A DNA stretch of 64,000 nucleotides from Candidatus Latescibacterota bacterium (lineage in GTDB: Bacteria; Latescibacterota; UBA2968). Under the pieces are notes generated by a model, which was not told the DNA's origin, made no database searches, and worked only from the letters and a program-made list of their open reading frames with translations. How positions within the stretch are numbered: the stretch's first letter is position 1; every line of letters starts with the position of its first letter. The stretch covers positions 4,256,001 through 4,320,000 of the forward strand of contig OZ220741.1 of the NCBI GenBank assembly GCA_965116885.1, read 5' to 3'. The position numbers were made by a program, and so were the translations under genes. Positions 1 through 64,000 of this stretch are shown one piece after another.

Positions 1-1212
1 CTCAGTGCAGATTGGGTGGAAACGCTGCTTTTGAATGACCAGACGCAGCGCAATTACCGCGGAGGCGTGGTGTATGAAGACAGCTTGCGTCAGCTTATTG
101 TAAAAGCCGATTCTGCACATGTGCGCGTTGGGGATGCGACCTATCTTTTTGTACATCAGGTGAGTTACAAAGACACAGTGCGAAAAATTCGTGCCGATAC
201 ACTTGTTTTCCAGGACCGCGAAGACATCGCGACGTTTCGGGGGCATGTCTTTCTGAGCGACGATCAGCACACGCTTGAGGCGCATATCGTGCGATTTTTG
301 AGCGAGGATGACTCGCTCATTGCCGAGGGTGATGTCGTCCTTCTGTTGCCCGAAGGCCGCAGACTTCGCGCTTCTCAATTGCGGTATGATTTGATCCGCG
401 AACGCGGAAATCTGCAGGGCCAGACGCAGTTACAAGTGGTAGGGGAACGCGGCGATACCCTCGAGGCGCAGTCCGATTCCATTGCCTTTGTCAATCGCGG
501 GCAAGAACTCTTTCTCAATGGCAACCTCATCCTGCGACAGGGATACACGCGAGGAAAAGCCCTGTCTGGCGTGTACGCGGATTCTGTGATCGCCCTTTCC
601 GGTAGGCCCTTGATGATCTGGTCCAATCCCAGTAGGCGCGATTCCGTTTCTGCACAGGGCGAAAAAATTCTTATGGAAATGTCTGATCGGACTATTGGTG
701 CGTTGGAGCTTTCGGATAGCACGCTCATCCATGCTGTGGCTCTTGCCAATGGTCATGCGCAAAAAATACGCTCAGATTCTGCTCGGATTGTCTTTCGCGA
801 TGAGACCCCGCAGCGCATGCACGCATGGGGAAATGTAATGCTCGATCTGAGCGAGCGAGATACATCGCGGGCAGTAATGTCTGGCGGTGATCTCATATTG
901 GCCTATCGAGATGGAAAACTGGATAGTTTGACGCTGTCTGGTGGCTGCCTCGGTTCTTATATTGCCCAGGATAGCCTATCGGAAAGCCACCTGGGGGGCA
1001 AGCGGTGTGTGTTGTGGTTTTCCAATGGGGAGTTAGACCAGATGGCAATTTTCGATGAAGCACATTGCACGCGGGTCACGAAAGATAGCGACGATGTAAC
1101 GGTTTCTGGGGATTATCTCCTTTTGAAATTTACCCCCGGACGGTTGTTGTCTATCCAGGCTGAGGGAGATGTACGAGGGTACTACACCGCCGAATTGGAG
1201 GATGCGCCGTGA
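1..1212 (+). CDS. LptA/OstA-like beta-jellyroll repeat protein (LPS transport), 5' truncated by window edge
   Basis: Frame is open from position 1; repeated beta-strand units (ADTLVF, A.G.V); overlaps lptB start (GTGA). Confidence 0.7.
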   Translation, partial: LSADWVETLLLNDQTQRNYRGGVVYEDSLRQLIVKADSAHVRVGDATYLFVHQVSYKDTVRKIRADTLVFQDREDIATFRGHVFLSDDQHTLEAHIVRFLSEDDSLIAEGDVVLLLPEGRRLRASQLRYDLIRERGNLQGQTQLQVVGERGDTLEAQSDSIAFVNRGQELFLNGNLILRQGYTRGKALSGVYADSVIALSGRPLMIWSNPSRRDSVSAQGEKILMEMSDRTIGALELSDSTLIHAVALANGHAQKIRSDSARIVFRDETPQRMHAWGNVMLDLSERDTSRAVMSGGDLILAYRDGKLDSLTLSGGCLGSYIAQDSLSESHLGGKRCVLWFSNGELDQMAIFDEAHCTRVTKDSDDVTVSGDYLLLKFTPGRLLSIQAEGDVRGYYTAELEDAP

Positions 1213-1934
1213 ACCTGCGAGCCGAGGGGCTGGTGAAAAAATACGCGCGCCGCCTGGTTGTCAATCAGGTCAACTTGATCGTCAATCCCGGCGAAATTGT
1301 AGGACTCTTAGGGCCTAATGGCGCGGGAAAAACGACGTGCTTTTACCTCATTGTCGGCGCAATTTCATCAAATGCCGGATACATTTTTTTGGGTGATCGA
1401 GACATTACTGCATTGCCGATGTATCGCCGCGCACGGCTGGGCATAGGTTATCTGGCACAAGAATCTACGGTTTTTAGAAAGATGACCGTGCTGGAAAACG
1501 TACTATCCGTCCTCGAATACGAAAAAATGGGTAAGACAGAACGATTAGACCGCGCCCAAGAGGTATTGGGAGACCTGGGAGTTGGGCATTTATCGCACCA
1601 ACGCGCTGATAGTTTGTCGGGGGGGGAAACGCGCCGGCTGGAGATCGCGCGGGCACTCTCTCGAGATCCGCTCTTTATGCTACTCGACGAACCTTTTGCC
1701 GGTGTGGATCCGCGTGCTGTGGAAGATATTCAGAATATTATCGCCGAACTAAAACGCCGCAATATCGGAATTCTGATTACCGATCACAATGTGCGAGAAA
1801 CGCTCGCAATTACAGATCGTTCCTATTTACTTTCCGAGGGAAAGATTCTTCTCTCAGGTACACCCCGGGCATTGGCAACAAGCGATGAGGCGCGTCGCAT
1901 TTATCTGGGCGACCGGTTTCGCCTCGATTCGTGA
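1209..1934 (+). CDS. lptB: LPS export ABC transporter ATP-binding protein
   Basis: GLLGPNGAGKTT, YRRARLGIGYLAQE, LSGGETRRLEIAR, LLDEPFAGVDP, ITDHNVRETL; close to rpoN. Confidence 0.96.
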   Translation: MNLRAEGLVKKYARRLVVNQVNLIVNPGEIVGLLGPNGAGKTTCFYLIVGAISSNAGYIFLGDRDITALPMYRRARLGIGYLAQESTVFRKMTVLENVLSVLEYEKMGKTERLDRAQEVLGDLGVGHLSHQRADSLSGGETRRLEIARALSRDPLFMLLDEPFAGVDPRAVEDIQNIIAELKRRNIGILITDHNVRETLAITDRSYLLSEGKILLSGTPRALATSDEARRIYLGDRFRLDS

Positions 1935-2024
1935 CAAATTTGGAAAAAGGGTTTACAACCCTCTCTGTTATTTGTTATTATTAAAGTTGCCTCTTTTACT
2001 TACTGAACACCAATGAGGACAAAA

Positions 2025-2573
2025 ATGAAACATGTAACGCTGGCAGAGTTAGAAACGGGATTAGAAAATATCCGTCAGTCGCCCACAAATGCAGGCGTAT
2101 TAGAGTTGATTGTGCGCCGGCCGCAGATTGAGGCGAGGGAGATCCTGAAAGTTGGCGAACTCGATCTGGTTGAAGGACTCGTGGGCGATAATTGGAAAAC
2201 ACGCGGCAGTTCTCAAACCGCAGATGGGTCAGCCCATCCAGACATGCAACTCAACATCATGAACGCACGCGTGATTGCCCTATTAGCACAAAAAAAAGAG
2301 CGTTGGTCACTGGCGGGAGATCAGTTGTATATGGACTTCGATTTGAGCGAGGAGAATGTGCCGCCGGGCACCCGACTGAGTCTGGGGGATGCGGTGATCG
2401 AAGTTACAGATCAACCGCATACGGGCTGTAAAAAATTTGCTGCGCGTTTTGGGTTGGACGCACTAAAGTTTATTAGTTCTCCCGTGGGCAAACAGCTTCA
2501 GTTGCGCGGGATCAATGCAAAGGTTATTCGCTCTGGCGCGATACAGATTGGCGACACCGTAAAGAAAGTGTAA
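2025..2573 (+). CDS. MOSC domain protein
   Basis: GLVGD, LAGDQL, GDAVIEVT..PHTGCKKF, LRGINAKV..G.I..GD; GAGGA RBS before ATG 2025. Confidence 0.85.
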   Translation: MKHVTLAELETGLENIRQSPTNAGVLELIVRRPQIEAREILKVGELDLVEGLVGDNWKTRGSSQTADGSAHPDMQLNIMNARVIALLAQKKERWSLAGDQLYMDFDLSEENVPPGTRLSLGDAVIEVTDQPHTGCKKFAARFGLDALKFISSPVGKQLQLRGINAKVIRSGAIQIGDTVKKV

Positions 2574-2576
2574 TCT

Positions 2577-4067
2577 ATGATTGGTCTTGATCATACACAA
2601 TCTCAGTTGCTTCAGCAGAAACTGGCGCCGCAACTCATCCAATCTTTGCGCCTGCTCCAATTGCCAACTCTGGAATTAGCGAAGTTAATTCAACAAGAAT
2701 TGGAGATCAATCCTCTCCTGGAAATTGACGAAGATGTCGCATTGGATTTGGAACAAGAAGAACCCAAAGCTGAACTGGATGACGAAGCCGAGAGCGAAGA
2801 CCAGGATGAAGAACCCGTAGAAGAATTGGAATTTGAAGACTCGGACTTAGACACACTCAATTCAGACGTATTTGATGAACACGACTGGGATCACTACTTA
2901 AACGAATCCGGGTATGCCAGTCCCCGCGAAGAATTTGAATCCAATACTGAAGACTGGCACAACGACAGAACCATTGAAAAAACGCTACGAGATTCACTTT
3001 TAGAACAGGTGGCAATCGCGGATCTTTCGCCGAGTAATCGCGTCATAGCCGAATACTTAATTGGCAATATTGGCGAAGATGGGTTTTTGGGATGTTCGAC
3101 AGGAGAAGTGGCAGATGAACTTGGGGTCAATCTCGATAATGTGGAATGCGTTTTGGGGATTATCCAGACATTTGACCCGGTAGGTGTTGGTGCGCGAAAC
3201 CTTCAAGAGTGTTTGTTGATTCAATTAAAAGAAAAAAATATCACAAACGGTTTGATTGCAAATGTGGTGCGCAATCACCTCGACGACTGGATCAACCGTC
3301 GTTTTAGCCAGATAAGTCAGGAACTCGATACAAGTGTGGATGATATGCGCGTTATTGAGGAAGTCCTCGCATCGCTCAATCCCAAGCCCAATATTGAACC
3401 CGAACCCGCATTGAATCTCAATCATGTCATTCCCGACCTCGAAGTTCAAAAGATCGGTGACGAGTACGTCGTTTCCCTGACCGACCACACCCTGCCCGAA
3501 TTGCGTATTAGTCCAATGTATCGCACCTTGCTCAGACAATCGGATAAACCGGAGCGAGATGGCCAAAAATTGCGAGAGACCAAAAAATTCGTCGTTGAAA
3601 AACTCAATTCTGCACGCTGGTTTATCAATGCAATTCACCAAAGACGCGCAACCATGCTAAAAGTCATGCGATGTATTGTCGAAAATCAGGTTCAATTTTT
3701 CGAACGAGGGCCTGGTTTTCTCAAGCCAATGGTGCTTCAAGAAGTAGCTGATAAGGTGCAGATGCACATTTCGACTATCAGCCGCGTGAGCAATGGGAAA
3801 TATGTGCAAACACCGCATGGCGTTTTTGAGTTGAAATATTTTTTTGATGGCGGATTGAGTCGATACGATGGCGACGATGTCTCTGCCAGAAGTGTAAAAG
3901 AAAAAATTGCAAAGCTCATTGACGATGAAGACGTGCAGGATCCACTGAGCGATCAGCACATAGCGGCTATTCTTAAAAAAGAGGGCATTAATATCGCACG
4001 GCGCACGGTCGCCAAATACCGAGATCAACTCAATATCAGCTCCGCGCGACTTCGGAAGGCACTTTAG
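2577..4067 (+). CDS. rpoN: RNA polymerase sigma-54 factor
   Basis: Gln/Leu-rich region I (PQLIQSLRLLQL), DPVGVGAR, HISTISR HTH, RpoN box ARRTVAKYR. Confidence 0.98.
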   Translation: MIGLDHTQSQLLQQKLAPQLIQSLRLLQLPTLELAKLIQQELEINPLLEIDEDVALDLEQEEPKAELDDEAESEDQDEEPVEELEFEDSDLDTLNSDVFDEHDWDHYLNESGYASPREEFESNTEDWHNDRTIEKTLRDSLLEQVAIADLSPSNRVIAEYLIGNIGEDGFLGCSTGEVADELGVNLDNVECVLGIIQTFDPVGVGARNLQECLLIQLKEKNITNGLIANVVRNHLDDWINRRFSQISQELDTSVDDMRVIEEVLASLNPKPNIEPEPALNLNHVIPDLEVQKIGDEYVVSLTDHTLPELRISPMYRTLLRQSDKPERDGQKLRETKKFVVEKLNSARWFINAIHQRRATMLKVMRCIVENQVQFFERGPGFLKPMVLQEVADKVQMHISTISRVSNGKYVQTPHGVFELKYFFDGGLSRYDGDDVSARSVKEKIAKLIDDEDVQDPLSDQHIAAILKKEGINIARRTVAKYRDQLNISSARLRKAL

Positions 4068-4072
4068 ACGCT

Positions 4073-4849
4073 TCAGTCTGTCTGTTGGGTACTGATTTCG
4101 TCTTCTGAGATTTTGTGTACACTTTTGGGATTAAAGGTCTGCTGGGTATTGATGCGAAGTGCAACTTCAATCCGCCCGCCAGTTAGCACAAAAAACTGAA
4201 TTAGAAATCCGCCACCTTGCATGGTTTCAATCTGGTAGGAATCGGTGTCTAATCCGTCGAGCAACTGAGGATGGGTGGTTTCAAACCGCGGGTGTTGTGT
4301 AATATTGGGAGGCAACGCCATAATCAGGGTTCCCGGTTCTTCATTGAGATAACTACCAATGCGTTGTCGCGTGTTGACCATGTGAGAAATAATCCTGCAT
4401 GCATAATCGAAATCATCCCCGCCGTTTCGCTCTGGTGGTACGATGCCCCAGGTCAGGTGATGGATAAAGGGATTGCCGTATCCCTGTCCGAGCATCTGAT
4501 CAAGCGCGGGTTGGTCAACGGGGTGAACCACTGCGACATAGTGAAACCAGCCCCGTGCGAGAGCGGGATGTCCGGGTGGTAAACCCGATGGCACATTGAT
4601 ATAATCCTGTTCATCGACAGGGGAGGGGTAGCACTTGGTGTCCCAACCTGCAATATAACCCATTGTTTTTAGAGGTCCCGCAACGAGATAAGGGGGATCC
4701 GTAAAGATCGCTGCGTGGTCCATGTTGGGATACAATTTGACGCCGGCAGCAGAAATTTTTTCGGCGACTTGCAAGGCCTCGTCAAAGCGTTCAGATGCAT
4801 TCTCTATTTGGAGAACTGTGTGAAAGTCTTCGGGTAATTTACAGTCCAT
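4073..4849 (-). CDS. Hypothetical protein, possibly a divergent HPPD-like/VOC Fe(II) enzyme
   Basis: AGGAGG RBS before ATG 4849 (MDCKLP); motifs MDHAA, FIHHLT, GFLIQFF, IEVALR follow the order of the HPPD C-terminal domain motifs. Confidence 0.55.
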   Translation of the reverse strand: MDCKLPEDFHTVLQIENASERFDEALQVAEKISAAGVKLYPNMDHAAIFTDPPYLVAGPLKTMGYIAGWDTKCYPSPVDEQDYINVPSGLPPGHPALARGWFHYVAVVHPVDQPALDQMLGQGYGNPFIHHLTWGIVPPERNGGDDFDYACRIISHMVNTRQRIGSYLNEEPGTLIMALPPNITQHPRFETTHPQLLDGLDTDSYQIETMQGGGFLIQFFVLTGGRIEVALRINTQQTFNPKSVHKISEDEISTQQTD

Positions 4850-5076
4850 AGTCTTATCCTCCTGTTGGTTAGACGATGTAATCAATAACACGTTTTTTTC
4901 ATATACGTCAAGCATAAATAAATCCCGGTCACTTTGGTGGCCGGTTTTTTTTTGAAAAATTTGATTCACCCATTGCTGGAAAATTGAACGATTCGTTCCC
5001 CAATGCTATTTGGTTATACAGATCTCCAGAGGCGTAACTTCCTGATTTAACGTCTCTTGCGCCATTTTTAAGATTT

Positions 5077-5092
5077 TGGCACGCGATTTGCA
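5077..5092 (+). promoter_or_regulatory. Sigma-54 -24/-12 promoter
   Basis: TGGCACG-CGAT-TTGCA, an exact match to TGGCACG-N4-TTGCW, 36 bp upstream of ATG 5129. Confidence 0.8.
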
Positions 5093-5128
5093 TAAGTCAT
5101 GATCAAAAAAACATTGCGGGAGGTCAAT

Positions 5129-8100
5129 ATGATGAAATGTGGGATTGTTGTTGTGATGGTGGGAATGCTTTGGGGAGGGCAGATTTTCGGTGCTGAAAAG
5201 GATGTCGTGATCAATGAGGTCCTTGCAGACCCGCCAGCAGGAGATAGGGGTGATGCTAATAGGGATGGGAACTGGCCCAAGACGAACTATGAGGATGAAT
5301 TTGTAGAAATACTGAATACGGGATCGGATACTGTTGCGATTGGTGGGTGGGAATTGTCAGATAAAAAACCCGGCTCAAAAGGGCCGTTCACTTTTCCCCC
5401 AGACACCAAAATTGCGCCAGGCGAATACATCGTACTTTTTGGTGGCGGGGATATAACAAAAATTAAATCTAAATTTGAAGGCAAAGTTTTTGTTGATGAC
5501 GGCAAGATCGGTGGGGGATTGACCAATTCAGGAGACGCGGTATTTCTCATAAAAACTGAAGGCGATACCATTGCAAAAGCAGAATGGGGGAAAGAAGGGG
5601 GTAAGGACCAATCCCTGGTGCGCTATCCGGATGGGACTGGCAGGTGGGTGTTGCACAGTGCTGACCCCGGCAAAGGGTTATTTTCACCGGGCAAACCGCG
5701 GTCGCTTTTCGACAAACTCGAGTCTCTGCCCGAATATTTGGACCTGATAGAAGGAGAGTTCGTTTCACTGATCCCCGTGATTTATAGCTACGAAACTGGG
5801 GAAACAAGGCGTATTGAAGACGAAGTTTTATGGGTATCGTGGGATACCACTGTCGTGCGAATCGAACACGGCGATAAGGTGGTTGCCGTGCGTGCTGGTG
5901 AGACAGAAGTTGGGTTTTTCTGGCGTGGTCGCGAGAGTCTTCACACATATATCCGGGTGTTGGAAAAGGAAAAGCCGCCCCTGGTGATCTCAGAGGTGTA
6001 TCCCAATCCCGCCTGGGGCGATGCAGGCGATACCAACGGCGACGGGGTGCGGCACACTTATCAGGATGAATTTATAGAAGTGGCGAATCAGGGCAAGAAT
6101 CCCATCGATATTGGTGGCTATTACCTCGGTGATGACGATGCCTCAATAGATCGCCTATTTCGATTTCCCGATAACACAGTGCTCGATACACAAGCAGTTG
6201 TCGTGCTCTTTGGTGGGGGGGACATGCCCCTTAGCGAGCGAATATTTGCCGATGACGGGCGCATTGGCGATGGCCTGTCCAATTGGAGCGATACCGTGCA
6301 GCTATTGGCACCAGATAGCAGTACGGTGGTCGCTTCAATGGTATATGAACGCTCGACCAGAGGCGTATCTTTTGTCAGAGACGATAATGGCAATTATGTC
6401 TTGCACAATCAGATATACGAAGAGGATTCAACTTCTGTCGGACGCTTAAAACCTGGAGATGACCCGATTGAGCCTGAAGGATTGACCGACACATTGACTG
6501 TCCCGGATGGTATCGCATTTTCCGAAATTCTGATGCTACCCGAACAGGTAGATGCCAACAACGATGGGATTGTCGATCGGCATACAGATGCTTTTGTCGA
6601 ATTGACCAATATCGGCGTTGATACCCTCGACCTGAGTGGATGGATGATCGGCGATGACGATATCATTGTCTCTCGATTCTTTCCCTTTCCAGATAATGTA
6701 GTGCTCGTGCCCGGCGGTTATATCACCATTTTTGGTGGAGGGACACCTGTGGGTATTCCCGGTACTGTCTTGTCTGCCGGGGATCAGATTGGCAATGGAC
6801 TCAGTAGCGGTGGCGATGTCGTCCACCTGATCATGTCCGATGGTAAGACCGTGGCGCGGTCTGTGCGCGTGCCAAAAGCGACACCAGATGTTTCATGGCT
6901 GTTCTCGCCTGATGCCCCTCCAAAGTTACATCCCCAAATCTCAGGCAGGCAGGCGATGTCGCCAGGCACATCATCAGACGGACAGGAAGGGCCTTCAATA
7001 GATACAGCAAATCGAGACACGCTCGACACACAATTTCCCAAAAACCTTGTGATCTCAGAAGTCTATCCCAATCCCGCCGCAGGCGATGCAGGCGATACCA
7101 ATGGCGATGGGGGACGACACACCTATCAAGATGAGTTTGTCGAGATAGCTAATTTGGGCGTACATCTCATCGATATTGGTGGCTATTACCTCGGTGATGA
7201 CGATGTACCTGTGGAAAAACTTTTTCGATTCCCCGACAGTACAGTGCTCGATACGCAAGCAGTCGTGGTGCTCTTTGGTGGGGGGGATATGCCCCTTAGC
7301 GAGCGAATATTTGCCGATGACGGGCGCATTGGCGATGGCCTGTCCAATAGAGGCGATACCGTGCAGTTGCTGGCACCAGATGGAAGCACAGTGATCTCCA
7401 AAATGACGTATGAAAACGCTCCCAAAGGTATATCCTTTGCCAGGGACGACAATGGCAATTATCTGTTACACAATCAGATATACGAAGAAGAGAATATTTC
7501 TGTAGGACGCTTAGGACAGGGCGATGATCCGGATCAACATGAGGGATTAACTGTCTCCAATGATATCGTATTTTCCGAAATTCTGATGCTACCCGAACAG
7601 GTAGATGCCAACAACGATGGGATTGTCGATCGGCATGCAGATGCTTTTGTCGAATTGACCAATATCGGCGTTGATACCCTCGACCTGAGCGGATGGATGA
7701 TCGGCGATGACGATATCATTGTCTCTCGATTCTTTCCCTTTCCCGATGATGTCATACTCGTGCCCGGCGGTTATATCACTATTTTTGGTGGTGGGACACC
7801 TGTGGGTATTCCCGGTACTGTCTTGTCTGCCGGGGGTCAGATTGGCAATGGACTCAGTAGCGGCGGCGATGTCGTCCATCTAATCCTGCCCGATAGTAAG
7901 ACCGTGGTGCGGTCTGTGCGCGTGCCAAAAGCGACACCAGATGTTTCATGGCTGTTCTCGCCTGATGCCTCTCCTCTATTACATCCCCAAATCTCAGGCA
8001 GGCAGGCGATGTCGCCGGGTACATCATCAATTGCGGAGGCGGAATCGGACACCCTAATTGGTGTGGATGGCGTATCGGGAAAACCCAGTGTTTCTGAGGG

Positions 8101-8440
8101 GAAAGACCAGATGGTTAACAGTCCTATCTCTGACGATTCTAAACTTAGTGGTCTGGCAATGGAGGATCACAAATGGGGCATTTACCCAGCACCCAATCCT
8201 TTCAATACAACCACTGTATTGGGTTTTTACACGTCGGGAGGCCCTGTTGATGTGACCATATATAACATCCTGGGCCAACCCATCCGTCAGTTGGTACAAC
8301 AGCATTTGCCAGCCGGATATTATCGGCGTATATGGGATGGAAAAAATGACTTTGGAGTATCTGTGAGTTCTGGAATCTATATAGTCTTTCTAAAAGATAA
8401 GAAAGCGACATTTACACAGCGCGTCGCGCTCTTGAAGTGA
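5129..8440 (+). CDS. Secreted surface protein: five lamin-tail (LTD) domains, one Ig-like (Big_2-type) domain, C-terminal FlgD/T9SS-type sorting-like domain
   Basis: Signal peptide; five repeats of I[NS]E[VI]...D.N.DG...[ED]xF[VI]E..N; tail APNPFN...IYNILGQ...WDGKN..G..VSSGIY; GGAGG RBS. Confidence 0.85.
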   Translation: MMKCGIVVVMVGMLWGGQIFGAEKDVVINEVLADPPAGDRGDANRDGNWPKTNYEDEFVEILNTGSDTVAIGGWELSDKKPGSKGPFTFPPDTKIAPGEYIVLFGGGDITKIKSKFEGKVFVDDGKIGGGLTNSGDAVFLIKTEGDTIAKAEWGKEGGKDQSLVRYPDGTGRWVLHSADPGKGLFSPGKPRSLFDKLESLPEYLDLIEGEFVSLIPVIYSYETGETRRIEDEVLWVSWDTTVVRIEHGDKVVAVRAGETEVGFFWRGRESLHTYIRVLEKEKPPLVISEVYPNPAWGDAGDTNGDGVRHTYQDEFIEVANQGKNPIDIGGYYLGDDDASIDRLFRFPDNTVLDTQAVVVLFGGGDMPLSERIFADDGRIGDGLSNWSDTVQLLAPDSSTVVASMVYERSTRGVSFVRDDNGNYVLHNQIYEEDSTSVGRLKPGDDPIEPEGLTDTLTVPDGIAFSEILMLPEQVDANNDGIVDRHTDAFVELTNIGVDTLDLSGWMIGDDDIIVSRFFPFPDNVVLVPGGYITIFGGGTPVGIPGTVLSAGDQIGNGLSSGGDVVHLIMSDGKTVARSVRVPKATPDVSWLFSPDAPPKLHPQISGRQAMSPGTSSDGQEGPSIDTANRDTLDTQFPKNLVISEVYPNPAAGDAGDTNGDGGRHTYQDEFVEIANLGVHLIDIGGYYLGDDDVPVEKLFRFPDSTVLDTQAVVVLFGGGDMPLSERIFADDGRIGDGLSNRGDTVQLLAPDGSTVISKMTYENAPKGISFARDDNGNYLLHNQIYEEENISVGRLGQGDDPDQHEGLTVSNDIVFSEILMLPEQVDANNDGIVDRHADAFVELTNIGVDTLDLSGWMIGDDDIIVSRFFPFPDDVILVPGGYITIFGGGTPVGIPGTVLSAGGQIGNGLSSGGDVVHLILPDSKTVVRSVRVPKATPDVSWLFSPDASPLLHPQISGRQAMSPGTSSIAEAESDTLIGVDGVSGKPSVSEGKDQMVNSPISDDSKLSGLAMEDHKWGIYPAPNPFNTTTVLGFYTSGGPVDVTIYNILGQPIRQLVQQHLPAGYYRRIWDGKNDFGVSVSSGIYIVFLKDKKATFTQRVALLK
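5984..6976 (+). repeat. Copy 1 of ~1 kb intragenic direct repeat (LTD2+LTD3)
   Basis: Long near-identical nucleotide stretches shared with 7049-8029; offset 1065 bp, then 1053 bp. Confidence 0.95.
7049..8029 (+). repeat. Copy 2 of ~1 kb intragenic direct repeat (LTD4+LTD5)
   Basis: Matches 5984-6976, e.g. TTTTCCGAAATTCTGATGCTACCCGAACAGGTAGATGCCAACAACG occurs in both copies. Confidence 0.95.
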
Positions 8441-8474
8441 GAAGCAAAATCCAATAGAAGGGAGGTGAAACAGG

Positions 8475-8756
8475 ATGGCACAACCCGAAATTACATTCCG
8501 TCATGGTCTGTGCAGTGCTTCGATTTTCGAAAATGAATACACGCGTGGTGGAGATTCTTTCACCGTACGCACGGTTTCATTTCAGCGAAGTTATTTGGAC
8601 AAAGATGGGAATTGGCAAAGGACCAATAGCCTGAACGTAAACGACATACCCAAAGCCGTATTGGTGTTAAATAAAGCGTATGAGTTTTTGACATCGAACA
8701 GCCAGGCTGAAGCAGAAGCAGATGATGCGGCTGCAATAGCAGATGAACAGGTTTGA
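8475..8756 (+). CDS. Small hypothetical protein, possible PC4/SpoVG-like nucleic-acid-binding fold
   Basis: GGAGGTG RBS; beta-rich body with RSYLDKDGNW, then a helix and an acidic tail. Confidence 0.7.
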   Translation: MAQPEITFRHGLCSASIFENEYTRGGDSFTVRTVSFQRSYLDKDGNWQRTNSLNVNDIPKAVLVLNKAYEFLTSNSQAEAEADDAAAIADEQV

Positions 8757-8812
8757 GGAATTGGTGTACTAATACCTCATACCCTTTCATTTATCAGTCC
8801 GATAATTCAAAT

Positions 8813-8852
8813 ACAAAAAGGTCCATCTAATAGCATAGTTGGACCTTTTTGT
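8813..8852. terminator. Bidirectional intrinsic terminator
   Basis: ACAAAAAGGTCCA...TGGACCTTTTTGT between convergent genes. Confidence 0.75.
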
Positions 8853-8897
8853 GTTATGAACCGTTATTTTATTTTTTGTATGGTTTGCTTCGAGCAT

Positions 8898-9194
8898 CTA
8901 CTCGTCCAAAGGCTCATGCAATGCTTTCTTGATCAGAACGCCAGCTTTGAAATAGCTCTTTCGCCGCGCAGGAACATAAACAATCTCGCCTGTGCGGGGG
9001 TTGCGTGCAGCGGGTTTTGGTTTGGTCGGCTTGATGCCCAGCACACCAAATCCCCTGATTTCGATTCGGTCACCGGCGATCAGGTTTTCGCGCATCGTGT
9101 TAAAAAGTGTATTTACAATCTCATAAGCGAGTTGTTTTTTGATTCCCAGACGATCGGAAATTTTTAACGCGATATCTTTTTTTGTCATTGTCAT
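8898..9194 (-). CDS. HU/IHF family DNA-binding protein
   Basis: MTKKDI, RIEIRGFG, ARNPRTGE.V.VPAR; GGGAGGA RBS before ATG 9194. Confidence 0.93.
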   Translation of the reverse strand: MTMTKKDIALKISDRLGIKKQLAYEIVNTLFNTMRENLIAGDRIEIRGFGVLGIKPTKPKPAARNPRTGEIVYVPARRKSYFKAGVLIKKALHEPLDE

Positions 9195-9353
9195 TCGGTC
9201 CTCCCATTTCACATATATTGTCACGACATTGGCTAATATAGCCCTAAACATCTAAGATGCAAGATAAAAATGTCTCACACTCGTCACAAAATTGAAAAAT
9301 TGCTTTTGCTTTGTATGTCGCTTATTTTATTATTGTTAGCGAGGATAATATAC

Positions 9354-10181
9354 ATGAGAACAAAATCGGAAACCAGTGTAATACACCGCGTCACGCGATA
9401 TGATGGCTCTACGGGCAAATCCGCGGATGATGTACTCGTCGTAGAGGAACCACTTGAAATTCGCGTTGCCGGAGAATCCGTTGCCGTGACCATGCGAACG
9501 CCGGGAGCGGACCGCGCCCTTGCGCTGGGATTTCTGTATGGTGAGGGCATCATCCGTGAAATCCGCGATATCGGGCGTGCAGAACACTGTGGGCGCCCGG
9601 GGACTCCTGAGTATGGAAATGTGATCGATGTTCTCCCTCGCCCGGGCGAGATGCTTGACCCCGAAAGGATTCGGGCGGGACGAAGAGGCACACTGACTTC
9701 ATCGGCGTGCGGGGTATGTGGGCGCGAGCAGATCGAAGATATGATGCAACGGTGCCAACCCATTGGCGACGCCCGTGCCGTTCAAGCGGCAATGATTTTT
9801 TTTGCACAGGAGCAAATGCGTCAATCTCAATATGTGTTTGCACAAACAGGGGGCGTTCATGCTGCTGCCGCATTTTCTGAAACAGGGGATATGTATTGCT
9901 GTTTTGAAGATATTGGCCGGCACAATGCAGTAGATAAGGTTGTGGGGCATTTGCTCGAAACGCATAACATAGTAGAAGGGGAGGGAGTTCAGATACTCGC
10001 GGTGAGCAGCAGAGCGAGTTTTGAAATCGTACAAAAGGCCGTTGTTGCACGCATACCTGTCGTGGTTGCCGTATCTGCGGCGAGTTCATTGGCAGCAGAT
10101 CTCGCACAGGCGATGGGAATAACTCTTATTGGCTTTGCGCGCGGCAACAGGATGGTCATTTATACAGGGACTGTGCAATAG
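9354..10181 (+). CDS. fdhD: Formate dehydrogenase accessory sulfurtransferase
   Basis: EEPLEI, TMRTPG, SSACGVCG, TGGVHAAA, EDIGRHNAVDK, SSRASFE; GAGG RBS before ATG 9354. Confidence 0.95.
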   Translation: MRTKSETSVIHRVTRYDGSTGKSADDVLVVEEPLEIRVAGESVAVTMRTPGADRALALGFLYGEGIIREIRDIGRAEHCGRPGTPEYGNVIDVLPRPGEMLDPERIRAGRRGTLTSSACGVCGREQIEDMMQRCQPIGDARAVQAAMIFFAQEQMRQSQYVFAQTGGVHAAAAFSETGDMYCCFEDIGRHNAVDKVVGHLLETHNIVEGEGVQILAVSSRASFEIVQKAVVARIPVVVAVSAASSLAADLAQAMGITLIGFARGNRMVIYTGTVQ

Positions 10182-10212
10182 GGTGGGGAAGAAGGTCTCG
10201 CATCCCTCTATA

Positions 10213-10240
10213 AGCGGTTGGGCCAATTGGCCCAACCGCT
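10213..10240. repeat. 28-bp perfect palindrome
   Basis: AGCGGTTGGGCCAATTGGCCCAACCGCT equals its own reverse complement. Confidence 0.95.
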
Positions 10241-10256
10241 AAATTTTGCCGTCTAT

Positions 10257-10272
10257 GGGAACACTATTTGCA
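10257..10272 (+). promoter_or_regulatory. Possible sigma-54 promoter for the transporter operon
   Basis: GGGAACA-CTAT-TTGCA: GG-N10-GC spacing with a canonical -12 box and an imperfect -24 box. Confidence 0.45.
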
Positions 10273-10318
10273 AATTTCAGGTCTAATCGTTGGCAAAGGT
10301 AAATGAGGAGCCATACGG

Positions 10319-11212
10319 ATGATCATTCGGATTTCAAACCTGACAAAAATATATCGCCGTGGCGCGGTTCCCGCCCTGGATGATGTCACATTGACCATTC
10401 CTCACGGAACATTTGGTCTGCTGGGACCCAATGGTGCGGGCAAGACAACGCTGATTAAAATTTTATCGACTCAGATGGACGCATCGAGCGGCAACGTGAC
10501 CATGGATGAGTTTGACCTCGTAAAAGACCGCACAGAAATTCGCCGGCGCCTGGGATATTTGCCCCAGCACTTTGGGACGTATCCGCAATTGACGGCCTGG
10601 GAATTTCTCGATTATATGGCTGTTTTGGGCGGCATGCATAATAGAAGTTCGCGTTTGAATCGCGTGGAGCAAGCTCTAAACGAAGTCGGCTTGTACGAAG
10701 CGCGCAATCGGCGTTCGGGCACATTTTCCGGTGGCATGATGCGCCGCCTTGGTATTGCACAAACCATTTTGACCGATCCAGAGTTTCTCATTGTCGATGA
10801 ACCCACCGTAGGACTCGACCCGGAAGAGCGCATCCGATTCCGGGGGATTTTGGGACGCTTGAGCAGCGATCGTGCAATTTTGATTTCCACGCATATTGTG
10901 GGCGACATTTCAAGCACCTGTGAAGATCTTGCGGTTTTGGATACCGGCCGGCTGATCTTTCGCGGTTCTCCCGGAGAACTCATTTCAAAAGCCGATGGCA
11001 AAACGTGGGAAGTACAGGTTGATGACGCTGGCTTTGAAATGCTGTCGCGTGTGTTTCGCGTGGTCACAGTAAATGTTGAGGGCGACATGATGCGTTTGCG
11101 TATGGTGGGCGATGGCGAGCCACCCGCTGATGCCGAAGCAGTCGCGCCCAATCTCGAAGATGCCTATGTCTATTTTGTCGGAGGCGATACCACAGGCGAA
11201 ATTGCCGCTTAA
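10319..11212 (+). CDS. ABC-2 type transporter ATP-binding protein
   Basis: GPNGAGKTT, GYLPQ, FSGGM, VDEPTVGLDP, STH, LEDAY. Confidence 0.95.
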   Translation: MIIRISNLTKIYRRGAVPALDDVTLTIPHGTFGLLGPNGAGKTTLIKILSTQMDASSGNVTMDEFDLVKDRTEIRRRLGYLPQHFGTYPQLTAWEFLDYMAVLGGMHNRSSRLNRVEQALNEVGLYEARNRRSGTFSGGMMRRLGIAQTILTDPEFLIVDEPTVGLDPEERIRFRGILGRLSSDRAILISTHIVGDISSTCEDLAVLDTGRLIFRGSPGELISKADGKTWEVQVDDAGFEMLSRVFRVVTVNVEGDMMRLRMVGDGEPPADAEAVAPNLEDAYVYFVGGDTTGEIAA

Positions 11213-11226
11213 AGGATTAATACACT

Positions 11227-14200
11227 ATGCTATCTATTTTTTACAATGTATGGGGCGTTGCGCGTTATGAGCGCAAAATGCTCTTGAGAACCACAAAATT
11301 CCGTATTTTGGGCGGCCTGGGTATGAGTATTCCCGTTTTGCTCGGCATCGGCTTTGCCATAGCAGAGGCCAACGGTGCTGAGCTACCTGTGGGCATTGAT
11401 TCTTATGTTCCATTTTTGGTGTACAGTTTCTTACAGACTATTGTCATTGCATTTATTGTGGGGGATTTTAGAGCAGCGGATGAACAGGCACATATTTACG
11501 AAGTTGTAGCCGGGCGTCCCATTTCAACTGCGGAGCTGGTTGCGGGTAAGTATCTGGGCATTGTTAGTGCGCTTATCTTTTTGAGCCTGGGCGTTCTACT
11601 TTTAACCCTGAGTATCCAGGCTGCAAAAATCAGCATGACGGGTAATCCATTTACAATAAAACCCTATATCAGCTACCTCGTGCTCATGAACCTGCCCGCC
11701 CTGATTTTTATGTCTTCTGTAACATTTTTCCTGGGTGCAGTGTTGCGACGACAAGCGGCAGTTGCTCTGATAGTGATCGGATATTTGCTGGCCGTCCTGT
11801 TATTCCTCGGCAGGCGATATGACGGCATCTACGACTTTGGTGCTTTTTTTACGCCTCTGTATTATTCCGACCTGATTGGTCTGGCAGATATTACGCAAGT
11901 GGGACTACAACGCCTGTTTTACATCTTACTCGGCATTGGATTTTTTGGCTTTTCAATTGATTGGTATCCCCGTCTTGCACATTCCATAGTCGCGCGGTGG
12001 TTTGGCCGAGGATGCGCGCTGACCGGTTTTGGTCTGGCTGTGGGCCTTTACTTTTATATGGATGCAGACGCGCAAGACGGGAAAGCGTATCGCACCTCGT
12101 TGTTAGAGCAACAGGAAGCAGTTGCGAATATTTCCGTCGCGGAAATAACCCATTACGATCTGGCATTGACGCTTTTGGGAGAGGAGCCGCTTGCTGCCTC
12201 AGGTACGATTAGATTGAAAAATCCCCACGAAGCGCCACTCGATACGCTGATTCTTTTGCTCAATCCCGGATTTAAAATCCAGAGTCTGATGCGCGGCGAT
12301 GGCGGCACAATAGCGTGGGAGCGGATGGGAAGTGTGATCCGCGTCGTGCCCGACAACCCTCTGCAATCGGAGCAAGCACTCGATCTGACATTGGCTTATG
12401 CGGGTGATATTAACACAGATGGTTTTGATCTCCAACGAGAAAAAGCCAGACCAAAGTTACGCAAACGCGAAGGGCCATTTGGTATATTTAATAAGGGCTC
12501 TTTGACGGCGTGGATTCGCGACAATTCCATCTTTTTGCCTCCGCGCAGCCGATGGTATCCCGTAACGGGCGTTGATTACGGCTATGAAGATGCGCGTGCG
12601 GTCTCTTTTTCAACGGCAAATTTGCAAATAACATATCCGCAAGGCATCGAAGTCATTACTCAGGGGCAGGTAGGCGAGGCTGATACGCTCGGCACACAGA
12701 TAACGCGCCAATGGATCGTCGAAAAACCCGTGCCCGTCCTGTCGCTAAATGCAGGCGAATATCGCGTTTATCGCGCGACCATTCACGACGTCGAATGCGC
12801 CCTTTACGCCCATCCATCCCATCTGCGTCCGGTCCGATTTTTTGAAGGTGCCGAAGAAGAGATTTTGCGTGCGCTTGAGCAAATCATGGACGCAATGGAA
12901 CAAGAATCGGGCATGAAATATCCCTATCCCAGTCTTTCTTTAGTAGAAATCCCCTTCCATGTTCAATGGTATTACGAAGGCTGGGAAGAAAAGGGCGGGT
13001 TGACACAGCCCGGCGTGTTGATGATTGAAGAGGATGTGTTCATGAGGCAGCAATTTACCCGAGATTTTAAGCGTTCTCAAGAGCGCTCACGCGGCAATCG
13101 TGAACCCAAAGATATTAAAAAAGATCTTTTGGTACGCGCTGTTTTTTCGACCTTTTTTTCCAGAGAAGGAAATTCGGGTAGGCAGGGACAACCCGGTGGG
13201 TTATTTCGCAGCCCTGTTGTTCAACTCTGGGCTTATGACAAGCAGTTTGTGGGCGAACATCATTCCCTTCTCAAAAAGGGCATGCCCCTGTATCTCCAAA
13301 ATGATTTGAGTTCCAATATGACCTCTGCTTTTTATTCGAGCCAACGACGCGGTGGTGGTGGCGATAGGGGGCGTGGCGGTCGCGATGGTCCCGGTGGGCG
13401 CGGTGGTCCCGGTGGGCGCTTCGGGTCGGGCGGGGGATCGGGTGCTGCCTGGGATACGTTAATTGCGAAAATGCAGCGAAAGTCGTTTGCCGATTTGAAT
13501 CCCGAAAAGCAAGCCGGCCTCTATCGCCAGGTTCTCGACGCCAAGGGGCCCGCACTTTTTCAAATGATGGAATCTTTTTTGGGGGAGGAAACATTTCGCA
13601 CGGTCTTAGACGACATAGACCACAATCACAAATACGAAAACATTGATTTTTCGACCTTTGAACGCGCTGCTGTGGGCGATACCACAGAAAGTGCAGAGAG
13701 CCAAAAATTGCAACGCCTCGTCAACGACTGGATTTTCAGTACAGAAATCCCGGGCTATACTCTTACAAGGGTAAAAGCCCTGAAAATGGACGACGGATTT
13801 GGAATGGTGGTCTATCAATTGATTCTGAGAATTAAGAATAGCGAACCGGGCAGGGGATATGTGCAAATTACGGCTACGGGGCGAGGCGATGAAGCCCTGA
13901 AGGGCGTAGAGATTGAAGGCGGACAGGAAATTGAAGTGTCGATGGTCTTGTGGGAACAGCCCTTCAGGGTGATGGTCGAACCCTTTTTTGCACGCAATCG
14001 ACGACCTCTTATGTCACCCGTGCGCGTTCCCGAAGATGTCACAGAGGGATTTCCGGTCGCTTATGTCAAAGACGTGACGGGCGAAGAGTCTGGTCCTGTT
14101 GAGATTATTGTAGATAATGACGACGATGAATTTTCTATGCCCGTGCGACGTGCAACGCGCTACTTCCGTCCGGGACTCAAAGGCGGCAACTGGCGCGAAC

Positions 14201-14715
14201 AAGGCCTGCCAATGGCTTTCGGACGATTTGAGACAAATTATCGAAGAAAGTCTCAAGGGGATGGTGCACAGCCTGCGGTTTGGGCAGCGCAAATGCCCAG
14301 AGACGGCGAGTTTGATGTAAGTTTCTATTTTGTCGATCCCGCAATGGCCAGGCGCATTCGAATTGCATCGACCTTTACACTCACGGTTTTTCACGGGGGC
14401 AAAGCCGATACACTCGAAATAGAACGCGACCAGATGAAAGCGGGATGGAATTATCTGGGGCGATACAAATTTACCGAGGGCGAAGAAGCCGCAGTCGAAT
14501 TGTCTGACCGCGCGGAAGGGCGAGGGGGGCTCTATGCCGATGCCGTGCGATGGCGCTTTTTTGATCCGGAAAACCCCGATGCCTACGAAGATGAAATGCC
14601 CACCTTTACTGGGCGCGGCAGAGGTGGACCAGGTGGTGGGCCTGGGGGGCGCGGCGGGGATGGTAGGCGAGGTCCCGGTGGTAACAGAGGTGGCGGCGGG
14701 TTTTTGGGCTTTTAA
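11227..14715 (+). CDS. ABC-2 permease fused to an M1-aminopeptidase-like domain lacking HExxH and a C-terminal golvesin/CBM-like domain
   Basis: About 7 N-terminal TM segments; ITHYDL, SRWYP, YPYP.LSLVE, KGP.LF; tail IIVDNDD...GWNYLG.Y.F...ADAVRW; two RGG-rich tracts. Confidence 0.75.
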   Translation: MLSIFYNVWGVARYERKMLLRTTKFRILGGLGMSIPVLLGIGFAIAEANGAELPVGIDSYVPFLVYSFLQTIVIAFIVGDFRAADEQAHIYEVVAGRPISTAELVAGKYLGIVSALIFLSLGVLLLTLSIQAAKISMTGNPFTIKPYISYLVLMNLPALIFMSSVTFFLGAVLRRQAAVALIVIGYLLAVLLFLGRRYDGIYDFGAFFTPLYYSDLIGLADITQVGLQRLFYILLGIGFFGFSIDWYPRLAHSIVARWFGRGCALTGFGLAVGLYFYMDADAQDGKAYRTSLLEQQEAVANISVAEITHYDLALTLLGEEPLAASGTIRLKNPHEAPLDTLILLLNPGFKIQSLMRGDGGTIAWERMGSVIRVVPDNPLQSEQALDLTLAYAGDINTDGFDLQREKARPKLRKREGPFGIFNKGSLTAWIRDNSIFLPPRSRWYPVTGVDYGYEDARAVSFSTANLQITYPQGIEVITQGQVGEADTLGTQITRQWIVEKPVPVLSLNAGEYRVYRATIHDVECALYAHPSHLRPVRFFEGAEEEILRALEQIMDAMEQESGMKYPYPSLSLVEIPFHVQWYYEGWEEKGGLTQPGVLMIEEDVFMRQQFTRDFKRSQERSRGNREPKDIKKDLLVRAVFSTFFSREGNSGRQGQPGGLFRSPVVQLWAYDKQFVGEHHSLLKKGMPLYLQNDLSSNMTSAFYSSQRRGGGGDRGRGGRDGPGGRGGPGGRFGSGGGSGAAWDTLIAKMQRKSFADLNPEKQAGLYRQVLDAKGPALFQMMESFLGEETFRTVLDDIDHNHKYENIDFSTFERAAVGDTTESAESQKLQRLVNDWIFSTEIPGYTLTRVKALKMDDGFGMVVYQLILRIKNSEPGRGYVQITATGRGDEALKGVEIEGGQEIEVSMVLWEQPFRVMVEPFFARNRRPLMSPVRVPEDVTEGFPVAYVKDVTGEESGPVEIIVDNDDDEFSMPVRRATRYFRPGLKGGNWREQGLPMAFGRFETNYRRKSQGDGAQPAVWAAQMPRDGEFDVSFYFVDPAMARRIRIASTFTLTVFHGGKADTLEIERDQMKAGWNYLGRYKFTEGEEAAVELSDRAEGRGGLYADAVRWRFFDPENPDAYEDEMPTFTGRGRGGPGGGPGGRGGDGRRGPGGNRGGGGFLGF

Positions 14716-14732
14716 TTTAAGGGAGGCTGGAC

Positions 14733-15800
14733 GTGAAGTTTGATTTTTGCTCAAAATTTCTGTTGGCAATTGTCCTTTGTGGGATAGTCGCCTGCGATCA
14801 ACAGGCGGAACAGCGCACAGTTGATCTGACGGTCCCCGTTACTGTTCAATCCGTAGAGACGGGAACAATAGAATCCATTGTGACAGCTACCGGAACACTC
14901 AGGCCCGTGCGCGAAGCCCAGATTACAACGGAGATTCGGGGAAGTCTGTACTGGAGCAAAGGGGGTAACAACCGCTTGCTCGCCAAAGGATCAGAGGTTA
15001 GAAGGGGGCAGACTATAGCCAGGCTCGACAGCGATGAATGGGTTGTTGGGGCGCGGGTGGAAGCGCGCAAACTGGCGGTTGAAACAGCCAAGCGAACGCT
15101 AAAAGAACAGGAAACCCTGTTTAGCCGACAACTTTCAACGGAAATGGCCGTTGAAAGTGCGCGTAGAGCCTGGGCCGATGCAGAAGCCAATTATCAGGAT
15201 GCCCTCATCAAGATCGATAAAACTAAGCTTTTAGCCCCCATTCAGGGCGTGCTATCGGAACTCGCGGATATTACGCAGGGAACGCTGGTGACTCCGAATA
15301 CCGCAATTGCGAAAATTATGGATTATTCACAGGTATTTGTCGATCTGAAAATCCCCAATGCCCAGATTATTAATGTGGAATTAGGCCAGGGTATCCGCGT
15401 GAGCAATTACGCTTTGCCCGAAGAAGTTTTTGAGGGCGAAATTGTCGAGATGGATCCGGCTATTGATCCGGTCACGCGCACGGTTCAGGTCGTCGGAATG
15501 GTCGATAATCCCGACTTGCTGTTGCGGGCGGGGATGTTTGTCAAAACAGAAATAGTCACGGAATCGCGGCAAAATGTCGTACTTATTACGCGCAATCTCG
15601 TTTTGCGGCGGCGAAATCAGAAGGTCGTTTTCGTCGAAGAAGAAGGCCGCGCACAACAACGCGAAGTCGAAACAGGTCTGGAAGACCGAGACCGCGTGGA
15701 AATTGTGGTAGGACTTGAACCAGGTGAACAGTTGATCACGAGCAATTACGAAACGCTGAGGCCGCGAACTCGAGTGCGGGTCACGGGAGATAGACGATGA
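14733..15800 (+). CDS. RND efflux periplasmic adaptor (MFP), probable lipoprotein
   Basis: Lipobox-like IVAC; G..V..GQ.IARLD, APIQG, IDPVTRT, LRAGMF. Confidence 0.93.
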   Translation: MKFDFCSKFLLAIVLCGIVACDQQAEQRTVDLTVPVTVQSVETGTIESIVTATGTLRPVREAQITTEIRGSLYWSKGGNNRLLAKGSEVRRGQTIARLDSDEWVVGARVEARKLAVETAKRTLKEQETLFSRQLSTEMAVESARRAWADAEANYQDALIKIDKTKLLAPIQGVLSELADITQGTLVTPNTAIAKIMDYSQVFVDLKIPNAQIINVELGQGIRVSNYALPEEVFEGEIVEMDPAIDPVTRTVQVVGMVDNPDLLLRAGMFVKTEIVTESRQNVVLITRNLVLRRRNQKVVFVEEEGRAQQREVETGLEDRDRVEIVVGLEPGEQLITSNYETLRPRTRVRVTGDRR

Positions 15801-18800
15801 ATTTGCCTGAATTTTCAACGCGATATCCCGTGACAATTGCCATGGCGACCCTCGCAGTAGTGTTGCTTGGCTGGATATCGCTGGACGGTTTGGGCACTGA
15901 TCTCTTGCCGGATCTTCAGACGCCAGTCGTCACCATAGACCTGACAGCACCGGGCAAATCGCCTGTCGAGATCGAAGAAAACTATACGCGTCGCCTCGAA
16001 CGCGATGTGAGCACGATTAACGGCGTCAAGCGCGTCTATTCGATTACCCGTTCAGGACAGGCCGTGGTCATTGCAGAATTTGCCTGGGATGCGGACATGG
16101 ATTACGGGTTGCTCGACGTGCAAAAAAGAGTGGGGCGCTATGCGGTCAATGAAGATGTATCACAGTTGGATGTGACGCGCGAAGATCCGCTCTCGCTTGC
16201 GGTGATGCGCATTGCGATTACAGCAGACGAAAACGCGGAACTCGACGCATTGATGGGTACGGTAGAGTTGTTGATCAAACCCAAATTGGAAGCCCTCGAC
16301 GGCGTGGCGTCTGCCGAGGTGGAAGGGGGAGCGGAAAAGGAAGTGCGCGTTACACTCGATCCTTATTTGCTCGAAGCGTTTGGGCTTTCATCCGATGCGG
16401 TCATCAATCGCATCGCACAAGCAAATGCCGATGTATCCGGAGGTACGCTCAGAGAAAATCAGCAGTCGTATCTGGTCAAAGCCCTCGGTCGCTTAGATGA
16501 CATAAACGATGTGCGGGAAGTCATCGTGGGAGAAAGGCGCGGGGGAGGGGGCACAGTTTCTGGCGATCGCGTGCCGGTACGCGTGCGCAACGTGGGCACG
16601 GTTGACCTGGAATATCAAGAGCGAGAAACCATTGTGCGCCTCGACGGACGGGAATGCGTTGGCCTCGCTATTTACAAAGAAGCCGGCAGCAATACAGTCG
16701 CCGTGGTCAATACGGTATTGGATGCGATAGACGATATCGAAGCAGACCTGAGCGGCATGCACTTCACAACCGTCGAAAACCAGGCGCGATTTGTCGAAGA
16801 CGCCATAGGAGAAGTCGAAACATCTGCCATTCACGGGGCATTTTTGGCGATTCTCGTGCTTTTGATCGCGTTGCGGAGCTGGACAGTGACGCTGGTGATC
16901 GGGTTGGCAATCCCCATTTCCGTATTGGCGACATTCACGCTTATGTACTTTGAGGGTTTGACCCTGAATATTATGACACTGGGTGGATTGGCTCTGGGCG
17001 CGGGCATGCTCGTTGACAATGCCATTGTGGTCATTGAAAATATTTATCGCCATCTCGAAAGCGGCGAGGATGCGCGCACAGCGTCGAGCCGCGGTGCCTC
17101 TGAAGTCGGCGTGGCAATTTTGGCTTCAACGCTGACGACCGTGGCTGTCTTCTTGCCCATTGTCTATTTGCAGGGGCTGGCGGGCAAACTCTTTGTGGAT
17201 CAGGCATGGACAGTTGCATTTTCTCTGTTGTCTTCTCTGGTTGTGGCAATGACGACGATTCCGATGCTGACATCGCGCATCTTTAGACGGTTGAATACGA
17301 CGCACAAAACGACTGTTCGGTCGGACAAATACTATCGGTTTCTCAATGGTATTTTGAACCGCAAACTCATCATGCTCGGCGTCGTATTGCTCATTCTGGG
17401 CGGAACCGGGTATATCGCCCGCGAGTTGCAGACCGAATTTATCCCGCGCGAAGATCAAGGGCTATTCCAAATTGACCTCACATTGTCCGAAGGCTCGCGT
17501 GTGGAACTGAGCGATCAGGTCGCCCTGCACGTCAAAGAGATTGTCGAAAGCGTTGGCGGGAGCGATGTGGCGCATGTGTACGCGCTGACCGGCCTCAACC
17601 CCGCTCGGATATCGACCGGAGGCGAACCGACGGGTCCCAATCGCGCGACTCTATCGGTGGCGTTGCACACACAGCGGTCGCGCAGCGTCAGCGAATTGGT
17701 GCGCGACCTGGATCCCATTTTAAGTGCCATGCCCGATATCGAAGTGAAATACAAGCTGCACGAAACCGCGCTTGAAGGCGTGATGGGAGGACAAGAAGCA
17801 CCCATTCAGGTCGAAGTGTCCGGGGAAAATCTCGATATTTTGGCGCGTATCACCAAAGAACTTCAGGCGAGGATCGAGGGTCTTCCCTCGGTGTATAATG
17901 TGCGCACGAGTTTTCAGGGCGGGCAGCCAGAAGTCGATCTGGCGATTCGCGATGAGGTAGCGGCGGCATTCGGATTGACCACCCAGACCATCAGCCGCAC
18001 ATTGGAAAGACAACTATCCGGTGAAGTTGCTGGCGAACTATCTAAAGACCAGCGCACGCGGGATATCCGGGTAAAATATCGAGATATTGATCTGCGCGAA
18101 CTCCACACCATGCAAATCGAAGGAACAGATGGCGCGATCCTGACGTTGGGGGATATTGCCGAGCTCAATATTATTGAAGGTCCCCGCGAAATTTTGAGAG
18201 AAGATCAGCGTCGCGTAGGGCGCATTACGGGATATCTCACAGAAGGACGCATTTTAAGTGAAGCCGTTGCCGACGTACGCGCCACCATGCAGGAAGTGGT
18301 TGTGCCGTCGGGGTATCGCGTTGAAATTGGCGGGGAAGAGCGCGAACGTGCAGCGTCATTTGAAAGTCTCAAATTCGCACTTCTGCTTTCGATTGTGCTG
18401 GTCTATATGGTTATGGCGTCGCTATTTGAATCCACGCTCCATCCATTCACAGTCATGTTTTCCGTTCCATTAGCCGGCGTCGGCGTGATATTTGGATTCT
18501 ATCTTTTAGGTGAACCGCTCAGTGTGATGGCTTATATCGGCATCATTATGCTGGGCGGTATTGCGGTCAACGATGCGATCATTCTCGTGGATCGCATCAA
18601 CCAGCTCAGGCAAGCTAGCCTGACGTTGCGAGAAGCGATCCTACAGGGCGGTCAGGACCGCTTGCGCCCCATTATGATGACGAGTGCGACGACCATTCTC
18701 GCCCTGCTGCCCATGGCACTCGGTTTTGGCGAGGGGGCAAAATTGCGCGCACCGATGGCTATAGCCGTCATTGCTGGCCTCGTAACATCGACATTGATGA

Positions 18801-18862
18801 CCTTACTCGTAATACCCACCATGTATGAACTGGTTGACCGACTTCGGAGGAAATCCGCGTGA
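15797..18862 (+). CDS. RND transporter permease (AcrB/SwrC-like)
   Basis: GMLVDNAIVVIENI, ASTLTT, ASLFES, RLRPIMMT; 1021 aa. Confidence 0.95.
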   Translation: MNLPEFSTRYPVTIAMATLAVVLLGWISLDGLGTDLLPDLQTPVVTIDLTAPGKSPVEIEENYTRRLERDVSTINGVKRVYSITRSGQAVVIAEFAWDADMDYGLLDVQKRVGRYAVNEDVSQLDVTREDPLSLAVMRIAITADENAELDALMGTVELLIKPKLEALDGVASAEVEGGAEKEVRVTLDPYLLEAFGLSSDAVINRIAQANADVSGGTLRENQQSYLVKALGRLDDINDVREVIVGERRGGGGTVSGDRVPVRVRNVGTVDLEYQERETIVRLDGRECVGLAIYKEAGSNTVAVVNTVLDAIDDIEADLSGMHFTTVENQARFVEDAIGEVETSAIHGAFLAILVLLIALRSWTVTLVIGLAIPISVLATFTLMYFEGLTLNIMTLGGLALGAGMLVDNAIVVIENIYRHLESGEDARTASSRGASEVGVAILASTLTTVAVFLPIVYLQGLAGKLFVDQAWTVAFSLLSSLVVAMTTIPMLTSRIFRRLNTTHKTTVRSDKYYRFLNGILNRKLIMLGVVLLILGGTGYIARELQTEFIPREDQGLFQIDLTLSEGSRVELSDQVALHVKEIVESVGGSDVAHVYALTGLNPARISTGGEPTGPNRATLSVALHTQRSRSVSELVRDLDPILSAMPDIEVKYKLHETALEGVMGGQEAPIQVEVSGENLDILARITKELQARIEGLPSVYNVRTSFQGGQPEVDLAIRDEVAAAFGLTTQTISRTLERQLSGEVAGELSKDQRTRDIRVKYRDIDLRELHTMQIEGTDGAILTLGDIAELNIIEGPREILREDQRRVGRITGYLTEGRILSEAVADVRATMQEVVVPSGYRVEIGGEERERAASFESLKFALLLSIVLVYMVMASLFESTLHPFTVMFSVPLAGVGVIFGFYLLGEPLSVMAYIGIIMLGGIAVNDAIILVDRINQLRQASLTLREAILQGGQDRLRPIMMTSATTILALLPMALGFGEGAKLRAPMAIAVIAGLVTSTLMTLLVIPTMYELVDRLRRKSA

Positions 18863-21800
18863 CACTTGCTGGTATTGCCGTTCGGCGGCCCGTGACCACG
18901 GCCATGTTTTTTCTTGGTCTGGCTATTTTAGGCGCGATTTCTCTGGATCGATTGCCCGTTCAGATATTTCCCGAACTCGTCCGCCCGGAGGTCTTTGTCA
19001 CAGTCACTCAGCAGGGCTATTCGCCCGAACAGGTCGAGCGGGAATTGGTGATGCCCGTCGAGAGAGAGGTGGGCAAACTCGAAGGCATTGAGGCGTACGA
19101 ATCCTTTTCTCGCCAGAACAATGGCGGGGTACGCATTTCCTACGCGCCCAATACGGATATGAAATTCGCCCTGTTGCAGCTCGAAAGCCGCATCACGCGC
19201 CTGCAACCGCTTTTGCCCGAAAGAGCGCGGGTCAACATACAGCGCTTTGATTCCTCTGATCTGAGTGCTTCGGTGATGCAAATTCACGTGTTGGGCGAAG
19301 GCGATATAAACTGGTTGCGCGAATTTGCCGAGGAGAAAATCAGACCGGAATTGGAAGCGGTCGATGGCGTTGTCAACGCGCAGGTCCTGGGCGGGCAAAG
19401 GACGGCTATTGAAATTATTGTCGATCCATTGATGCTGCAGGCGCACCAGCTTTCGATGTCTGATGTTCGCAATCGCATCAATGCGTTTAATACGCGACGA
19501 CAATATCTCGGGCGAGTGTACGACGGCGACCAGGCTTATGCGGTCAGCATTCAGGGCCAATTTACAGACCTCGTGCAAATCCGCAGAGTCGTGATCAAAC
19601 CCGAATTGCCCCTGCACCTGGGCGACATTGCCAAAATTCTCTACGGCCTTCAGGAGCGTACAGATCTGCAACGCATCAATGGCAAAGCCGCCGTTGGCAT
19701 CCGCATTCAAAAAGACGATGAAGCCAATCTCATCGAACTTGCAGGAGAACTCGAAGACACCATCGAACGCGTCAACAGCGATCTTGCATACGAAAATATC
19801 CAACTCGTGATCAGCCAGAATCAGGCAGAGATTATGAACGAAGCCCTCAATTTCCTCAAACGGGCCGCTGTTGTCGGGGGATTGCTCGGGCTTTTTGTTT
19901 TGTTCTTATTTTTGAGAAATCTGCGCTTTGTCGCTGTTTTGCTCCTCGCCATTCCGTGTTCTTTGTTGCTCACATTTAATCTGATGTATATGTGGGATCT
20001 CAGTTTGAACGTGCTCTCGATGTGCGGCCTCGCGCTTGCAGTTGGCATGTTGATGGACAATGGCATTGTGGTCATGGAAAATATTTTCAAGCATTTTGAA
20101 CAGGGCAAATCTCCCAAAGAAGCCGCAAAAGCAGGAACCGATGAGATCGCACGCGCCGTTGTTGCGGCAACCGCGACTACAATTACTGTTTTTATACCCG
20201 TAGTTTTTATTCAAAGCGACTTTCAAGATATCCTGCGAGAATTCGCGCTGTCCATCGCCTTTCCTCTGCTTGCCTCTCTGCTCGTAGCCCTCACACTTGT
20301 GCCTGCCCTCGCATCGAAAACCCTTTCTCTCGCATCTCGACCACCGACGGGAACAGGCGCATTGATCGAGATGTACACGGTGTGCCTCAAAGCGGGCTTG
20401 CGCCACAGAATTAGCGTGTCACTGGGTATTGTCGGCGCGCTTGTCATCACGTTGATCATTTCTTTTTTCTTTATGCTACAACAAGATATCCGTCGTGAAG
20501 AAAGCCGTTTTACCGTCTATATCAGCATGCCCGAAGGCACGACTATTGAAGCCCTTGATGCTGTTGTTGGCGAAATTGAAAGTGCTGTGCGAGATCTCAA
20601 AGGTATAGATCGCTTTACGACCAGTATCAGCGAAACCCAGGCGAGTATCAATGTGGAACTTTTGCCCTTATCCGAACGCCCCGACCAGATTTCTGTCGAT
20701 CTCATCAAGGAAAATCTCGAAGAGTCATTCGGTGATGTCCAAAATGCGATTGTGAGTTATGAGGCCATCGCGCGCACGGGCAGGGGAGGTGGTGGGGGCC
20801 GAGGGGGAGGCGGGGGAGGCGGTATTCGGGGCACCCGTCAGGCCTCGGGCGGATTCAATCTGGAAGGGGGCGCGCCTTCGGAAATGGCTGTCATTCGCGG
20901 CTATGATTTTACGGTGCTTCAAATGCTTGCCGACGATCTGGTCTATCGCCTCGAAGAACTGGAGGAAATCGATCCGAATAGCGTAAGAGCCGATGCAGAA
21001 CGCGGCGCATCCGAAGTGCATGTGTTGCCCGATGAGGAAGTAATGTTTGATCGGCGATTGCAGGTGCGCCAAGTGCTCAATGCCGTATCCGACGCCAATC
21101 CGCGCGGTGCGCGATCCAATATTTCATTTCTCACGCCCGAAGGCACAGAAATCCCGATTGATGTTCGCAATGTCGAAGACCCCGAAGAAGAGGGGGAGGG
21201 GATTGCGGGATTGAGACAGACGCCGATTCTGGGTACGGGAGGGACTTACATTCCCCTTGTGGAAGTTTCGCATGTGCGCCGGGATCAGGGCAGGAGTATG
21301 ATTTTGCGCACCGATCAATCGCGGCGCGTGATTGTCTCGTACCGCTTTGCCGAAGAAATTTTGCAGTCTCAACCTCTGCTGGAAGCCTCCCGCGCCTATG
21401 TGCAAGCCGTGGTCTCTGAAATGGTGCTGCCCGAAGGGTATAGCATCGAAATGATCGAGGCAGAGGAAGAGACGATTTATTACTGGATGATGGGCATTGC
21501 CGCTCTATTGATTTTTATGATTTTGGCCTCTTTGTTTGAATCGCTTTCCGCGCCTGTGATTATTTTGTGTACGTTGCCCGCAGCAATTATTGGATCGTGC
21601 TGGGCACTGATCTTATCGGGGACGGGATTGACCTCGCAAGAAGCGCCAATGGCACTGTTGGGACTTATTGTTTTGAGCGGTATTGCCGTCAACAATGGGA
21701 TCGTGCTGATCGATGCGATTGAAACCCTTCGCCGCCGTGGGTTCAGGCGAGAACGCGCGGTGCTCACGGCGAGCCGGTCGCGCGTGCGTCCTGTTTTAAT

Positions 21801-23583
21801 GACTTCGGCAACCACCATTTTGGGCATGTTGCCTCTGGCACTCATATTTGGCGGCGATTACGAAATTTGGCCCCCCTTTGCGATTGTGGTAATCGGAGGG
21901 CTGGCTGTTTCAACGGTTTCCACCCTCGTATTTATTCCCGTGGTGTACATGGGAATTGATCAGACCAAAGCCTGGTTGACGGATATTGGGTGGTTCGGGA
22001 TCGTATTGGGAACAACGGCAGCCGCGGGATTGACATATTGGGTTGACGGTTATTACCAGAGTTTGTTCTGGACCTGTCTTTTGGCATTGCCAGCCTGGAT
22101 GTTGTGTATGGGTGTAATCTGGATAGTGCAACGCATTTATCGCGCGCGTATGGCTTCTCTTGCCGAGATCGGCAATATTGAACATCTCGAAATTCGCAAT
22201 CTGACCAAAATTTATGGCGCGCCGGGACGATTTAAGCACGAATGGGATCGCTTTAAGCGGCGTCATCAGCGCCTTTTAGAGCGCGGGCAGGTATTGATAG
22301 ATAAAAAGGCTATTAAGGACAGTTTGTGGTGGAAGTTACCACTTCTGGCACTTTTGATTTATTTGGAAACCTATTTTGAACAGGGAGCCTGGATATTTTT
22401 GGCAGGGCTTGCTATATGGGGCCTCGTGCATCACCTCATACTATGCGCGGCAGCTTTGCGCGATTTTCAGATTGAGAACAGATGGATATCACAAATCGCC
22501 CGATTGATTTTGCCGCTGGTCTTTATCGCCTTTATCCATTGGCGTTTGGAACTTATATCTTTGACCATCGCCACTACTGCAATCTACTTGCTCTATCGCA
22601 TCATCGGGTTTTTGGCAAATCGCGTTGGACAAGGTCGCGTTGACCCCGAGCATATACCGGGCAAATTAGGCCCTGTTAAAGGCATCGTGTACCGCGGGGC
22701 GGCAGCCGTTCCCCTGATTGGCGTTCCGCGCCCACAATTCCAGGCTCTCGGCGGTGTGAGTCTCGATATTCCGCGCGGGATGTTTGGGCTTTTGGGCCCC
22801 AATGGCGCGGGCAAGACCACGCTGATGCGGATTGTGTGTCGGGTTTTGTCGTCAAATTACGGGTCGGTACTCGCCAATGGCACAATACCGCTTACACATC
22901 GGAATATGCAGGGGGTGATTGGCTATTTGCCGCAGCACTTTGGCCTGTATCTGCACATGTCTGCGTATAATTATCTGGAATACCGCGCGCTTTTAGAGGG
23001 ATTTAAGGATGGGGTCGCGCGGCGCAAGCGCGTTCAAGAATGTCTGGAGCAGGTCAATCTGTGGGATAGGCGAGACGATCTGATTGGTTCGTTCTCTGGC
23101 GGTATGAAACAGCGCGTGGGCATTGCACAAACCCTGCTGCACTTACCGCAGATTATCGTAGTGGATGAACCGACAGCGGGATTGGACCCACTCGAGCGTA
23201 TCCGGTTCAGAAATCTGCTGGCGCGATTTAGCCAGGAAAAAATTATTATTTTTTCCACACATATTGTCGAAGATATTGCGGGCAGTTGCAACCGATTGGC
23301 CGTGCTGAATCACGGTAAGCTGCTTTATACGGGAACCCCGATTGAAATGCGCGATTTGGCGCGCGATAAGGTGTGGGAGGCTCTGCTGCCAGATCCGCGT
23401 TTTGAAGCACTGGAACGCGACCTGGATATGATTACACATGTGCGCGTGCCCGATGGGATTCGGGTGCGGTTTCTCGCCACTGATCCCATCCCAGAAGCGC
23501 GTGCTGTTGCGCCCACCCTCGAAGATGCGTATCTCTACCTTTTGCGACATGGCGATGAATACAAACAGTCTAACATGGCGTGA
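18859..23583 (+). CDS. RND permease fused to a C-terminal ABC ATPase domain
   Basis: Complete RND module (GMLMDNGIVV, RVRPVLMT), extra TM helices, then GPNGAGKTT, FSGGMKQR, VDEPTAGLDP, STH in one 1574-aa frame. Confidence 0.92.
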   Translation: MTLAGIAVRRPVTTAMFFLGLAILGAISLDRLPVQIFPELVRPEVFVTVTQQGYSPEQVERELVMPVEREVGKLEGIEAYESFSRQNNGGVRISYAPNTDMKFALLQLESRITRLQPLLPERARVNIQRFDSSDLSASVMQIHVLGEGDINWLREFAEEKIRPELEAVDGVVNAQVLGGQRTAIEIIVDPLMLQAHQLSMSDVRNRINAFNTRRQYLGRVYDGDQAYAVSIQGQFTDLVQIRRVVIKPELPLHLGDIAKILYGLQERTDLQRINGKAAVGIRIQKDDEANLIELAGELEDTIERVNSDLAYENIQLVISQNQAEIMNEALNFLKRAAVVGGLLGLFVLFLFLRNLRFVAVLLLAIPCSLLLTFNLMYMWDLSLNVLSMCGLALAVGMLMDNGIVVMENIFKHFEQGKSPKEAAKAGTDEIARAVVAATATTITVFIPVVFIQSDFQDILREFALSIAFPLLASLLVALTLVPALASKTLSLASRPPTGTGALIEMYTVCLKAGLRHRISVSLGIVGALVITLIISFFFMLQQDIRREESRFTVYISMPEGTTIEALDAVVGEIESAVRDLKGIDRFTTSISETQASINVELLPLSERPDQISVDLIKENLEESFGDVQNAIVSYEAIARTGRGGGGGRGGGGGGGIRGTRQASGGFNLEGGAPSEMAVIRGYDFTVLQMLADDLVYRLEELEEIDPNSVRADAERGASEVHVLPDEEVMFDRRLQVRQVLNAVSDANPRGARSNISFLTPEGTEIPIDVRNVEDPEEEGEGIAGLRQTPILGTGGTYIPLVEVSHVRRDQGRSMILRTDQSRRVIVSYRFAEEILQSQPLLEASRAYVQAVVSEMVLPEGYSIEMIEAEEETIYYWMMGIAALLIFMILASLFESLSAPVIILCTLPAAIIGSCWALILSGTGLTSQEAPMALLGLIVLSGIAVNNGIVLIDAIETLRRRGFRRERAVLTASRSRVRPVLMTSATTILGMLPLALIFGGDYEIWPPFAIVVIGGLAVSTVSTLVFIPVVYMGIDQTKAWLTDIGWFGIVLGTTAAAGLTYWVDGYYQSLFWTCLLALPAWMLCMGVIWIVQRIYRARMASLAEIGNIEHLEIRNLTKIYGAPGRFKHEWDRFKRRHQRLLERGQVLIDKKAIKDSLWWKLPLLALLIYLETYFEQGAWIFLAGLAIWGLVHHLILCAAALRDFQIENRWISQIARLILPLVFIAFIHWRLELISLTIATTAIYLLYRIIGFLANRVGQGRVDPEHIPGKLGPVKGIVYRGAAAVPLIGVPRPQFQALGGVSLDIPRGMFGLLGPNGAGKTTLMRIVCRVLSSNYGSVLANGTIPLTHRNMQGVIGYLPQHFGLYLHMSAYNYLEYRALLEGFKDGVARRKRVQECLEQVNLWDRRDDLIGSFSGGMKQRVGIAQTLLHLPQIIVVDEPTAGLDPLERIRFRNLLARFSQEKIIIFSTHIVEDIAGSCNRLAVLNHGKLLYTGTPIEMRDLARDKVWEALLPDPRFEALERDLDMITHVRVPDGIRVRFLATDPIPEARAVAPTLEDAYLYLLRHGDEYKQSNMA

Positions 23584-24283
23584 GTTGCTTTTCTTTGTCG
23601 GGAAAATGCACAGTCTGAGCATGAGAATCGTTTTTCACCGCAAAATGATTTTTATGTTTGGCGGGATTGTCGCGTATTACGCAATTTTGTACGCGATTGC
23701 AATCTGGCGTCCAGGTGAAGGGCTTTCAGTCGAACAAGCCCTCCATGTATTGGTTGAAGTGCCGGGCACGGTGCTTGCAATTTACCTGACGATGGATCTG
23801 GTGTCGGGGGAGAGGGATAAGGATACGCTTGAAATTCTGTTCAGCACGGCGGTCAGCCACTACGCGACCTGGGCCGTGAGAATTGTGTCGATCAGCGTTG
23901 CGCTATTTGCCACGCTGATGGCAATGAGCACGATTTCCTACTATTTTTTTGCGGAGTTTCCCTATCTCCTGGGGGGATTGAATGCATGTATCCCTGCCTT
24001 TTTTATGGTAGGAGCCACATTTCTGTTTTCTGTCTTGTGTCGCAGTGGCAATGCGGCTGGCATGCTCGCCGTTGGCCTTTTGATTGCGATTTTGCTTTCG
24101 ACGGAGGCGTTTGAGGATACATCGTATTACCTTTTTCTCAAGCCATTTGACCCGCCTTCAGATTTAGATACCAGCCTGTGGGTAAATCGCGTGGTCTTAA
24201 ACCGCGCGGGCATTGCCATTCTGGGAATACTGTTCATTTTTCTCGCTCTGAGACGAATGATAGACCGCGAAAAGCTGCTGTGA
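23555..24283 (+). CDS. ABC-2 type permease
   Basis: About 6 TM segments; ERDKDTLEILFS motif; overlaps the upstream gene. Exact start (23549 or 23555) uncertain. Confidence 0.8.
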   Translation: MNTNSLTWRELLFFVGKMHSLSMRIVFHRKMIFMFGGIVAYYAILYAIAIWRPGEGLSVEQALHVLVEVPGTVLAIYLTMDLVSGERDKDTLEILFSTAVSHYATWAVRIVSISVALFATLMAMSTISYYFFAEFPYLLGGLNACIPAFFMVGATFLFSVLCRSGNAAGMLAVGLLIAILLSTEAFEDTSYYLFLKPFDPPSDLDTSLWVNRVVLNRAGIAILGILFIFLALRRMIDREKLL

Positions 24284-24297
24284 TAGAGTCAAAAGCG

Positions 24298-24319
24298 TCC
24301 GCAGATGACGCAGATGAAA
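24298..24319 (+). repeat. CGCAGAT tandem repeat (2 units)
   Basis: TCCGCAGATGACGCAGATGAAA; same motif recurs at 34936. Confidence 0.7.
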
Positions 24320-24340
24320 GTCAAAAGCAACATCCATAAG

Positions 24341-24375
24341 AAAGCCCCTTGTCAATACAGACCAGGGGGTTTTTT
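24341..24375 (+). terminator. Intrinsic terminator of the transporter operon
   Basis: AAAGCCCCTTG...CAGGGGGTTTTTT. Confidence 0.7.
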
Positions 24376-24425
24376 ATGCCATTATTCAACAAAACAAAAA
24401 CGCATCAACGAAGAAAAACAGCCCA

Positions 24426-24460
24426 AATCAGAAATACGCAAGTGCTAATCAGAAATACGC
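24426..24460. promoter_or_regulatory. 14-bp direct repeat with 21-bp period, candidate AraC-family operator
   Basis: AATCAGAAATACGC at 24426 and 24447, upstream of an AraC-type gene. Confidence 0.55.
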
Positions 24461-24691
24461 GAGGATTTTTTGAATTGCAATTACAGGTGTGATGGTGGTA
24501 TCATAAAAGAGCCGCCGACAAGACGAGAACAAGTCAACTGTCAGCGGCGGTAGTATCTCAAGCTGGGAACTTGAGAAGACTAAATGAAAAGTAACGACCT
24601 GAAGCGCGATTGTCAATATGTACGACTGCGTTTCATTGCACCTGAATAATGTGGTTTTAAAAATTTCACGGCGTACTGATGATGACAAAAG

Positions 24692-25498
24692 ATGGGCAAA
24701 CAGAAAATTCTTATTGCAGATCACGATTCCCGCGTTCTATCGACACTCACAGAATTTTTGAGTGATGAACCTTATGAGATATTCAAGGCGGCAAATGGAA
24801 TGGAAGGGCTTGACGTTTTAAGACGCGAGAAGATTGATCTTGCTATTGCTGAAAAGCATATCGCGGGTCTTGGTGGGATAGCATTTTTGAAGGCCGTGAA
24901 GGTAGAGAAAATTCAGACAAATATTTTGATCATGGGCGGGATTGAGCATATGGAATCAACAGAAAAAATACTCAAGAGTGGTGCTATAAGCGTACTCGAT
25001 AAACCCGTCAAGAAGGGTGACTTTTTGGCAAAGATCAAAGCATTTATGCCACCAAATAACGGCAGAAACTGGTCTGAGAACGGCCAGTCAGGATCGGAAG
25101 CCTCGCCTTCATACCCCGTCCCAGTACAGGTTTCACAAGACAAGTGGAAAACTGATTTGGAATCATTTTTGAATGAGCGTTACCACGATCCAGACCTGGA
25201 ATGTGATGTTCTCATGTGCTACTTCGATTTATCGCGGTCACATGTTTGTGCGCTATTCAAAAAATATTTTGACAAGACTTATCGTGAAGTATTGCGAGAG
25301 GTCAGAGTAGCACAGGTAGAGCGTTTCTTAAAAGAATCATCTCTGAGTGTGAATGAAATTGCACACCTGTGTGGGTTTCATTCATCAGATCGTTTGCGTG
25401 TGGCTTTCAAGAAGATACATGACATTTCTCCTACCCTTTACCGCAAAAAAGTTATAAGCGGAGAAATTCCAAGAAGGTCCGGAAGGTTCAAGCGATGA
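24692..25498 (+). CDS. Atypical response regulator: REC domain plus AraC HTH
   Basis: KILIADHD...DLAIAE...KP receiver; LS...LFKK, SVNEIAHLCGF, FKK...SPTLYR AraC signature. Confidence 0.9.
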   Translation: MGKQKILIADHDSRVLSTLTEFLSDEPYEIFKAANGMEGLDVLRREKIDLAIAEKHIAGLGGIAFLKAVKVEKIQTNILIMGGIEHMESTEKILKSGAISVLDKPVKKGDFLAKIKAFMPPNNGRNWSENGQSGSEASPSYPVPVQVSQDKWKTDLESFLNERYHDPDLECDVLMCYFDLSRSHVCALFKKYFDKTYREVLREVRVAQVERFLKESSLSVNEIAHLCGFHSSDRLRVAFKKIHDISPTLYRKKVISGEIPRRSGRFKR

Positions 25499-28020
25499 AG
25501 ATTTTACATATTCTGGATGTTTCGCTGCCACACCGACAAAGCGGCTACAGTTTGCGAAGCCAATATATCATCAATACGCAGAAAGTCCTTGGCTTTGATC
25601 CTGTGGTGCTCACGCGGTGGGGCGTGTCTGAACAACTCGTGGATGGAGTTGAATATATCAACGATGTGCCTTATTTGAGAAATACTTCTGAATCATACAC
25701 AGCACGTCTGTCCGAACGTCTGGGCAAATTTCAATTGCCAGATACCCCACGAATCTATCGTGTGGGGCAGGAGCATCACTTTCGCAAGCGCGTTGCGCGG
25801 GCGATTGAGACGGAAAGACCCGATGTGTTACACGCGGCGTCACCGGGTAGAAATGCACAGGTTGTGATTGATATAGGACATCACTGTGGTCTGTCTGTGG
25901 TGTACGAGGTGCGGGGTTTGTGGCACGATAGCGGTGTGGCGCAGGGTATGCTGGCTCCCGATTCAGAGGTGTATCGCCAGCAGCACGCGCAACATGTCAA
26001 TGCGATGCAACAGGCCGATGCTGTGGTGACGCTGTCCGAGGTGTTAAAAGTTGAGTGCATACGCGAAGGGGTTGACGAAGAGAAAATTGGCGTAGTGCCC
26101 AATGGTGTGGCAGTTGAGCAATATGCACCGAAAGATCGGGCCGGCGAACTTGCCAATCGATTGGGTATTGAATCGGGCGATGTGGTGTTGGGCTATATCG
26201 GTCTGGTGCGGTCACTGGAGGGATTGCGGTTGTTGTTGCAGGCGTGTGAGGTTCTTCGCGGGCAGTATGCCAATCTCAAAGTGTTGATTGTGGGGGGTGG
26301 ACGAGACCTGCCAGCATTGCAGCGCGAAGCACAGAAACGCGGTCTGGCGGATGTGGCGATTTTTATGGGTGAAATACCGCACGATCAAATCGCGGACTAT
26401 TACGCGATGTTAGATGTTTTTGTGATTCCGCGTACGCGTAGCCGCGTTACCGAACTGGTCACGCCGATGAAGCCTTATGAGGCAATGGCGATGGAAAAAG
26501 CCGTTGTCGTCAGCGATGTAGCCGCACTCAAGGAGGTGGTTACAGACGGAGAAACCGGGCGCGTTTTTGTGGCAGATGATGTCGAAAGTCTCACCCAGAC
26601 GTGTGCCGAACTCATCGAGAATCCCTCGCTGCGGATGCAATTAGGACAAAAGGGCAGCGAATGGGTGCGGTCAGAGCGCACATGGAGGCAGGTTGTGGAA
26701 CGCTATCGCGGGATCTATGAGGCCGCGATAGCCGTTTGTCCTGCCCGTATGGAATGTGTTAATCAACAAGCAAAAACCCGCACACGCGTTGCATTTTACA
26801 GCCAGCATCTCATTGGCGTTGGGCACCATTTTCGCAATCGACAGATTGTCAATGAACTGGTCAAAACACGCGATGTGTTTTTTATCGATGGTGGACGTCC
26901 TGTTCCCGAGGCTGACCTCGATGAGCGGGTGACGCGTATTTCTCTGCTGCCCCTTCGCCTGGGCGCACAGGGTATTGAGTCTGTTGATAAAGAGCGCGAT
27001 TTGCAGACTGTGATGCGCGAGCGCCAGACACAGCTTGCCGACGTGATGGAGCAGATTCGCCCCGATGTGTTTTGTGTTGAGTTTTTTCCCTTTTCCCGGT
27101 GGTCGCTCAAGAGCGAGATTCTCAATACTATTGTCAGGCTCAATGAGATCAATCCCGGCGCGAAGGTGTTGTGTTCGCTGCGCGATATTCCCACGCGGGC
27201 AAAAAGCGATGTGTTGCAACCGACTGTTGCGCTTGCACAGAGACGCGATGGAGATGCGATGCGGTTTTATTCGGTGCCTTTTGGCGGGATACATCACGAG
27301 TATTTGGCTTTTAATCGGCGGTATTACGAGGAGGTTGTGCCCGTGTTGAATCAGTATTTCGATGCGGTGATGGTGCATGGCGATTCCCAACTATCCCGGT
27401 TGGAAGATCACTTTCCCTGGGTTGCTGATATCGGTATTCCCATCATTTATACGGGGTTTGTTTCTGAGAAACTCGAGAACGCATCTCGACCTGATGGTGC
27501 GCCGAATAGGTATGTGCTGGTCAGTGCTGGCGGTGGGGCTGAGGGGCTTGCGCTTGTTGCGCCGTGTATTGAAGCGTGGAAGCAATTGGCACAGGACAAT
27601 ACGCTCAACGGACGTGAGATGGTGATTTTTGCCGGTGCGTTTATCGAAGAGAAGCATTTTGACGCTTTGCGAGAATTGTGCGGTGATGGTCCGTTTCGCA
27701 TTGAGCGCTTTACGTCCAATTTTTTGGCGTGGATGAAATACGCAGATTTGTCGATTAGTCGTGCGGGCTACAATACGTGTATGAATGTGCTCGAGACACA
27801 GGTCCCATCGATTCTGGTGCCGAGTATTGCGATGGATGATCAGGGATTTCGCGCGCAGCAGTTGATGGGGTTGGGTATTGCCGGGGTGATACATCCCGAT
27901 CAAATAGGTGCGGGAAAGATGGCAAAAGCTATTGGCGAAATGCTCGCAAGTTTTGTGCCTGAACACCATCTATCTCTGGATGGTGCCGAGCAAACGCGAA
28001 AGTTTATAGAATCAGTCTAA
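25495..28020 (+). CDS. Two-domain glycosyltransferase (GT4 plus GT28/GT1-like GT-B)
   Basis: N-half YEVRG, ELVTPMKPYEAMA, VVSDV; C-half YSQHLIGVGH, VSAGGG, SRAGYNT. Confidence 0.88.
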   Translation: MKILHILDVSLPHRQSGYSLRSQYIINTQKVLGFDPVVLTRWGVSEQLVDGVEYINDVPYLRNTSESYTARLSERLGKFQLPDTPRIYRVGQEHHFRKRVARAIETERPDVLHAASPGRNAQVVIDIGHHCGLSVVYEVRGLWHDSGVAQGMLAPDSEVYRQQHAQHVNAMQQADAVVTLSEVLKVECIREGVDEEKIGVVPNGVAVEQYAPKDRAGELANRLGIESGDVVLGYIGLVRSLEGLRLLLQACEVLRGQYANLKVLIVGGGRDLPALQREAQKRGLADVAIFMGEIPHDQIADYYAMLDVFVIPRTRSRVTELVTPMKPYEAMAMEKAVVVSDVAALKEVVTDGETGRVFVADDVESLTQTCAELIENPSLRMQLGQKGSEWVRSERTWRQVVERYRGIYEAAIAVCPARMECVNQQAKTRTRVAFYSQHLIGVGHHFRNRQIVNELVKTRDVFFIDGGRPVPEADLDERVTRISLLPLRLGAQGIESVDKERDLQTVMRERQTQLADVMEQIRPDVFCVEFFPFSRWSLKSEILNTIVRLNEINPGAKVLCSLRDIPTRAKSDVLQPTVALAQRRDGDAMRFYSVPFGGIHHEYLAFNRRYYEEVVPVLNQYFDAVMVHGDSQLSRLEDHFPWVADIGIPIIYTGFVSEKLENASRPDGAPNRYVLVSAGGGAEGLALVAPCIEAWKQLAQDNTLNGREMVIFAGAFIEEKHFDALRELCGDGPFRIERFTSNFLAWMKYADLSISRAGYNTCMNVLETQVPSILVPSIAMDDQGFRAQQLMGLGIAGVIHPDQIGAGKMAKAIGEMLASFVPEHHLSLDGAEQTRKFIESV

Positions 28021-28032
28021 ATGAGGTGAAAG

Positions 28033-29436
28033 ATGAAAATTTATGTGTCACATCAGTATCACGACCGCGAGAAAGTAATGGCGTCTAATAGCGGGGCAGT
28101 TCTTTCGGGGTTTAACCATGTACAGGCGTTATCAAAGTATTGCGATGTGTATATGCCAGCATCTGAAGCGGTGGATTATGGTCCGAATTTGCACGGCATT
28201 CAACCAGCTTATGAGACGATTGATGCTTCTCGCCAGTGGTTTGCGCGGCAAAATTTTGATGGTGTGTTGATGTTTGAACCCAAGGCAGATGACCTGGCAT
28301 TTTTTCGCCATGTGTGTCCTGCACCCATTGTGATTCGGCTGTCGTGTTCTTTTGGAAACAATCGGGATTTTGTCGATAAGGTGCTTCAATGTTATTCGCT
28401 GTTACGGCCTTGTGATGCGCTGTCGCCCAAGTCGGCCTATGTCGCTGACGAAGTGGGCAAGATAGTGTTTGACCGATCGTATTTGCACGCGATTACCAAT
28501 GGGGTAGATGCCGAGGTGTTTGTGCCGATGGATAAGTTGCAAGCGCGCAAAGAGGTCGCGGATAAGACGGGTGATCAACGTTTTTTGGAGATGCCTGTGG
28601 TGGGTTTTTGTGGGCGGTTTGAGCCGGGCAAAGGCGCGTATCCGTTTTTGCGGATGGCCGATCTGAATCCCAATGTGTTGTTTGCGGTGATTGGCAAGCA
28701 GTTCGCACCTGTGACACATCCTCCCAATGTGATCTTTTTGGGCGCGCAACCCTATACGGATATGCCGCTGTATTACAATATGCTCGATGTGTTGTGTGCG
28801 CTGTCGGTGTATTCGTATGAGTCGTGTCCTTCAACCGTGATAGAGGGCATGGCGTGTGGTCTTCCAGTTGTGGCGACAAATTTTGCGGGCGCGCCAGAGT
28901 TGTTGGGCAGTTGTGGGCGATTGATTGAGATTGAGCGATTTGAAGACGAGCCATTGAATGTGACGGGTTATATCGCTCCTGAGGTGATTTCGGATGCTGT
29001 GCGCGATTTGTTGAATAGCAAAACGGAGCGTGTAGATATGGGGGAGCGCGCTCGCAAACGCGCGCTCGATTTTTCCTGGGATTGTATGGCGCAGCAGCAC
29101 ATGGCACTGTTTGAAAGTCTGCGGATCAAACGCGATGTCTCCGTCTGCCCGATTCCAATAACCGTAAGTTTTACACAGGGTTGTGATATGTCCGGTGTGC
29201 CGAAAAGTGTGTCCAAAGGATTTAACTATTTGGGAAGCGCGCAAGGTCCGTTGCCTCGCATTTCGTTTTTTGGGCAAGATATGTCCCTTATTGAAGGCCT
29301 GGGCCTTCACTTGATGCAACATTTACATCCAAACGAAGTCGAAGCTGCTCTGATAGGTTTATGCGAGACGCGTGCTGAAGCTTATAAGACGCTTCGCAAA
29401 ATCCGACACTTCAGCGATATGCTCACAGCTCCCTGA
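28033..29436 (+). CDS. GT4 family glycosyltransferase with C-terminal extension
   Basis: ITNGVD..F, GRFEPGKG, ESCPSTVIEGMACGLPVV, FSWD. Confidence 0.88.
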   Translation: MKIYVSHQYHDREKVMASNSGAVLSGFNHVQALSKYCDVYMPASEAVDYGPNLHGIQPAYETIDASRQWFARQNFDGVLMFEPKADDLAFFRHVCPAPIVIRLSCSFGNNRDFVDKVLQCYSLLRPCDALSPKSAYVADEVGKIVFDRSYLHAITNGVDAEVFVPMDKLQARKEVADKTGDQRFLEMPVVGFCGRFEPGKGAYPFLRMADLNPNVLFAVIGKQFAPVTHPPNVIFLGAQPYTDMPLYYNMLDVLCALSVYSYESCPSTVIEGMACGLPVVATNFAGAPELLGSCGRLIEIERFEDEPLNVTGYIAPEVISDAVRDLLNSKTERVDMGERARKRALDFSWDCMAQQHMALFESLRIKRDVSVCPIPITVSFTQGCDMSGVPKSVSKGFNYLGSAQGPLPRISFFGQDMSLIEGLGLHLMQHLHPNEVEAALIGLCETRAEAYKTLRKIRHFSDMLTAP

Positions 29437-29603
29437 CAGGTGCCACGGAGATGCTATCTGTGCTTCGCTGAGATATTGAAGAAGGGAGGTGAGAGATGAC
29501 AAGACGAGTTGTATCAAATCCTATGCAATCGATTTGATACAATGTAGAAAGGCAAAAAAGAAGTTGATGTACATTACAATTCACTTATTTTTTGGAGGAT
29601 ATC

Positions 29604-29954
29604 ATGTCTCAAACATTGTCAAACCGCATGACAACGGTCCCGCAGCAATCGTTTTTGAATTGTGTATCTTTATCTATACGGGAGGAAGATTTAAACACAA
29701 GTGAGTTAGATGGACTTCACGGTGGTAATCCCAGGATAGTTCAATTTGTTCTAGAAAATATCCCAAGAGTCTATAACCAAGCTCAACAAGCTATCAATAG
29801 AGGGATGCCCCCTGTTATACCTGCTACTCTGCACAAAGCTGAACAACTTATTGATGCTTGTGATAGTATTATAGATGAAATATCAGAGGGAATTGAGGAT
29901 TTAGGGAATAACTGGGAGCGGTATCTTTACCATGCTGCATACAGTGGACGATAG
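29604..29954 (+). CDS. Candidate double-glycine-leader bacteriocin/RiPP precursor (41-aa leader, 75-aa core)
   Basis: GGAGG RBS; leader ends EEDLNTSELDGLHGG; C39 transporter lies 2 kb downstream. Confidence 0.8.
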   Translation: MSQTLSNRMTTVPQQSFLNCVSLSIREEDLNTSELDGLHGGNPRIVQFVLENIPRVYNQAQQAINRGMPPVIPATLHKAEQLIDACDSIIDEISEGIEDLGNNWERYLYHAAYSGR

Positions 29955-30079
29955 CCCAAAGGCTTCTGGTAGGGCTTCGGCAGGAGCAGCCCATCATCCC
30001 TGTCTGCTCTGCCGACAGACCGGCATCTTTCGAGAACGCTGAAGATGATGATAAGCCTGTAAAAAGACTTCCTCATCGG

Positions 30080-30212
30080 TCACCACATTACGCACCTAGT
30101 GATCGTTTGAGCTGTCGGTTCAAACTCTTTGGCCAAATCGTTGGCACTACGACCAGACTAGCGCGGACATTTGTTGGTGAAATGCCGCTGGATATGATCT
30201 TTTTCTTCCCAC
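30080..30212 (-). pseudogene. IS3-family orfA fragment, frameshifted
   Basis: AGGAG + GTG: MGRKRSYPAAFHQQMSALV, frameshift, SGRSANDLAKEFEPTAQTI. Confidence 0.75.
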
Positions 30213-30256
30213 TTTGGACTCCTCTCCCTGAAAGAGATAAGTTGTCCACTAAAACG

Positions 30257-30381
30257 ACGCTGTTGCCGAATTCCGAATTCTGTCTTGATGCAACTAAACA
30301 TAGGGCTTATGAGCCTGAATTCAGACACCAATAGCCATTTTTCCAACTACAGAGTCCTCTTGATCAATTCGGCAACAGCAT
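30257..30381. mobile_element. ~125-bp MITE or internally deleted IS
   Basis: Terminal inverted repeats A[C/T]GCTGTTGCCGAATT (15/16 match); flanking direct repeat CTAAAACG at 30249 and 30382. Confidence 0.8.
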
Positions 30382-30435
30382 CTAAAACGGGGCAAGTCCA
30401 ATCTCAAGCGTCCGAATCATTGGGAAAATTAAAAA

Positions 30436-30678
30436 GTGAAAAAAAACCATTCTTTTAGTTACTGGCAATTGCTGTTCAATTTTATAGTAGGGGTTTTTTT
30501 CGGCCCAATCTGCCTCACTGTGTTATTTATGCCGATACACCTTGATGGTCTCATTTTGATGTTGAGTAGTATTGTAGGTGCCTTTGCATTTAGTGGATTT
30601 TATTGGATGATTTATAAGCCAAGGAAATGCGAGAACCACCCTTCTAAAAAAAATAAATACCAGCGTCAGACAGAGTAG
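30436..30678 (+). CDS. Small two-TM membrane protein, possible immunity protein
   Basis: Two hydrophobic segments and a basic tail; AT-rich; weak RBS. Confidence 0.5.
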   Translation: MKKNHSFSYWQLLFNFIVGVFFGPICLTVLFMPIHLDGLILMLSSIVGAFAFSGFYWMIYKPRKCENHPSKKNKYQRQTE

Positions 30679-30938
30679 TGGATATTTACCAGATCTTTGT
30701 CCTTTTTCCTTTCATTGTCACCACACCCATTTCAGGTCTTATTCTGTGGTTAGGTCCATCCATCAGGTCGCTATTACTCTTCAGTTTCACAACAGCTTTT
30801 TGTGCTGGTGATGTCTTGATATTTTGAAATATCGGGCAAATGGAAAATGACCAATGGATTCACGATCATCCGACGGAAATAGGTTGCGACGTATTAGCGG
30901 AGTCTATCGTTGTGTCCTCTGAAGAATACCGCGGATAG
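30657..30938 (+). pseudogene. Fragment resembling the C-terminal half of a DUF3267-type membrane zincin, with in-frame TGA
   Basis: YQIFVLFPFIV...CAGDVLIF*NIGQ...IHDHPTEIGCDV; stop at 30825; N-terminal HExxH half absent. Confidence 0.45.
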
Positions 30939-30974
30939 ATCAAAACCAACTAAAACTCACATTGGAAGCGTGAG

Positions 30975-31838
30975 ATGACATATCCAAATCTGAAACAGTC
31001 AGTTTGGCTGCTGGTATTATTGTGCCTCATTACAATTGGTTTAGCCATATTGATGGGTGTTATAGGTGCCATTATTGACGAGCCACTGTCTGATAATACT
31101 TACCTGACGAGCCTTGTGTCATTGGTAAGTATTATTCTGCTTCTGTGCTACGTTTCGCATCGGACAGGTCGAGCATGGACAGATATGTTGCCTCTTGCGA
31201 TTAAAAATATAGACTATGATTGGCGCATGTGGCTTGCCGTTGGGTTATCCATCTTTGGACTGGGAGTTGTTCTTTCTGAATTGGACAATGCGGTGGTATC
31301 TATATTGCCAATGCCCGAAATGTTTCAGGACATCTTTCAGATAATGATCGGGAAAAAAACATCTTATCTGTCAGCCTTATTTGGCGCAGTCGTGATAGCA
31401 CCTCTTGGTGAAGAGATCGTTCATAGAGGCATTATTTTGAAAGGTTTATTGGCACATTATAGTCAAAATTGGGCGATTGTTTGGTCGGCAATTCTGTTTG
31501 GTCTGATGCATCTGAATCCGTGGCAATTTCCAATAGCTTTTATATTGGGACTTGTCTTTGCCTATTGGGTTATTCAAACGGGGTCTTTGTGGCCTAGTAT
31601 TTTGGGACACGCACTGCACAATTTGATAACTGTGACATTTTGGCATTTCGATGTACCGGGTTTTCCTGTTTCGAAAGATTTGAATGTTGTAATTCACAAT
31701 CCATGGTGGTTGAATGTGTGCGGACCAATATTGGCCACGATTGGGTTGTGGTGGTTTTATAAGGTGGCGAAACGCGAAAAAACAGATCACCGTGAGACGG
31801 AGGTTGAACTTGAAGAAACTTTAGGATGCGATAATTGA
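30975..31838 (+). CDS. CPBP/Abi (CAAX) family intramembrane protease
   Basis: EEIVHRG, FGLMH, HALHN motifs; multiple TM segments. Confidence 0.93.
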   Translation: MTYPNLKQSVWLLVLLCLITIGLAILMGVIGAIIDEPLSDNTYLTSLVSLVSIILLLCYVSHRTGRAWTDMLPLAIKNIDYDWRMWLAVGLSIFGLGVVLSELDNAVVSILPMPEMFQDIFQIMIGKKTSYLSALFGAVVIAPLGEEIVHRGIILKGLLAHYSQNWAIVWSAILFGLMHLNPWQFPIAFILGLVFAYWVIQTGSLWPSILGHALHNLITVTFWHFDVPGFPVSKDLNVVIHNPWWLNVCGPILATIGLWWFYKVAKREKTDHRETEVELEETLGCDN

Positions 31839-31884
31839 GAAGGATATGTGCCGATCCACACAGTACAGTGGAGAAAGTTAAAAA

Positions 31885-34800
31885 ATGAACCTTTCGCACT
31901 TTTTCATCAATAACTCAGTTCGGTCACAATCTGTTCCTTTTTCCTTTGGGAGCATTGTTTTTCAACAGGGTCAAGATGGTGAGGCGTTTTACATCGTGCA
32001 GTCTGGGCGGTTGCGGGTGATGAAGCAGGATGGGAATGGCAATTCGACAACTGTGGGCTATTTGTATGCGGGCGATCATTTTGGCGAAGGGGCACTGTTG
32101 AGTAGGCAGGGGCACCGAGCGACGGTGCGAGCGGTTGAGGATGCGGATGTGTTGCAGGTGCCGAAGGATGAGTTTTTTAAGGCTGTGAGAAAACATTCTG
32201 ACGTAAGGGCATATCTTGAGGAGCAGGTCTCCTGTATTGCGTATCGGGATTTTACGCGATTTTTGAAAGGGGATGTTCCGGGCGAAGTGATGCGGGTGTT
32301 GTTTGCGCGGTTGAAGCGCGAGGCGGTTGAGGAGGGTGTGGCCGTTGTTGAGCGAGGTCAGTTGGGTCAGCGTTTTTATTTGATTGGCAGCGGTCAGTTG
32401 GAGGCTGTGTTAGAAAATGGGGATACGGTGATTCTACGCCCGGGTGATTATTTTGGAGATGGTAGAGATGATGAAACGGTGATTCGCAGTCGGCGTGATA
32501 GCGTGCTCTTTTATATAGATAAAAGCGATTTTAATAAGTTAAAAGCTATGATGCCGGGATTTGAGGCGGCGTTGGAGAAAGGTCGCATATCGCGTGGAGA
32601 ACAGCGATCGAATGAGTCATTGTTTCAACGAGCGCGGGATGATCGGCAAGCCCTGTCCCCATCGGGGTATCGAGAGACCACACCTGTTGAGCAATCTGTC
32701 GCCCAAGAAGACACAGAGGCCAATCCAGCATCCAATGTGGTTAATATCAGAATAGACGGTGAAAAACCACAAGTGCCCACATGGTTTCGCTTTCCGTTTT
32801 TGAAGCAGCACGATCAATCGGATTGCGGCGCAGCGTGTTTGGGCATGATTTGTAAGTATTACAAGATGCCTATTGGGTTGAACAGACTGCGCGATATGTC
32901 CAATGTGTCGCGGTATGGCACATCGATGGCGGCATTGGCTGAGGCTGCGGAAACCATAGGTTTTGTCACGCGCGGCGTGCGCACGGGATATGAAGCTCTG
33001 ATGCGTACAGAATTGCCGGCCATTCTCCATTGGGAAGGCAATCATTTTGTAGTCTTGTATCAGATAAATAAAAAGGAGGTGAAGATAGCAGATCCCGGCG
33101 TGGGTATTCGCAAGTTGTCGCGGGCAGAGTTTGAGAAGGGCTGGACGAATATGGCGCTTTTGTTGGAATACACAGATCAGGTGGCAGAGAATGAACCGTC
33201 TCAGTCTTCTTTTAAGCGGTTTTTTCCATTGATCAGGCCCTATAGGGGCATTTTGATTGAGGTATTGCTGGCGTCTCTGGTGCTCAGTTTGTTCGGTCTT
33301 GCATCGCCCATTTTTATGCAGACAATTGTCGATCAGGTCTTAGTGCATCACGATGAGGACTTGTTGAATTTGATGCTGGTGGGTATGGTCGTGGTTGCGT
33401 TGTTCCAGATGGGGACATCAACGTTGCGCGTCTATTTGATCGGGTATGTGAGTGCGCGGTTGAGCATTGCGATGTTGTCGCGTTTTTATCAGCATTTATT
33501 GGCACTGTCCATGCGGTTTTTTGCTCTGAGGCGCACGGGCGATTTGACCACGCGGTTTCGGGAGAATGCAACGATTCAGCGTTTGTTGACGGGTGCGACG
33601 GTTTCTGCGGTTCTGGATTTTATCATGCTGTTTGTCTATCTGGGCTTGATGTTTTATTACAATGCCGAACTGACGCTGGTCATGCTGATTTTCGTGCCGC
33701 TATCTGTAGGTCTCACGCTGATTTATACGCCTATTTTGAAGTCTTTCAGCCAGCGCGCTTTTCTGGCACGCGCAGAACAGTCATCGGTCTTGATTGATTC
33801 GCTGCATGGCATTGATGTGGTCAAAGCCTCGGCAGTAGAACGCGCGACACGGTGGCATTGGGAAGGCAAGTTCACAAAGGAGATTCAAATTGGCTTTCAA
33901 CGGTTAAAAATGCAGATGTTGTTTGGGGGGATGGGAAGCGTGATCAATTTGCTCAGCAGTACGGTGATTTTGTGGTATGGTGCCTCATTGGTGATTGCGG
34001 GGGACCTGTCGGTTGGGCAGTTGATGGCGTTTAATGCGCTGATTGGCAATGTGATGGGACCGATTATGGGGTTGATTGGAATATGGCCGCAGGTGCAAGA
34101 AGCGCGTATTGCTCTGGATCGGTTAAATGATGTGTATGATACGCAGATGGAGGATGCGCGGCAACAGGGTCAGGGTTTGATCTTAAAGCATTTGGAAGGG
34201 CGCGTGGTTTTTGAGGGGGTATTTTTCAGATATGGTGTCGGTTCTGATGAACCGTATGTGTTGAATAACATAGACCTGACGCTTGAACCTGGTCAAAAAG
34301 TTGCAGTTGTGGGACGCAGTGGCGCGGGTAAAACCACGTTGGTCAAGCTGGTACCCCGTTTGTTTGATCCGTCAGAAGGGCGCGTGACGCTTGATGGCAT
34401 GGATGTGCGAGATCTGGATCCCCATTGGTTGCGGCGGCAGGTGGGTATGGTGATGCAGGAGCCGTTTTTGTTCTCTGGCACGATTGCAGAAAATATCGCT
34501 ATTGGCCAGTCAGATGCGGACATGGACCGCATTTTGGAAGTGGCAAATCTATCTTGTGTACACGATTTCGTGAGCGATATGCCTTTGGGCTATGAGACAA
34601 AGGTGGGCGAGCAGGGTGTGGGGCTGTCTGGTGGACAACGACAGCGGATTGCAATAGCACGGGCGCTGTATTGTGATCCGAAAATTTTGATTTTTGATGA
34701 GGCGACTAATGCGTTGGATACAGATTCAGAACAGGCGATACAGGCGAATTTAGATCTGTTTTTGGATGCTCGCACGGCGTTGATTATCGCGCATCGGTTG

Positions 34801-34935
34801 AGTACGGTGCGGGATGCGGATGCGATTGTGGTCTTAGATAAGGGTCATATTGTGGAGGTGGGCACGCACGATGAGTTGATGGTGCAAGAGGGGTTGTATT
34901 ATCACATGTGCAGTCAACAGCTGCAGGTGGTGTGA
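31885..34935 (+). CDS. Peptidase-containing ABC transporter (two cNMP-like domains, C39, TMD, NBD)
   Basis: GDHFGE/PGDYFG; QHDQSDCGAACL, HWEGNHFVV, IADP; GRSGAGKT, LSGGQRQR, DEAT. Confidence 0.95.
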   Translation: MNLSHFFINNSVRSQSVPFSFGSIVFQQGQDGEAFYIVQSGRLRVMKQDGNGNSTTVGYLYAGDHFGEGALLSRQGHRATVRAVEDADVLQVPKDEFFKAVRKHSDVRAYLEEQVSCIAYRDFTRFLKGDVPGEVMRVLFARLKREAVEEGVAVVERGQLGQRFYLIGSGQLEAVLENGDTVILRPGDYFGDGRDDETVIRSRRDSVLFYIDKSDFNKLKAMMPGFEAALEKGRISRGEQRSNESLFQRARDDRQALSPSGYRETTPVEQSVAQEDTEANPASNVVNIRIDGEKPQVPTWFRFPFLKQHDQSDCGAACLGMICKYYKMPIGLNRLRDMSNVSRYGTSMAALAEAAETIGFVTRGVRTGYEALMRTELPAILHWEGNHFVVLYQINKKEVKIADPGVGIRKLSRAEFEKGWTNMALLLEYTDQVAENEPSQSSFKRFFPLIRPYRGILIEVLLASLVLSLFGLASPIFMQTIVDQVLVHHDEDLLNLMLVGMVVVALFQMGTSTLRVYLIGYVSARLSIAMLSRFYQHLLALSMRFFALRRTGDLTTRFRENATIQRLLTGATVSAVLDFIMLFVYLGLMFYYNAELTLVMLIFVPLSVGLTLIYTPILKSFSQRAFLARAEQSSVLIDSLHGIDVVKASAVERATRWHWEGKFTKEIQIGFQRLKMQMLFGGMGSVINLLSSTVILWYGASLVIAGDLSVGQLMAFNALIGNVMGPIMGLIGIWPQVQEARIALDRLNDVYDTQMEDARQQGQGLILKHLEGRVVFEGVFFRYGVGSDEPYVLNNIDLTLEPGQKVAVVGRSGAGKTTLVKLVPRLFDPSEGRVTLDGMDVRDLDPHWLRRQVGMVMQEPFLFSGTIAENIAIGQSDADMDRILEVANLSCVHDFVSDMPLGYETKVGEQGVGLSGGQRQRIAIARALYCDPKILIFDEATNALDTDSEQAIQANLDLFLDARTALIIAHRLSTVRDADAIVVLDKGHIVEVGTHDELMVQEGLYYHMCSQQLQVV

Positions 34936-34976
34936 TCCGCAGATGAACGCAGATAGACGCAGATGAAAACGCAGAT
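34936..34976 (+). repeat. CGCAGAT tandem repeat (4 units)
   Basis: TCCGCAGATGAACGCAGATAGACGCAGATGAAAACGCAGAT directly after the stop codon. Confidence 0.85.
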
Positions 34977-35050
34977 CTGAGGGCTGGTAGGCTGGGTGGT
35001 CATCTCATGTCTCACTTCTAACGTCTTACCGCTTTTAAGGAGTCTGCATC

Positions 35051-36433
35051 ATGGCAGAATCGCTTTTGGAGATATCGACCGAGACAATGTCTCCCGGTGT
35101 AATCCAAGGACAAGATGACGCGGCAGAAGAGGTACAGGCGTTTATGGGGTCTTTGCGGCCCTTTTGGGGGCGCGCATTGCTCTATATTGTCCTGCTATTT
35201 GTGATTGTTGCCATTACCTGGGCGTGGTGGAGTAAGATAGATGTGGTGGCATCAGCACCTTTTCGGTTGGTGCCTCTGGGACAAGTGAAGACGATGCAGG
35301 CACAGCGAGGGGGTGAGATTGAGTTGATTGGTGTGAAAGAAGGGGATCATGTCGAGAAAGGGCAGGTATTGTTCAAGCTGAAATCGTGGGAGACCTGGGG
35401 AGAGTTGCGGGAATGGGAGCAGGCAAAGATGGCTTTTCAAAAGGCAGAGTATGATTTCAAGACGGTGTTGCCACAAAGGGCAAGGTTAAATCGAGAGACG
35501 ATAGGGGCATTGGAACAACGTCTTTCTGTTTTGCAGCAGTTTATGGAGGCACATCAGGATGCGCTGGAAGATTATCACAGTGATGTGGGGGATGGTGTCG
35601 GATCGAAAACCACAACATCTGACGCGGGGTTGCAGGCACAGATTGGATTTCGACAGGCTGAGATTGATCTTATGAAAGGGGAGTTTTTGCAGCAAAAGAC
35701 GCTGTTTGAGCGCGAGTTGATCAGCCGGGTGGATATGAATCGCGCGCGTGTGCAGTATTTAAGTGCTTTATCTGCGCTTCCGTCGCGTATGTCAGAGATA
35801 TACAAGAATGAAATGGCAGTGACTGATCTCAAGCGTCAAATCACAGAGGCGCAAATTGCACACGAGCGCGAGGCATCGCAGATGCGACACACTTATGAGA
35901 CCGCACAATTGCGATTGGAACAGGCGCGCAAACGCATTGATCGCACCCTCGAAGCCGAGTCGGATTTGATTCTGGCACCTGAGTCGGGGATTGTCACACA
36001 GGTGATGGTAAATGCGATGGGACAGGTGATCAGCAAAGGGCAGGCTTTAATCGCGCTGGCACCTGCTTCTGCACCGGTGGTTGCAGAAGTGATGGTGTTG
36101 AATAAAGATGTGGGCTTGCTCAAGCCCGGACAGTTGGTCAAGCTGAAATACGATGCTTATGCCTTTCAGAATTTTGGTATCAAACGCGGGTGGCTTACAT
36201 CCATCTCGCCCGATGCGGTGATTGATGAAAGTGTCGGGACAATATTTAAGTGCGTTGTCGAGTTGGAAGAAAATACGATGCGCGTGAAAGGATATGACAA
36301 GCCTTTGATGTTCGGCATGAAGGGCACGGCGGAGATTATGACCGATCGGCAATCGGTTTTGCTGATGTTGCTTTCTCCTTTGCGACAGCTTTACGAGTCG
36401 GCGAGATACGATGTGCAGGAGGGGGTATTGTGA
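35051..36433 (+). CDS. HlyD family secretion adaptor
   Basis: N-terminal TM, VKEGD.V.KGQ.L, coiled coil, GQ.VKLK.DAY.FQ.FG, ISPDA, GM.G.AEI. Confidence 0.93.
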   Translation: MAESLLEISTETMSPGVIQGQDDAAEEVQAFMGSLRPFWGRALLYIVLLFVIVAITWAWWSKIDVVASAPFRLVPLGQVKTMQAQRGGEIELIGVKEGDHVEKGQVLFKLKSWETWGELREWEQAKMAFQKAEYDFKTVLPQRARLNRETIGALEQRLSVLQQFMEAHQDALEDYHSDVGDGVGSKTTTSDAGLQAQIGFRQAEIDLMKGEFLQQKTLFERELISRVDMNRARVQYLSALSALPSRMSEIYKNEMAVTDLKRQITEAQIAHEREASQMRHTYETAQLRLEQARKRIDRTLEAESDLILAPESGIVTQVMVNAMGQVISKGQALIALAPASAPVVAEVMVLNKDVGLLKPGQLVKLKYDAYAFQNFGIKRGWLTSISPDAVIDESVGTIFKCVVELEENTMRVKGYDKPLMFGMKGTAEIMTDRQSVLLMLLSPLRQLYESARYDVQEGVL

Positions 36434-37203
36434 TGTCAGAAGTACTAATTCAGGTCAATGGGACAGAGGTGTTATTGAGCCATGTCGTGCGGCAGATGGG
36501 TGTTGCTGATAATCTGCGTTTTTTTGATGGGTTTGCACGCAGGGAATTGATACGACAACTCGCCCGGCGCGAGGGTGTTTGTGTAGCGCAGGAGGATATT
36601 CAGCGCAGGGTAGATGAATGGCGGTATCAACATCGTCTCGAACAGGTGGAAGATACAGAGGTTTATCTTGCAAAGCGGGGTATTACGCTTCAGGATGTGG
36701 CAGAAGATGCCGAGGTGAGGCGGTTGGAGTTTTTGCTGTCTGAGAAGATTGCCGAGGGACAGGTTGAATCTTATTTTGCACAGCACACGCTGGAATTTGA
36801 CGAGGCGGAGATTTGCTGGATTTTTCACACGGCTAAGGATGTGATCGACGAGGTTGATTTGCAGATACGAGAAGATGGCGCAGATTTTTACGCGATGGCG
36901 CGTCGGTTTTCTCAAGATGCACACACGCGACCAGGCAGTGGCTTTCTGGGGCGTGTTCGGCGCAAGCAGTTACCAAAGGGGATTGCTGCGCGCGTTTTTG
37001 CCGCTTCGATAGGTGAAGTTTTTGGTCCAGAAAAAATATCGAAAGGCTTTGCGTTGTACCTGGTACAACAACTCTATCCAGCAACACTAAATGAGCAGAT
37101 AAAAAAAGAGATCCGCAAACATCTGTTTAATCAGTGGTTGCAACGAGAGATGCAGCGGGCAGATATACGGTATCCGATTTGGGAGGCGGAAACGCCTAAA
37201 TAG
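36430..37203 (+). CDS. PpiC/parvulin-type peptidyl-prolyl isomerase (SurA-like)
   Basis: GADFYAMARRFSQD...GFLG...VF....GEV.GP. Confidence 0.85.
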   Translation: MMSEVLIQVNGTEVLLSHVVRQMGVADNLRFFDGFARRELIRQLARREGVCVAQEDIQRRVDEWRYQHRLEQVEDTEVYLAKRGITLQDVAEDAEVRRLEFLLSEKIAEGQVESYFAQHTLEFDEAEICWIFHTAKDVIDEVDLQIREDGADFYAMARRFSQDAHTRPGSGFLGRVRRKQLPKGIAARVFAASIGEVFGPEKISKGFALYLVQQLYPATLNEQIKKEIRKHLFNQWLQREMQRADIRYPIWEAETPK

Positions 37204-37216
37204 AAGGAGAATATGG

Positions 37217-38296
37217 GTGAAAATTATTCTTGTTGCAGGTGCGCGACCTAATTTTATGAAAGTTGCCCCGCTGTGGAATCAACTAATTGAGACGCCCGAT
37301 GTGTTTGATCCGATTCTGGTGCATACGGGACAGCACTACGACGATTTTATGTCCGAGATTTTCTTTCGAGACTTAAATCTTCCCAGGCCACATTATGAAT
37401 TAAATGTGGGGTCGGGTAGTCACGCTTACCAGACAGCGCAGATCATGATGGGATTTGAGGAGGTTTTACTTCAAGAAAGGCCGGATTGGGTTCTTGTGGT
37501 TGGGGATGTAAATTCCACTTTGGCATGTGCGATGGATGCAGCGAAATTGCAAATTCCCATTGGACACATAGAGGCGGGGTTGCGAAGTTGGGACCGTTCA
37601 ATGCCCGAAGAGATCAATCGGCTCGTAGTGGATGCCATATCCGATCTCCTGTTTGCACCTTCAACGCAGGCATGTGAAAATCTGAAGCGAGAAGGCATAG
37701 AAGATCACCGCATTCATTTTGTGGGCAATGTGATGATCGATTCTCTGATGTTGCTATCTCCCAAAGCCGATGAATCCCGCATTCTGGATATACACGGTTT
37801 ATCAGTTCAAGATTACGTTTTTCTAACCCTCCATCGCGCCTCAAATGTCGATTGTCCGGATACGTTGGCTGGCATTGTCTCCGCGTTGCAAGTTCTCAAA
37901 TGTCCAATCGCGTGGCCTTTGCATCCAGGAACGCGCAATCGCCTGTCCCAATTTGGTTTTTTGCAAGGGCTTGAGATGATGGACAATATGAAATTTATGG
38001 ATCCCGTTGGCTATCTCGATTCTTTGAAACTTCAGAAGAATGCAAAATTTGTGATGACAGATTCTGGAGGATTGCAAGAAGAGACGACGGCTTTAGGTGT
38101 GCCGTGTTTGACGCTTAGAGAGAATACAGAACGACCAGAGACTATAGATATTGGGACGAACACACTGGTGGGTGTTTGTCCCGAACGTATTGTTGCAAAG
38201 GCTGAATCTGTTTTGAATGGCCATTATAAATCTGGTTGCTTGCCAGAATTGTGGGATGGAAATACAGCGGAGCGAATCGTCGCGTTACTTCCATGA
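37217..38296 (+). CDS. wecB: UDP-N-acetylglucosamine 2-epimerase (non-hydrolysing)
   Basis: GARPNFMK, HTGQH, HIEAGLRS, PEEINR, DSGGLQEE, TERPE. Confidence 0.95.
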   Translation: MKIILVAGARPNFMKVAPLWNQLIETPDVFDPILVHTGQHYDDFMSEIFFRDLNLPRPHYELNVGSGSHAYQTAQIMMGFEEVLLQERPDWVLVVGDVNSTLACAMDAAKLQIPIGHIEAGLRSWDRSMPEEINRLVVDAISDLLFAPSTQACENLKREGIEDHRIHFVGNVMIDSLMLLSPKADESRILDIHGLSVQDYVFLTLHRASNVDCPDTLAGIVSALQVLKCPIAWPLHPGTRNRLSQFGFLQGLEMMDNMKFMDPVGYLDSLKLQKNAKFVMTDSGGLQEETTALGVPCLTLRENTERPETIDIGTNTLVGVCPERIVAKAESVLNGHYKSGCLPELWDGNTAERIVALLP

Positions 38297-38305
38297 ACCG
38301 ATGAG

Positions 38306-38364
38306 AAAAAAATCCCTGTAAATGCAGTGCGATTTCCCGCCCTTGCTATTCACAGGGATTTTTT
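38306..38364. terminator. Probable terminator after wecB
   Basis: AAAAAATCCCTGT...ACAGGGATTTTTT. Confidence 0.65.
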
Positions 38365-38427
38365 GTTTAATTGTTTGTGGTTATCGACATCGACACAGAA
38401 TAATATGATATTGATCGGGAGGATTCC

Positions 38428-38610
38428 ATGAAGAAAAAAAATGTCGTCTATTCCGAGTCCCCTTGGCCGTTCATATTTCCTATCATTTTACTGTATTTGG
38501 GTCTTGTTATAGTAGGTATTTATTTCAAGGGCAAGGAACTGAATAACATTTCTTTCTTTCTGTTGCCCAAAATGCGTGATTTATATACCTTGAATACTTT
38601 AGAACTTTAA
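38428..38610 (+). CDS. Possible small single-TM protein
   Basis: GGGAGGA RBS; basic N-terminus followed by a hydrophobic helix. Confidence 0.35.
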   Translation: MKKKNVVYSESPWPFIFPIILLYLGLVIVGIYFKGKELNNISFFLLPKMRDLYTLNTLEL

Positions 38611-38668
38611 CATCTCATAATAGGGTAGGGGGCGACGTGCTCCCTCGAATTCTTTTAGGAGAACCTCT

Positions 38669-39331
38669 ATGCAGCCACCACAGCCGCAACAAGAAGACAT
38701 ACTGGTCTGGTTTCTCAAAGTGTGGAATCAGATTGAAGCAAATTATATCAGAATCCTCACGGGATTTGGCATTGCCATTGTCGCTGCGTTGATAGTCCTG
38801 TTTTTTTATCGGGCACAAACACAACAGGCAGAGGCAGCCCGTGCAGCTCTTGGAGACGTTTATATCGCACTTTATGAAGGGCGCGTAGAAGATGCGCTTA
38901 CCGCATCGCAGGAAGTAATAGAAACCTATGCGGGCGAAGCCGAGGCGGGCGAAGCATTGATGGCACTGGCTAATTTACATTATGAAGAAGGGCGTATCGC
39001 AGAGGCCCAGGCATATTTTCAACAATACCTGGATGAATATCCAACAGATGGACCATTGGGTTATGGTGCCTGGTCGGGCTTGGCATCATGTCTTGAAAAT
39101 GAAGAAAAATTCGCCGAAGCAGGTCAACAGTTCGCAGCCTTCGCCGAAGCACATCCCGGATCGCCATTTGCGCCGATAGCCCTGAAGGAAGCCGGCAGAT
39201 GTTACGAACTCGGCAAAATGCCTCAGCAGGCGAGTGATGCGTATCAAAAGATCGTCAAAGAATACCACGAGTCATCCGTCACAAGATTTGCACGCGGGCA
39301 ATTGAACATGATGGGTATTGAGATAGATTAG
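38669..39331 (+). CDS. Membrane-anchored TPR protein (YfgM-like)
   Basis: N-terminal TM followed by TPR-like helical repeats; AGGAG RBS. Confidence 0.8.
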   Translation: MQPPQPQQEDILVWFLKVWNQIEANYIRILTGFGIAIVAALIVLFFYRAQTQQAEAARAALGDVYIALYEGRVEDALTASQEVIETYAGEAEAGEALMALANLHYEEGRIAEAQAYFQQYLDEYPTDGPLGYGAWSGLASCLENEEKFAEAGQQFAAFAEAHPGSPFAPIALKEAGRCYELGKMPQQASDAYQKIVKEYHESSVTRFARGQLNMMGIEID

Positions 39332-39446
39332 ACACCTGTGGGATGGTGCATGAAAATAAACCATTGCGCCAATAAGGCGAATCAGGTAGATTTCGTTTGG
39401 CGGGTTCGAGTCTCGTTACATCTCTAAGCCCTTGTAAGGACACTTC

Positions 39447-39674
39447 ATGGCAAACATTATCAATCCTCAATCGGATTCTGAAAGACTGGCAAAACTGGAA
39501 GGTCTAATTGAGCAAATCGCCCAAAGGCTGACCAGCATCGAAAACCGCCTGAATAACATGGAAAGCCGCTTGAACAACCTGGAAAACCGCATGGACAAAC
39601 ACTTTCTTTGGGTTGTTGGTCTTATCCTTACAAGTTGGCTTTCGCTTGCGACACTGATCTTACTTAAAACCTGA
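39447..39674 (+). CDS. Small coiled-coil protein with C-terminal TM
   Basis: Heptads IENRLNN-MESRLNN-LENRMD, then a hydrophobic tail; AAGGA RBS. Confidence 0.7.
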   Translation: MANIINPQSDSERLAKLEGLIEQIAQRLTSIENRLNNMESRLNNLENRMDKHFLWVVGLILTSWLSLATLILLKT

Positions 39675-39686
39675 TAGATACACCAA

Positions 39687-39733
39687 AAACAAAAAAACTC
39701 CTTATGCGCGTCGCGTAAGGGGTTTTTTTGTTT
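39687..39733. terminator. Bidirectional terminator
   Basis: AAACAAAAAAACTCCTTATGCG...CGCGTAAGGGGTTTTTTTGTTT. Confidence 0.8.
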
Positions 39734-39796
39734 GCATGCTACACGCCATAAACTCCGCGAGTTAGGTTGCCCAAGTAGAAATTATCACTTCCAAAT

Positions 39797-39824
39797 ATAC
39801 GGTATAAGATGCATTATGTAAACT
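39797..39824 (+). other. dif site (XerCD chromosome dimer resolution)
   Basis: ATACGGTATAA-GATGCA-TTATGTAAACT, 11-6-11 layout; the right arm equals the XerD-side arm of Bacillus subtilis dif; intergenic, at the gene-orientation switch. Confidence 0.85.
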
Positions 39825-39928
39825 TAAGGCAAAAACAGCCCAAATCCTGTCTTGAACTGCTGTGCTTTAATCACCCATATCTTGCCCCATAATCCTGGAG
39901 ATTATTTCCACTGGTCTGCGCCCTTCGT

Positions 39929-40555
39929 TTATTGACGTTGTGGTGCTTGAAGCGATTCATCTGTGTCCGCGCGTCCAAGTCCAAGAGCCCGCTGGTATAA
40001 CATATCTGACAGCCGTCGATTCTCTTCTCGGAGCTTCTGAATCGTTTCAGCGCTTTTCTGAGCGGTTATTTCCACTTCTTTTTGTTGTCTGCGCAGCCAA
40101 TTTGCGTCTTGTTCCGCTTGTTTTTCCCTTTCTTTTGCCGCCTGTAGCTCTTCCCGCGTTTTTTCGAGTTCTTCTTTTAGAGCACGAGCTTCCGTCCATC
40201 CAGAGGCTGATGAAGCCTCTAATTGTGCATTTCTTTCGTTCAAACTGCGAATTTCCGCTCTCAACTCCCTATCAACTGTTTCGATCGCTGCCAACTTTCC
40301 CAATTGCTGTTGTTGAGCTTCAAATTCAGATTTTTCGACGAGAATTTGATCGGAATTATGACTCATGTCAATCTGGTTTTTCATCATTTTTTTTCCAAAT
40401 TTTTTTCTGAATAATTCCTCAATTTCATCTCTGGATATTCGCCAGGTTCCGTTCCATTTTTCAGGCTTTAAAAAACCTCTATTAATGTAATTTCTTATTG
40501 TTTTATCAGTCACTTTAAGAATTTTCGCAGCTTCGGTAATTCCATAATTTTCCAT
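39929..40555 (-). CDS. MerR/excisionase-type HTH plus long coiled coil
   Basis: YGITEAAKILKVTDKTIRNYINRGFL...WRI; AGGAGG RBS before ATG 40555. Confidence 0.8.
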   Translation of the reverse strand: MENYGITEAAKILKVTDKTIRNYINRGFLKPEKWNGTWRISRDEIEELFRKKFGKKMMKNQIDMSHNSDQILVEKSEFEAQQQQLGKLAAIETVDRELRAEIRSLNERNAQLEASSASGWTEARALKEELEKTREELQAAKEREKQAEQDANWLRRQQKEVEITAQKSAETIQKLREENRRLSDMLYQRALGLGRADTDESLQAPQRQ

Positions 40556-40881
40556 TTTTACCCTCCTTTTATGTTCCAATTTATTTATATTATTTTTCCA
40601 TTAAATTAGTAATATTTTTCCATATTGTCAAGAAGGGAAATAACGAAAAATGGCGCACAAATAACGAATTTTTGTTATTTTTTGAAGAAAGACGTATTTT
40701 ACACGAATTTTCAAAAAATAAATGCCCTGAAACTAAAAAAGCTGAACAAGGCAAAAAACAAGGAGAAATCTGAAAAAATATGGGAGAAAAAAACTAAGTG
40801 TTAAAAAATAGGATCAATACCGACTAAAAAACAAGAGCCAGGAGGAAAAACCAAAATTTTAGACACAAAGAGAGGGAAAAA

Positions 40882-41973
40882 TTGGAAAACTTAAAAAAAA
40901 CGCCACTAAACGAAATACACCACAAAACCAACGCCCGAATGGTTCCATTTGGCGGCTGGGAAATGCCGGTTCAATACGCGGGCATAGTCGCGGAACATCA
41001 AGCGGTGCGATCACACGCTGGACTTTTTGATGTCTCGCACATGGGAGAATTTGAATTTAAGGGCAAGGGAGCCAAAAAACTGGTCCAATTTCTCACTGCC
41101 AATGACATAGACCGCATCGGCATTGGGCGCGGGCAGTATTCTCTATTTCTCAACAAAAATGGCGGCGCAATTGACGACATCATCGTTTACCGCCTCGGCA
41201 AAACAACCTATCTGGTCGTCGTAAATGCCGCAAATGTCGATAAAGACTGGAAACATGTCCAAGCAGTCGCAAAATCTTTTGACAATGTTCAAGTAGCCAA
41301 TCGCAGTGAAGAATTTGCCCTTCTCGCGCTTCAAGGACCAAAAGCAGAGGCTGTACTCTCCCCTACCGCAAATCGGAATCTCTCTGAAATCGGTTTTTTT
41401 CGCATTCGCAAAGCAGAACTCGGAGGAATACCCGTTCACATTGCCCGCACGGGATATACTGGCGAAGGAACGAATGGATTTGAGATATTTACGCGAACAG
41501 AAGATGCAACGGCAATTTGGAATGCCCTCATCGCATCCCCCGATGTATCCCCTGCAGGATTGGGCGCGCGGGATACACTCCGCATCGAAGCCTCTCTTCC
41601 CCTCTACGGGCAGGAGCTCGATGAAGAGACAACACCATTAGAAGCCGGACTGGATATATTCGTCTCAAAGGCGGGTGATTTCTCCGGCGCCGAGGCACTT
41701 GAAAAACAGCGCACAGATGGCCTGACAAAAACACTTGTTATGATTGAAATGATCGACCGCGGCATCCCCCGCCACGGTTACGAAATCCTGGATGGTTCGG
41801 GAAATGCTATTGGCAAAGTTACCAGTGGTACAACCGCGCCGTATCTGAAAAAAAATATCGCAATGGGTTATGTCCCACCCAACCATTCAGAAATAGGGAC
41901 AGAACTCGCCATTGCAATCCGAAACCGCGCCCTCAAAGCGAGGATTGTTCCCAGACCATTTTTTAAGAGGTAA
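40882..41973 (+). CDS. gcvT: Glycine cleavage system T protein
   Basis: KTPL..H, FGGWEMPVQY, LFDVSHMG, RTGYTGE, GLGARDTLRIEA; TTG start. Confidence 0.97.
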   Translation: MENLKKTPLNEIHHKTNARMVPFGGWEMPVQYAGIVAEHQAVRSHAGLFDVSHMGEFEFKGKGAKKLVQFLTANDIDRIGIGRGQYSLFLNKNGGAIDDIIVYRLGKTTYLVVVNAANVDKDWKHVQAVAKSFDNVQVANRSEEFALLALQGPKAEAVLSPTANRNLSEIGFFRIRKAELGGIPVHIARTGYTGEGTNGFEIFTRTEDATAIWNALIASPDVSPAGLGARDTLRIEASLPLYGQELDEETTPLEAGLDIFVSKAGDFSGAEALEKQRTDGLTKTLVMIEMIDRGIPRHGYEILDGSGNAIGKVTSGTTAPYLKKNIAMGYVPPNHSEIGTELAIAIRNRALKARIVPRPFFKR

Positions 41974-42022
41974 CTGTATAAAAAAAGAGACAGGTAAAAA
42001 CCCGTCTCTTTTTTTATACAGT
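41973..42022. terminator. Bidirectional terminator between gcvT and leuS
   Basis: ACTGTATAAAAAAAGAGAC...GTCTCTTTTTTTATACAGT. Confidence 0.85.
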
Positions 42023-42038
42023 CGTTGTGCAAAGTCCG

Positions 42039-44477
42039 TTACACAACAATATTGACCAGCCGATTGGGAATGACGATTATTTTTTTCGGTTTTTGATCCT
42101 GGACATGCACTTGTACATTCGGCTGTTCCAGAGCCAGACTTTCAACCTCCTCCTGCCCAGCATCGACCTCAACTTCCATTCGCGCACGGACCTTGCCATT
42201 GACCTGAACCGGCATCTCAATCGTTGCTGGTCGAGCGAGATTTTCGTCCCATTCAGGCCAATTCTGTTGATGAACGCTATACTCTCCCCCAATTCGAGAC
42301 CATAGCTCTTCGGAAAGATGCGGAGTAACAGGTGCCAGGAGCAAGACAAGCGTCTCAATGGCTTCTTTCCACGCATCCGTATGCACAACAGGCGTATTTT
42401 GAGCCGCTGACAAACCATTGCTAAACGTCATAAGCGCGGCCAATGCTGTGTTAAATCCGAAGGTCTCAAAATCTTCAGACACCTTGCGGATGGTCTGATG
42501 GGTTAAGCGCCGCAGATTATCCTGAGCTTCTTGTGTGACATCGCCCTTTGTCGGAGCACCATTTTCAAGAACTATACGCCACACGCGGTTCAAAAATCTC
42601 GGGATACCTTCCAGGCTCGACGAATTCCACGGGCCGCCCTGTTCCCATCGACTCAAAAACATCAAATAAGCCCGAATACAATCTATACCATACTGCCCTA
42701 TCAATTCGTCGGGATTGACAACATTGCCCCGCGACTTGCTCATTTTCTCTTGATCTTCACCCAGAATAACGCCCTGATTAAACAAACGCGTCATCGGTTC
42801 ATCGTCACTGACGAGATCCATATCGCGCATGGCTTTGGTGAAAAATCGCGTGTAGAGCAGATGCATAGTCGCGTGTTCTATACCCCCTGTATATTGATCT
42901 ATGGGCAACCAATATTCACCCTCGTGAGGTTCAAAAGGCCCCGCATCGTAATGTGGGCTTAAATAGCGGTATTGATACCAGGAAGAACACATAAAGGTAT
43001 CCATTGTATCCGTCTCCCGTTGCGCCGAGGCACCACATTTGGGGCAGGTTGTGTGTAAAAAACCCTCGTGGTATTTGAGAGGAGATTCACCCGTTGGCAA
43101 AAACTCCGCATCATCGGGCAGCATTACGGGGAGAGCACGCTCTGGCACGGGAACCGTTCCGCATGTATCACAGTAAATAATCGGTATGGGACATCCCCAA
43201 TAACGCTGGCGGGAAATCAGCCAATCGTGAAGGCGATAATTGATTTTTCTCTCGCCAATGCCCTGTGATTCCAGATCATCAGCCACTGCATCTTTTCCAT
43301 CTTCAGAGGGCAAACCATCAAATTTCCCTGAATTTACCATACGTCCTGCGCCAGTATGTGGCTGGATGAGTGTTTCACCGTCCCAATCATCCGGGGCAAT
43401 CACAACGGGAATGGACAACCCATACTTTTTTGCAAAATCAAAATCGCGTTCATCGTGTGCAGGCACAGCCATAATGGCTCCGGTGCCATATTGAAGCAAT
43501 ACATAGTCAGCGATGTAAATGGGCACATCGGCATTGTTCATGGGATTAATTGCATAAGCACCGGTGAAAACGCCATCCTGCTCTTTATCTACAGAAAGCC
43601 GCTCGATCTCTGACTGACGTTCGGTTTTGACACAATATGCTTTAACAGCTTCCCGCTGGTCGGGTGCGGTTATCTCATCAACCAATGGATGCTCGGGTGC
43701 TAAAACCGCAAATGACATGCCAAAAACGGTATCTGGGCGCGTCGTGAACACGCGAAACGAATAATCTGAATTTTTAACTCGCATCTCAAATTCAACGCCG
43801 TCACTCCGTCCAATCCAGTTCTCCTGCATGGCCTTCACACGGTCGGGCCACTCGATTTCTGAAAAATCGAGTAATTCTTCAGCATATCTGGTAATCCGAA
43901 ACAGCCATTGATCCAGGTCCTTTTTAATCACGGGCGTATCACACCGCTCGCAGTGCCGATCCTCGCCCCAAACCTGCTCTCGAGCCAGGGTCGTATTGCA
44001 CTTTGGACACCAATCAACGGGAGCTTTTTCGCGATAAGCCAGATCATTGGCGTAAAATTTGAGGAATAACCACTGCGTCCATCTATAGTATTCGGGCAAA
44101 CATGTGATCGCCTCGCGCGTCCAGTCAAACATTGCACCCATTGTTTTCAGTTGTCCGCGCATGCGCTCCACATTGTCCAGCGTCCATTTGGCCGGGTGAA
44201 TACCCCGTTGGATTGCAGCGTTTTCAGCCGGTAATCCAAAAGCATCAAAACCAATTGGAAACAATACATTATGCCCCTTCATCCGCATATATCGCGCCCG
44301 CACATCAGAAGGCACAATCGCATACCAGTGCCCAATGTGGAGATCACCCGAAGTGTAGGGAAGCATCGTCAAAGCATAGTGCTTGGGGCGGTTGGGATCA
44401 ATTTGGCTGCGGTGCAATCCGGTATCTTCCCAGCGTTGGCGCCACCGTTTTTCAAATTCTGTAAACTCGTAAGCCAT
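42039..44477 (-). CDS. leuS: Leucine--tRNA ligase
   Basis: PYTSGDLHIGH, DAFGLPAENAA, DWLISRQRYWG, KMSKS; start MAYEF after AGGAG. Confidence 0.97.
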   Translation of the reverse strand: MAYEFTEFEKRWRQRWEDTGLHRSQIDPNRPKHYALTMLPYTSGDLHIGHWYAIVPSDVRARYMRMKGHNVLFPIGFDAFGLPAENAAIQRGIHPAKWTLDNVERMRGQLKTMGAMFDWTREAITCLPEYYRWTQWLFLKFYANDLAYREKAPVDWCPKCNTTLAREQVWGEDRHCERCDTPVIKKDLDQWLFRITRYAEELLDFSEIEWPDRVKAMQENWIGRSDGVEFEMRVKNSDYSFRVFTTRPDTVFGMSFAVLAPEHPLVDEITAPDQREAVKAYCVKTERQSEIERLSVDKEQDGVFTGAYAINPMNNADVPIYIADYVLLQYGTGAIMAVPAHDERDFDFAKKYGLSIPVVIAPDDWDGETLIQPHTGAGRMVNSGKFDGLPSEDGKDAVADDLESQGIGERKINYRLHDWLISRQRYWGCPIPIIYCDTCGTVPVPERALPVMLPDDAEFLPTGESPLKYHEGFLHTTCPKCGASAQRETDTMDTFMCSSWYQYRYLSPHYDAGPFEPHEGEYWLPIDQYTGGIEHATMHLLYTRFFTKAMRDMDLVSDDEPMTRLFNQGVILGEDQEKMSKSRGNVVNPDELIGQYGIDCIRAYLMFLSRWEQGGPWNSSSLEGIPRFLNRVWRIVLENGAPTKGDVTQEAQDNLRRLTHQTIRKVSEDFETFGFNTALAALMTFSNGLSAAQNTPVVHTDAWKEAIETLVLLLAPVTPHLSEELWSRIGGEYSVHQQNWPEWDENLARPATIEMPVQVNGKVRARMEVEVDAGQEEVESLALEQPNVQVHVQDQKPKKIIVIPNRLVNIVV

Positions 44478-44490
44478 TGAAATACAACTC

Positions 44491-45786
44491 CTAAGGATAT
44501 AATCTTTGCAAAAGTCGGGGAAATGGAATCGTCTCGCGGACATGGGATAATCCGCATATCCACGCGACTGTACGCTCAATACCCAATCCAAAACCGGAAT
44601 GTGGCACCGATCCATAGTCCCTGAGGTCCAGGTACCACTGGAACGGCGCCTCATCAAGACCGTGTTCGGCGAGCTTCCGCCGCAAGACCTCCTGATCGTC
44701 CTCGCGCTGTCCCCCACCGACGATTTCGCCGTATCCTTCGGGGGCCAACACATCCATACACAATGCCAGTTTGGAATCTTCCGGATCCCCCTTCATATAA
44801 AAAGCTTTGCAAGCTGCCGGATACCGATGCACAATCACGGGGCGATCATGTGCGTTGGCCAACACGGTTTCATCCTCAGCACCAAAGTCCTCCCCCCAGA
44901 TGTGATCGCGACCCGCGTCTTTTAGCAACTCATGTGCATCAGAATAAGATATCCTATGAAATGGCTTTTGCACCCGTTGTAGGGGCGCAAGGTCACGTTG
45001 TAAGGCCACAAGCTCAGACCGACAGGTTTCTATCACACGCTGAACAACACAACAGATAAAGTCTTCAGCCAGATCCATATTACCTGACAGATCCATATAG
45101 GCCACCTCTGGCTCAACCATCCAAAATTCGGTCAAATGACGCCGCGTCTTGGATTTCTCAGCTCTAAAAGTAGGCCCAAAACAGTACACTTTGCCAAATG
45201 CCATAGCTGCTGCTTCCATATATAGTTGACCACTCTGTGTCAAATATGCTGTCTCGTCGAAATAGTCGGTTTCAAAAAGCGTGCTGGTACCTTCGCAGGA
45301 CGACGGTGTAAAAATGGGCGCATCAACAAGTGTGAAGCCATTGTTGTCGTAATAATCGCGACAGGCTTTGACAATTTCGGCACGCACGCTTAAAATGGCG
45401 TGCTGGCGCGATGAACGCAGCCACAAATGGCGGTGATCCATCAAAAATGCCGTGCCGTGTTCTTTGGGCGTAATCGGATAATCCTCTGCGCGATGCACAA
45501 TTTCGATATCGCTGACGCCAATTTCAAAGCCGATGGGTGAACGCGCATCGGCCCGAACCGCACCCGTCACGCGAAGAGACGACTCTTGCCCCAGGTCTGA
45601 AGCCCTTTCAAAGACGTCTGGCGATACATCGCCCTGAAATATCACGCACTGAATCGTACCAGAGCCATCTCTGATCTGAAGAAAGTGCAATTTTCCACTT
45701 GATCGTTTATTGTACAGCCATCCCTCGATCACAACTTCTTTATCTTCCCATGCACTTACGTCGTTTATCCTGATGATATCTGGCAT
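44491..45786 (-). CDS. asnS: Asparagine--tRNA ligase
   Basis: [45 protein letters not shown]. Confidence 0.95.
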
Positions 45787-45880
45787 ATATCGTTCCCTGA
45801 AAGTAAAAAAACGAAAGACGACCGGGTACATCTGCTTGCCCACCGATCGCCTTGTGTTTTTTTCGCGTGTATTACAAATC

Positions 45881-47998
45881 TCACGATCTTTGGGGGGGGC
45901 GTTGCCTACCCTGCTGATTCGAATCACCATTGGGTTTATCGATAAGTACTTTGCGGCTCAGTCGAATTTTGCCCTGGTCATCAATAGCGATCACTTTGAC
46001 CTGAACTTTTTCGCCTTCACTGAGCACGTCGTTCACCTTACGCACCCGATGATGCTCAAGCTCAGAAATATGGCAAAGCCCATCCTTGCCGGGCAAAATC
46101 TCGACAAACGCGCCAAAGTCCGTGATTCGGCGCACTGTGCCATCATAGATTCGTCCAACTTCTGGCTCTTCGACGAGAGCTTCAACCATACCCATTGCGG
46201 TTTCACCGGCTTGCGCGTCTAAAGAGGTGACCGTAACCAACCCATCGTCCTCGACTGAAACCGTAGCGCCTGTCTCTTCAATACTGCGAATGGTCTTCCC
46301 GCCCGGGCCAATAACCGCGCCGATCTTTGCAGGATCAATGCGGATGGACAAAATACGCGGTGCGTATTCCGACAAGCTCGTTCTCGGCGCGGAAATAGCT
46401 TCTTCCATCAGACCGAGAATGTGATTTAATGCATCTCGGGCGCGCGAGAATGCCGTATTGAGAATTTCAAAACTTATACCACCGATCTTAATATCCATCT
46501 GAATCGCAGTCAGACCCGATCGCGTCCCCGCTATTTTGAGGTCCATATCGCCCAAATGGTCTTCTTCGCCTAAAATATCTGTGAGAACCGCCCACTGATC
46601 CCCTTCCATAACCAACCCGACGCCAGCACCGGCAACATGGCTTTTAATGGGCACGCCTGCATCCATCAAAGCGAGAGAGCCGCCACACACCGTGGCCATT
46701 GAAGACGAACTGTTGGATTCTAAAATCTCGGAAACCAGCCGGATCGTATATGGGAAATGCTCTTCACTGGGTATAACTGGTTCGAGTGCTTTTTCAGCCA
46801 AAGCTCCGTGACCAACTTCGCGGCGGCCGGGCGCTGCAATCCGACCCGTTTCACCAACACTGTAGTTGGGAAAGTTGTAATCGAGCATAAAGCTCTTGAA
46901 CGATTTACCTTCAAGATCATCTACCATTCGGGTGTCCATCTTGCTTCCGAGTGTCGCTGCACACAAAGCCTGCGTCTGTCCACGTGTAAAAATGGCGGAC
47001 CCGTGTGTGCGCGGCAATACACTCATATCGATATCAATGGGCCGCACCTGGTTGAGACCGCGCCCATCAATACGCTGATTTTCCGAGAGGATCATCGCGC
47101 GCATATCCTTTTTGATCAACCGATCAATTTCACCGCCAATTTCACCTTCTTCAAAGTGTTCTGCGAGTGCTTCTCGCACCTCGGCGCGGATTGCAGACAG
47201 CGTCTCTGCACGCGCCATCTTATCCGGCATGCGATTGGCTGTGTGAATCTGCTCTGAAGCGCGTTCGGCAACGGCAGTGGCAAGGGCCTCATTTTCTTCA
47301 GGCTCGTCGTAAGACCGCTTCGATTTCCCGGCACGGGAAATCAGGTCATCCTGTAATTCAATCAGTTGTACAATGCCCTCGTGGGCAACGCGCAGTGCTT
47401 CTACGACATCACCGTCGGCTACTTCGTGAAAATCGCCTTCAACTGAGATAATGGACTCGCGATTGCCCGATACCATCAGGTGGACATCGCTTTCTTCGAG
47501 TTGGGAAAGTGTGGGGTTGACCACAAATTCCCCATTGACCCGTCCAACACACACGGCTCCAATGGGGCCGTCAAACGGAATATCAGAAATACACAGTGCA
47601 GCCGAAGCACCTGTCATTGAGAGTACCGCAGGATCGTTTTCACCATCAAAAGACAATACAGTGACATAAACCTGCGTTTCAAAATCATAAGCCTCTGGAA
47701 ATAGGGGCCTGATTTGATGATCAATTAAACGCGCATGCAATTTTTCAGTTGTTGAAGGTGCGCCTTCTCGCTTAAAAAAGTTGCCGGGAATGCGCCCTCC
47801 AGCATACATCTTTTCACGATAATCGACTTGAAGCGGAAAAAAATCAAAATCCGAAGGTTTATTATCGGAAACTGCAGCCACCAACACAATGGTTTCACCG
47901 TACTGCATCCACACCGCCCCATGTGACTGTTTGGCCACCCGACCCGTTTCTATGGACAGCGGACGACCGGCATATTCAAGCTCTACTTTTGCTATCAT
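45881..47998 (-). CDS. pnp: Polyribonucleotide nucleotidyltransferase
   Basis: [38 protein letters not shown] and S1 domains. Confidence 0.98.
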
Positions 47999-48090
47999 TC
48001 TATCTCCTCTATTTACCTTAAAACACATCTATTCCAGCGCCCTGACAAAAAGGCCAGAGATACGACCAACTCCTGGAATATATAAAAAAC

Positions 48091-48360
48091 TCAACCGCGA
48101 ATATCCAGTGCCGCAATCAAGCTACGATAACCTTCTAAATCCACGCGCCGCAAATATCGCAACAGACGGCGACGACGCCCAACCAGTTTGAGCAGTCCTC
48201 GACGCGAGTGATGATCCTTCTTGTGGGTTTGAAAATGTTCGACCAGTTGTACAATACGCTCTGTAAGTTGCGCAATCTGGACTTGTGGCGATCCTGTATC
48301 GCCTTCTTTGCGCCCGTATTGTGTGATCAACTCGGCCTTCTTGTCTTTTGTTAACGCCAA
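48091..48360 (-). CDS. rpsO: 30S ribosomal protein S15
   Basis: [32 protein letters not shown]. Confidence 0.98.
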
Positions 48361-49304
48361 AATTTACCTCCATAGGTATGATGCCGCGAAAGCATATCTT
48401 CCGCGGTCTGTATATCTGCTTGAATCTGTTCGACTAACGCTTCTTTGCTGCCAAATTCACGCTCGCCGCGAATGCGGCGCCATATCTCAAGGGGTAAAAT
48501 TTTTCCATAGAGATTTTGTGAAAAATTGAGCAAATGTACTTCACAACGCGCTGACTGCCCCCCAAATGTTGGGCGTTCGCCATAATTGACAACAGCGATG
48601 TAGGGCTGATCCAGCCTGGCAATACCAGCATAAACACCCGGTGTTGGCAAAAGTTTTCCCGGCGTTTCAAACAAGAGATTAGCAGTGGGAAAACCAAGTG
48701 CCCTGCCCCGTTTCTCTCCCTCTACTACACGCCCCCACAAGGGATACGGATGTCCCATAAGCTGAATAACCGCATCCAGATCTCCGCCTAAGAGTGCGTT
48801 GCGAATACGAGTACTGCTCACAGGTTTTTCGGCAATGCACACAGCCGGTGGTGAAAAAACAGAGAAACCAAACTGTTTCCCCAATCTTTTCATCGTCTCA
48901 AACCCACCCTGACGCCCCCTTCCAAAACCGTGATCGTAACCTATGATCACAGACCTGGCACTGAGTCTATCAACCAGGAAGCATTTGACAAATACTTCGG
49001 GAGACATCCGCCGGAGTGCATCATCAAATTCAACAACAGCCAGAATATCCACCCCCAACGAGGCGAGACAATGCTTTTTTTCCTCAAGCGATGTCAACAC
49101 CCCAGGGGCATCGGCACCGTCGATAAACTGGCGAGGATGCGGGTCAAAAGTGACGACGACAGACGTGCCCCTACACGTCCGTGCCATATCAATCATAGCC
49201 TCAATGACAGAGACATGCCCGATGTGAATGCCGTCAAATGTTCCAACCGTGACCACCGGGTGAGCAAGCGCGACCGGTTCTTCAAGCGTTATGATGCGCA
49301 TCAT
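48351..49304 (-). CDS. ribF: Riboflavin kinase/FAD synthetase
   Basis: [33 protein letters not shown]. Confidence 0.96.
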
Positions 49305-50176
49305 CAATTCTGGATCACGCGAATAGGCTTCAAGACGCCCTCGACGATATGACCGAGACCGAGCAAAATACCCCGGGAATTTTGCACTGTTACAATATCC
49401 TGGACATCTAATAAAATACCGGTCACGGAATTGCCATTTGAAAAACGCCCCTGCTGCGCCTCTGTCAAACACACCGATGACAGATTAAAAACAGCGTGGG
49501 GATTGAGCAACACATCAGCAATGCATTCTGCACGCTCGAGTTCATAAACCGAAACACATTGTCCCAATTCAATACACCCTACCGCAGTTCTGCGAAGCGT
49601 TGAGAGATGGGCACCACACCCGAGCCGTTTGCCGATATCGTCAGCAAGTGACCGAATATAAGTACCCTTAGAACAATGTACATTCAGGTGCAAGAGCGGT
49701 GGTGCATATACCGCAATATCGAGCTTATGTATGCATACATTACGCGCTGGGCGATCAATTTCAATACCTCTTCGGGCGAGTTCATAAAGCCTGCGCCCTC
49801 CCATACGTACGGCCGAATACATAGGCGGAACTTGTGCAATCGCCCCTCTGAATTCGGCAACGGCGGCATCGACCTGTGCATAATCGGTTGGAATATCTTC
49901 CGATCTGCTGGTAACCACACCATCGGCGTCGAGAGAATCGGTTGTCATTCCCAAACGCACAACCGCGCGATATTGTTTATCGCTGCCCGTAATATAAGAA
50001 CTCAGGCGCGTATAAGCCCCCAAACAAAGTAGCAAAACGCCTGTTGCCATAGGATCGAGGGTGCCTGTATGCCCTGCTTTTTTTATGTCAAAGTGCTTAC
50101 GCACCCAACTGACGACATCTTGAGAAGTCCAGCCAGCGGGTTTGTCTATGCATAGAAAACCGTTTATTGGCACCAC
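49304..50176 (-). CDS. truB: tRNA pseudouridine(55) synthase
   Basis: DKPAGWTS, GHTGTLDPMATG, QVPPMYSA, CSKGTYIRS. Confidence 0.97.
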   Translation of the reverse strand: MVPINGFLCIDKPAGWTSQDVVSWVRKHFDIKKAGHTGTLDPMATGVLLLCLGAYTRLSSYITGSDKQYRAVVRLGMTTDSLDADGVVTSRSEDIPTDYAQVDAAVAEFRGAIAQVPPMYSAVRMGGRRLYELARRGIEIDRPARNVCIHKLDIAVYAPPLLHLNVHCSKGTYIRSLADDIGKRLGCGAHLSTLRRTAVGCIELGQCVSVYELERAECIADVLLNPHAVFNLSSVCLTEAQQGRFSNGNSVTGILLDVQDIVTVQNSRGILLGLGHIVEGVLKPIRVIQN

Positions 50177-50518
50177 CTATGTGTTGAGACTTTTGAGCAA
50201 TTGCTCAATTCGAGTGCCCTGCGTAATGGAGTCATCCAGAGCGAAAAACAATTCGGGAACATGTCGCAAATGAACGCGCTGAGCGAGCGCACGACGGAAA
50301 AAAGACAGTGCGCCCATCAAGCGTTCGAGCACCTGTATTTGCGCTTCAGCCTCCCCCATCACACTGACGTAAACCCTCGCTGTGCGCAGATCCCGAGACA
50401 TCTCAACAGCCGTAATCGTGACTTCTGACAGACCGGGGTCACGGGTTTCCATGTGCAAAATTTCACTCAGAGCAACCTGAATGGCTTTTCCCACACTTTC
50501 CGGCCGATAAGATGGCAT
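50177..50518 (-). CDS. rbfA: Ribosome-binding factor A
   Basis: DP...VTIT.V.MSRDL..A.VY, LRHVPEL.F..D; operon position. Confidence 0.95.
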   Translation of the reverse strand: MPSYRPESVGKAIQVALSEILHMETRDPGLSEVTITAVEMSRDLRTARVYVSVMGEAEAQIQVLERLMGALSFFRRALAQRVHLRHVPELFFALDDSITQGTRIEQLLKSLNT

Positions 50519-50519
50519 G

Positions 50520-50801
50520 TCAGAGCAACTCCAGCGAATAGTCCATCAAAATAAGGCGATCTTCGCGCTCGATTAAATCAACCACCTTTGACAACACCTG
50601 ATTGGCATACCGCGAATCGTTGGCAACTGTTGCGATACCCAACTGTGCCCTTTGCCAGCGATCATTGTCGCCCAGTTCGGCAACAGAGACATTGAATTTG
50701 TTGCGTGCGCGCGTCGTGATGCTCTTGAGCACGCTGCGTTTCTGTTTCAGCGAGGCGCATTCGGGCAAATACAAATCGATATGACAAAAACCAATGGTCA
50801 T
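50520..50801 (-). CDS. DUF503 (YlxP-like) protein
   Basis: SLKQKRSV, KFNVSVAE...D.WQRA; lies between infB and rbfA. Confidence 0.9.
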   Translation of the reverse strand: MTIGFCHIDLYLPECASLKQKRSVLKSITTRARNKFNVSVAELGDNDRWQRAQLGIATVANDSRYANQVLSKVVDLIEREDRLILMDYSLELL

Positions 50802-53233
50802 AAGATCGTGCGAGTAGTTTCAACGCGTTCGTAAGTTTCAATGACATCGCCGACTTTGACATCGTTAAAATTTTCGATACCAATGCCGCATTCAAAGCCG
50901 TTTTGCACCTCGCGAACATCATCTTTAAAACGCCGTAAAGATCCAATACGGCCTTCGTAAATAATAACGCCATCGCGCAAAACGCGCGCATTAGTCGTGC
51001 GGTGGATGAGCCCTTGAGAAACCAGACAGCCGGCAATTGTACCAACACGCGGCACCTGGAAAAGCTCGCGCACCTGTGCTTCTCCCTGCACATTTTCTTC
51101 AATTTTGGGTGCCAACAATCCAGAAAGGGCGGCGCGAATGTCTTCGACTACTTCGTAAATCACGCGATACAAGCGAATGTCAACGCGTTCTCGTGCTGCA
51201 ACTTCTCTTGCATTTGCATCGGGACGCACATTAAATCCGATGATGATGGCATCTGAGGCGGATGCGAGCAGAATGTCAGATTCGGAGATCGCCCCCACAG
51301 CGCGGTGAATCACCGATAGCTGCACTTCTTCGTGCTCGATTTGCAATAGCGCGTCTTGCAAAGCCTCGACAGACCCATCGACATCGCCTTTGATAATCAG
51401 GCGTAATTCTTCCATATTGCCCGTCTCAATCTGGTTGTGAATGTCGGACAACGATACGCGGCGTACCCGATGAAATTCTTGTTCGCGCCTGAGTTGCTGC
51501 CGTTTTTGGCTGATATCGCGAGCTTCGCGCTCATTTTCAACGACGTGAAATGTATCTCCTGCCTGGGGCAATCCCGCCAGTCCGAGAACCTGAACCGGAC
51601 GAGAAGGGCCAGCCGTTACTACGGATAGACCGCGCTCGTCAAGCATTGCGCGGACGCGTCCACTAAACATGCCAGTAATAAAAGGATCACCCACTTGTAG
51701 CCTGCCTTCTTGCACGAGCACTGTGGCGATATTTCCTCGTCCTCGGTCAAGTTTTGATTCTACAATGGTACCTTTGGCGCGCTTATCTGGATCTGCCGTA
51801 AGCTCGAGCATTTCTGTTTCAAGAGCCAATAGCTCGAGCAGAGCATCGACATTCTGTCCCGTTTTAGCGGAAATTTCGCAAACTTGAACACTACCGCCAT
51901 AATCTTCTACGACGACATTGTGCTCAGTCAACTCCCGTTTGATTTTATCGGGATCGGCGGTGGGCAAGTCGATTTTGTTTACTGCAACGACCAGGGGTAC
52001 ATTGGCCGCTTTGGCATGATCAATGGCTTCTACTGTCTGGGGCATCACACTATCATCTGCAGCCACAATCAGAACAACGACATCCGTTACACTGGCACCT
52101 CTGGCACGCATCGCCGTAAAAGCTTCGTGCCCGGGCGTATCGAGAAAACATATTTCACGACCATTACCGAGTTCAACGTGATACGCACCAATATGCTGCG
52201 TAATACCGCCGGCTTCACCTTCCATCACATTGGTCTCTCGGATATAATCCAAAAGAGATGTTTTGCCGTGATCCACATGTCCCATAATTGTCACTACCGG
52301 GGGTCTTGGTTTTAGACTCTCATCAGAAGCTTCTACCTCTGCATTTTCCAATATCTCTTCGCCGTATTCTTCGAGTTGCTCAATGCCAAAACCAAATTCA
52401 TCGGCAACAAGCGTGATAGTGTCCATATCGAGGCGCTGATTGATGGTCGCCACCATGCCGAGTTTGAGACATTGTGTGATGACTTCTGTGGGGCGCACAT
52501 CCATCTGAGAAGCGAGTTCGCCAATGGTTGTAAACTCATTGACTTTGAGAACTTGTCCGTCTGCGGTTTCGGCTTCGGGCTTTTCACTGTCTTGACGCCG
52601 GCGACGGCGCACCCGTGATGGTGCTGCGCCACTCGACATTTGCGCCCGTGTTCGACGCACATTTTCTAATACTTCGCGCTCATCAACGACAGGGCGCTTA
52701 CGCCTGCGGCGACGTTTTCTTGGAGACCGCGTGCGGCTTTTCTTTACCTGTGCGGGTTTTTCTTCAGACTTGGCTTTGTCCTGAACTACGGGTTTTTCTT
52801 CTTTGGTTTTTGGCGCTTTTGTTTCGGGTTTCTGCACCGGTGTCTGACTGACATCTTCTACGACAACAGTTGGATAATCTGTTCGGCGTCTTCTGCGCCG
52901 CGGGCGCTGCCTTCTCTCGCCGCGGGTCTCAGTCTTTTCAGCAGGCTGAGCCGAACGAGCCCGGCTCACGCGAGGCTTTTGCACGTGACTTTCGCGTTCT
53001 TTTCTTTCATCATCCTTGCGTCTGAGTTTTCGCCGCGTCGCCTGGCGTTCTGAATCAAATTTCTCTTGCACTGCATTGACCATTGCAGTCGTACAGACCG
53101 CCATGTGGTTTTTGACTTCAAAACCAAGGCTTCTAATCTGCTCAACCATTGCGACGCTCGACAAATTGAACTCGCGCGCAATCTCGTAAACTCGTTTTTT
53201 CTTAGCTATTGTTTTGCCTTTTGTCTTCGCCAA
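50798..53233 (-). CDS. infB: Translation initiation factor IF-2
   Basis: [28 protein letters not shown]; probable TTG start at 53233 after GGAGGTGA. Confidence 0.97.
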
Positions 53234-53248
53234 TAGGTTCACCTCCGA

Positions 53249-54610
53249 TCATTCGTCATTTTCAGATGTATTGTCAGTAGATTTTGTTTCCTCTGCTTCT
53301 GCTTGCAAACGCGCTTGTTCTTCGCGGTAAGCAGATACTTTGTCATTAACAATTCCCTGCGCGGTCTCTCGCAACTTCTCAGCCGTCGTTTCACCGATAC
53401 CAGGCACTTTGAGCAACGTATTTAAAGATACGCGGACGAGGTCGTTGGCAGACAATATACCCGCGGCCTCAAGGCGATTTCGCGTCACTTGACCAGTGCC
53501 GGGAACTTCGGCCAATGGCACTGTCGTGGCCTGGCGTTCGGTTAGTATTTCCTCATAACGTGTTTCCGTCATGATATCGACATGCCAGCCAGTTAACTGC
53601 GATGCCAAACGGGCGTTCTGCCCCTCTTTGCCAATAGCCAGTGAAAGCTGATCATCATCAACTATAGCCGACATGCGTTTTTCGCGTCGGTCAATCACCA
53701 CGCGACGGACTGTGGCAGGGTTCAAAGCACGCGACAAAAAGATCGCTTCGTCGTCACTCCAGGGGACAATATCTATGCGTTCACTACTCAACTCGCGCAC
53801 CACAGCCTGTACACGCGAGCCTTTCATACCCACGCAAGCACCTACGGGGTCTATGCGCGCATCATTGGAGTAAACAGCAATTTTGGCCCGCACACCTGGT
53901 TCGCGCGAAACGGCCTTAATTTCGATAACACCTTCATAAATTTCAGGAACTTCAAGCTGAAAGAGCCTTTCGAGAAATATCGGATGTGTGCGACTCAACA
54001 CCACCTGGGGGCCTTTGGCTGTACGCAAAACATCGAGCAAGTAGGCCCGAATGGGATCTCCCTGTCGATAGCGTTCCTTTCTGATTTGCTCCTTAAGCGG
54101 AATAATCGCTTCTGTTCGCCCCAGGTTGATCAGAATATCCCCCCGACTGATTTGCTGCACGGTTCCCGAAACAATCTCTCCGATGCGTCCCTGATAATCT
54201 TCGTAGATTTTCTCGCGCTCGGCTTCCCTGACCCGTTGGACGAGTACCTGCCTTGTCGTTTGAATCGCATTGCGCCCAAAATCGGCAAAATTGAGGCGGA
54301 ACCTCACTTCTCCGCCGACCTTCGCATCTGTGTCTGCTTTTCGCGCTTGTGTCACGCCAATTTGGATTCCCGGATCTTCAACCAAGTCGTCGGCAACAAT
54401 TTCTTTGACTGCTTCAACGACAATCTCTCCAGAGTTGTTGTCGAAGTTGACTTCCACATTGTCTCCGGTTCCAAACCGCTTTTTTGCCGCAGAGATTAAC
54501 CCCATTTCAAGGGTTTCGATAACCATATCTCGGTTGACATTTTTTTCCTGGGCAATTTGCCTTAACGCTTCGAGTACTTCGTAATTCAAGTGAGGATCCT
54601 CCTCAACCAT
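53249..54610 (-). CDS. nusA: Transcription termination factor NusA
   Basis: FGRNA, LSRT, REPG.RAKIAV, DPVGACVG, SLAIGKEGQNARLA. Confidence 0.97.
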   Translation of the reverse strand: MVEEDPHLNYEVLEALRQIAQEKNVNRDMVIETLEMGLISAAKKRFGTGDNVEVNFDNNSGEIVVEAVKEIVADDLVEDPGIQIGVTQARKADTDAKVGGEVRFRLNFADFGRNAIQTTRQVLVQRVREAEREKIYEDYQGRIGEIVSGTVQQISRGDILINLGRTEAIIPLKEQIRKERYRQGDPIRAYLLDVLRTAKGPQVVLSRTHPIFLERLFQLEVPEIYEGVIEIKAVSREPGVRAKIAVYSNDARIDPVGACVGMKGSRVQAVVRELSSERIDIVPWSDDEAIFLSRALNPATVRRVVIDRREKRMSAIVDDDQLSLAIGKEGQNARLASQLTGWHVDIMTETRYEEILTERQATTVPLAEVPGTGQVTRNRLEAAGILSANDLVRVSLNTLLKVPGIGETTAEKLRETAQGIVNDKVSAYREEQARLQAEAEETKSTDNTSENDE

Positions 54611-55062
54611 TACAACTTAAAATGCACAGTGGCTTTCTGAATTTTTTCGCGTTCAATAATGGTTCGTTCACCTTGTAACTCGACATCGAGATGATCGGCT
54701 TTGACCTGTAAGAGCGTTCCGACCACAACACCCAGGCCATCTACAACAAGGCGAAGTGCTTTACCAACTACCCGCTCAAAATCTCGGTCTGTCTTTAAGG
54801 GCCGCGTCAAACCAGGAGATGAAACTTCGAGCAGATATGTGCCATCAATAGGATCGCGCGTATCCAGCATATCTGCAATATCCCGACTGAGCACAGCACA
54901 TTCGTCAACTGTAATTCCATCGGGGCGATCGACAAAGATGCGTACGATTTGCCGTCTATGGTTGCCAGAAACCGCTAACTCAACCAACTCGACATCCCGA
55001 CGCTTGAGAAGCGGAAGAATCAGATGGGTCAGGGTGTCTTTGATAAGCATTGGATAACTCAA
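54610..55062 (-). CDS. rimP: Ribosome maturation factor RimP
   Basis: GITVDEC..LSR, YLLEVSSPGL.RPL; start 55062 (TTG) or 55050 (ATG). Confidence 0.95.
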   Translation of the reverse strand: MSYPMLIKDTLTHLILPLLKRRDVELVELAVSGNHRRQIVRIFVDRPDGITVDECAVLSRDIADMLDTRDPIDGTYLLEVSSPGLTRPLKTDRDFERVVGKALRLVVDGLGVVVGTLLQVKADHLDVELQGERTIIEREKIQKATVHFKL

Positions 55063-55135
55063 GACTGCCGCTTTATCACACGTTGGAGCTATGCCTTACA
55101 GTAGGCCTGGCGGTTCTAACTACCCCCATATACTC

Positions 55136-55160
55136 AAAAGAGTGGGCAGAAGCCCACTCT
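55136..55160 (-). promoter_or_regulatory. rimP leader hairpin
   Basis: AGAGTGGGC-TTCT-GCCCACTCT-TTT upstream of rimP, matching the known GGGC/GCCC rimP-leader stem. Confidence 0.75.
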
Positions 55161-55206
55161 ATAATCAGAAATTAAATATAGAAAATTATATAGTATAACG
55201 CAAGTT

Positions 55207-55593
55207 TTATTTCCCCGCATTCGATGTCTTATCTCCTTCTATCAGTTGCTTGAGTTCGACTAACATTCGCTGTAATTCAACCAGTGGATTTTCAATATTA
55301 GACGTCGCGCCTTCAATACTCTGGTTTTCCCATAAACTGCGGTCTATTTTCAGCCTTTCAACCGCCCCCCGAATCGTGTATTTCTGGCCATAGAGCAAGT
55401 CCTTAATAGCCAAAATGACCTTGATGTTTCGCTCTGTGTACGTGCGATTTCCCGACCGACCACGTCTGGGGTTCAGTTGGGAAAACTCCTTCTCCCAAAA
55501 CCGCAAGACATGAGATTCTACGCCAGTGAGTTCCGATACCTCGCGGATCGAGTAATAGAGCTTTTTGATACCCGTTGAACGCATAAATATCAC
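55207..55593 (-). CDS. MerR family HTH protein
   Basis: KLYYSIREVS...HVLRFWEKEF..L.P...GNRTY...YTIRGA. Confidence 0.9.
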   Translation of the reverse strand: MIFMRSTGIKKLYYSIREVSELTGVESHVLRFWEKEFSQLNPRRGRSGNRTYTERNIKVILAIKDLLYGQKYTIRGAVERLKIDRSLWENQSIEGATSNIENPLVELQRMLVELKQLIEGDKTSNAGK

Positions 55594-56894
55594 TTCTTTT
55601 TAAATAAGATGCGGATGGGTGTACCCCAAAAATCAAACGCCTGTCTGAGTCTGCGCTCTAAAAACCGGCGGTAGTGCAGGGGAACATCTTTGGGGCGCCC
55701 GGTAAAAAAGAGAATGGTTGGCGGTGCACTGCGCGGCATAACGCAGAAAGACATGCGAAAGACCCGTCCATTCTTGGTAGGCGGAGCCGTTGTTGAATTG
55801 AGATGCGTCAAAAAGTCGTTCAAATCACCCGTTGAAATGCGATGGCGACGTTTCAGTGCCACATCCAGAGCCAGATCAATAACGCGCCAGGCGCGTTGTC
55901 CTGTAAGCGCCGAGAGAAAAACAATGGGATAGTTTTCGAGATGTACAAAGCGCGAGCGGATTTGTTGCGCTATTTTATCGGCTGTGTGGCCGTCTTTTTC
56001 AATCAAGTCCCATTTGTTGATACCTACGATCAGCCCCTTGCCCAACGCAACAGCGCGTTCTGAAATTTTGACATCCTGTACTGTACATCCTTCCACTGCA
56101 TCAACCAACACAATCGCCACATCGGATCGCTCAAGGCTTTCCACAGTACGGAGCGAACTGTAAAAATCGACTTGCTCTTTGACACGCGTCCGCCGCCTCA
56201 AACCCGCTGTGTCAACGAGAACAAATGGCCGTCCATTGCGTTCCATCGAGAGGTCAATCGCATCGCGAGTCGTTCCCGGAATCTCGCTCACCACCACCCG
56301 ATCCCGCCCCAGCAGACGGTTCACAAAGGTAGATTTACCCATGTTCGGACGGCCCAATACCGCGATTCGAGGGGGCAATTCTTCTTGTGAGTCGCCTTCT
56401 TCTTCTGGCAAACAGGTGAGGATTTCATCCAGCAAGTCACCCGATTGCCGTCCATTGATAGCAGAAACGCACAGCGGATCGCCAAGTGCGAGACCGTAAA
56501 AGGCCGCGCCATCGGCTTCGTTCTCATCTTTATCGACTTTGTTGACAATCAGCCGATATGGCGCGCCGGAGTCTCGGATCTTGCGCGCCATAATTGCGTC
56601 GTAATCCGTAGGGCCGGTCACTGCATCTACCACAAAGAGCAACAGGTCTGCTTCCCCCCAAGCAAGCTCGACCTGCCGAGAAACCAGATCGGCCATTATT
56701 TCGTCTGAATTGGGCACATATCCACCCGTATCGACCAGCGTAAACGTTCTGCCATTCCAGGTACACTGGGCATAATTGCGATCGCGCGTAACACCGGGAA
56801 AGTCATCTACCACAGCTTTGCGCTCGCCAATTAGTCGATTAAAGAGTGTTGACTTGCCGACATTTGGCCGTCCTACAATCGCCACGACGCCCAT
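55590..56894 (-). CDS. der: Ribosome biogenesis GTPase Der
   Basis: Two G domains (GRPNVGKS/DTGG/NKVD and GRPNMGKS/DTAG/NKWD) plus KH-like tail GTPI. Confidence 0.97.
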   Translation of the reverse strand: MGVVAIVGRPNVGKSTLFNRLIGERKAVVDDFPGVTRDRNYAQCTWNGRTFTLVDTGGYVPNSDEIMADLVSRQVELAWGEADLLLFVVDAVTGPTDYDAIMARKIRDSGAPYRLIVNKVDKDENEADGAAFYGLALGDPLCVSAINGRQSGDLLDEILTCLPEEEGDSQEELPPRIAVLGRPNMGKSTFVNRLLGRDRVVVSEIPGTTRDAIDLSMERNGRPFVLVDTAGLRRRTRVKEQVDFYSSLRTVESLERSDVAIVLVDAVEGCTVQDVKISERAVALGKGLIVGINKWDLIEKDGHTADKIAQQIRSRFVHLENYPIVFLSALTGQRAWRVIDLALDVALKRRHRISTGDLNDFLTHLNSTTAPPTKNGRVFRMSFCVMPRSAPPTILFFTGRPKDVPLHYRRFLERRLRQAFDFWGTPIRILFKKK

Positions 56895-56897
56895 TGC

Positions 56898-58322
56898 CTA
56901 ATTCTCCATCTGATGTGATGCAATATACGGGTGCGCCACAATCTCACTGCCTGCACCTACAACAGCAGACACACCCTCGACGGCATTTTGAATGGTCTCC
57001 ACCAGATCGTAAGTACCCACAATGATCCGACAGCCCACCTCTTGCACCAGGTCTTCAAGCAAAAGGTCATCTAAAAATAAACCATTATGATTTAAGCAGT
57101 TGGGAGGTAAAAGGACGGTCTCATCGCTTCTGATAGAGGCATCTGTCAGGGTGCGACCAATATCATAGCCCGATAGCAACCCAGAAACCGTTATACCTTC
57201 GCCAAGAAAGCGGTTGACCACAGGGACAACGCGGGCATTAATCCAGGAAATACGGTTCAAACGTTTGACCATTGCATCTAAAAAATGCGTACCCAACATA
57301 CCCGTTACAAGAACAAAACGCTGCGGTGGTAATGCTAAATTCTCGAGATCCTCAATCCGATCTTCAAATCCATCGACAAAGCGGCGAACCATGCCAATTC
57401 CATTTTCGACGAGTGGAAACCCATCGTATTCAGATTGGGGAGGCACAGATTGGCCCGTCAGTAAATACATTTCATCGCCCAAATACACAAAGCGCGTACC
57501 CAGGCGTTTTTTAAGCATACTCTGCCACGCTGTTACCTGGCGAATTGCCAGGGCTGCATCGGCTTGTGTCACGCGGTTCAAGCTGGGGAGGTTTTTGCGA
57601 AATTTCGTCAAGCCCAGTGGCACAACCCCCACGGATTCAACGTGCGGATGACGCGCAGCGAGATCAAAAACCGTCTGTTTAAGTGCCTGATCATCGTTGA
57701 TACCCGGGCACAAGACTACTTGCGCGTGCATCTGAATCCCATGCAGGGCTAAGATATCAATCCTATCCAAAACAGGTGTTGCCCGTCTGCGACCGAGCAA
57801 CTCGGCTCGCAATTCGGGATCTGTTGCGTGAACCGAGATATACATTGGACTCAATTTTTGGTCAATAATGCGCTGAAATTCATCCTCAGATAGGTTAGTC
57901 AGCGTGACATAAGCCCCGTGTAGAAAAGACAATCGATAGTCGTCATCCTGGTAATACAGGGTCTTGCGCAGACCTTTGGGCATCTGATGCAAAAAGCAAA
58001 AAACGCACTTATTATCGCATTTGAGAATGGGCATGTCTTCAAAATCCACGCCCAGATCGTCTTCAATATCTTTTTCAATCTCAAATAAAAATCGCTCCTC
58101 GCCTCGCCGCACTGTGGCCGACACGTCTTCTTCACCCATGTAAAAACGATAATCAATGGGATCGCGCACCGGGTGTCCATTGATCGTTTCTACGACATCG
58201 CCGCGCTGCAACCCAATTGCTTCCCCAATGCCATCGGGATGTACCAGACGAATTTGCAAACCGGACTCAACGCGTTCAACACTGCGCCGTCCCTCGACCT
58301 GCGCTCCTTTTATAACATCCAT
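56898..58322 (-). CDS. PDZ plus radical-SAM-like DUF512 protein
   Basis: CDNKCVFC, DDDYRLSFL.G.Y.TLTN, ENGIG, TVSGLL.G.D. Confidence 0.88.
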   Translation of the reverse strand: MDVIKGAQVEGRRSVERVESGLQIRLVHPDGIGEAIGLQRGDVVETINGHPVRDPIDYRFYMGEEDVSATVRRGEERFLFEIEKDIEDDLGVDFEDMPILKCDNKCVFCFLHQMPKGLRKTLYYQDDDYRLSFLHGAYVTLTNLSEDEFQRIIDQKLSPMYISVHATDPELRAELLGRRRATPVLDRIDILALHGIQMHAQVVLCPGINDDQALKQTVFDLAARHPHVESVGVVPLGLTKFRKNLPSLNRVTQADAALAIRQVTAWQSMLKKRLGTRFVYLGDEMYLLTGQSVPPQSEYDGFPLVENGIGMVRRFVDGFEDRIEDLENLALPPQRFVLVTGMLGTHFLDAMVKRLNRISWINARVVPVVNRFLGEGITVSGLLSGYDIGRTLTDASIRSDETVLLPPNCLNHNGLFLDDLLLEDLVQEVGCRIIVGTYDLVETIQNAVEGVSAVVGAGSEIVAHPYIASHQMEN

Positions 58323-58584
58323 TTCAATTCCAGTAATTGATTGTTAGACAATACAATATTTCAATAACTTATAAGTATTCCTAAACCGCAAAAACTTACG
58401 ATAAAGCCAAAATAAGGTCAAGGGAAAAGCCGACTTCCCGCGATATTAATATCTGACAAGTTCAGAATATCTCTTTATCTTGGATACTGTCAAAATACGA
58501 AAAAATATTCTCCAGTCAACATGGGCAGTTATCCCTTTCATAAAGACATGAATGGATAAATCACTTTTGAGGAGAACATAGCCT

Positions 58585-59277
58585 ATGCCGGCTCCCCCAC
58601 GCATCTCGGTTATTATTCCGGTTTTTAACGAGCAGGATGCCATAGAAAAAGTAATTGGCGATATTCCCAGTCATTTACCCACCGAAATCATCGTAGTCGA
58701 TAATGGATCAACTGATCAAACTGCAAAATTAGCCGCTGCAATGGGCGCGCGCATTATTCGAGAAAATCGCCGCGGGTACGGTTCTGCCTGTCTCGCGGGT
58801 ATAGCAGCAACCAACGAGCCTGATATCGTGGTCTTTCTCGATGGCGACTACAGCGATCACCCCAACGAAATGCCGGATCTGATTGCACCCATCCTGGAAA
58901 ATCGCGCCGACCTCGTGATAGGCTCGCGCGTTCTGGGCAATAGCGAACCCGGTGCGCTGATGATTCAGGCGCGCTTTGGCAACCGTCTGGCCACCAGCCT
59001 TATCAAAATCCTCTTTGGCGTATCCTATACAGACCTGGGACCTTTTCGAGCGATTCGCTATCTGGCACTTCTGGACTTAAATATGCGGGATAAGACTTTT
59101 GGATGGACAGTAGAAATGCAGGTCAAAGCAGCAAAACAGGCGTTAAAAATACAAGAAGTGCCGGTAAGTTATAGAAAACGCATCGGCGTTTCCAAAATTA
59201 CCGGCACTCTAAAAGGCACCCTCAAGGCAGGGTGGAAAATTTTATTTACAATTTTTAAGTACTGGTTGACAAAGTGA
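58585..59277 (+). CDS. GT2 family glycosyltransferase (DPM synthase-like)
   Basis: SVIIPVFNE, VVDNGSTD, FLDGD, DLVIGSR, TDLGPFR. Confidence 0.92.
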   Translation: MPAPPRISVIIPVFNEQDAIEKVIGDIPSHLPTEIIVVDNGSTDQTAKLAAAMGARIIRENRRGYGSACLAGIAATNEPDIVVFLDGDYSDHPNEMPDLIAPILENRADLVIGSRVLGNSEPGALMIQARFGNRLATSLIKILFGVSYTDLGPFRAIRYLALLDLNMRDKTFGWTVEMQVKAAKQALKIQEVPVSYRKRIGVSKITGTLKGTLKAGWKILFTIFKYWLTK

Positions 59278-59306
59278 GACGTAAGAGCATCCTCATCCCC
59301 CACTTC

Positions 59307-59603
59307 TCACTTTTTCGCGTCATCTATATGCTGCTCCAAACGCCTGAGTGCTTCATCTACGCGAATGTGGTCCTCTCTACGCCGAGTGCGTTGGCGCACA
59401 ATTTGATTGGCAATATCAAATGCGGCCATCAGTGCAATACGGGTGGTATCACCCGTATTTTCGGTTTCGGCAATCTGGTGCATCTTTTGATTGATAAAAT
59501 GTGAAATTTTAGAGGTATATTCCTCCGACTCCTCACTGCTGAGTACATACTCAGAGCCAAAGATCGTCACCTTCGTCTTATGTAAATCATTAGAATGGGA
59601 CAT
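59307..59603 (-). CDS. zapA: Cell division protein ZapA
   Basis: KVTIFGSEY, ...M..I...RIALMAA..IA, C-terminal coiled coil. Confidence 0.85.
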   Translation of the reverse strand: MSHSNDLHKTKVTIFGSEYVLSSEESEEYTSKISHFINQKMHQIAETENTGDTTRIALMAAFDIANQIVRQRTRRREDHIRVDEALRRLEQHIDDAKK

Positions 59604-59657
59604 ATAAATTGTCAGTCGTCGGTTGTCAGCCCCCAACCCCTTGGGATGGGTGCTATA

Positions 59658-59909
59658 TCACGGCTTTGCCACAAGGTCCATGCGAACTACGCCATCAGTA
59701 GCGGGCACTTCCAATTCCACAATCCATCCTTTGACGCCCTCACCTTTCACAACAATTTCTTTGGCCTCTTTGGAAAGGATTTTGGCACCTTCTGATACAC
59801 GCGCCAGCGCGTGACACTTGTCATCATCCACACAGAAATAACGCTGAATCCGCGCTTCGGGCATTCCCCCAAGTCTGGGACATTCGGCTTCGAGTTTTTC
59901 TTCGTTCAT
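59658..59909 (-). CDS. Hypothetical protein (83 aa)
   Basis: Fills the nadD-zapA gap on the same strand; no motif recognised. Confidence 0.4.
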   Translation of the reverse strand: MNEEKLEAECPRLGGMPEARIQRYFCVDDDKCHALARVSEGAKILSKEAKEIVVKGEGVKGWIVELEVPATDGVVRMDLVAKP

Positions 59910-59943
59910 AACAAAACCCGTCGAAAGTTGTGGGTCTCTACCC

Positions 59944-60525
59944 CTAAAGATATAACCCATGGGTTCGAATATAATCTGCGACAGCGTCGGGTACCAAAAA
60001 AGAAATCGGTCTTCTGGTGCGTACGCGTTCTCTAATCGCCGTTGACGAAATATCCAGCAGAGGTGTTTCAACAAACTGCATCCTGGATTTGAAAGCGGGA
60101 TCAACGCGCTCTCGCTCAAAACCCGGGCGTTCAGCCACGAGCACATGGGCTAAATTCAACACGCCTGTGGGGTCAAACCAGTCGCCCATTTCAACGGCAT
60201 TATCGGCACCAATGATCAAAAATATCTTTGTGTCCCCACCCATATTCCTGCGCAAATGACGCAAGGTATCAATCGTATAAGATTTCCCTGAGCGCGACAA
60301 CTCGAATCGACTCAGTTCAAACCCCGGATAATCGCGCACGGCCAAACTGACCATCATCGCGCGATCTTCGGCCGAAGTCATCGTGTGTTTGAGCGGAGGA
60401 TCGCCCGACGGCATAAACACAACCCGATCGAGCGCGCATTGGAGCATAATTTCCTGCCCGATAATTAAATGCCCGATGTGAATGGGGTCAAATGTCCCGC
60501 CGAAAATTCCAACGCGCTCTGTCAT
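59944..60525 (-). CDS. nadD: Nicotinate-nucleotide adenylyltransferase
   Basis: GIFGGTFDPIHIGH, SYTIDTL, IIGAD, ISSTAIR. Confidence 0.97.
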   Translation of the reverse strand: MTERVGIFGGTFDPIHIGHLIIGQEIMLQCALDRVVFMPSGDPPLKHTMTSAEDRAMMVSLAVRDYPGFELSRFELSRSGKSYTIDTLRHLRRNMGGDTKIFLIIGADNAVEMGDWFDPTGVLNLAHVLVAERPGFERERVDPAFKSRMQFVETPLLDISSTAIRERVRTRRPISFLVPDAVADYIRTHGLYL

Positions 60526-60536
60526 CCTAAGGTTTT

Positions 60537-61292
60537 TCAGTTGGACTGCTCTTTTTTTATTTTTTCCATCTCTTCAATGACTTTTTCCTTCAACTTCTCC
60601 GGTAAGTCCTGCCCTATCAACAACGTAAGCTCATTGAGCGCCTCGTCGAGTGCCCCGGTCTTCAAATTGACCTGTGCAATGATAAAGCGCGCCTCCAAAG
60701 CAGACTCTGTGTCGGGATATTCCTTCAATACGCCTTCTGCATAGACTTTGGCTGAGGTATAATATTTCCACAGGATATAATCGTATGCAATCATGACTTC
60801 CTTCCGGGCCAGTTGATTGCGCAACGATTTAATTTTTTCCTCTGCTTGAGAGACGAAGTCGCTTTGTGGATAGTCTTCGATAAACCGCGCAAATTCTCGA
60901 ATTGCCTTGTGCGTTTCATCCTGATCGTGGTGAATATCGCGCGCATCCTGATAATAACACTCGCCAATCTGGAATCGCGCTTCGGCGGCATAAGGACTCA
61001 CGGGATATTCGTTGAGCAGGCGTTCGTATTCAAAAATAGCAGTCACATAATCTTTTTGACACTGAAAAGCTTTGCCCAACCCAAATTGCGCCTCATCTGA
61101 TAAATGAGACCCTGGAAAATCCGATAGCATATTTCTAAACAATAGTTCGGCGTCGTAGCACTTCTTATTATCGAGTGCTTCTTGCGCGTCTTTGTAATAA
61201 ACCTCTGGACTCAATCGCCTGTATTTTTTTTGAGCACACCCCACACTCAACGCGATCAAACACGCACAACAGATATGTAAAAATTGTCTCAT
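60537..61292 (-). CDS. bamD: Outer membrane assembly lipoprotein BamD
   Basis: Lipobox SVGC; TPRs; DQ.ET.KAI..F..FI..YP.S, LARKE..IA. Confidence 0.88.
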   Translation of the reverse strand: MRQFLHICCACLIALSVGCAQKKYRRLSPEVYYKDAQEALDNKKCYDAELLFRNMLSDFPGSHLSDEAQFGLGKAFQCQKDYVTAIFEYERLLNEYPVSPYAAEARFQIGECYYQDARDIHHDQDETHKAIREFARFIEDYPQSDFVSQAEEKIKSLRNQLARKEVMIAYDYILWKYYTSAKVYAEGVLKEYPDTESALEARFIIAQVNLKTGALDEALNELTLLIGQDLPEKLKEKVIEEMEKIKKEQSN

Positions 61293-61677
61293 AATTTGCC
61301 AATCTGCATGCCCCTAAAGAATTATTAACATACCATCCTGTCTGATAAACGATGCAGATTCTGTAATGTTCCCCAATTTCAAAAATAAAAAGGGCGCGTT
61401 TTTCTCGCGCTTCGTTCCAAAATTTTCAAACGTATAAGACTGTCACAACATAAGCAAACCCACCTATCAAGTCAAGAATGACGCACGCACAAATAGTATA
61501 AAAAAATACAAAAGACAGCTACAAATACAATGCCCCTTTTTGCTCAACCGGGGCTTTCGATCAAAAACAACAAAGTCCCTGAAAAATCCAGGGGATTTTC
61601 CGGTAGATTTTCAGGGCATATTGGTATTATATTGAGCGATATATGTGTTATTTGTGTAATATGTTTGAGAGGTTCTC

Positions 61678-62592
61678 ATGGCCCCTGTCCTTGTCATCGG
61701 GAGTTCCAACACCGATCTGGTTATTCGCACCAACAAATTGCCAACCCCCGGTGAAACAGTGCTCGGCGGCGCGTTTTTCACTGCTGCGGGTGGCAAAGGC
61801 GCCAACCAGGCCGTTGCCGCAGCCCGCGCAGGGGCACAGGTCACATTTATAGCGCGCATGGGTTGTGACGATTTTGGGAAGCGTGCTCTATCGGCCTTTC
61901 AACGCGAAGGGATCGACACAAGATGGGTTGTATCCGATCCCCATTTACCGTCAGGCGTTGCATTTATCCTCGTGGATGATCGTGGTGAAAACAGCATTGT
62001 AGTCGCTTCAGGCGCGAATGCAGCCCTATCCCCCGATCAAATCCATGATCAGGTCTATGAAGACGCAGAAATATGCTTGCTTCAACTCGAAATCCCGATT
62101 GAAACCGTCGTCCATGCCGCAGATCTATCGACAAAAAACGAGACCCGTGTCATACTCAATCCAGCGCCAGCAACAAATCTGCCAGAAGAAATCTGGCCTC
62201 ACCTTTTTCTCATTACCCCCAATCAAACTGAGACTGAATATCTCACGGGTATCTCTCCCAACAGCCCTCAAAATATCGCAAAAGCAGCCGACAAACTCCT
62301 CCAAAAAGGCGCTCAAAACGCCATCATCACCCTGGGAGCACAGGGCGCGTTTTTGGCGACACCAGATCAAACTTTACACATACCGGCTTTTAAAGCTACT
62401 TCAATAGATACCACTGGCGCCGGCGATGCCTTCAATGGCGCGCTATCCTGCGCTTTAAGCGAAAACCAATCCCTTGAAACCGCCATTCGCTTTGCATGCG
62501 CCGCAGGCGCTCTAACCGTTGGCAAAGCAGGTGCCCAACCCGCGATCCCCACCCGAGATCAAATCGACGCGCTGTTGGTGAATCTTCCTTGA
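61678..62592 (+). CDS. rbsK: Ribokinase
   Basis: GSSNTD, PGET, GGKGANQA, LQLEIP, NPAP, DTTGAGDAF. Confidence 0.93.
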   Translation: MAPVLVIGSSNTDLVIRTNKLPTPGETVLGGAFFTAAGGKGANQAVAAARAGAQVTFIARMGCDDFGKRALSAFQREGIDTRWVVSDPHLPSGVAFILVDDRGENSIVVASGANAALSPDQIHDQVYEDAEICLLQLEIPIETVVHAADLSTKNETRVILNPAPATNLPEEIWPHLFLITPNQTETEYLTGISPNSPQNIAKAADKLLQKGAQNAIITLGAQGAFLATPDQTLHIPAFKATSIDTTGAGDAFNGALSCALSENQSLETAIRFACAAGALTVGKAGAQPAIPTRDQIDALLVNLP

Positions 62593-62684
62593 CGACAACC
62601 CTACCTTGTCCTATATTCCTATTCCCTTTCCCAGACTCCCCTCCCCCTCTCCCTGATGCCATCCCGTATCAGAAAGGAAATCTA

Positions 62685-62861
62685 ATGGGTTTGAGGAAGG
62701 CGAACGCGATCAAGCTCGATTTCGATGACCTCGTCAAAGAACTCGACGATTTCGAGCAAGACATTAGAACCCTTCAGGACCGTATAGACCAACTCATCAC
62801 CAACGCGCGACAAAAACCAATCAAAGCCGTTACGAGCGAAGGCGATATGGGCACGACCTGA
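62685..62861 (+). CDS. Small coiled-coil hypothetical protein (58 aa)
   Basis: AAAGGA RBS, heptad pattern, followed by a terminator. Confidence 0.6.
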   Translation: MGLRKANAIKLDFDDLVKELDDFEQDIRTLQDRIDQLITNARQKPIKAVTSEGDMGTT

Positions 62862-62867
62862 ACACAC

Positions 62868-62909
62868 AAATAAACAGGCGGGTATTCTTCCCGCCTGTTT
62901 ATTTTTTTT
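62868..62909 (+). terminator. Intrinsic terminator
   Basis: AAATAAACAGGCGGG...CCCGCCTGTTTATTTTTTTT. Confidence 0.85.
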
Positions 62910-62914
62910 CTACA

Positions 62915-63124
62915 ATGTTCTACACCACTATATTTGCCATCGTCCTCATTATTGTCATACTGGCCAAATATCTCTACAAACCCGTTGAACGCTGTCCCGA
63001 ATGCAACGCTCCACGCGAGTCCGATCATCCGATATGCCCGTGCGGCTATGTTTTTGAATTTCCCGACGATGACGATCCCCTCGAATACGGTGCCCCCGAA
63101 GATTCTGCAAAGGATTCCCCATGA
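62915..63124 (+). CDS. Small membrane-anchored Zn-ribbon protein
   Basis: N-terminal TM, CPEC...CPCG, acidic tail; overlaps purB start (ATGA). Confidence 0.65.
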   Translation: MFYTTIFAIVLIIVILAKYLYKPVERCPECNAPRESDHPICPCGYVFEFPDDDDPLEYGAPEDSAKDSP

Positions 63125-64000
63125 CCCTCACCGCACTCTCTCCCCTCGACAATCGCTACACGAGCCGCTTGACAGACCTCATTCCCTGTCTCTCACATTT
63201 TGCGCTAATAGCCTATCGCGTACAGATCGAAATCGAGTGGTTGCGCTTTCAATCAGAGCATCCCGCACTCACACACGTCCGCAGATTCACCGACGCTGAA
63301 CACCAGATATTGAAGTCCTGGATAGACACTTTCGACGAACAGCAGGCCCAGCGCGTTGTTGCAATTGAAAGGGTCACCAATCACGATGTCAAATCCGTTG
63401 AATACTACGTCAGAGAACGCCTTGAGGAAACATCGCTTGCCGACGTATGTGAAGCCGTGCATTTTTGCTGCACCTCTGAGGACATCAGCAATCTCGCTCA
63501 CGCGCTCATGATTAAATCCGCTATCAAAGGTGTCTTTCTTCCACTGGCACAGGAAGTTACCCAAATCACTTCACAACTCGCCCAAGACACTAAAAACCTT
63601 CCTGTACTCGCGCGTACACACGGTCAACCCGCCACCCCTACCACGATGGGCAAAGAACTCGCCGTATTTGCCTATCGCTGGCAGCGGCAAATCAAACAGG
63701 CGACAAAACTCGAATACCTCGGCAAATTCAACGGCGCCACAGGCAATTACAACGCGCATGTCGCAGCCTACCCCAATGTGCGCTGGCATGACCTCGCCCG
63801 CGATTTCGTCCAGCGCCTCGGTCTCACATTCAATCCCCTCACCACTCAGATTGAATCGCATGATTATATGGCCGAAGTCTTTCACCTGATTATCCGTTTC
63901 AACACCATCTCGCTCGACTTTGCCCGCGACATGTGGATCTATATATCCCTATCCTATTTTCGCCAAAAAACAGTCGCTTCAGAAGTAGGATCTTCGACCA
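63121..64000 (+). CDS. purB: Adenylosuccinate lyase, 3' truncated by window edge
   Basis: Translated by hand (absent from ORF track): TALSPLDNRY, TNHDVKSVEY, TSEDI, RTHGQPATPTTMGKE, GKFNGATGNYNAH, EVGSST. Confidence 0.95.
   Translation, partial: MTLTALSPLDNRYTSRLTDLIPCLSHFALIAYRVQIEIEWLRFQSEHPALTHVRRFTDAEHQILKSWIDTFDEQQAQRVVAIERVTNHDVKSVEYYVRERLEETSLADVCEAVHFCCTSEDISNLAHALMIKSAIKGVFLPLAQEVTQITSQLAQDTKNLPVLARTHGQPATPTTMGKELAVFAYRWQRQIKQATKLEYLGKFNGATGNYNAHVAAYPNVRWHDLARDFVQRLGLTFNPLTTQIESHDYMAEVFHLIIRFNTISLDFARDMWIYISLSYFRQKTVASEVGSST

Follow-up and report, generated by a model that had tools for sequence, protein, structure and literature searches.

A conserved fusion of an RND permease and an ABC ATPase within a hybrid transport cassette of Candidatus Latescibacterota

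A single open frame in a Candidatus Latescibacterota bacterium (GCA_965116885.1) joins an RND permease to an ABC ATPase, and this RND–ABC fusion is a genuine, widely conserved gene. It belongs to a six-gene hybrid RND/ABC cassette in the stretch of DNA analysed here (64,000 nucleotides, OZ220741.1:4256001-4320000; hereafter, the window). RND and ABC pumps are usually taught as alternatives, and our literature searches found no published description of this fusion or operon. Read as we tentatively propose below, the cassette would be a case of two pump types joined in one machine by a single conserved gene.

The six genes occupy the + strand at positions 10319–24283 and abut or overlap one another (Table 1). 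Gaps of 14 nt (ORF1/ORF2) and 17 nt (ORF2/ORF3) are followed by 4-nt overlaps at both the MFP/RND1 and RND1/fusion junctions, the GTG start codon of the fusion overlapping the RND1 stop, and by a 35-nt overlap of the TMD6 start with the 3′ end of the fusion gene; the TMD6 frame as called spans 23438–24283, and orthologues place the true start at 23549. The adaptor match exceeds its family cut-off (TIGR01730, 185.5 bits, cut-off 94.9; HlyD_D23 E 2.4e-25). A preliminary description of this DNA had proposed six tightly coupled genes that supply two RND permeases and an adaptor (MFP), plus a full ABC-2 set of two ATPases (NBDs) and two permeases (TMDs). Gene number, positions and domains are borne out, as are both NBDs; the two TMDs are recognised through weak family matches, and ORF2 is not a plain TMD: this permease of 1162 aa also carries a large pseudo-peptidase in the periplasm.

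Table 1. Genes of the cassette and segments of the fusion protein (positions counted from the first nucleotide of the window).
Feature	Position	Strand	Evidence
ORF1, NBD1: free ABC-2-type ATPase, 297 aa	10319..11212	+	ABC_tran E 6e-31
ORF2, TMD_M1: 7-TM ABC-2-like permease + periplasmic M1-fold, 1162 aa	11227..14715	+	AF2 + Foldseek
ORF3, MFP: RND periplasmic adaptor, 355 aa	14733..15800	+	TIGR01730, HlyD_D23
ORF4, RND1: complete RND permease, 1021 aa	15797..18862	+	ACR_tran residues 5-1013
ORF5, RND2::NBD2 fusion, 1574 aa	18859..23583	+	ACR_tran + ABC_tran, one open frame
RND2 body, residues 1-1034, 12-TM RND permease	18859..21960	+	NF033617 over residues 6-1034
TM13 + TM14, extra helices after RND TM12	21952..22164	+	AF2 model mfc53da83c3b8
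Displaced beta-1 of ATPase, HLEIRNLTKIY	22183..22215	+	AF2 strand at model 79-89
TM15-18, insertion between ATPase beta-1 and beta-2	22303..22629	+	AF2, alignment
NBD2 core, canonical ABC-2 ATPase + C-terminal domain	22738..23580	+	invariant motifs, Foldseek
ORF6, TMD6: small ABC-2-like permease, 244 aa	23549..24283	+	weak Pfam matches, synteny

The in-frame fusion of one NBD to the second RND, also proposed in that description, is real: ORF5 is one open frame of 1574 aa without a stop, with an ACR_tran match of 603 bits and an ABC_tran match at residues 1299–1440. One could suspect an artefact, i.e., a misassembly or missed frameshift that joins two genes, and a contig from an RNA library (X15) does lack two nucleotides at 23381, within the part that encodes the ATPase. 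Two DNA contigs with 0 gaps, X3 (20770–24284) and X2 (21669–22627), nevertheless cover both the place of this deletion and the RND/ATPase junction, and the independent contigs cross the junction without indels, stop or frameshift. The junction is moreover structured and conserved, and the same architecture recurs in 53 independent loci. Contigs, loci and fused relatives together refute the artefact, whose residual probability we regard as vanishingly small.

PF00873 and PF00005 occur together in all of the best 120 database relatives of the fusion (120/120), of which 110 are at least 1455 aa long; these 120 come from Latescibacterota, Gemmatimonadota, Acidobacteriota, KSB1, Calditrichota and Bacteroidota. 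The fused frame is present in 53 of the 80 loci fetched, from several phyla, and all 53 keep the order NBD–TMD_M1–(OEP)–MFP–RND1–fusion–TMD6 wherever the locus extends far enough, 33 of them with complete gene sets. Homologues are thus regularly fused. No further conserved gene was found in the flanks, where the best family (rimP-nusA-infB) reached 5/42 loci. A fusion-specific linker was detected in 82 of 168 genomes of the phylum Latescibacterota, and the fused ATPases form one group (SH-aLRT 100) in a quick tree of 48 rows. Among 120 shorter relatives, 11 lie on contigs of at least 20 kb and have no ACR_tran domain; natural unfused forms may therefore exist and, if real, would fit a dispensable tethering. 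Of the two observations that the preliminary description had set as contrary to itself—a stop or frameshift at the join, and homologues that are never fused—neither was made.

The ATPase is built into the membrane part of the fusion in an unusual manner. In the AF2 model of the join (mfc53da83c3b8; overall pLDDT 82.9; model residue i is protein residue 1030+i), the chain passes from RND TM12 through two TM helices (TM13/TM14, model helices 2–36 and 39–72, pLDDT about 85–93) to beta-1 of the ATPase, and from there through four more TM helices (TM15–18, model helices 119–140, 146–171, 178–200 and 203–227) to the remaining ATPase. Within the displaced beta-1, K1117 and Y1119 are invariant in both the 22-sequence and the 41-sequence alignment, and the four-TM insertion is found in 41/41 aligned orthologues. 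Because the TM count is even on both sides, NBD2 would stay cytoplasmic according to this model. Simple tethering assigns no role to the four-helix insertion or to its conservation, which hint at a closer mechanical link.

The fused and free NBDs are paralogues, as had been suggested, sharing GYLPQHFG, GLDP.ERIRFR, STHIV.DI and AVAP.LEDAY at 45% identity, and both hold the complete ABC ATPase motif set, including the Walker B catalytic Glu. At least 90% of the rows in a 27-row alignment of NBD1 (26 orthologues and the window protein) preserve Walker A, Q-loop, signature, Walker B and H-loop; in NBD2, Walker A GPNGAGK, Q1359, SGGMKQR, D1436-E1437 and H1468 are invariant among 22 and 41 sequences. 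The best NCBIfam matches of NBD1 are DrrA and GldA, both under their cut-offs (GldA scores 177.5 bits for NBD1 and 168 bits for NBD2, short of the cut-off of 402.6), and the top Foldseek matches of NBD2 are TM_1403 (4yer, E 2.3e-19) and NosF (7o0y; 7osf is also NosF).

Both RND proteins are full length, with 12 TM helices and two large loops in the periplasm. RND1 matches ACR_tran at residues 5–1013 (1021-position profile, 767.9 bits) and RND2 matches NF033617 of the RND_permease_2 subfamily at residues 6–1034 (profile of 1009 positions), the NF033617 scores of 617.9 (RND1) and 490.4 bits (RND2) both being under the cut-off of 1250. The two are about 29–30% identical and share MdtB (9lyq_B) as closest solved relative (E 5.6e-92 for RND1). 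Aligned to it, RND2 presents TM4 D400/N401, TM10 N945 and TM11 R977/T982, and RND1 presents D, N, N, R and T at the relay positions; neither matches the AcrB-type relay (TM4 Asp-Asp, TM10 Lys, TM11 Arg and Thr). Across fused orthologues the TM4 D, N945, TM11 R and T are each kept in 46/46. The DN...NN pattern of RND2 also occurs in 7 of the 15 stand-alone RND paralogues of the same genome, and the E. coli TM10 Lys is absent from all 15. Because its relay matches these 7/15 paralogues, RND2 looks like an ordinary RND of the organism. By this sequence comparison, the E. coli AcrB yardstick misfits the lineage, the Asn replacements are not a fusion-specific loss, and nothing suggests that the RND part has lost proton coupling.

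No TolC gene is present in the window, in agreement with the preliminary description: all 14 OEP matches of the genome, which correspond to seven genes, fall outside C1:4256001-4320000 and thus outside the operon. An OEP gene is likewise absent from the operon in 6/6 Latescibacterota loci. In other phyla, an OEP/TolC-like protein is encoded in each of the six permease–adaptor gaps tested, and this gap measures about 1–3.5 kb in 42 of 44 loci, the two exceptions being Latescibacterota. Judged by this distribution, the missing TolC is probably a lineage trait and not a property of the system, which we read as a tripartite pump because a TolC-like gene lies inside the operon outside Latescibacterota.

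The AF2 model of TMD_M1 (m55f2d6aa7be6; pLDDT 74.3) has seven long helices before residue 298 and, beyond it, beta-rich and helical domains that make up a periplasmic part of ~860 residues. The domain order is 7 TM, M1-aminopeptidase fold, beta-sandwich and Golvesin_C (E 6e-16). Foldseek matched the M1 fold best to IRAP/ERAP1 (IRAP 4p8q, E 2.4e-17, 664 columns, 12% identity), and Pfam Peptidase_M1 scored 23.5 bits, under its cut-off of 27.7. The HExxH zinc and GxMEN exopeptidase motifs are found neither in the window protein nor in any of 42 orthologues. A match to GldF (E 2e-4, 21.3 bits) falls short of the cut-off of 288.5. A second free-ATPase/TMD_M1-type pair in the genome is 82% and 70% identical to the window pair, and no RND gene lies near it within the 19.9 kb fetched; the NBD/TMD_M1 module is therefore probably self-sufficient.

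A TMD6 orthologue lies directly 3′ of the fusion in 49 of 53 loci, and no TMD6-type ORF follows the fusion in the remaining four. Its family matches are weak (ABC2_membrane_2/3, E 1e-3; ABC2_membrane_3 matched by 5/38 orthologues): TMD6 and TMD_M1 both resemble ABC-2 permeases below the Pfam and NCBIfam cut-offs, and a profile comparison of the two gave E 0.0036 at a probability of 9%. A complex predicted from the C-terminal part of the fusion and TMD6 reached 0.49, against 0.00 for the best of 3 controls, with at least 64% of contacts in agreement between runs and a partner pLDDT of at least 71. The mark it passed is reached by 116/157 solved complexes and 2/215 mismatched pairs, and passing scores of 0.60 or less came from just 18/157 solved complexes plus both passing mismatches. 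Because ABC ATPase–permease complexes are among solved structures, the pass may mirror these, and the prediction lends weak support to a contact between the fusion and TMD6.

Given the covalent tether, the RND subunit and the ABC ATPase must share one membrane assembly. The genuine fusion, this tether and the fixed order of all six genes support in part what the preliminary description inferred, a single super-complex that couples ATP- and PMF-driven modules; the super-complex as a whole, its energy coupling and a large substrate are conjectural. The account to which we incline, with confidence falling just short of even, is two-step export by a tethered pair: an ABC-2 exporter that runs on ATP and a two-RND pump that runs on protons. 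The cassette would be the form that a conserved envelope export system takes in Latescibacterota, its outer-membrane duct encoded elsewhere and its adaptor, RND1 and RND2 forming the tripartite pump part. Past TM12, RND2 continues into six modelled TM helices that carry the complete, catalytically canonical NBD2 on the cytoplasmic side, where NBD2 most likely energises TMD6, encoded directly downstream; NBD1 and TMD_M1 would either make up a further ABC-2 module or complete this one, and the zinc-less M1 fold a domain for binding and hand-over, not an enzyme. Driven by ATP, the ABC-2 modules would carry substrate from the cytoplasm or inner membrane, and the adjacent proton-driven RND trimer would pick it up at the periplasmic side and eject it via the adaptor and outer-membrane duct. 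The fusion would then serve co-localisation and fixed stoichiometry, the RND pump itself not being ATP-powered. RND pumps are trimers and ABC ATPases act as dimers, a stoichiometric mismatch that weighs against this account; NBD2 might pair with itself or with NBD1. The weak family matches of TMD6 and TMD_M1, the weak support from the complex prediction, the conserved four-helix insertion and the possible unfused relatives also tell against it.

The NosDFY, MacB and LolCDE families have a mechanotransducing role, and the ABC modules of the cassette could similarly be mechanotransducers or regulators, with ATP moving periplasmic parts, as in NosDFY/MacB/LolCDE/FtsEX, and no substrate passing through the ABC part. 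The RND pump would then be loaded, gated or assembled by the M1 arm of TMD_M1 or by the porter domain of RND2, set in motion via TM13–18. The nearness of NBD2 to NosF (7o0y, 7osf) among solved ATPases accords with this, the TMD_M1 ectodomain—a peptide-binding enzyme fold devoid of catalytic motifs—suits binding or hand-over, and force could pass through the conserved four-TM insertion that adjoins the RND membrane domain. Yet the six proteins lack an FtsX/MacB-type permease domain, and the second NBD/TMD_M1 pair stands without a nearby RND gene; we consider the account unlikely, though appreciably possible. We give less credence to two independent pumps that act on different substrates or steps and whose fusion fixes co-expression or localisation only. 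Every part is individually complete and canonical, the NBD/TMD_M1 pair also stands separately in this genome, and unfused relatives may exist (the 11/120 above). However, unless function is shared, it is hard to account for so strict a gene order and for the co-occurrence of the genes in several phyla (33 complete sets, other orders in 0/53 loci). That the fused ATPases form a clade of single origin and that no other gene family is conserved in the flanks also count against such independence, which we hold to be rather improbable.

Direct ATP powering of RND2 is very improbable in our judgement. An NBD2 dimer, formed with NBD1 or with a second NBD2, would drive the RND cycle via TM13–18, the proton relay being replaced or supplemented; the covalent link and the conserved helix bundle between ATPase and RND membrane domain agree with this, as does the change of E. 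coli-type D408 and K940 to Asn in the fused RND. The same Asn, however, is a family trait, present in RND1 and 7/15 stand-alone paralogues (Lys, 0/15), while all 46 of 46 fused orthologues retain the TM4 Asp and the TM11 Arg and Thr, and the TMD6 gene after the fusion (49/53 loci) supplies an ordinary partner for the ATPase. We attach similarly little weight as to independent pumps to a dual-energised machine, in which one NBD2–NBD1 heterodimer would serve each RND trimer containing one RND2 and ATP-derived force would pass via the conserved TM13–18 bundle into the RND2 membrane domain. If this were so, both ATP and protons would gate or drive the RND pump, making it a primary/secondary hybrid of a transporter class for which no precedent is described.

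Among known systems, MdtABC-TolC and MuxABC-OpmB resemble the cassette in placing two RND genes in tandem after a single adaptor gene—MdtABC-type pumps contain an MdtB2C heterotrimer—and the order MFP–RND1–RND2 is found in the window and in the 53 fused loci, where the locus extends far enough; the likeness extends to the OEP/TolC-like gene in the operon of other phyla. The scores of RND1 against MdtC (400 bits) and MdtB (362) and of RND2 (318 and 279, respectively) stay far below the equivalog cut-offs of 1774 and 1584. In contrast to those systems, an ABC ATPase and six additional TM helices extend the second RND here, the cassette adds a free ATPase and two ABC-2-like permeases, and its relay is D-N...N, not D-D...K. 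On the ABC side, the nearest kin are ABC-2 systems of the DrrA/GldA/NosF kind (GldAFG, NosDFY, TM_1403): both ATPases match DrrA/GldA models best, the NBD2 fold is nearest to TM_1403 and NosF, and the permeases give weak GldF/ABC2_membrane matches, with all scores under family cut-offs. In contrast to these, one cassette ATPase is RND-fused and split by four TM helices, and one permease has an M1-fold ectodomain.

That permease may be likened to TCDB family 3.A.1.145, in which Q1D520 of Myxococcus xanthus joins an M1 peptidase domain to an ABC-2 permease; for this type of protein, 13 putative TM segments and a peptidase domain that depends on zinc are described (PMC3924187). By that description, both have an ABC-2 membrane domain followed by an M1-family domain in ~1200 aa and an uncharacterised function, but TMD_M1 has 7 modelled TM helices and is without HExxH and GxMEN. 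In MacAB-TolC, too, an ATPase works with a periplasmic adaptor and with an outer-membrane duct as one export system; here, by contrast, the obvious partner of the adaptor is a complete RND permease pair, and no FtsX/MacB-type Pfam permease family was found in any of the six proteins. Finally, the regulatory insertion of CFTR NBD1 lies between the first two beta-strands, i.e., at the same place in the fold (beta-1/beta-2) as the NBD2 insertion; whereas the CFTR segment is short and soluble, that of NBD2 is ~150 residues long and contains four TM helices.

Six open reading frames, all on the plus strand within 10319-24283, stand in the ORF listing of the window, which confirms the six-gene RND and ABC operon with an in-frame fusion that the preliminary description had observed. 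Gaps of 14 and 17 nt are followed by three overlapping junctions (4, 4 and 35 nt), the 35-nt value assuming the final-gene start at 23549, which its orthologues support. No stop lies between the RND body and the ABC_tran domain of the fused gene (RND2::NBD2, hereafter "the fusion"). Its ATPase, NBD2, is 45% identical to the free ATPase NBD1, and the motifs previously quoted as shared are present in both. The window (C1:4256001-4320000) belongs to a complete 5.56-Mb genome; the closest relatives with a name, two Candidatus Latescibacterota MAGs, are 98 and 94% identical over the fused gene. A promoter and terminator scan of 8400-25600 gave no operon boundaries, as its counts (23 vs 17.7 +/- 4.2 in shuffles, and 20 vs 19.6 +/- 4.7) equal those of the shuffles.

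Features of the window and of the second ATPase/permease locus (plain coordinates are window positions)
Feature	Position	Strand	Length	Assignment
Lamin-tail protein	5099-8440		1113 aa	five lamin-tail domains; weak FlgD_ig-like C-terminal match
NBD1	10319-11212	+	297 aa	ABC ATPase of the DrrA/GldA kind (Pfam, NCBIfam)
TMD_M1	11227-14715	+	1162 aa	weak GldF-permease and Peptidase_M1 matches; clear Golvesin_C (Pfam, NCBIfam)
Gly/Arg-rich stretch, inside TMD_M1	13312-13443			low complexity; pLDDT <50
Gly/Arg-rich stretch, TMD_M1 C-terminus	14587-14712			low complexity; pLDDT <50
MFP	14733-15800	+	355 aa	RND adaptor; TIGR01730 exceeds cut-off
RND1	15797-18862	+	1021 aa	full ACR_tran
Fusion (RND2::NBD2)	18859-23583	+	1574 aa	full RND body (residues 6-1034); ABC_tran (1299-1440)
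Gly/Arg-rich stretch, RND2 periplasmic part	~20806-20929			low complexity (GRGGGG...)
TMD6	23549-24283	+	244 aa	ABC2_membrane matches, all weak
Response regulator	24692-25498			AraC-type HTH
Glycosyltransferase, first downstream	25495-28020			
Glycosyltransferase, second downstream	28033-29436			
Putative peptide-export genes	30975-36433			CAAX-type (Rce1-like) protease, 1016-aa protein, HlyD-type adaptor
UDP-GlcNAc 2-epimerase	37217-38296			
Second ATPase/TMD_M1 pair	C1:1462569-1466779 (L089 8567-12834, minus)			82% and 70% identical to the window pair

The fusion is no misassembly: at the RND/ATPase junction, contigs from independent public runs read through with no indel; an X3 DNA contig spans 20770-24284 and an X2 DNA contig 21669-22627, each with 0 gaps. 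One contig of the RNA library X15 (depth 12.4) carries a 2-nt deletion at 23381 that the X2 and X3 contigs lack; either strain variation or faulty assembly may account for it. Depth also spikes at 22524-22997 (400.8 in X2), with many loose ends around 22793-22830, in the region coding for Walker A; both most likely reflect other organisms' contigs matching a conserved stretch. Single X2 contigs show joints from 21713 to 21921 (side 27) and from 13050 to 13204; joints in single contigs often stem from other organisms. Near-identical sequence occurs in runs labelled sponge metagenome from several studies. Two RNA libraries of a single study yield contigs that match parts of each of the six genes and bridge NBD1/TMD_M1 (10270-11292), RND1/fusion (18757-19394) and fusion/TMD6 (22807-23842); 0 of the RNA-library pieces listed span 21900-22700. 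RNA libraries can contain DNA, their contigs do not show single transcripts and contig depth cannot rank genes; these contigs are compatible with, and not proof of, expression of the operon.

Homologues are fused as well. When residues 1040-1574 were searched against a 5.8-billion-protein collection, with targets restricted to 865-2755 aa, ACR_tran and ABC_tran were both present in all 120 best matches, 110 of which are at least 1455 aa long, and the named sources of these 120 are Gemmatimonadota, Latescibacterota, Acidobacteriota, KSB1, Calditrichota and Bacteroidota. An exhaustive representative search likewise returned many proteins of ~1550-1600 aa that match the whole linker-plus-ATPase query C-terminally. 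In a species-genome collection, 53 of 80 fetched loci hold a fused ORF, including those of the cultured Draconibacterium mangrovi, Marivirga tractuosa, M. sericea, Parabacteroides massiliensis, Maribellus maritimus and Bacteroides sp. 224. The 27 loci without an intact fused ORF comprise 25 free ABC-2 ATPases in other contexts, one gene cut by a contig end (L074) and one broken into several ORFs (L046, a long-read Prolixibacteraceae MAG). At this last locus (10693-15437) RND1 is broken into several ORFs too, and the breakage looks like sequencing frameshifts and not a natural split. In the 294-937 aa range, the best 120 proteins sit mostly on short contigs or retain pieces of ACR_tran; 11 lie on contigs of at least 20 kb without ACR_tran and may be natural split forms.

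Within the phylum, the fusion-specific linker (residues 1031-1290) was found in 82 of 168 genomes (32 of the 52 that are >=90% complete and <=5% contaminated) and in 27 of 49 genera, nearly always within open frames of >1500 aa. The fusion is single-copy in this genome, where one of 14 ATPase matches covers the linker. Forty-eight fused ATPases cluster together (SH-aLRT 100) on a quick maximum-likelihood tree, and the 29 free ATPases encoded in the operons form a second cluster (support 83). A sister relation between NBD1 and NBD2 is one possibility on this tree.

The cassette around the fusion is equally stable. Gene order (free NBD, TMD_M1, MFP, RND1, fusion, TMD6) is the same in all 53 fused loci: 33 hold all six genes (30 exactly, two with an extra downstream RND and one with split ORFs), and the remaining 20 hold a partial set in unchanged order. 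The gap between TMD_M1 and MFP measures 1.0-3.5 kb in 42 of the 44 loci with both genes, and in six of six tested it encodes a ~500-aa protein with the domain of OEP, the TolC-like outer-membrane factor. The two loci without this gap are from Latescibacterota, as are four further genomes (three genera) without room for OEP, making six of six Latescibacterota loci. Because these gaps encode OEP outside Latescibacterota, the general form of the cassette appears to be a seven-gene tripartite system, and this lineage probably keeps its outer-membrane factor elsewhere in the genome. The earlier statement that the window contains no TolC holds, all seven OEP genes of the genome being located elsewhere. 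No conserved flanking gene names a substrate; the best flank family, in 5 of 42 loci, is rimP-nusA-infB.

The join itself was examined in an AF2 model of fusion residues 1031-1574 (alignment of 41 orthologues, pLDDT 82.9). Past the last RND helix, TM12, the model places six extra helices in the order TM13 and TM14 (long), an 11-residue strand (HLEIRNLTKIY), a short helix, TM15-18 (again long) and a standard ABC ATPase, the standard part of which starts with the second strand and Walker A. The 11-residue segment has the pattern of an ABC ATPase first strand, with K1117 and Y1119 invariant; DSSP assigns it as a strand, and apart from it the model has strands in the ATPase alone, so that it probably pairs within the ATPase sheet. 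Because it reads as a displaced first strand, the beta-1/beta-2 hairpin of the ATPase is predicted to be interrupted by a four-TM insertion. Division of an ABC ATPase by four membrane helices is unusual for the fold. The C-terminus of RND permeases is cytoplasmic in AcrB-type topology; two and then four helices past this end would therefore leave the ATPase in the cytoplasm. In the fused ATPase every catalytic motif is invariant, and the solved folds nearest to it are TM_1403 and NosF. Of the three Gly/Arg-rich (GRGGGG...) stretches, the one in the RND2 periplasmic part persists to some extent in a consensus of 22 fused homologues.

Homology between the six extra helices and TMD6, the small ABC-2-like permease, was looked for and not found (hhalign E 0.23, probability 0.3%). 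TMD6 against the N-terminus of TMD_M1, the permease with an M1-fold ectodomain, gave E 0.0036 and probability 9%, which is only suggestive. A TMD6 orthologue lies directly 3' of the fusion in 49 of 53 loci, and complex prediction of TMD6 with the C-terminal 544 residues of the fusion scored 0.49 (best of three controls 0.00), a pass in a range (0.60 or under) that holds 18 of 157 solved complexes and both passing mismatches, where the mark overall is passed by 116 of 157 solved complexes and 2 of 215 mismatched pairs. Contacts agree between the runs to 64% or more, and the partner is modelled at pLDDT 71 or above. The prediction speaks, weakly, for TMD6 as partner of the fused ATPase, and the pass may reflect likeness to the ATPase-permease complexes already solved.

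The other permease, TMD_M1, was modelled from 33 sequences (pLDDT 74.3) as seven membrane helices, after which come domains of beta-rich, mixed and helical type, a beta-sandwich and a Golvesin_C sandwich. Its ectodomain resembles the M1 aminopeptidases IRAP and ERAP1 (Foldseek E 2.4e-17 over ~660 columns, 11-12% identity), and HExxH and GxMEN are both missing from the window protein and from all 42 orthologues examined. Given the basic N-terminus and seven helices (positive-inside rule), the large domain should be periplasmic, and an M1 fold that lacks zinc motifs and is carried by a permease points to a step of binding or hand-over in the periplasm. Uncharacterised ABC-2/M1-peptidase fusions are described as TCDB family 3.A.1.145 (PMC3924187), of which TMD_M1 is a candidate member, both having an ABC-2 permease and an M1 part.

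After a second ATPase/TMD_M1 pair in this genome come a GT4+GT28C glycosyltransferase, two proteins without Pfam matches, a GT4 protein and a UDP-GlcNAc 2-epimerase. Because no RND gene was found in the 19.9 kb fetched around this pair, the NBD1/TMD_M1 module may be able to act alone as an ABC transporter. The GT4+GT28C protein is 44% identical to the first downstream glycosyltransferase of the window and the epimerase 92% identical to its window counterpart; the glycosyltransferase and epimerase genes downstream of the operon, separated from it by the response regulator gene, are paralogous to the second-pair neighbours. This neighbourhood was seen only at the genome's two copies and faintly hints at a glycan-related cargo for the module in this lineage only. 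Within 30975-36433, the protease gene precedes that of the 1016-aa protein, which unites a C39 peptidase, an ABC membrane domain and an ATPase with two cyclic-nucleotide-binding domains; the adaptor gene comes next. Together they probably form a peptide-export system, possibly with cNMP input.

MdtB (9lyq_B), which is the best solved relative of RND1 and RND2 alike, was the alignment reference for mapping the E. coli relay positions. Loss of the proton relay in the fused RND was considered and rejected: RND1 has the same pattern as RND2, and the changes of D408 and K940 to Asn are common to RND1 and seven of 15 stand-alone RND paralogues of this genome, which carry the identical D-N...N-N pattern. 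The match in these seven, with the Lys missing from all 15, makes the deviation from the E. coli triad a lineage trait and not a loss tied to fusion, and both RNDs presumably use the proton gradient.

Proton-relay residues of RND2 and their conservation
AcrB	RND2	Site	Fused orthologues (n=46)	RND1 orthologues (n=45)
D407	D400	TM4 Asp	D 46	D 45
D408	N401	residue after TM4 Asp	N 41, S 4, T 1	N 43, D 2
K940	N945	TM10	N 46	N 43, S 2
R971	R977	TM11 Arg	R 46	R 45
T978	T982	TM11 Thr	T 46	T 45

Covalently linked, RND2 and NBD2 necessarily place an RND subunit in the same assembly as an ABC ATPase. We tentatively favor, as quite possible, a tethered two-step exporter in which ABC-2 modules precede a two-RND pump: a substrate would leave the cytoplasm or inner membrane through the ATP-using ABC-2 modules, be held or passed on by the M1-fold arm of TMD_M1, and be expelled via the adaptor and an outer-membrane duct by the two-RND pump, which would use the proton gradient.

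The modules all look individually competent. That they are independent pumps merely tethered together is improbable. Simple tethering does not explain the conserved four-helix insert in the ATPase, and for this reason bolder readings stay alive. The ABC modules might act as mechanotransducers or regulators of the RND pump, which we consider rather unlikely, and the direct powering of RND2 by ATP is very unlikely. Were the favored two-step exporter correct, bacteria would hard-wire inner-membrane export driven by ATP to outer-membrane export driven by the proton-motive force, which would be new to the efflux field, as would control of an RND pump by ATP hydrolysis.

RND (proton-driven) and ABC (ATP-driven) pumps are treated as alternative engines for envelope-spanning efflux, so a question of mechanism arises from their natural covalent fusion in a fixed cassette that also brings two ABC-2 permeases, an adaptor and a duct. 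Several phyla keep the fusion, including cultured Bacteroidota (Marivirga, Draconibacterium, Maribellus, Parabacteroides), and these cultivable carriers make the question directly testable. Full-text searches of the literature for an RND/ABC fusion turned up nothing relevant among the papers listed, nor did a search for the permease/M1 fusion by its NCBI-style name, and database names are generic (e.g., "efflux RND transporter permease subunit," "AcrB/ABC-type ATPase subunit"). We rate the constituents as being of known kinds, i.e., an RND tripartite pump and an ABC-2 transporter, and their fused combination as new; an action of ATP on the RND part, if true, would be categorically so.

Follow-up and report, generated by a model that had tools for sequence, protein, structure and literature searches.

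What do glycosyltransferases (GTs) do when they are encoded beside a double-glycine peptide precursor and its exporter? The question is raised by a gene block in the window (the whole 64,000-nucleotide stretch that was analysed), which belongs to an uncultivated, sponge-type Candidatus Latescibacterota and is found in part in several sponge metagenomes. Our observations concern gene content, synteny, leader family, folds and phyletic pattern. Pfam and NCBIfam searches recovered every gene that an earlier note on this DNA had listed, all co-oriented on the + strand at the coordinates given below, and the terminators said to bound the block are present on both sides as a hairpin with a T-run. 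The upstream terminator (24335..24378, +), which closes the preceding transporter genes, folds at -22.7 kcal/mol with a z-score of -5.45 against 200 shuffles; a simple scan missed it and shuffle-scored folding found it. The downstream one (38307..38367, +), a long hairpin between an A-run and a T-run (z -4.46), was also picked up by the simple scan. The first gene (24692..25498, +) encodes a regulator with a response-regulator receiver and an AraC-type HTH (Pfam Response_reg, HTH_18), a homologue of which lies 5' of the GT in loci L001-L004, L006, L029, L031, L034 and L046.

Using tblastn with the window's proteins on 43 loci, retrieved with the GT alignment, and on the window's own genome, we found a conserved order of GT1-like gene, second GT4 gene (GT4b), leader ORFs, exporter, HlyD and PpiC. 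With dozens of loci showing this same order, the arrangement can hardly be due to chance. The window's genome holds three paralogous cassettes, one relative holds six GT loci, and the cassette is present in 21/21 genomes of the window's genus; all the GT-linked cassettes come from three to four related genera. This block is one of several copies of a lineage-restricted cassette for the production and export of small ribosomal peptides. The co-occurrence of the GTs with C39 transporters and double-glycine leader ORFs, which the earlier note had proposed as a check, holds for close homologues (to ~50% GT identity): where the GT1-like domain shows 49% identity or more, a cNMP-C39-ABC exporter lies 3' in 28/33 loci, and in the remaining five the available sequence stops too early to show it. 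It breaks down in part among GT1-like homologues below 45% identity, some of which sit in polysaccharide-type loci (L038, L041 and L044/L028, the last encoding WecB and a UDP-sugar dehydrogenase), a point that we count against peptide glycosylation.

The precursor gene (29604..29954, +) encodes 116 aa from an ATG behind GGAGGA, a start used instead of the upstream TTG at 29592 in the ORF list. Alignments A1 and A5 and a leader HMM delimit a 41-aa leader ending ...ELDGLHGG (29604..29726, +), followed by a mildly acidic, helical-looking core of 75 aa plus stop codon (29727..29954, +) with a net charge of -4 and one Cys. The precursor has eight homologues, whose cores are more variable than the leader. 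Across the cassettes, one to six ORFs between GTs and exporter share this 41-residue double-glycine leader and carry hypervariable cores, most of them with a strong negative charge (-5 to -13) and a high content of Trp or of Ser/Thr/Gly, others Gly/Ala-rich and hydrophobic. Arg8, Leu23 and Gly40 are invariant in the leader alignment, and the leader matched no NCBIfam or Pfam family. The HMM (41 columns) hit 66 ORFs (48 loci), of which 49 belong to the 50 sequences used to build it. All are co-oriented with the GTs, and those whose positions were inspected (all but L040 and the extended arrays in L009, L017 and L019) lie just 3' of them. In the window's genome, four of 75,717 six-frame ORFs matched at E <= 4.5e-12, all inside the three cassettes, and the next ORF scored E 0.045. 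Prochlorosins likewise combine a conserved leader and hypervariable cores with one enzyme set. The cassette resembles these and the NHLP/Nif11-leader RiPPs in its single leader with many unrelated cores, its several precursors per locus and loci per genome, and its C39-ABC and HlyD module. It differs from them in that its leaders form a short family of their own and the candidate tailoring enzymes are GTs, not lanthionine synthetases or cyclodehydratases.

The exporter (31885..34935, +) carries two cNMP_binding domains, Peptidase_C39, ABC_membrane and ABC_tran (Pfam). Its C39 domain has intact QxxxxDCG and NHF(V) motifs with the catalytic Cys and His, and the protein scores 526.4 with TIGR01193 (cutoff 523.85) and 583 bits with TIGR03796 (NHLP export ABC), below the cutoff of 853. 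The HlyD-family periplasmic adaptor (35051..36433, +; TIGR01843, 215 bits, cutoff 208.65) has a single, N-terminal hydrophobic helix. The start of the PpiC-type PPIase gene (36430..37203, +; Rotamase) overlaps the hlyD stop; no signal peptide was seen in the protein's sequence, its top NCBIfam match is TIGR04500 'peptide maturation' (82 bits, below the 180 cutoff), and it is kept after HlyD in both GT-bearing and GT-less cassettes. Colicin V CvaAB and the class II bacteriocin exporters are peptidase-containing ABC transporters (PCATs) for double-glycine peptides. The catalytic residues, ABC core, HlyD adaptor, adjacent double-glycine substrates and immunity-like membrane proteins place the cassette beside these, the cyanobacterial double-glycine peptide clusters and EbfG/PteB, whereas the two cNMP-binding domains ahead of C39, the PpiC-type protein always after HlyD and, in the window's lineage, the GT-B enzymes set it apart.

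Between exporter and HlyD lies a strain-specific insert (34936..35050) that is missing from related strains: X3 and X4 contigs skip 115 bases after 34935, and one X19 contig joins 34934 to 35051. It contains a short dispersed repeat with 45 further matches in the genome (blastn-short). A second dispersed repeat, MITE-like or an IS remnant (~30100..30400), separates the precursor from the membrane ORF; blastn located nine more copies in the window's genome and additional ones in other loci, and a Pfam search of its ORFs gave no match. Neither element appeared in the earlier note, nor did the C-terminal remnant of a DUF3267 zincin-like membrane protein (30678..30827, +; weak match over profile positions 50-96), which is intact in L006 (198 aa, E 2e-17). 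Upstream of the remnant, an 80-aa membrane protein with two helices (30436..30678, +), found with window-type precursors also in L004, L055 and L056, is by its distribution a candidate for an immunity or accessory role alongside this type of precursor. Downstream follows a CPBP (CAAX/Abi-type) intramembrane protease family protein (30975..31838, +; Rce1-like, 80 bits), a family with 17 variable-region ORFs across loci. These accessory membrane proteins co-vary with precursor type, and a role in immunity or processing is probable for the CPBP, DUF3267 and small membrane proteins alike.

This pairing bears on whether the peptides are antimicrobial at all. They could instead be matrix, adhesion or host-interaction factors, glycosylated or not, a reading that we regard as possible if on the unlikely side. 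It would fit the strongly anionic cores, which are unlike typical cationic bacteriocins, and the presence of the cassette throughout the window's genus and, in part, in sponge metagenomes. In addition, 11 of the 34 tabulated cassettes, with acidic cores only (families P1, P2 and P7), lack an immunity-like gene because their variable region contains no non-precursor ORF of at least 60 aa. In this regard, the portions of PMC12267927 available to us offer a precedent, describing how Synechococcus elongatus exports EbfG peptides through the C39 transporter PteB. However, the hydrophobic Gly/Ala-rich cores occur together with small membrane proteins, as toxins do with their immunity proteins, and a conserved leader with hypervariable cores is typical of competition-driven peptide arsenals.

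As for the enzymes, the fused glycosyltransferase (25495..28020, +; 841 aa; Pfam) joins an N-terminal GT4 domain (25495..26754, +; Glycos_transf_1, Glyco_transf_4) to a C-terminal GT1/GT28-like GT-B domain (26755..28020, +; Glyco_tran_28_C). The C-terminal domain is present in every GT-bearing cassette, forms a separate gene in L010-L022 and L047, and is fused to GT4 in both orders (window versus L046). The earlier note had called it GT28-like; its AF2 model (pLDDT 88.5) has the fold of GT1 natural-product GTs. Its top Foldseek matches are OleD/OleI, CalG1-4, Kcn28, YjiC and MurG, of which OleD, CalG1-4, Kcn28 and YjiC are GTs that act on soluble natural products. The likeness to OleD/OleI, CalG1-4, Kcn28 and MurG is one of fold (E 1e-15 to 1e-13, TM ~0.5-0.6), with just 13-18% sequence identity (phmmer against PDB sequences, E 0.014 at best), and, unlike natural-product GT1s and MurG, the domain is fused to GT4 and linked to ribosomal peptides. 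The retaining-type GT4b (28033..29436, +; Glycos_transf_1) has, in its AF2 model, a GT-B core with MshA, GlgM, BshA and PimA as top Foldseek matches and, C-terminal to it, a beta-hairpin with three helices; this family-specific, conserved C-terminal domain of ~100 aa (alignment A4, 21 sequences) had no match in Pfam or among PDB sequences. The N-terminal GT4 domain is, by sequence, nearest to TIGR04063 (PEP-CTERM/XrtA-associated; 325 bits, below the 442 cutoff), an exopolysaccharide-system GT family, and is missing from about half of the cassettes. The last gene encodes WecB, a non-hydrolysing UDP-GlcNAc 2-epimerase (37217..38296, +; TIGR00236, 331 bits versus 210), which the earlier note had counted among the tailoring enzymes. 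It occurs only with the full-length fusion (6/7 cassettes, versus 0/9 informative cassettes lacking the extra GT4 domain), so that, judged by gene content, WecB goes with the N-terminal GT4 domain as an optional pair and neither is a core part; a 91% paralogue lies at 1.455 Mb of the window's genome.

According to the portions of PMC11912497 and PMC12457901 at hand, glycocin GTs are GT2 enzymes that S-glycosylate Cys. As far as those portions go, glycocins (sublancin/SunS, glycocin F) share with the cassette a double-glycine-leader precursor, an adjacent GT gene and a leader-removing C39-ABC exporter, and about a third of the GT-linked cores begin with Cys (22/69, versus 0/22 in the GT-less sister genus g10). 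We count this contrast in favour of glycosylation, and against it that the window core does not begin with Cys. In contrast to glycocins as described there, the cassette's enzymes belong to GT-B (one of GT1/GT28-like type plus one or two of GT4), a distinction drawn by the earlier note and upheld by Pfam and Foldseek; thiol-disulfide oxidoreductase genes are lacking, as is a two-disulfide helix-loop-helix core; in this diderm host, export involves HlyD and a transporter with cNMP domains; the leader, of 41 residues, includes an additional N-terminal motif; and several unrelated cores share a cassette. On our side of this comparison stands a cassette known from its genes, with peptide glycosylation predicted.

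Whether the GTs are integral to the cassette can be judged from g10. There the leader is present in 15/15 genomes, with three to four leader ORFs per locus in six loci, five of which also encode the exporter (72-74% identical), HlyD and PpiC; GT1-like and GT4b, searched genome-wide, were each found in 0/15 genomes. Since this homologous cassette is without any GT-B gene, the GTs are an accessory, and export and function therefore do not need them. This agrees with the alternative that the peptides are unmodified, of the class II bacteriocin or microcin type, and that the GT-B enzymes serve the producer otherwise, through a self-protective change of envelope glycan or glycolipid or a co-regulated surface sugar. 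GT4 and GT28 relatives are mostly glycan or glycolipid builders, a further point against glycosylation; the distant homologues in glycan loci and the TIGR04063 kinship lean the same way, as do membrane proteins resembling immunity factors that track core type, and Gly/Ala-rich hydrophobic or amphipathic acidic cores in which no Ser/Thr/Cys acceptor position common to all was found. Nevertheless we judge this alternative unlikely. The GTs lie directly 5' of the precursors in every paralogous copy, to ~50% identity; Pfam revealed no flippase, polymerase, priming transferase or lipid-carrier glycan machinery in the block; and the GT1-like fold is closest to GTs with soluble acceptors. Furthermore, in a comparison of related sequences from few genera with an HMM built from the GT-linked set, Arg8 and Ser/Thr11 are fixed only where GTs occur (65/65 and 64/65 GT-linked leaders, versus 13/22 and 15/22 in g10), whereas the C39-side positions are conserved in g10 (Leu23 22/22, Pro24 20/22, Gly40 and Gly41 22/22) as well as or better than in the GT-linked set. 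Against this, the GT-less genus g8 retains the Arg-x-x-Thr motif (L053). That the GTs adjoin the cassette by inherited synteny without functional coupling is highly improbable, because the pair was duplicated with the cassette into several sites per genome with differing flanks and the GT1-like gene was rearranged (alone, or fused on either side) and never lost in those copies, even if GT-linked cassettes are confined to few related genera and another glycosylation gene pair, GtrA and a TMEM260-like GT-C, adjoins the g10 cassette, intact in only 3/6 loci and with an orthologue elsewhere in the window's genome, so that neighbours can be accidental.

We propose, with moderate confidence, leader-guided cytoplasmic glycosylation of the precursors before PCAT export. 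From the observed features we infer the action of the GTs on the peptides, and likewise the modification site, the sugar and the biological activity. The GT1-like enzyme and GT4b would glycosylate the precursor in the cytoplasm, with the N-terminal region of its leader, near Arg8 and Ser/Thr11, as their guide. In the window variant, the extra fused GT4 domain and WecB may lengthen or change the glycan, probably by a sugar of the ManNAc type. The cNMP-gated C39-ABC transporter would then cut after Gly-Gly and export the peptide via HlyD and an outer-membrane channel presumably encoded elsewhere, with the PpiC-type protein as a putative chaperone or foldase. The earlier interpretation is thus partly supported. 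The recurrent pairing of the GTs with leader peptides and exporter suggests that the product may be a new kind of sugar-decorated secreted peptide, and at least the hydrophobic Gly/Ala-rich peptides look bacteriocin-like, because membrane proteins with a probable role in immunity or processing vary along with core type.

All genes listed in the earlier note are present on the plus strand between 24692 and 38296, as confirmed by Pfam and NCBIfam searches, and they form the block that it had described: a receiver/AraC regulator, an 841-aa fused glycosyltransferase (GT; a GT4 domain followed by a Glyco_tran_28_C domain), a second GT4 gene coding for 467 aa (GT4b, 28033-29436), a 116-aa precursor ORF (29604-29954) whose residues 1-41 are a textbook double-glycine leader, a small membrane ORF of 80 aa, a CPBP protease, an exporter of 1016 aa that combines two cNMP-binding domains with an intact C39 peptidase domain and an ABC core, HlyD, a PpiC-type isomerase whose start overlaps the hlyD stop, and WecB. 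The terminators proposed to bound the block correspond to strong hairpins at 24335-24378 and 38307-38367. A truncated DUF3267 gene (30678-30827), a dispersed repeat (around 30100-30400) and a repeat-bearing intergenic insert that is absent from related strains (34936-35050) had been missed in the first reading. A Pfam search of the ORFs in 29955-30435 returned no match, and an attenuator 3' of the precursor gene was dropped, the hairpin there being no better than shuffles (z -0.57). The repeat of about 35 bases at 34936-34980, made of ACGCAGAT-like units, recurs in the genome with 45 further matches by blastn-short and shows a depth spike in all four sequencing runs compared. A ACGCAGAT-like unit also lies at 24296-24318, just 3' of the upstream ABC-2 gene. 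This ABC-2 membrane ORF (23438-24283) comes after, and overlaps, a single 1574-aa ORF (18859-23583) in which an AcrB-type RND transporter continues into a C-terminal ABC ATPase domain (Pfam ACR_tran and ABC_tran), and one of the loci compared (L006) keeps it whole and unbroken at 96% identity.

The exporter has the features of a peptide cleavage/export ABC transporter (PCAT). Its C39 domain matches Peptidase_C39 (E 5e-40) and its translation contains the stretches QSDCGAACL and GNHFVVL, within which we take the catalytic Cys and His to lie; the whole protein scores 526.4 bits against TIGR01193, barely over the cutoff of 523.85. The adjoining substrate ends its leader in E-L-D-G-L-H-G-G, with Glu at -8, Leu at -7 and -4 and Gly at -2 and -1, the consensus positions of double-glycine leaders. 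The PpiC-type protein reached 82.3 bits against TIGR04500 (PpiC-related putative peptide maturation), below the cutoff of 180, over profile positions 88-336 of 340. WecB is a non-hydrolysing UDP-GlcNAc 2-epimerase by TIGR00236 (331.4 bits over residues 1-356; cutoff 210.15). Expression of the cassette is weakly hinted at by metatranscriptome contigs, with DNA carry-over possible: a 253-base contig from a sponge (X20) is identical to 29488-29740, which takes in the 5' portion of the precursor gene, and contigs from a coral (X19), mostly 85-99% alike, give some depth in 30/30 bins of 24001-39000, the contig pieces listed lying between 26788 and 36582.

The linkage between GTs, C39 exporter and leader ORFs in other genomes, set as a test in the earlier note, was analyzed by tblastn of the window proteins against the collected loci and was borne out for close homologues. 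Nearly all loci found with the fused-GT alignment come from Ca. Latescibacterota MAGs, and part of the window stretch is present in sponge metagenomes. Where the GT1-like domain (the C-terminal half of the fused GT) was at least 49% identical, the cNMP-C39-ABC exporter was found downstream in 28 of 33 loci, and in the other five the available DNA stops before the exporter position. The GT1-like domain, GT4b, exporter, HlyD and PpiC all follow the window order in 22/43 loci. GT4b is separated from the exporter by a variable stretch measuring 0.9 to 6 kb. A 41-column leader HMM built from 50 precursors detected 66 leader ORFs across 48 loci, every one in the same orientation as the GTs, and had no match in the loci with distant GT paralogues. 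IS elements or transposase genes were seen in or beside the variable regions of L001 (16052-17241), L053 (8453-14619) and L058 (9604-10170).

The complete 5.56 Mb genome of the window holds three full cassettes, and the 4 ORFs that match the leader HMM among its 75,717 six-frame ORFs are all inside them. In addition to the window block, a cassette at 3.01 Mb has a stand-alone GT1-like gene and two precursors, and one at 2.40 Mb (L046) has the GT1-like domain fused ahead of a different GT4 domain. In L046, precursor and exporter are separated by an insertion of two M16 (insulinase-type) peptidase genes (9872-12663), and HlyD and the PpiC-type domain form a single 573-aa ORF (15732-17453) in which about 50 residues of the HlyD end and about 76 of the PpiC start are missing relative to the window proteins; this may be a deletion fusion, since the related loci L030 and L033 give separate matches. 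WecB lies 3' of PpiC in 6/7 informative cassettes with the full-length fusion versus 0/9 with a stand-alone GT1-like gene. Because WecB and the N-terminal GT4 domain travel together in this way, they are an optional sub-module, and WecB, which the earlier note had counted among the tailoring enzymes, is not part of the core.

A conserved leader followed by a variable core, as expected of RiPP precursors, was evident from the precursor alignments, the 66 leader ORFs and a search of 1.84 billion representative proteins with a profile of 37 whole precursors, which returned 91 clusters, so that the family is a small one with very diverse cores. The leaders have in common Arg8, Ser/Thr11, usually Cys20, Leu23-Pro24, Leu30 (numbered by HMM column) and a final Gly-Gly, replaced by Gly-Leu in one subtype. 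The cores, of 28 to 115 residues and mostly strongly acidic, have nothing in common. They fall into about a dozen families, among them short acidic cores ending in Trp, hydrophobic Gly/Ala-rich cores, long Ser/Thr/Gly-rich cores, cores with terminal runs of four to seven Cys and then Asp-Asp (L017: 14436-14699; L019: 16972-17358 and 18835-19197) and the helical-looking type of the window. Small membrane proteins nearby vary together with the core type, which is the pattern of toxin and immunity pairs. The Gly/Ala-rich type is accompanied by a 90-aa membrane protein in 5/6 loci (in the sixth, L002, an overlapping ORF was tabulated instead and a similar 95-aa ORF exists) and the window type by the 80-aa ORF. 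In 11/34 cassettes the variable stretch holds acidic cores only, and otherwise no ORF reaching 60 aa. Orphan arrays also occur in the window's genus, one with four leader ORFs and a CPBP gene (L054) and two with one window-type precursor and an 80-aa membrane ORF each (L055, L056); no GT or exporter was found within 10 kb on either side of them, and they would have to be served in trans.

The GT1-like half belongs to the two-Rossmann GT-B fold according to its Glyco_tran_28_C match (43.4 bits; Pfam cutoff 22) and a confident AF2 model (pLDDT 88.5), whose best Foldseek matches are GT1 enzymes decorating soluble natural products, then MurG, all very remote from it in sequence. The N-terminal GT4 domain reached 325.4 bits against TIGR04063, a GT of the PEP-CTERM/XrtA system, below the cutoff of 442.05, and is by score a relative of that family, not a member. 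The core of GT4b is a retaining-type GT4, with MshA, GlgM and BshA as nearest structures and an E-x7-E motif invariant among 21 homologues. Its conserved C-terminal domain of about 100 residues is modelled as a beta-hairpin and three helices, and the order of these elements alone gives the impression of a leader-binding winged-helix (RRE) domain. No match to this domain was found in Pfam at E up to 10 with four homologues or among PDB sequences with a 16-sequence profile, and an Atlas feature search gave nothing beyond one 0.77 match to an unnamed cluster. A metagenome scan with GT4b yielded just two real relatives and a weak one, with no wider context gained.

The leader family also occurs in cassettes that have no such GTs. 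It was found in 41 of the 53 genomes searched across the order, including 15/15 of a sister genus (g10) in which neither GT4b nor the GT1-like gene was detected (0/15 each). Each of six g10 loci carries three or four leader ORFs together with DUF3267/CPBP genes. The exporter (72-74% identical), HlyD and PpiC were seen in five of the six, and a GT match in none. As leaders, exporter, HlyD and PpiC are there without GTs, the export cassette works without them, and the GTs are therefore an accessory module. Next to the g10 precursor arrays, and divergent from them, lies a pair coding for a GtrA-like protein and for a TMEM260-like GT-C protein O-mannosyltransferase (intact in L049, L051 and L059, half in L057, GtrA only in L050 and L052), with a methyltransferase and, in L049 and L050 only, a GT2 farther along. 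A second, periplasmic glycosylation route through this pair was considered and set aside, the GT-C being intact in 3/6 loci only and the pair having an orthologue at 5.18 Mb in the window's genome, at a distance from any cassette.

Comparison by HMM position of 65 distinct GT-linked leaders with 22 from GT-less g10, sequences that are related to each other, showed Arg8 in 65/65 versus 13/22 and Ser/Thr11 in 64/65 versus 15/22, and the HMM derives from the GT-linked set, a bias expected to push GT-less matches towards likeness. The positions beside the cleavage site are kept equally well or better in the GT-less set. Furthermore, Cys is the first core residue in 22/69 GT-linked and 0/22 GT-less cores, and in the homologous short acidic family without GTs Phe, Leu or Ile stands in its place. 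Such contrasts are compatible with a constraint imposed by the GTs, through recognition of the N-terminal leader motif, and Cys or Ser/Thr would possibly be the acceptor; however, the motif is retained in another GT-less genus (L053).

The reading of the block as a peptide-glycosylation cluster gains from the repeated, tight linkage of GT-B genes to double-glycine precursors and exporter in this lineage and loses from the accessory nature of the GTs and the optional WecB. That the neighbouring GTs modify the core is suggested indirectly, by synteny and by the association of the leader motif with the GTs, and we consider the chances that they glycosylate the precursors to be evenly balanced. 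The alternative of unmodified peptides and of GTs serving the envelope appears rather unlikely. It would agree with the GT homologues sitting mainly in polysaccharide loci, which had been named as evidence against the glycosylation reading and which applies to some, but not to the close ones with their downstream exporter: GT1-like paralogues of 42-45% identity are in contexts other than the cassette, one of them in a cluster of polysaccharide type that also encodes a UDP-sugar dehydrogenase and a second WecB, and still remoter homologues from other phyla are in glycan loci. The genes of the cassette gave no pointer to a lipid-linked glycan pathway. Two paralogues of 42-43% identity in the window's own genome (L045 at 1.84 Mb, L048 at 5.48 Mb) are in other export-type clusters with an AraC regulator, HlyD, an ABC exporter without C39 domain, S8 subtilases (one fused to DUF1611) and a TPR-Peptidase_C39_2 protein; no ORF of the cassette leader family was detected there with the HMM, and these clusters possibly represent another type of peptide system linked to GTs. 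What likelihood is left goes to mere synteny or to other roles.

Returning to glycosylation of the precursors, its fullest version, a new class of ribosomal glycopeptides, is a tentative proposal that we consider less likely than not. In the cytoplasm, double-glycine precursors would be S- or O-glycosylated by two leader-guided GT-B enzymes, the GT1-like enzyme and GT4b, the latter binding the leader at the Arg8/Ser-Thr11 motif by its C-terminal domain; the optional GT4 domain and WecB would add a ManNAc-type sugar, and a single enzyme set would serve dozens of unrelated cores. In its overall working, as judged from the genes, the cassette resembles a glycocin or class II bacteriocin locus, here in a diderm host. 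However, the hallmarks of glycocins, a SunS-type GT2 enzyme (GT-A) and a core stapled by two nested disulfides in a helix-loop-helix, are absent: no Glycos_transf_2 match was found in the block, whose GTs (GT4 and Glyco_tran_28_C) have GT-B folds, and the window core has one Cys, most cores having 0-2. With NHLP/Nif11-type families it has in common one leader serving many cores, and differs in the leader and the candidate tailoring enzymes. According to the introduction of PMC11912497, glycosylation of RiPPs is rare and the characterised RiPP GTs are mostly GT2. Our literature search on this theme returned known glycosylated RiPPs and no description of the cassette, which is likewise not mentioned in passages from two papers on sponge Latescibacterota (PMC12993501; 10.1101/2024.01.09.574914). 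The products may be bacteriocins or else matrix/host factors of the kind of the EbfG peptides (PMC12267927), a question separate from that of glycosylation.

If true, the proposal would mean that an uncultivated sponge symbiont possesses a platform for peptide glycosylation that is promiscuous by nature. A leader family of about 90 distinct core clusters, with GT-B enzymes tied to it, would amount to another route of glycosylation, not homologous to the first, and enzymes accepting very different peptides would be useful for glycopeptide engineering. The GT-less version in the sister genus offers a natural comparison for the role of the sugars. Lastly, because the window's genus has the cassette in 21/21 genomes, with a copy number of 1 to 4 as judged from GT4b matches, the cassette likely matters for life in the host, in competition or in matrix/host interaction.

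Follow-up and report, generated by a model that had tools for sequence, protein, structure and literature searches.

Within the 64,000-nucleotide stretch of Latescibacterota DNA that was analysed (the window), a 116-residue open reading frame is preceded by genes for a response regulator and two glycosyltransferases and followed by genes for a small membrane protein, an intramembrane protease, a peptidase-containing ABC transporter (PCAT), an HlyD-type adaptor, a PpiC/SurA-like protein and the epimerase WecB (Table 1). The frame is a genuine small gene: it has its own ribosome-binding site and is under purifying selection, with dN/dS at 0-0.40 in its leader and 0.32-0.68 in its core (six pairs from four genomes). 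Its product, P0001, had no NCBIfam match at E ≤ 10 and only a chance-level match in Pfam. A tblastn search of plasmids and phages with the precursor returned no match, and a profile of the 43-sequence family alignment found none among PDB sequences at E ≤ 10. A promoter and terminator scan around the precursor gave no plus-strand site, the RNA fold 3' of its stop codon scored z = -0.40, and Rfam on positions 29300-31000 gave only a chance-level miRNA match (E 0.68). The string MTQTLANRMTT was absent from the searched literature. The titles and abstract openings of the papers listed from the Latescibacter bacteriocin literature contained nothing on this system, and the excerpt of PMC3482391, from the double-glycine and Gemmatimonad literature, held nothing relevant.

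Table 1. Genes and sequence features of the precursor locus, in window coordinates
Feature	Position	Strand	Length, support or remark
REC+AraC response regulator	24692-25498	+	Pfam/NCBIfam scans; flanking gene
Glycosyltransferase, GT4 + GT28-C	25495-28020	+	841 aa; PF00534, PF13439, PF04101
Glycosyltransferase, GT4	28033-29436	+	467 aa; PF00534, PF13439
Conserved upstream region travelling with the precursor	29389-29603	+	blastn, alignment
Perfect 12-bp inverted repeat	29509-29542		TTGTATCAAATC-N10-GATTTGATACAA; upstream of the precursor
Second inverted repeat	29553-29594		before the precursor
Ribosome-binding site	29594-29599		GGAGGA; precedes the precursor ATG
Precursor gene	29604-29954	+	116 aa; ATG at 29604, stop 29952-29954
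Leader peptide	29604-29726	+	residues 1-41, ending LNTSELDGLHGG; predicted cleavage after Gly41
Core peptide	29727-29954	+	residues 42-116 (75 aa) plus stop codon; predicted helix, MPPV turn, helix
orf80	30436-30678	+	80 aa, two hydrophobic segments; candidate immunity/partner protein
CPBP/CAAX (Rce1-like) intramembrane glutamic protease	30975-31838	+	PF02517 E 1.6e-22
PCAT (peptidase-containing ABC transporter)	31885-34935	+	two cNMP-binding-type domains, C39, ABC membrane domain, ATPase
HlyD-type periplasmic adaptor (membrane fusion protein)	35051-36433	+	TIGR01843 215.1 bits vs cut-off 208.65; Pfam
Cytoplasmic PpiC/SurA-like protein	36430-37203	+	PF00639 E 2.5e-11; without signal peptide
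UDP-GlcNAc 2-epimerase WecB	37217-38296	+	TIGR00236 331.4 bits vs cut-off 210.15

An earlier sequence-only reading had called the product a double-glycine precursor with an ELSxxELxxxxGG leader, and this assignment was borne out by the leader motif, by its near-invariance among homologues and by an intact C39 transporter nearby. Gly40-Gly41 (codons ggt ggt at 29721-29726) directly follow EEDLNTSELDGLH, and LNTSELDGLHGG carries L30, E34, L35, L38, G40 and G41, that is L-12/E-8/L-7/L-4/GG, the same positions that are given as C39 determinants for ComA and LahT150 (PMC6363468, in excerpt). A regular expression for this motif (a hydrophobic residue at -12, E or D at -8, hydrophobic residues at -7 and -4, then G followed by G or A, ending within the first 60 residues) matched one of the 365 mechanical window ORFs of at least 50 residues, the precursor ORF alone. 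The leader is identical in amino acids to that of L001, one of three related loci, and 96% identical in nucleotides, compared with 86-90% nucleotide identity for the neighbouring genes. The proposed check with double-glycine leader HMMs went the other way, as P0001 matches no such model even at E ≤ 10. The precursor is most likely a double-glycine peptide that would be cut after the GG and exported by the adjacent transporter, with cleavage predicted after Gly41. Its unusual features are the 41-residue leader and a core without a hydrophobic segment.

Judged by its leader, the precursor belongs to an undescribed and unnamed double-glycine leader family of uncultured bacteria. The family comprises 45 peptides (44 from one homologue search plus P0020 from an exhaustive search) from Latescibacterota/Gemmatimonadota-type metagenome genomes, and its window member is covered by no Pfam or NCBIfam model. 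Four of the 12 exhaustive-search matches (P0014, P0015, P0018 and P0019) were left out as presumably spurious, being long proteins with several weak stretches; P0019 is a repeat protein. The members share the consensus M[TS]QTLANRMTT..Q.F..C..L...E.L....[LM]....GG, with a leader of 41 residues in 44 of 45 and GG at residues 40-41 in 42 of 45. Behind this leader stand six mutually unrelated core types, of which individual siblings end in CCCCCCCDD, CGCDG or NVNVNV repeats; 44 of the 45 cores are net negative, with a pI mostly around 4. Homologues keep the leader and vary the core, as the sequence-only reading had expected: among nine close homologues 26 of the 28 invariant columns fall within residues 1-42, and against L001 the core retains 56% amino acid identity. 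A tblastn search with nine family members found one leader-family copy at each locus (the window, L001, L002 and L003). TIGR03949, the double-glycine bacteriocin model of the lactobin A/cerein 7B class IIb family, accepts two distant members, P0032 and P0040 (24.1 and 22.9 bits vs a cut-off of 21.5), with matches covering residues 30-60 and 30-68, respectively; one source names P0032 as a lactobin A/cerein 7B family bacteriocin. P0001 fits neither TIGR03949 nor Bacteriocin_IIc (PF10439); both models span a hydrophobic segment rich in Gly and Ala, of which the P0001 core has none.

The failure of P0001 to fit any leader model, together with its distance from any PCAT at two of the four loci, would suit a small cytoplasmic protein that is no transporter substrate, with the GG motif and the gene position coincidental. 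We regard this as extremely unlikely: no other part of the gene is as conserved as the leader, its length is fixed at 41 residues in 44 of 45 members in front of unrelated cores, its motif fits every known C39 determinant, and contigs of equal size in both match sets suggest co-occurrence with the PCAT family. These four short contigs, of 17600, 7828, 23476 and 18583 nt, occur among both the peptide and the PCAT matches, and their identical sizes suggest that each carries both genes.

The core itself had been described as a 75-residue acidic amphipathic peptide with a single Cys and few Ser/Thr, and these particulars hold. It contains one Cys and four Ser/Thr, has a net charge of -4 and a pI of 4.89, and reaches a maximum 18-residue helical hydrophobic moment of 0.708, compared to 0.441 ± 0.085 in shuffled sequences, only 4 of 2000 of which attain that value. 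The further suggestion that such an acidic core is unusual goes too far: its acidity is ordinary, both within the family and beside microcins, which mostly carry a neutral or negative charge and have cores 60-90 residues long (PMC10233263, in excerpt). The moment peaks twice, at residues 49-66 and 89-106 (IIDEISEGIEDLGNNWER), and the core is predicted to form an amphipathic helix, an MPPV turn and an acidic amphipathic helix. An AF2 model of the precursor (nine sequences) has helices at 43-65 and 71-113 and is unreliable, with a mean pLDDT of only 45.6 and a pTM of 0.23. The core is polar: AVLIMFW make up 37% of its residues and its maximum 19-residue Kyte-Doolittle mean is 0.49, whereas 32 of 36 other family members reach at least 1.19. 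Its best ESM Atlas matches (0.77) fall in clusters auto-named 'Bacteriocin' and, being below 0.9, are leads only.

The PCAT gene lies 1.9 kb downstream of the precursor, with the HlyD adaptor gene next to it. Its product matches PF00027 twice (E 4.4e-31), PF03412, PF00664 and PF00005, and narrowly passes TIGR01193, 'peptide cleavage/export ABC transporter', with 526.4 bits vs a cut-off of 523.85. The C39 Gln, Cys, His and Asp, found in KQHDQSDCGAACL, NHFVVLY and IADPG, align with the catalytic residues of PCAT1 (4ry2), and on this alignment the catalytic triad of the window PCAT is intact. The C39 domain is nearly invariant across 25 PCAT relatives, and the first cNMP-type domain contains a phosphate-binding-cassette-like FGEGALL...RATVRA that is invariant in the same number. 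In total 440 relatives were found at E ≤ 1e-10, with the same domain set in all 120 of those listed. The window also carries LptA/LptD_N and BamD-type genes, and thus its host is a diderm, which fits a type I route through PCAT and membrane fusion protein; the scanned window ORFs include no gene for an outer-membrane channel.

The start of the PpiC-like gene overlaps the HlyD stop, the WecB gene starts 13 nt after the PpiC-like gene, and WecB is probably co-transcribed with the export genes. The PpiC-like protein matches TIGR04500 with E 3.9e-23 and 82.3 bits, below the cut-off of 180. This model describes MirC, the partner of the rosaritide graspetide synthetase, which is likewise a cytoplasmic SurA/PpiC-like protein encoded beside a PCAT (PMC13097080, in excerpt); by analogy, the window protein is a possible chaperone or partner of the precursor. 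It differs from MirC in lacking the N-domain (only profile positions 88-336 are matched) and in keeping a parvulin (Rotamase) match. An AF2 model from two sequences was unusable (pLDDT 44.4), and no ATP-grasp ligase was found among the window ORFs scanned.

Comparison of the four loci delimits what travels with the precursor. The conserved upstream region shares 48 nt with the 3' end of the 467-aa glycosyltransferase gene; by blastn, window positions 29389-29530 match L002 and L003, where the shared upstream DNA likewise begins at the point corresponding to 29389 and a relic of the 3' end of that glycosyltransferase gene lies upstream of the precursor. The RNA fold of the region scored z = -2.10, and the perfect inverted repeat within it may be an operator, a promoter or an RNA hairpin. 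Directly downstream of the precursor an orf80 homologue is present in four of four loci (82%, 73% and 78% amino acid identity in L001, L002 and L003), and these genes encode conserved proteins of 64-80 residues with two transmembrane segments. No Pfam family was found for orf80, and its best ESM Atlas match (0.89, below 0.9) is a lead only; its position and topology suggest an immunity protein. In L002 and L003 neither glycosyltransferases nor a PCAT lie within 10 kb of this gene pair. By these comparisons the mobile unit is a two-gene module of precursor and orf80 with about 215 nt of upstream DNA, unlinked to the enzymes. The exchangeable cargo slot that had been proposed is therefore real insofar as a module moves, but the slot is not tied to the enzymes.

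The CPBP protease gene, whose product contains the EExxxR, FxxxH and HxxxN motifs, occurs in the window and L001 only; like orf80, this protease may serve in immunity, or else in processing. When the window is compared with L001 (one genome pair), the leader has a dN/dS of 0.00 and the core one of 0.68; orf80 stands at 0.36, the CPBP protease at 0.40, and the PCAT (0.10), HlyD, WecB, PpiC-like and glycosyltransferase genes at 0.10-0.19.

On balance we favour, with moderate confidence, a class II microcin-like interpretation, in which the precursor is a member of the double-glycine family that the PCAT would cut and export as an anionic bacteriocin, with orf80 as its immunity partner. The C-terminal part of the leader, L30-x3-E34-L35-x2-L38-x-G40-G41, would fold into a short helix that docks in the C39 domain, after which the PCAT would cleave the precursor behind Gly41. 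The PCAT would then work with the HlyD adaptor, and with an outer-membrane channel whose gene lies elsewhere, to export the 75-residue acidic helix-turn-helix peptide. Peptide and two-TM orf80 would be paired in a two-gene module, much as class II microcins are with their immunity proteins; the peptide would most likely act as an anionic bacteriocin against relatives, with orf80, and perhaps the CPBP protease too, protecting the producer. The sequences show the gene, its motif, the pattern of conservation, the intact C39 residues and the linkage of the module at all four loci, and from them we infer cleavage, export, antibacterial activity and immunity. The unique motif, the 45-member family, the C39 transporter with its HlyD partner, the linkage of orf80 in four of four loci, the fast core beside slow export genes, the equal contig sizes that suggest co-occurrence with the PCAT family, the diderm host, and a size and charge (75 residues, -4) within the class II microcin ranges all count in its favour. 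Against it stand the misfit of P0001 to any double-glycine model, a leader of 41 residues vs 15-18, a polar core where known microcins are described as highly hydrophobic, the lack of an outer-membrane channel gene in the scanned ORFs, L002 and L003 without a PCAT within 10 kb, the unreliable structure model, a comparison of rates with the neighbouring genes drawn from a single genome pair, and 'Bacteriocin' Atlas matches too low in score to be meaningful. As for the channel, TolC can be encoded away from the microcin cluster.

The likeness to class II microcins, as exemplified by MccV (pre-microcin, immunity protein, CvaB, CvaA and TolC), extends to the diderm producer, the PCAT with HlyD-type adaptor, the hypervariable cores behind a conserved signal, the neutral or anionic core of 60-90 residues and the small membrane protein encoded beside the peptide (PMC10233263 and PMC12219008, in excerpt). 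Of the five-part microcin system, the window holds the pre-peptide, the PCAT, the HlyD adaptor and two immunity candidates (orf80 and the CPBP protease); the published system lists TolC as its OMF and a signal sequence of 15-18 residues (PMC10233263, in excerpt). In contrast, the leader here is 41 residues long in all but one of the family members and carries an additional conserved box at its N-terminus, the core is a polar helical one where microcins have a hydrophobic one, two cNMP-type domains are added to the PCAT, and the cluster includes the cytoplasmic PpiC/SurA-like gene and the CPBP protease, all in the phylum Latescibacterota. The peptide has no sequence similarity to any named microcin. 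Should it prove to be antibacterial, the concept of anionic class II microcins would reach a new phylum and a non-hydrophobic helical scaffold.

Long-leader PCAT cargos offer a second comparison. Nif11-type and NHLP-type families, reportedly described by Haft et al. in 2010, have leaders of about 70-80 residues. They resemble the present family in having a long conserved GG leader in front of unrelated cores, in occurring singly or in sets, and in lying near or away from a PCAT; they differ in that the leader here has 41 residues, that P0001 matches no NCBIfam model, those families included, at E ≤ 10, and that the window cluster is without a maturase (lanthionine synthetase or cyclodehydratase). 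The family's charge and tails bear on a further alternative, an exported peptide with some other role, such as metal or cation binding, surface coating or carriage, in which the acidic and poly-Cys tails would be functional. The net negative charge of 44 of 45 cores at a pI mostly near 4 is consistent with such a role, and the CCCCCCCDD, CGCDG and NVNVNV tails of siblings are atypical of known bacteriocins. We nevertheless consider it quite improbable, as the pairing with orf80 and the fast core evolution suit a toxin-immunity pair better, and we know of no precedent among PCAT cargos for a metal-binding, coating or carrier role.

The nucleotide-binding-type domains of the transporter point to HetC of Nostoc PCC 7120, which shares a cNMP-type domain, a catalytically intact C39 domain and an ABC exporter (PMC10986499, in excerpt). 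The window PCAT differs in having two cNMP-type domains and in adjoining genes for an HlyD adaptor and a putative double-glycine substrate, neither of which lies near HetC according to that article. This likeness opens the possibility, which we hold to be unlikely yet not negligible, that the peptide is a signal or developmental factor exported through a nucleotide-gated HetC-like PCAT and sensed by neighbouring cells, with no toxin involved; orf80 would then serve as receptor or accessory protein in a circuit that includes the response regulator nearby. The two N-terminal cNMP-type domains, the first with its invariant FGEGALL...RATVRA, are in keeping with gating, as is the in vitro binding of ppGpp by the HetC cNMP domain, the substrate of HetC being described as not known (PMC10986499, in excerpt). 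A polar core without the hydrophobic segment expected of membrane-active bacteriocins, the REC+AraC regulator 4 kb upstream of the precursor and the perfect 12-bp palindrome in front of it also favour a signal. However, no histidine kinase was found in the cluster, and the regulator is missing from L002 and L003 and only 43-46% identical between window and L001. Furthermore, fast divergence of the core (dN/dS 0.68) and the swap of its C-terminal tail are what one sees more often in conflict genes, and 75 residues is large for a double-glycine pheromone, those of the ComC and BlpC types having about 17-40.

A related and equally tentative idea is that the leader is a two-part address, that export of acidic cargo is nucleotide-gated, and that the polar, non-membrane-active cargo of the window is secreted to act as a signal or effector and forms no pores as a bacteriocin would. 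The last 12 leader residues would dock in the C39 domain, while the N-terminal box M[TS]QTL[AS]NRMTT..Q.F..C would be read by the cNMP-type domains or by the PpiC/SurA-like partner, and a nucleotide second messenger would gate export of the acidic cargo repertoire, as proposed for ppGpp and HetC. If this were true, transporters of HetC architecture would have in this family their first set of natural substrates.

C39-exported double-glycine peptides are familiar in Firmicutes and Enterobacteria, but almost nothing is known of them in uncultured phyla such as Latescibacterota. The window offers a clean example, with a new 41-residue leader family of 45 members and odd cargos, poly-Cys tails included, a transporter family with two cNMP-type domains and 440 relatives, and a portable module of a peptide and a small membrane protein. 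The precursor is an adjacent candidate for a natural substrate of the HetC-like transporter class, the search for whose substrate is a standing question of cyanobacterial developmental biology, and the conserved leader could serve as a genome-mining handle or a secretion tag.

The sequence-only reading had suggested the Cys and Ser of the ACDS motif as candidate S- or O-glycosylation sites. Such a product, decorated before export at Cys86/Ser88 or another residue by both glycosyltransferases with UDP-HexNAc from WecB, would make sense of the genes that flank precursor and exporter in the same orientation, namely WecB and two enzymes of GT4 type, of which one bears a fused GT28-C/MGT-like domain, of WecB following the PpiC-like gene so closely, and of the gene order being kept in L001; moreover, the relic of the 467-aa glycosyltransferase gene upstream of the precursor in L002 and L003 shows the adjacency to be old. 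The candidate acceptors, however, are poorly conserved: across the nine close homologues Cys86, Ser88 and Thr75 are each kept in five and Ser114 in one, and only Ser94 is widely kept (eight of nine). The best NCBIfam matches of the glycosyltransferases are of exopolysaccharide types, namely stp3 (325 bits, below cut-off), BshA and HpsO, and no SunS-type family is among the matches listed, which for the 841-aa protein are the best 25 of 37. The enzymes found here are of GT4 and GT28-C type, and SunS-like ones are members of GT2. Pfam scans of the ORFs revealed no thioredoxin, DsbB or thiol-disulfide oxidoreductase gene in the cluster. The regulator and both glycosyltransferases are syntenic in L001 and absent within 10 kb in L002 and L003, where the module persists, which makes their link to the peptide doubtful.

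Glycocins such as sublancin, glycocin F and pallidocin do resemble the window system: their leader ends in a double glycine, a PCAT exports them, their core is helix-loop-helix-like, and glycosyltransferase genes lie nearby. Their clusters, however, encode a SunS-like transferase and thiol-disulfide oxidoreductases, and their peptides carry 4-5 Cys (PMC6405829, in excerpt); the window is without a SunS-like transferase, thioredoxin or DsbB, and its peptide has one non-conserved Cys and acceptor residues that are not conserved either. The ACDS proposal thus found no backing in these comparisons, the peptide is probably not glycosylated, and we rate a glycosylated product as very unlikely.

The precursor gene has a GC content of 0.405 and a GC3 of 0.316, compared to a GC of 0.492 for the window and a GC3 of 0.52-0.56 for the glycosyltransferase, PCAT and HlyD genes. 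It is thus indeed more AT-rich than the neighbouring enzymes, as had been remarked from the sequence, but this is not peculiar to it, for low GC is also found in the response regulator (0.426), orf80 (0.370) and CAAX protease (0.419) genes.

We confirmed the predicted precursor gene as an ORF encoding 116 aa that opens with ATG at 29604, closes with a stop codon at 29952-29954 and follows a ribosome-binding site (GGAGGA, 29594-29599). Gly40-Gly41 is encoded at 29721-29726 and is preceded by the residues EEDLNTSELDGLH. Among 365 mechanical ORFs of at least 50 aa in the window, this ORF was the sole match to the canonical leader expression, with the pattern required to end within the first 60 residues. 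In addition to GG, the leader carries L-12, E-8, L-7 and L-4; the consensus before GG for ComA is L(-12)-x3-E(-8)-L(-7), and in the LahT150 complex a hydrophobic groove holds residues -4, -7 and -12, as given in a section of PMC6363468. The 75-aa core bore out the acidic, amphipathic character claimed for it: it has one Cys, four Ser/Thr, a net charge of -4 and a pI of 4.89, and two strongly amphipathic 18-residue stretches (residues 49-66 and 89-106). Its maximum hydrophobic moment was 0.708 versus 0.441 +/- 0.085 in shuffled cores, a value reached by 4 of 2000 shuffles. The structure models of the precursor and of the nearby PpiC-like protein were unreliable. The sequence-only reading had also set the gene apart as AT-rich, and its GC content is indeed low (0.405, GC3 0.316; window 0.492); however, the response regulator, orf80 and CAAX protease genes are low in GC too, so the low-GC stretch is patchy and the precursor is not the sole case.

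Curated models did not bear out the precursor itself, which had no Pfam or NCBIfam match even at E<=10, whereas residues 30-60 of P0032 and 30-68 of P0040, two distant relatives, scored above the curated cut-off set for the double-glycine class IIb bacteriocin model TIGR03949; P0032 is annotated accordingly in one source. A word-indexed search gave eight close relatives, 53-83% identical, and their alignment showed the anticipated combination of a conserved leader, almost invariant through G40-G41-N42, and a core that varies with indels. Exhaustive phmmer with the precursor returned 12 matches: two close relatives, six short proteins whose likeness was confined to the first 41-58 residues, and four long proteins, matched in weak and scattered stretches, that were set aside. 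A profile search found 44 proteins, which together with P0020 from phmmer make a family of 45. The leader is 41 aa long in 44 members and has GG at residues 40-41 in 42, the exceptions being a 2-residue insertion in P0047 and G-E in P0033 and P0034; the consensus is MTQTLANRMTTxPxQxFVACxPLxxREExLxxxxMxExxGG. The leader string MTQTLANRMTT occurred in none of the papers open to text search. The 25-28 extra N-terminal residues of the leader are at least as conserved in the family alignment as the C39-recognition part, and have no counterpart in class II microcin signals, which are 15-18 aa long as described in part of PMC10233263.

This leader precedes six mutually unrelated core types: A (n=9, including the window precursor; polar helix, PP turn, acidic helix), B (n=11; hydrophobic segment, NPQQ, acidic helix), C (n=14; hydrophobic segment and ELTSE, then NV repeats or a Cys-rich tail), D (n=6; W..VKW..FEAG type), E (n=2; long, Pro/Gly-rich) and F (n=3; ending in CCCC(CCC)DD). 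The core is net negative in 44 of the 45. Sibling peptides (P0048, P0050, P0051, P0035-P0047) end in CCCCCCCDD, CGCDG/CDCDCCN or NVNVNV, the last C-terminal to the hydrophobic segment; we know of no described bacteriocin with tails such as CCCCCCCDD, CGCDG or NVNVNV. A contig of 4,952,970 nt, equal in size to the genome contig of L003, one of three related loci, is given as the source of both P0050 and P0051.

Genes around the precursor, with dN/dS between the window and the related locus L001
Feature	Position	Strand	dN/dS	Remarks
REC+AraC response regulator	24692-25498	+		
841-aa GT4 + GT28-C glycosyltransferase	25495-28020	+	0.19	
467-aa GT4 glycosyltransferase	28033-29436	+	0.15	
Precursor	29604-29954	+	leader 0.00; core 0.68	
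orf80	30436-30678	+	0.36	80 aa, two hydrophobic segments
CPBP/CAAX protease	30975-31838	+	0.40	
Peptidase-containing ABC transporter (PCAT)	31885-34935	+	0.10	two cNMP-type domains, C39, ABC; above TIGR01193 cut-off
HlyD adaptor	35051-36433	+	0.10	above TIGR01843 cut-off
Cytoplasmic PpiC/SurA-like protein	36430-37203	+	0.17	
WecB	37217-38296	+	0.11	
TPR protein	38669-39331	+		

The Gln, Cys, His and Asp of the PCAT C39 domain align with the PCAT1 residues. With PCAT residues 1-440 as query, 440 of 8000 candidates scored had E<=1e-10; the cNMP, C39 and ABC-membrane domain set was present in all 120 relatives listed, and the few that are named among the matches listed come from Gemmatimonadota or Latescibacteria MAGs. 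The C39 domain was nearly invariant when 25 relatives were aligned. Within PCAT residues 1-290 (window 31885-32760), the first cNMP-type domain contains a phosphate-binding-cassette-like motif, FGEGALLSRQGHRATVRA (FGEGAL...RA), that is invariant in these relatives; the corresponding stretch of the second domain looks degenerate. HetC has the same transporter architecture; PMC10986499 reports binding of ppGpp to the HetC cNMP domain in vitro and describes the HetC substrate as unknown. Two PCATs of the family, P0055 and P0092, share at least one genome contig (5,559,252 nt). Four short contigs (17600, 7828, 23476 and 18583 nt) match in size between the peptide and PCAT tables; we infer that they are the same contigs, which suggests that the PCAT is physically linked to other core types too. 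The cNMP domains, together with the polar core, favour the main alternative, an exported signal whose release would be nucleotide-gated, which we regard as unlikely.

Compared with L001, the genes around the precursor are 86-90% identical at the nucleotide level and the leader 96% (100% in amino acids), whereas the core is 76% identical in nucleotides and 56% in amino acids. Homology is interrupted at 29896-30400, across the last ~20 core codons and the spacer, and the core tail is of the NNWERYLYHAAYSGR type in the window versus FENGVK.GW.PG.GYGG in L001-L003. The window spacer between precursor and orf80 is 481 nt long, and L001 does not conserve its mechanical ORFs (e.g. 30107-30334); the spacer of L002 and L003 is ~120 nt, with a 15-bp perfect hairpin after the precursor stop. 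A fast-evolving core together with two adjoining membrane proteins is, in this one genome pair, the pattern expected of a toxin with its protectors. The size and charge of the core, its fast evolution and its pairing with orf80 jointly point to a class II microcin-like bacteriocin, with a membrane protein as its cognate immunity factor. The response regulator is only 43-46% identical in amino acids to its L001 counterpart (4966-5799), compared with 85-92% for all neighbours; the gene was either replaced or evolves very rapidly.

The three further loci with precursor relatives, L001-L003, all belong to Candidatus Latescibacterota MAGs. L001 has the gene order of the window except for a DDE transposase gene (12168-12953, minus strand) that separates the CPBP gene from the PCAT gene and has no counterpart in the window. 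The neighbours of the precursor in L002 and L003 are a LarB/AIRC-like gene on one side and a sodium:solute symporter on the other, with neither a PCAT nor the flanking glycosyltransferases within 10 kb. An orf80 homologue (73-82% amino acid identity) nevertheless follows the precursor in all four loci, and DNA homology to the window begins at 29389, within the final 48 nt of the gene for the 467-aa glycosyltransferase. The portable unit thus comprises upstream DNA, precursor and orf80; the exchangeable cargo that had been proposed holds in this form, but not as a slot among the enzymes. Upstream of the precursor, L002 (~9725-9790) and L003 (~9750-9815) retain a 3'-terminal relic of this glycosyltransferase gene, ~21 codons with an in-frame stop and the same terminal stop position, with no intact copy nearby. 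The relic suggests that the module originated from a window-type locus, the direction of transfer we would propose. L003 also carries S58 peptidase, GT2 glycosyltransferase and radical SAM/SPASM genes at 13829-17331 (minus strand), 3.5-7 kb 3' of the precursor. A perfect 12-bp inverted repeat, TTGTATCAAATC-N10-GATTTGATACAA, occupies 29509-29542, 62-95 nt 5' of the precursor start, and a second 12-bp repeat, 92% complementary, at 29553-29594 extends to the ribosome-binding site. L001 has the two repeats in identical form (9906-9939, 9950-9991), and they are only partially conserved in L002 and L003; the region has an RNA fold z of -2.10, and the repeats could act as an operator or fold into a hairpin in the 5' UTR.

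The adjacency of precursor and 467-aa transferase is, judging from the relic, old, and WecB is probably co-transcribed with the export genes, both of which favour some link to glycosylation, which had been proposed for Cys and Ser in the ACDS motif. However, only five of nine homologues keep Cys86, and the same number keep Ser88; the peptide-orf80 module persists without the transferases in two of four loci. Furthermore, glycocin clusters encode a SunS-like transferase and thiol-disulfide oxidoreductases, with 4-5 Cys in the peptide, according to the portion of PMC6405829 on these clusters, whereas the window transferases are of GT4 type, their best NCBIfam matches are exopolysaccharide-type and below cut-off, and the window cluster has no oxidoreductase gene. 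We therefore consider such glycosylation very improbable.

The precursor is in all likelihood a GG-cleaved cargo of the PCAT; the whole reading, in which this cargo is an antibacterial class II microcin-like bacteriocin with its cognate membrane immunity protein, is favoured by a modest margin of confidence. The precursor would be synthesized in the cytoplasm, the C-terminal helix of its leader would dock onto the C39 domain, the transporter would cleave after Gly41, and the product, an acidic helical hairpin of 75 aa, would exit through PCAT, HlyD and an outer-membrane channel; these functions are all predictions. The PpiC-like protein lacks a signal peptide and matches only the C-terminal part of TIGR04500, below cut-off. 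Among the proteins covered by that model is MirC, which a graspetide synthetase requires as its SurA-like partner or chaperone, with a PCAT in the same cluster, as reported in part of PMC13097080. No ATP-grasp gene was found among the scanned window ORFs, and our guess is that the PpiC-like protein is a chaperone of the precursor, e.g. around its invariant RGMPPV turn. Double-glycine cargo of a PCAT is a known kind of system; what is new is the family defined by the 41-aa leader, with cargos that are acidic and in part bizarre, a double-cNMP transporter with a putative natural substrate adjoining, and, in an uncultured phylum, a peptide-orf80 module that is portable.

The window also encodes LptA/LptD_N-like and BamD-like proteins, sigma-54, IF-2, NusA and PNPase, and is thus chromosomal DNA of a diderm. 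A single ORF of 1574 aa (18859-23583, plus strand) joins an AcrB-type RND pump, matched at residues 5-634 and beyond, to an ABC ATPase domain (1299-1440); it comes after a further AcrB gene and a gene for an adaptor, and may be a real fusion or a two-gene read-through. In a 1113-aa protein (5099-8440, plus strand), five lamin-tail domains (PF00932, E 9.5e-71) are accompanied by a FlgD-Ig-like match at the C terminus.
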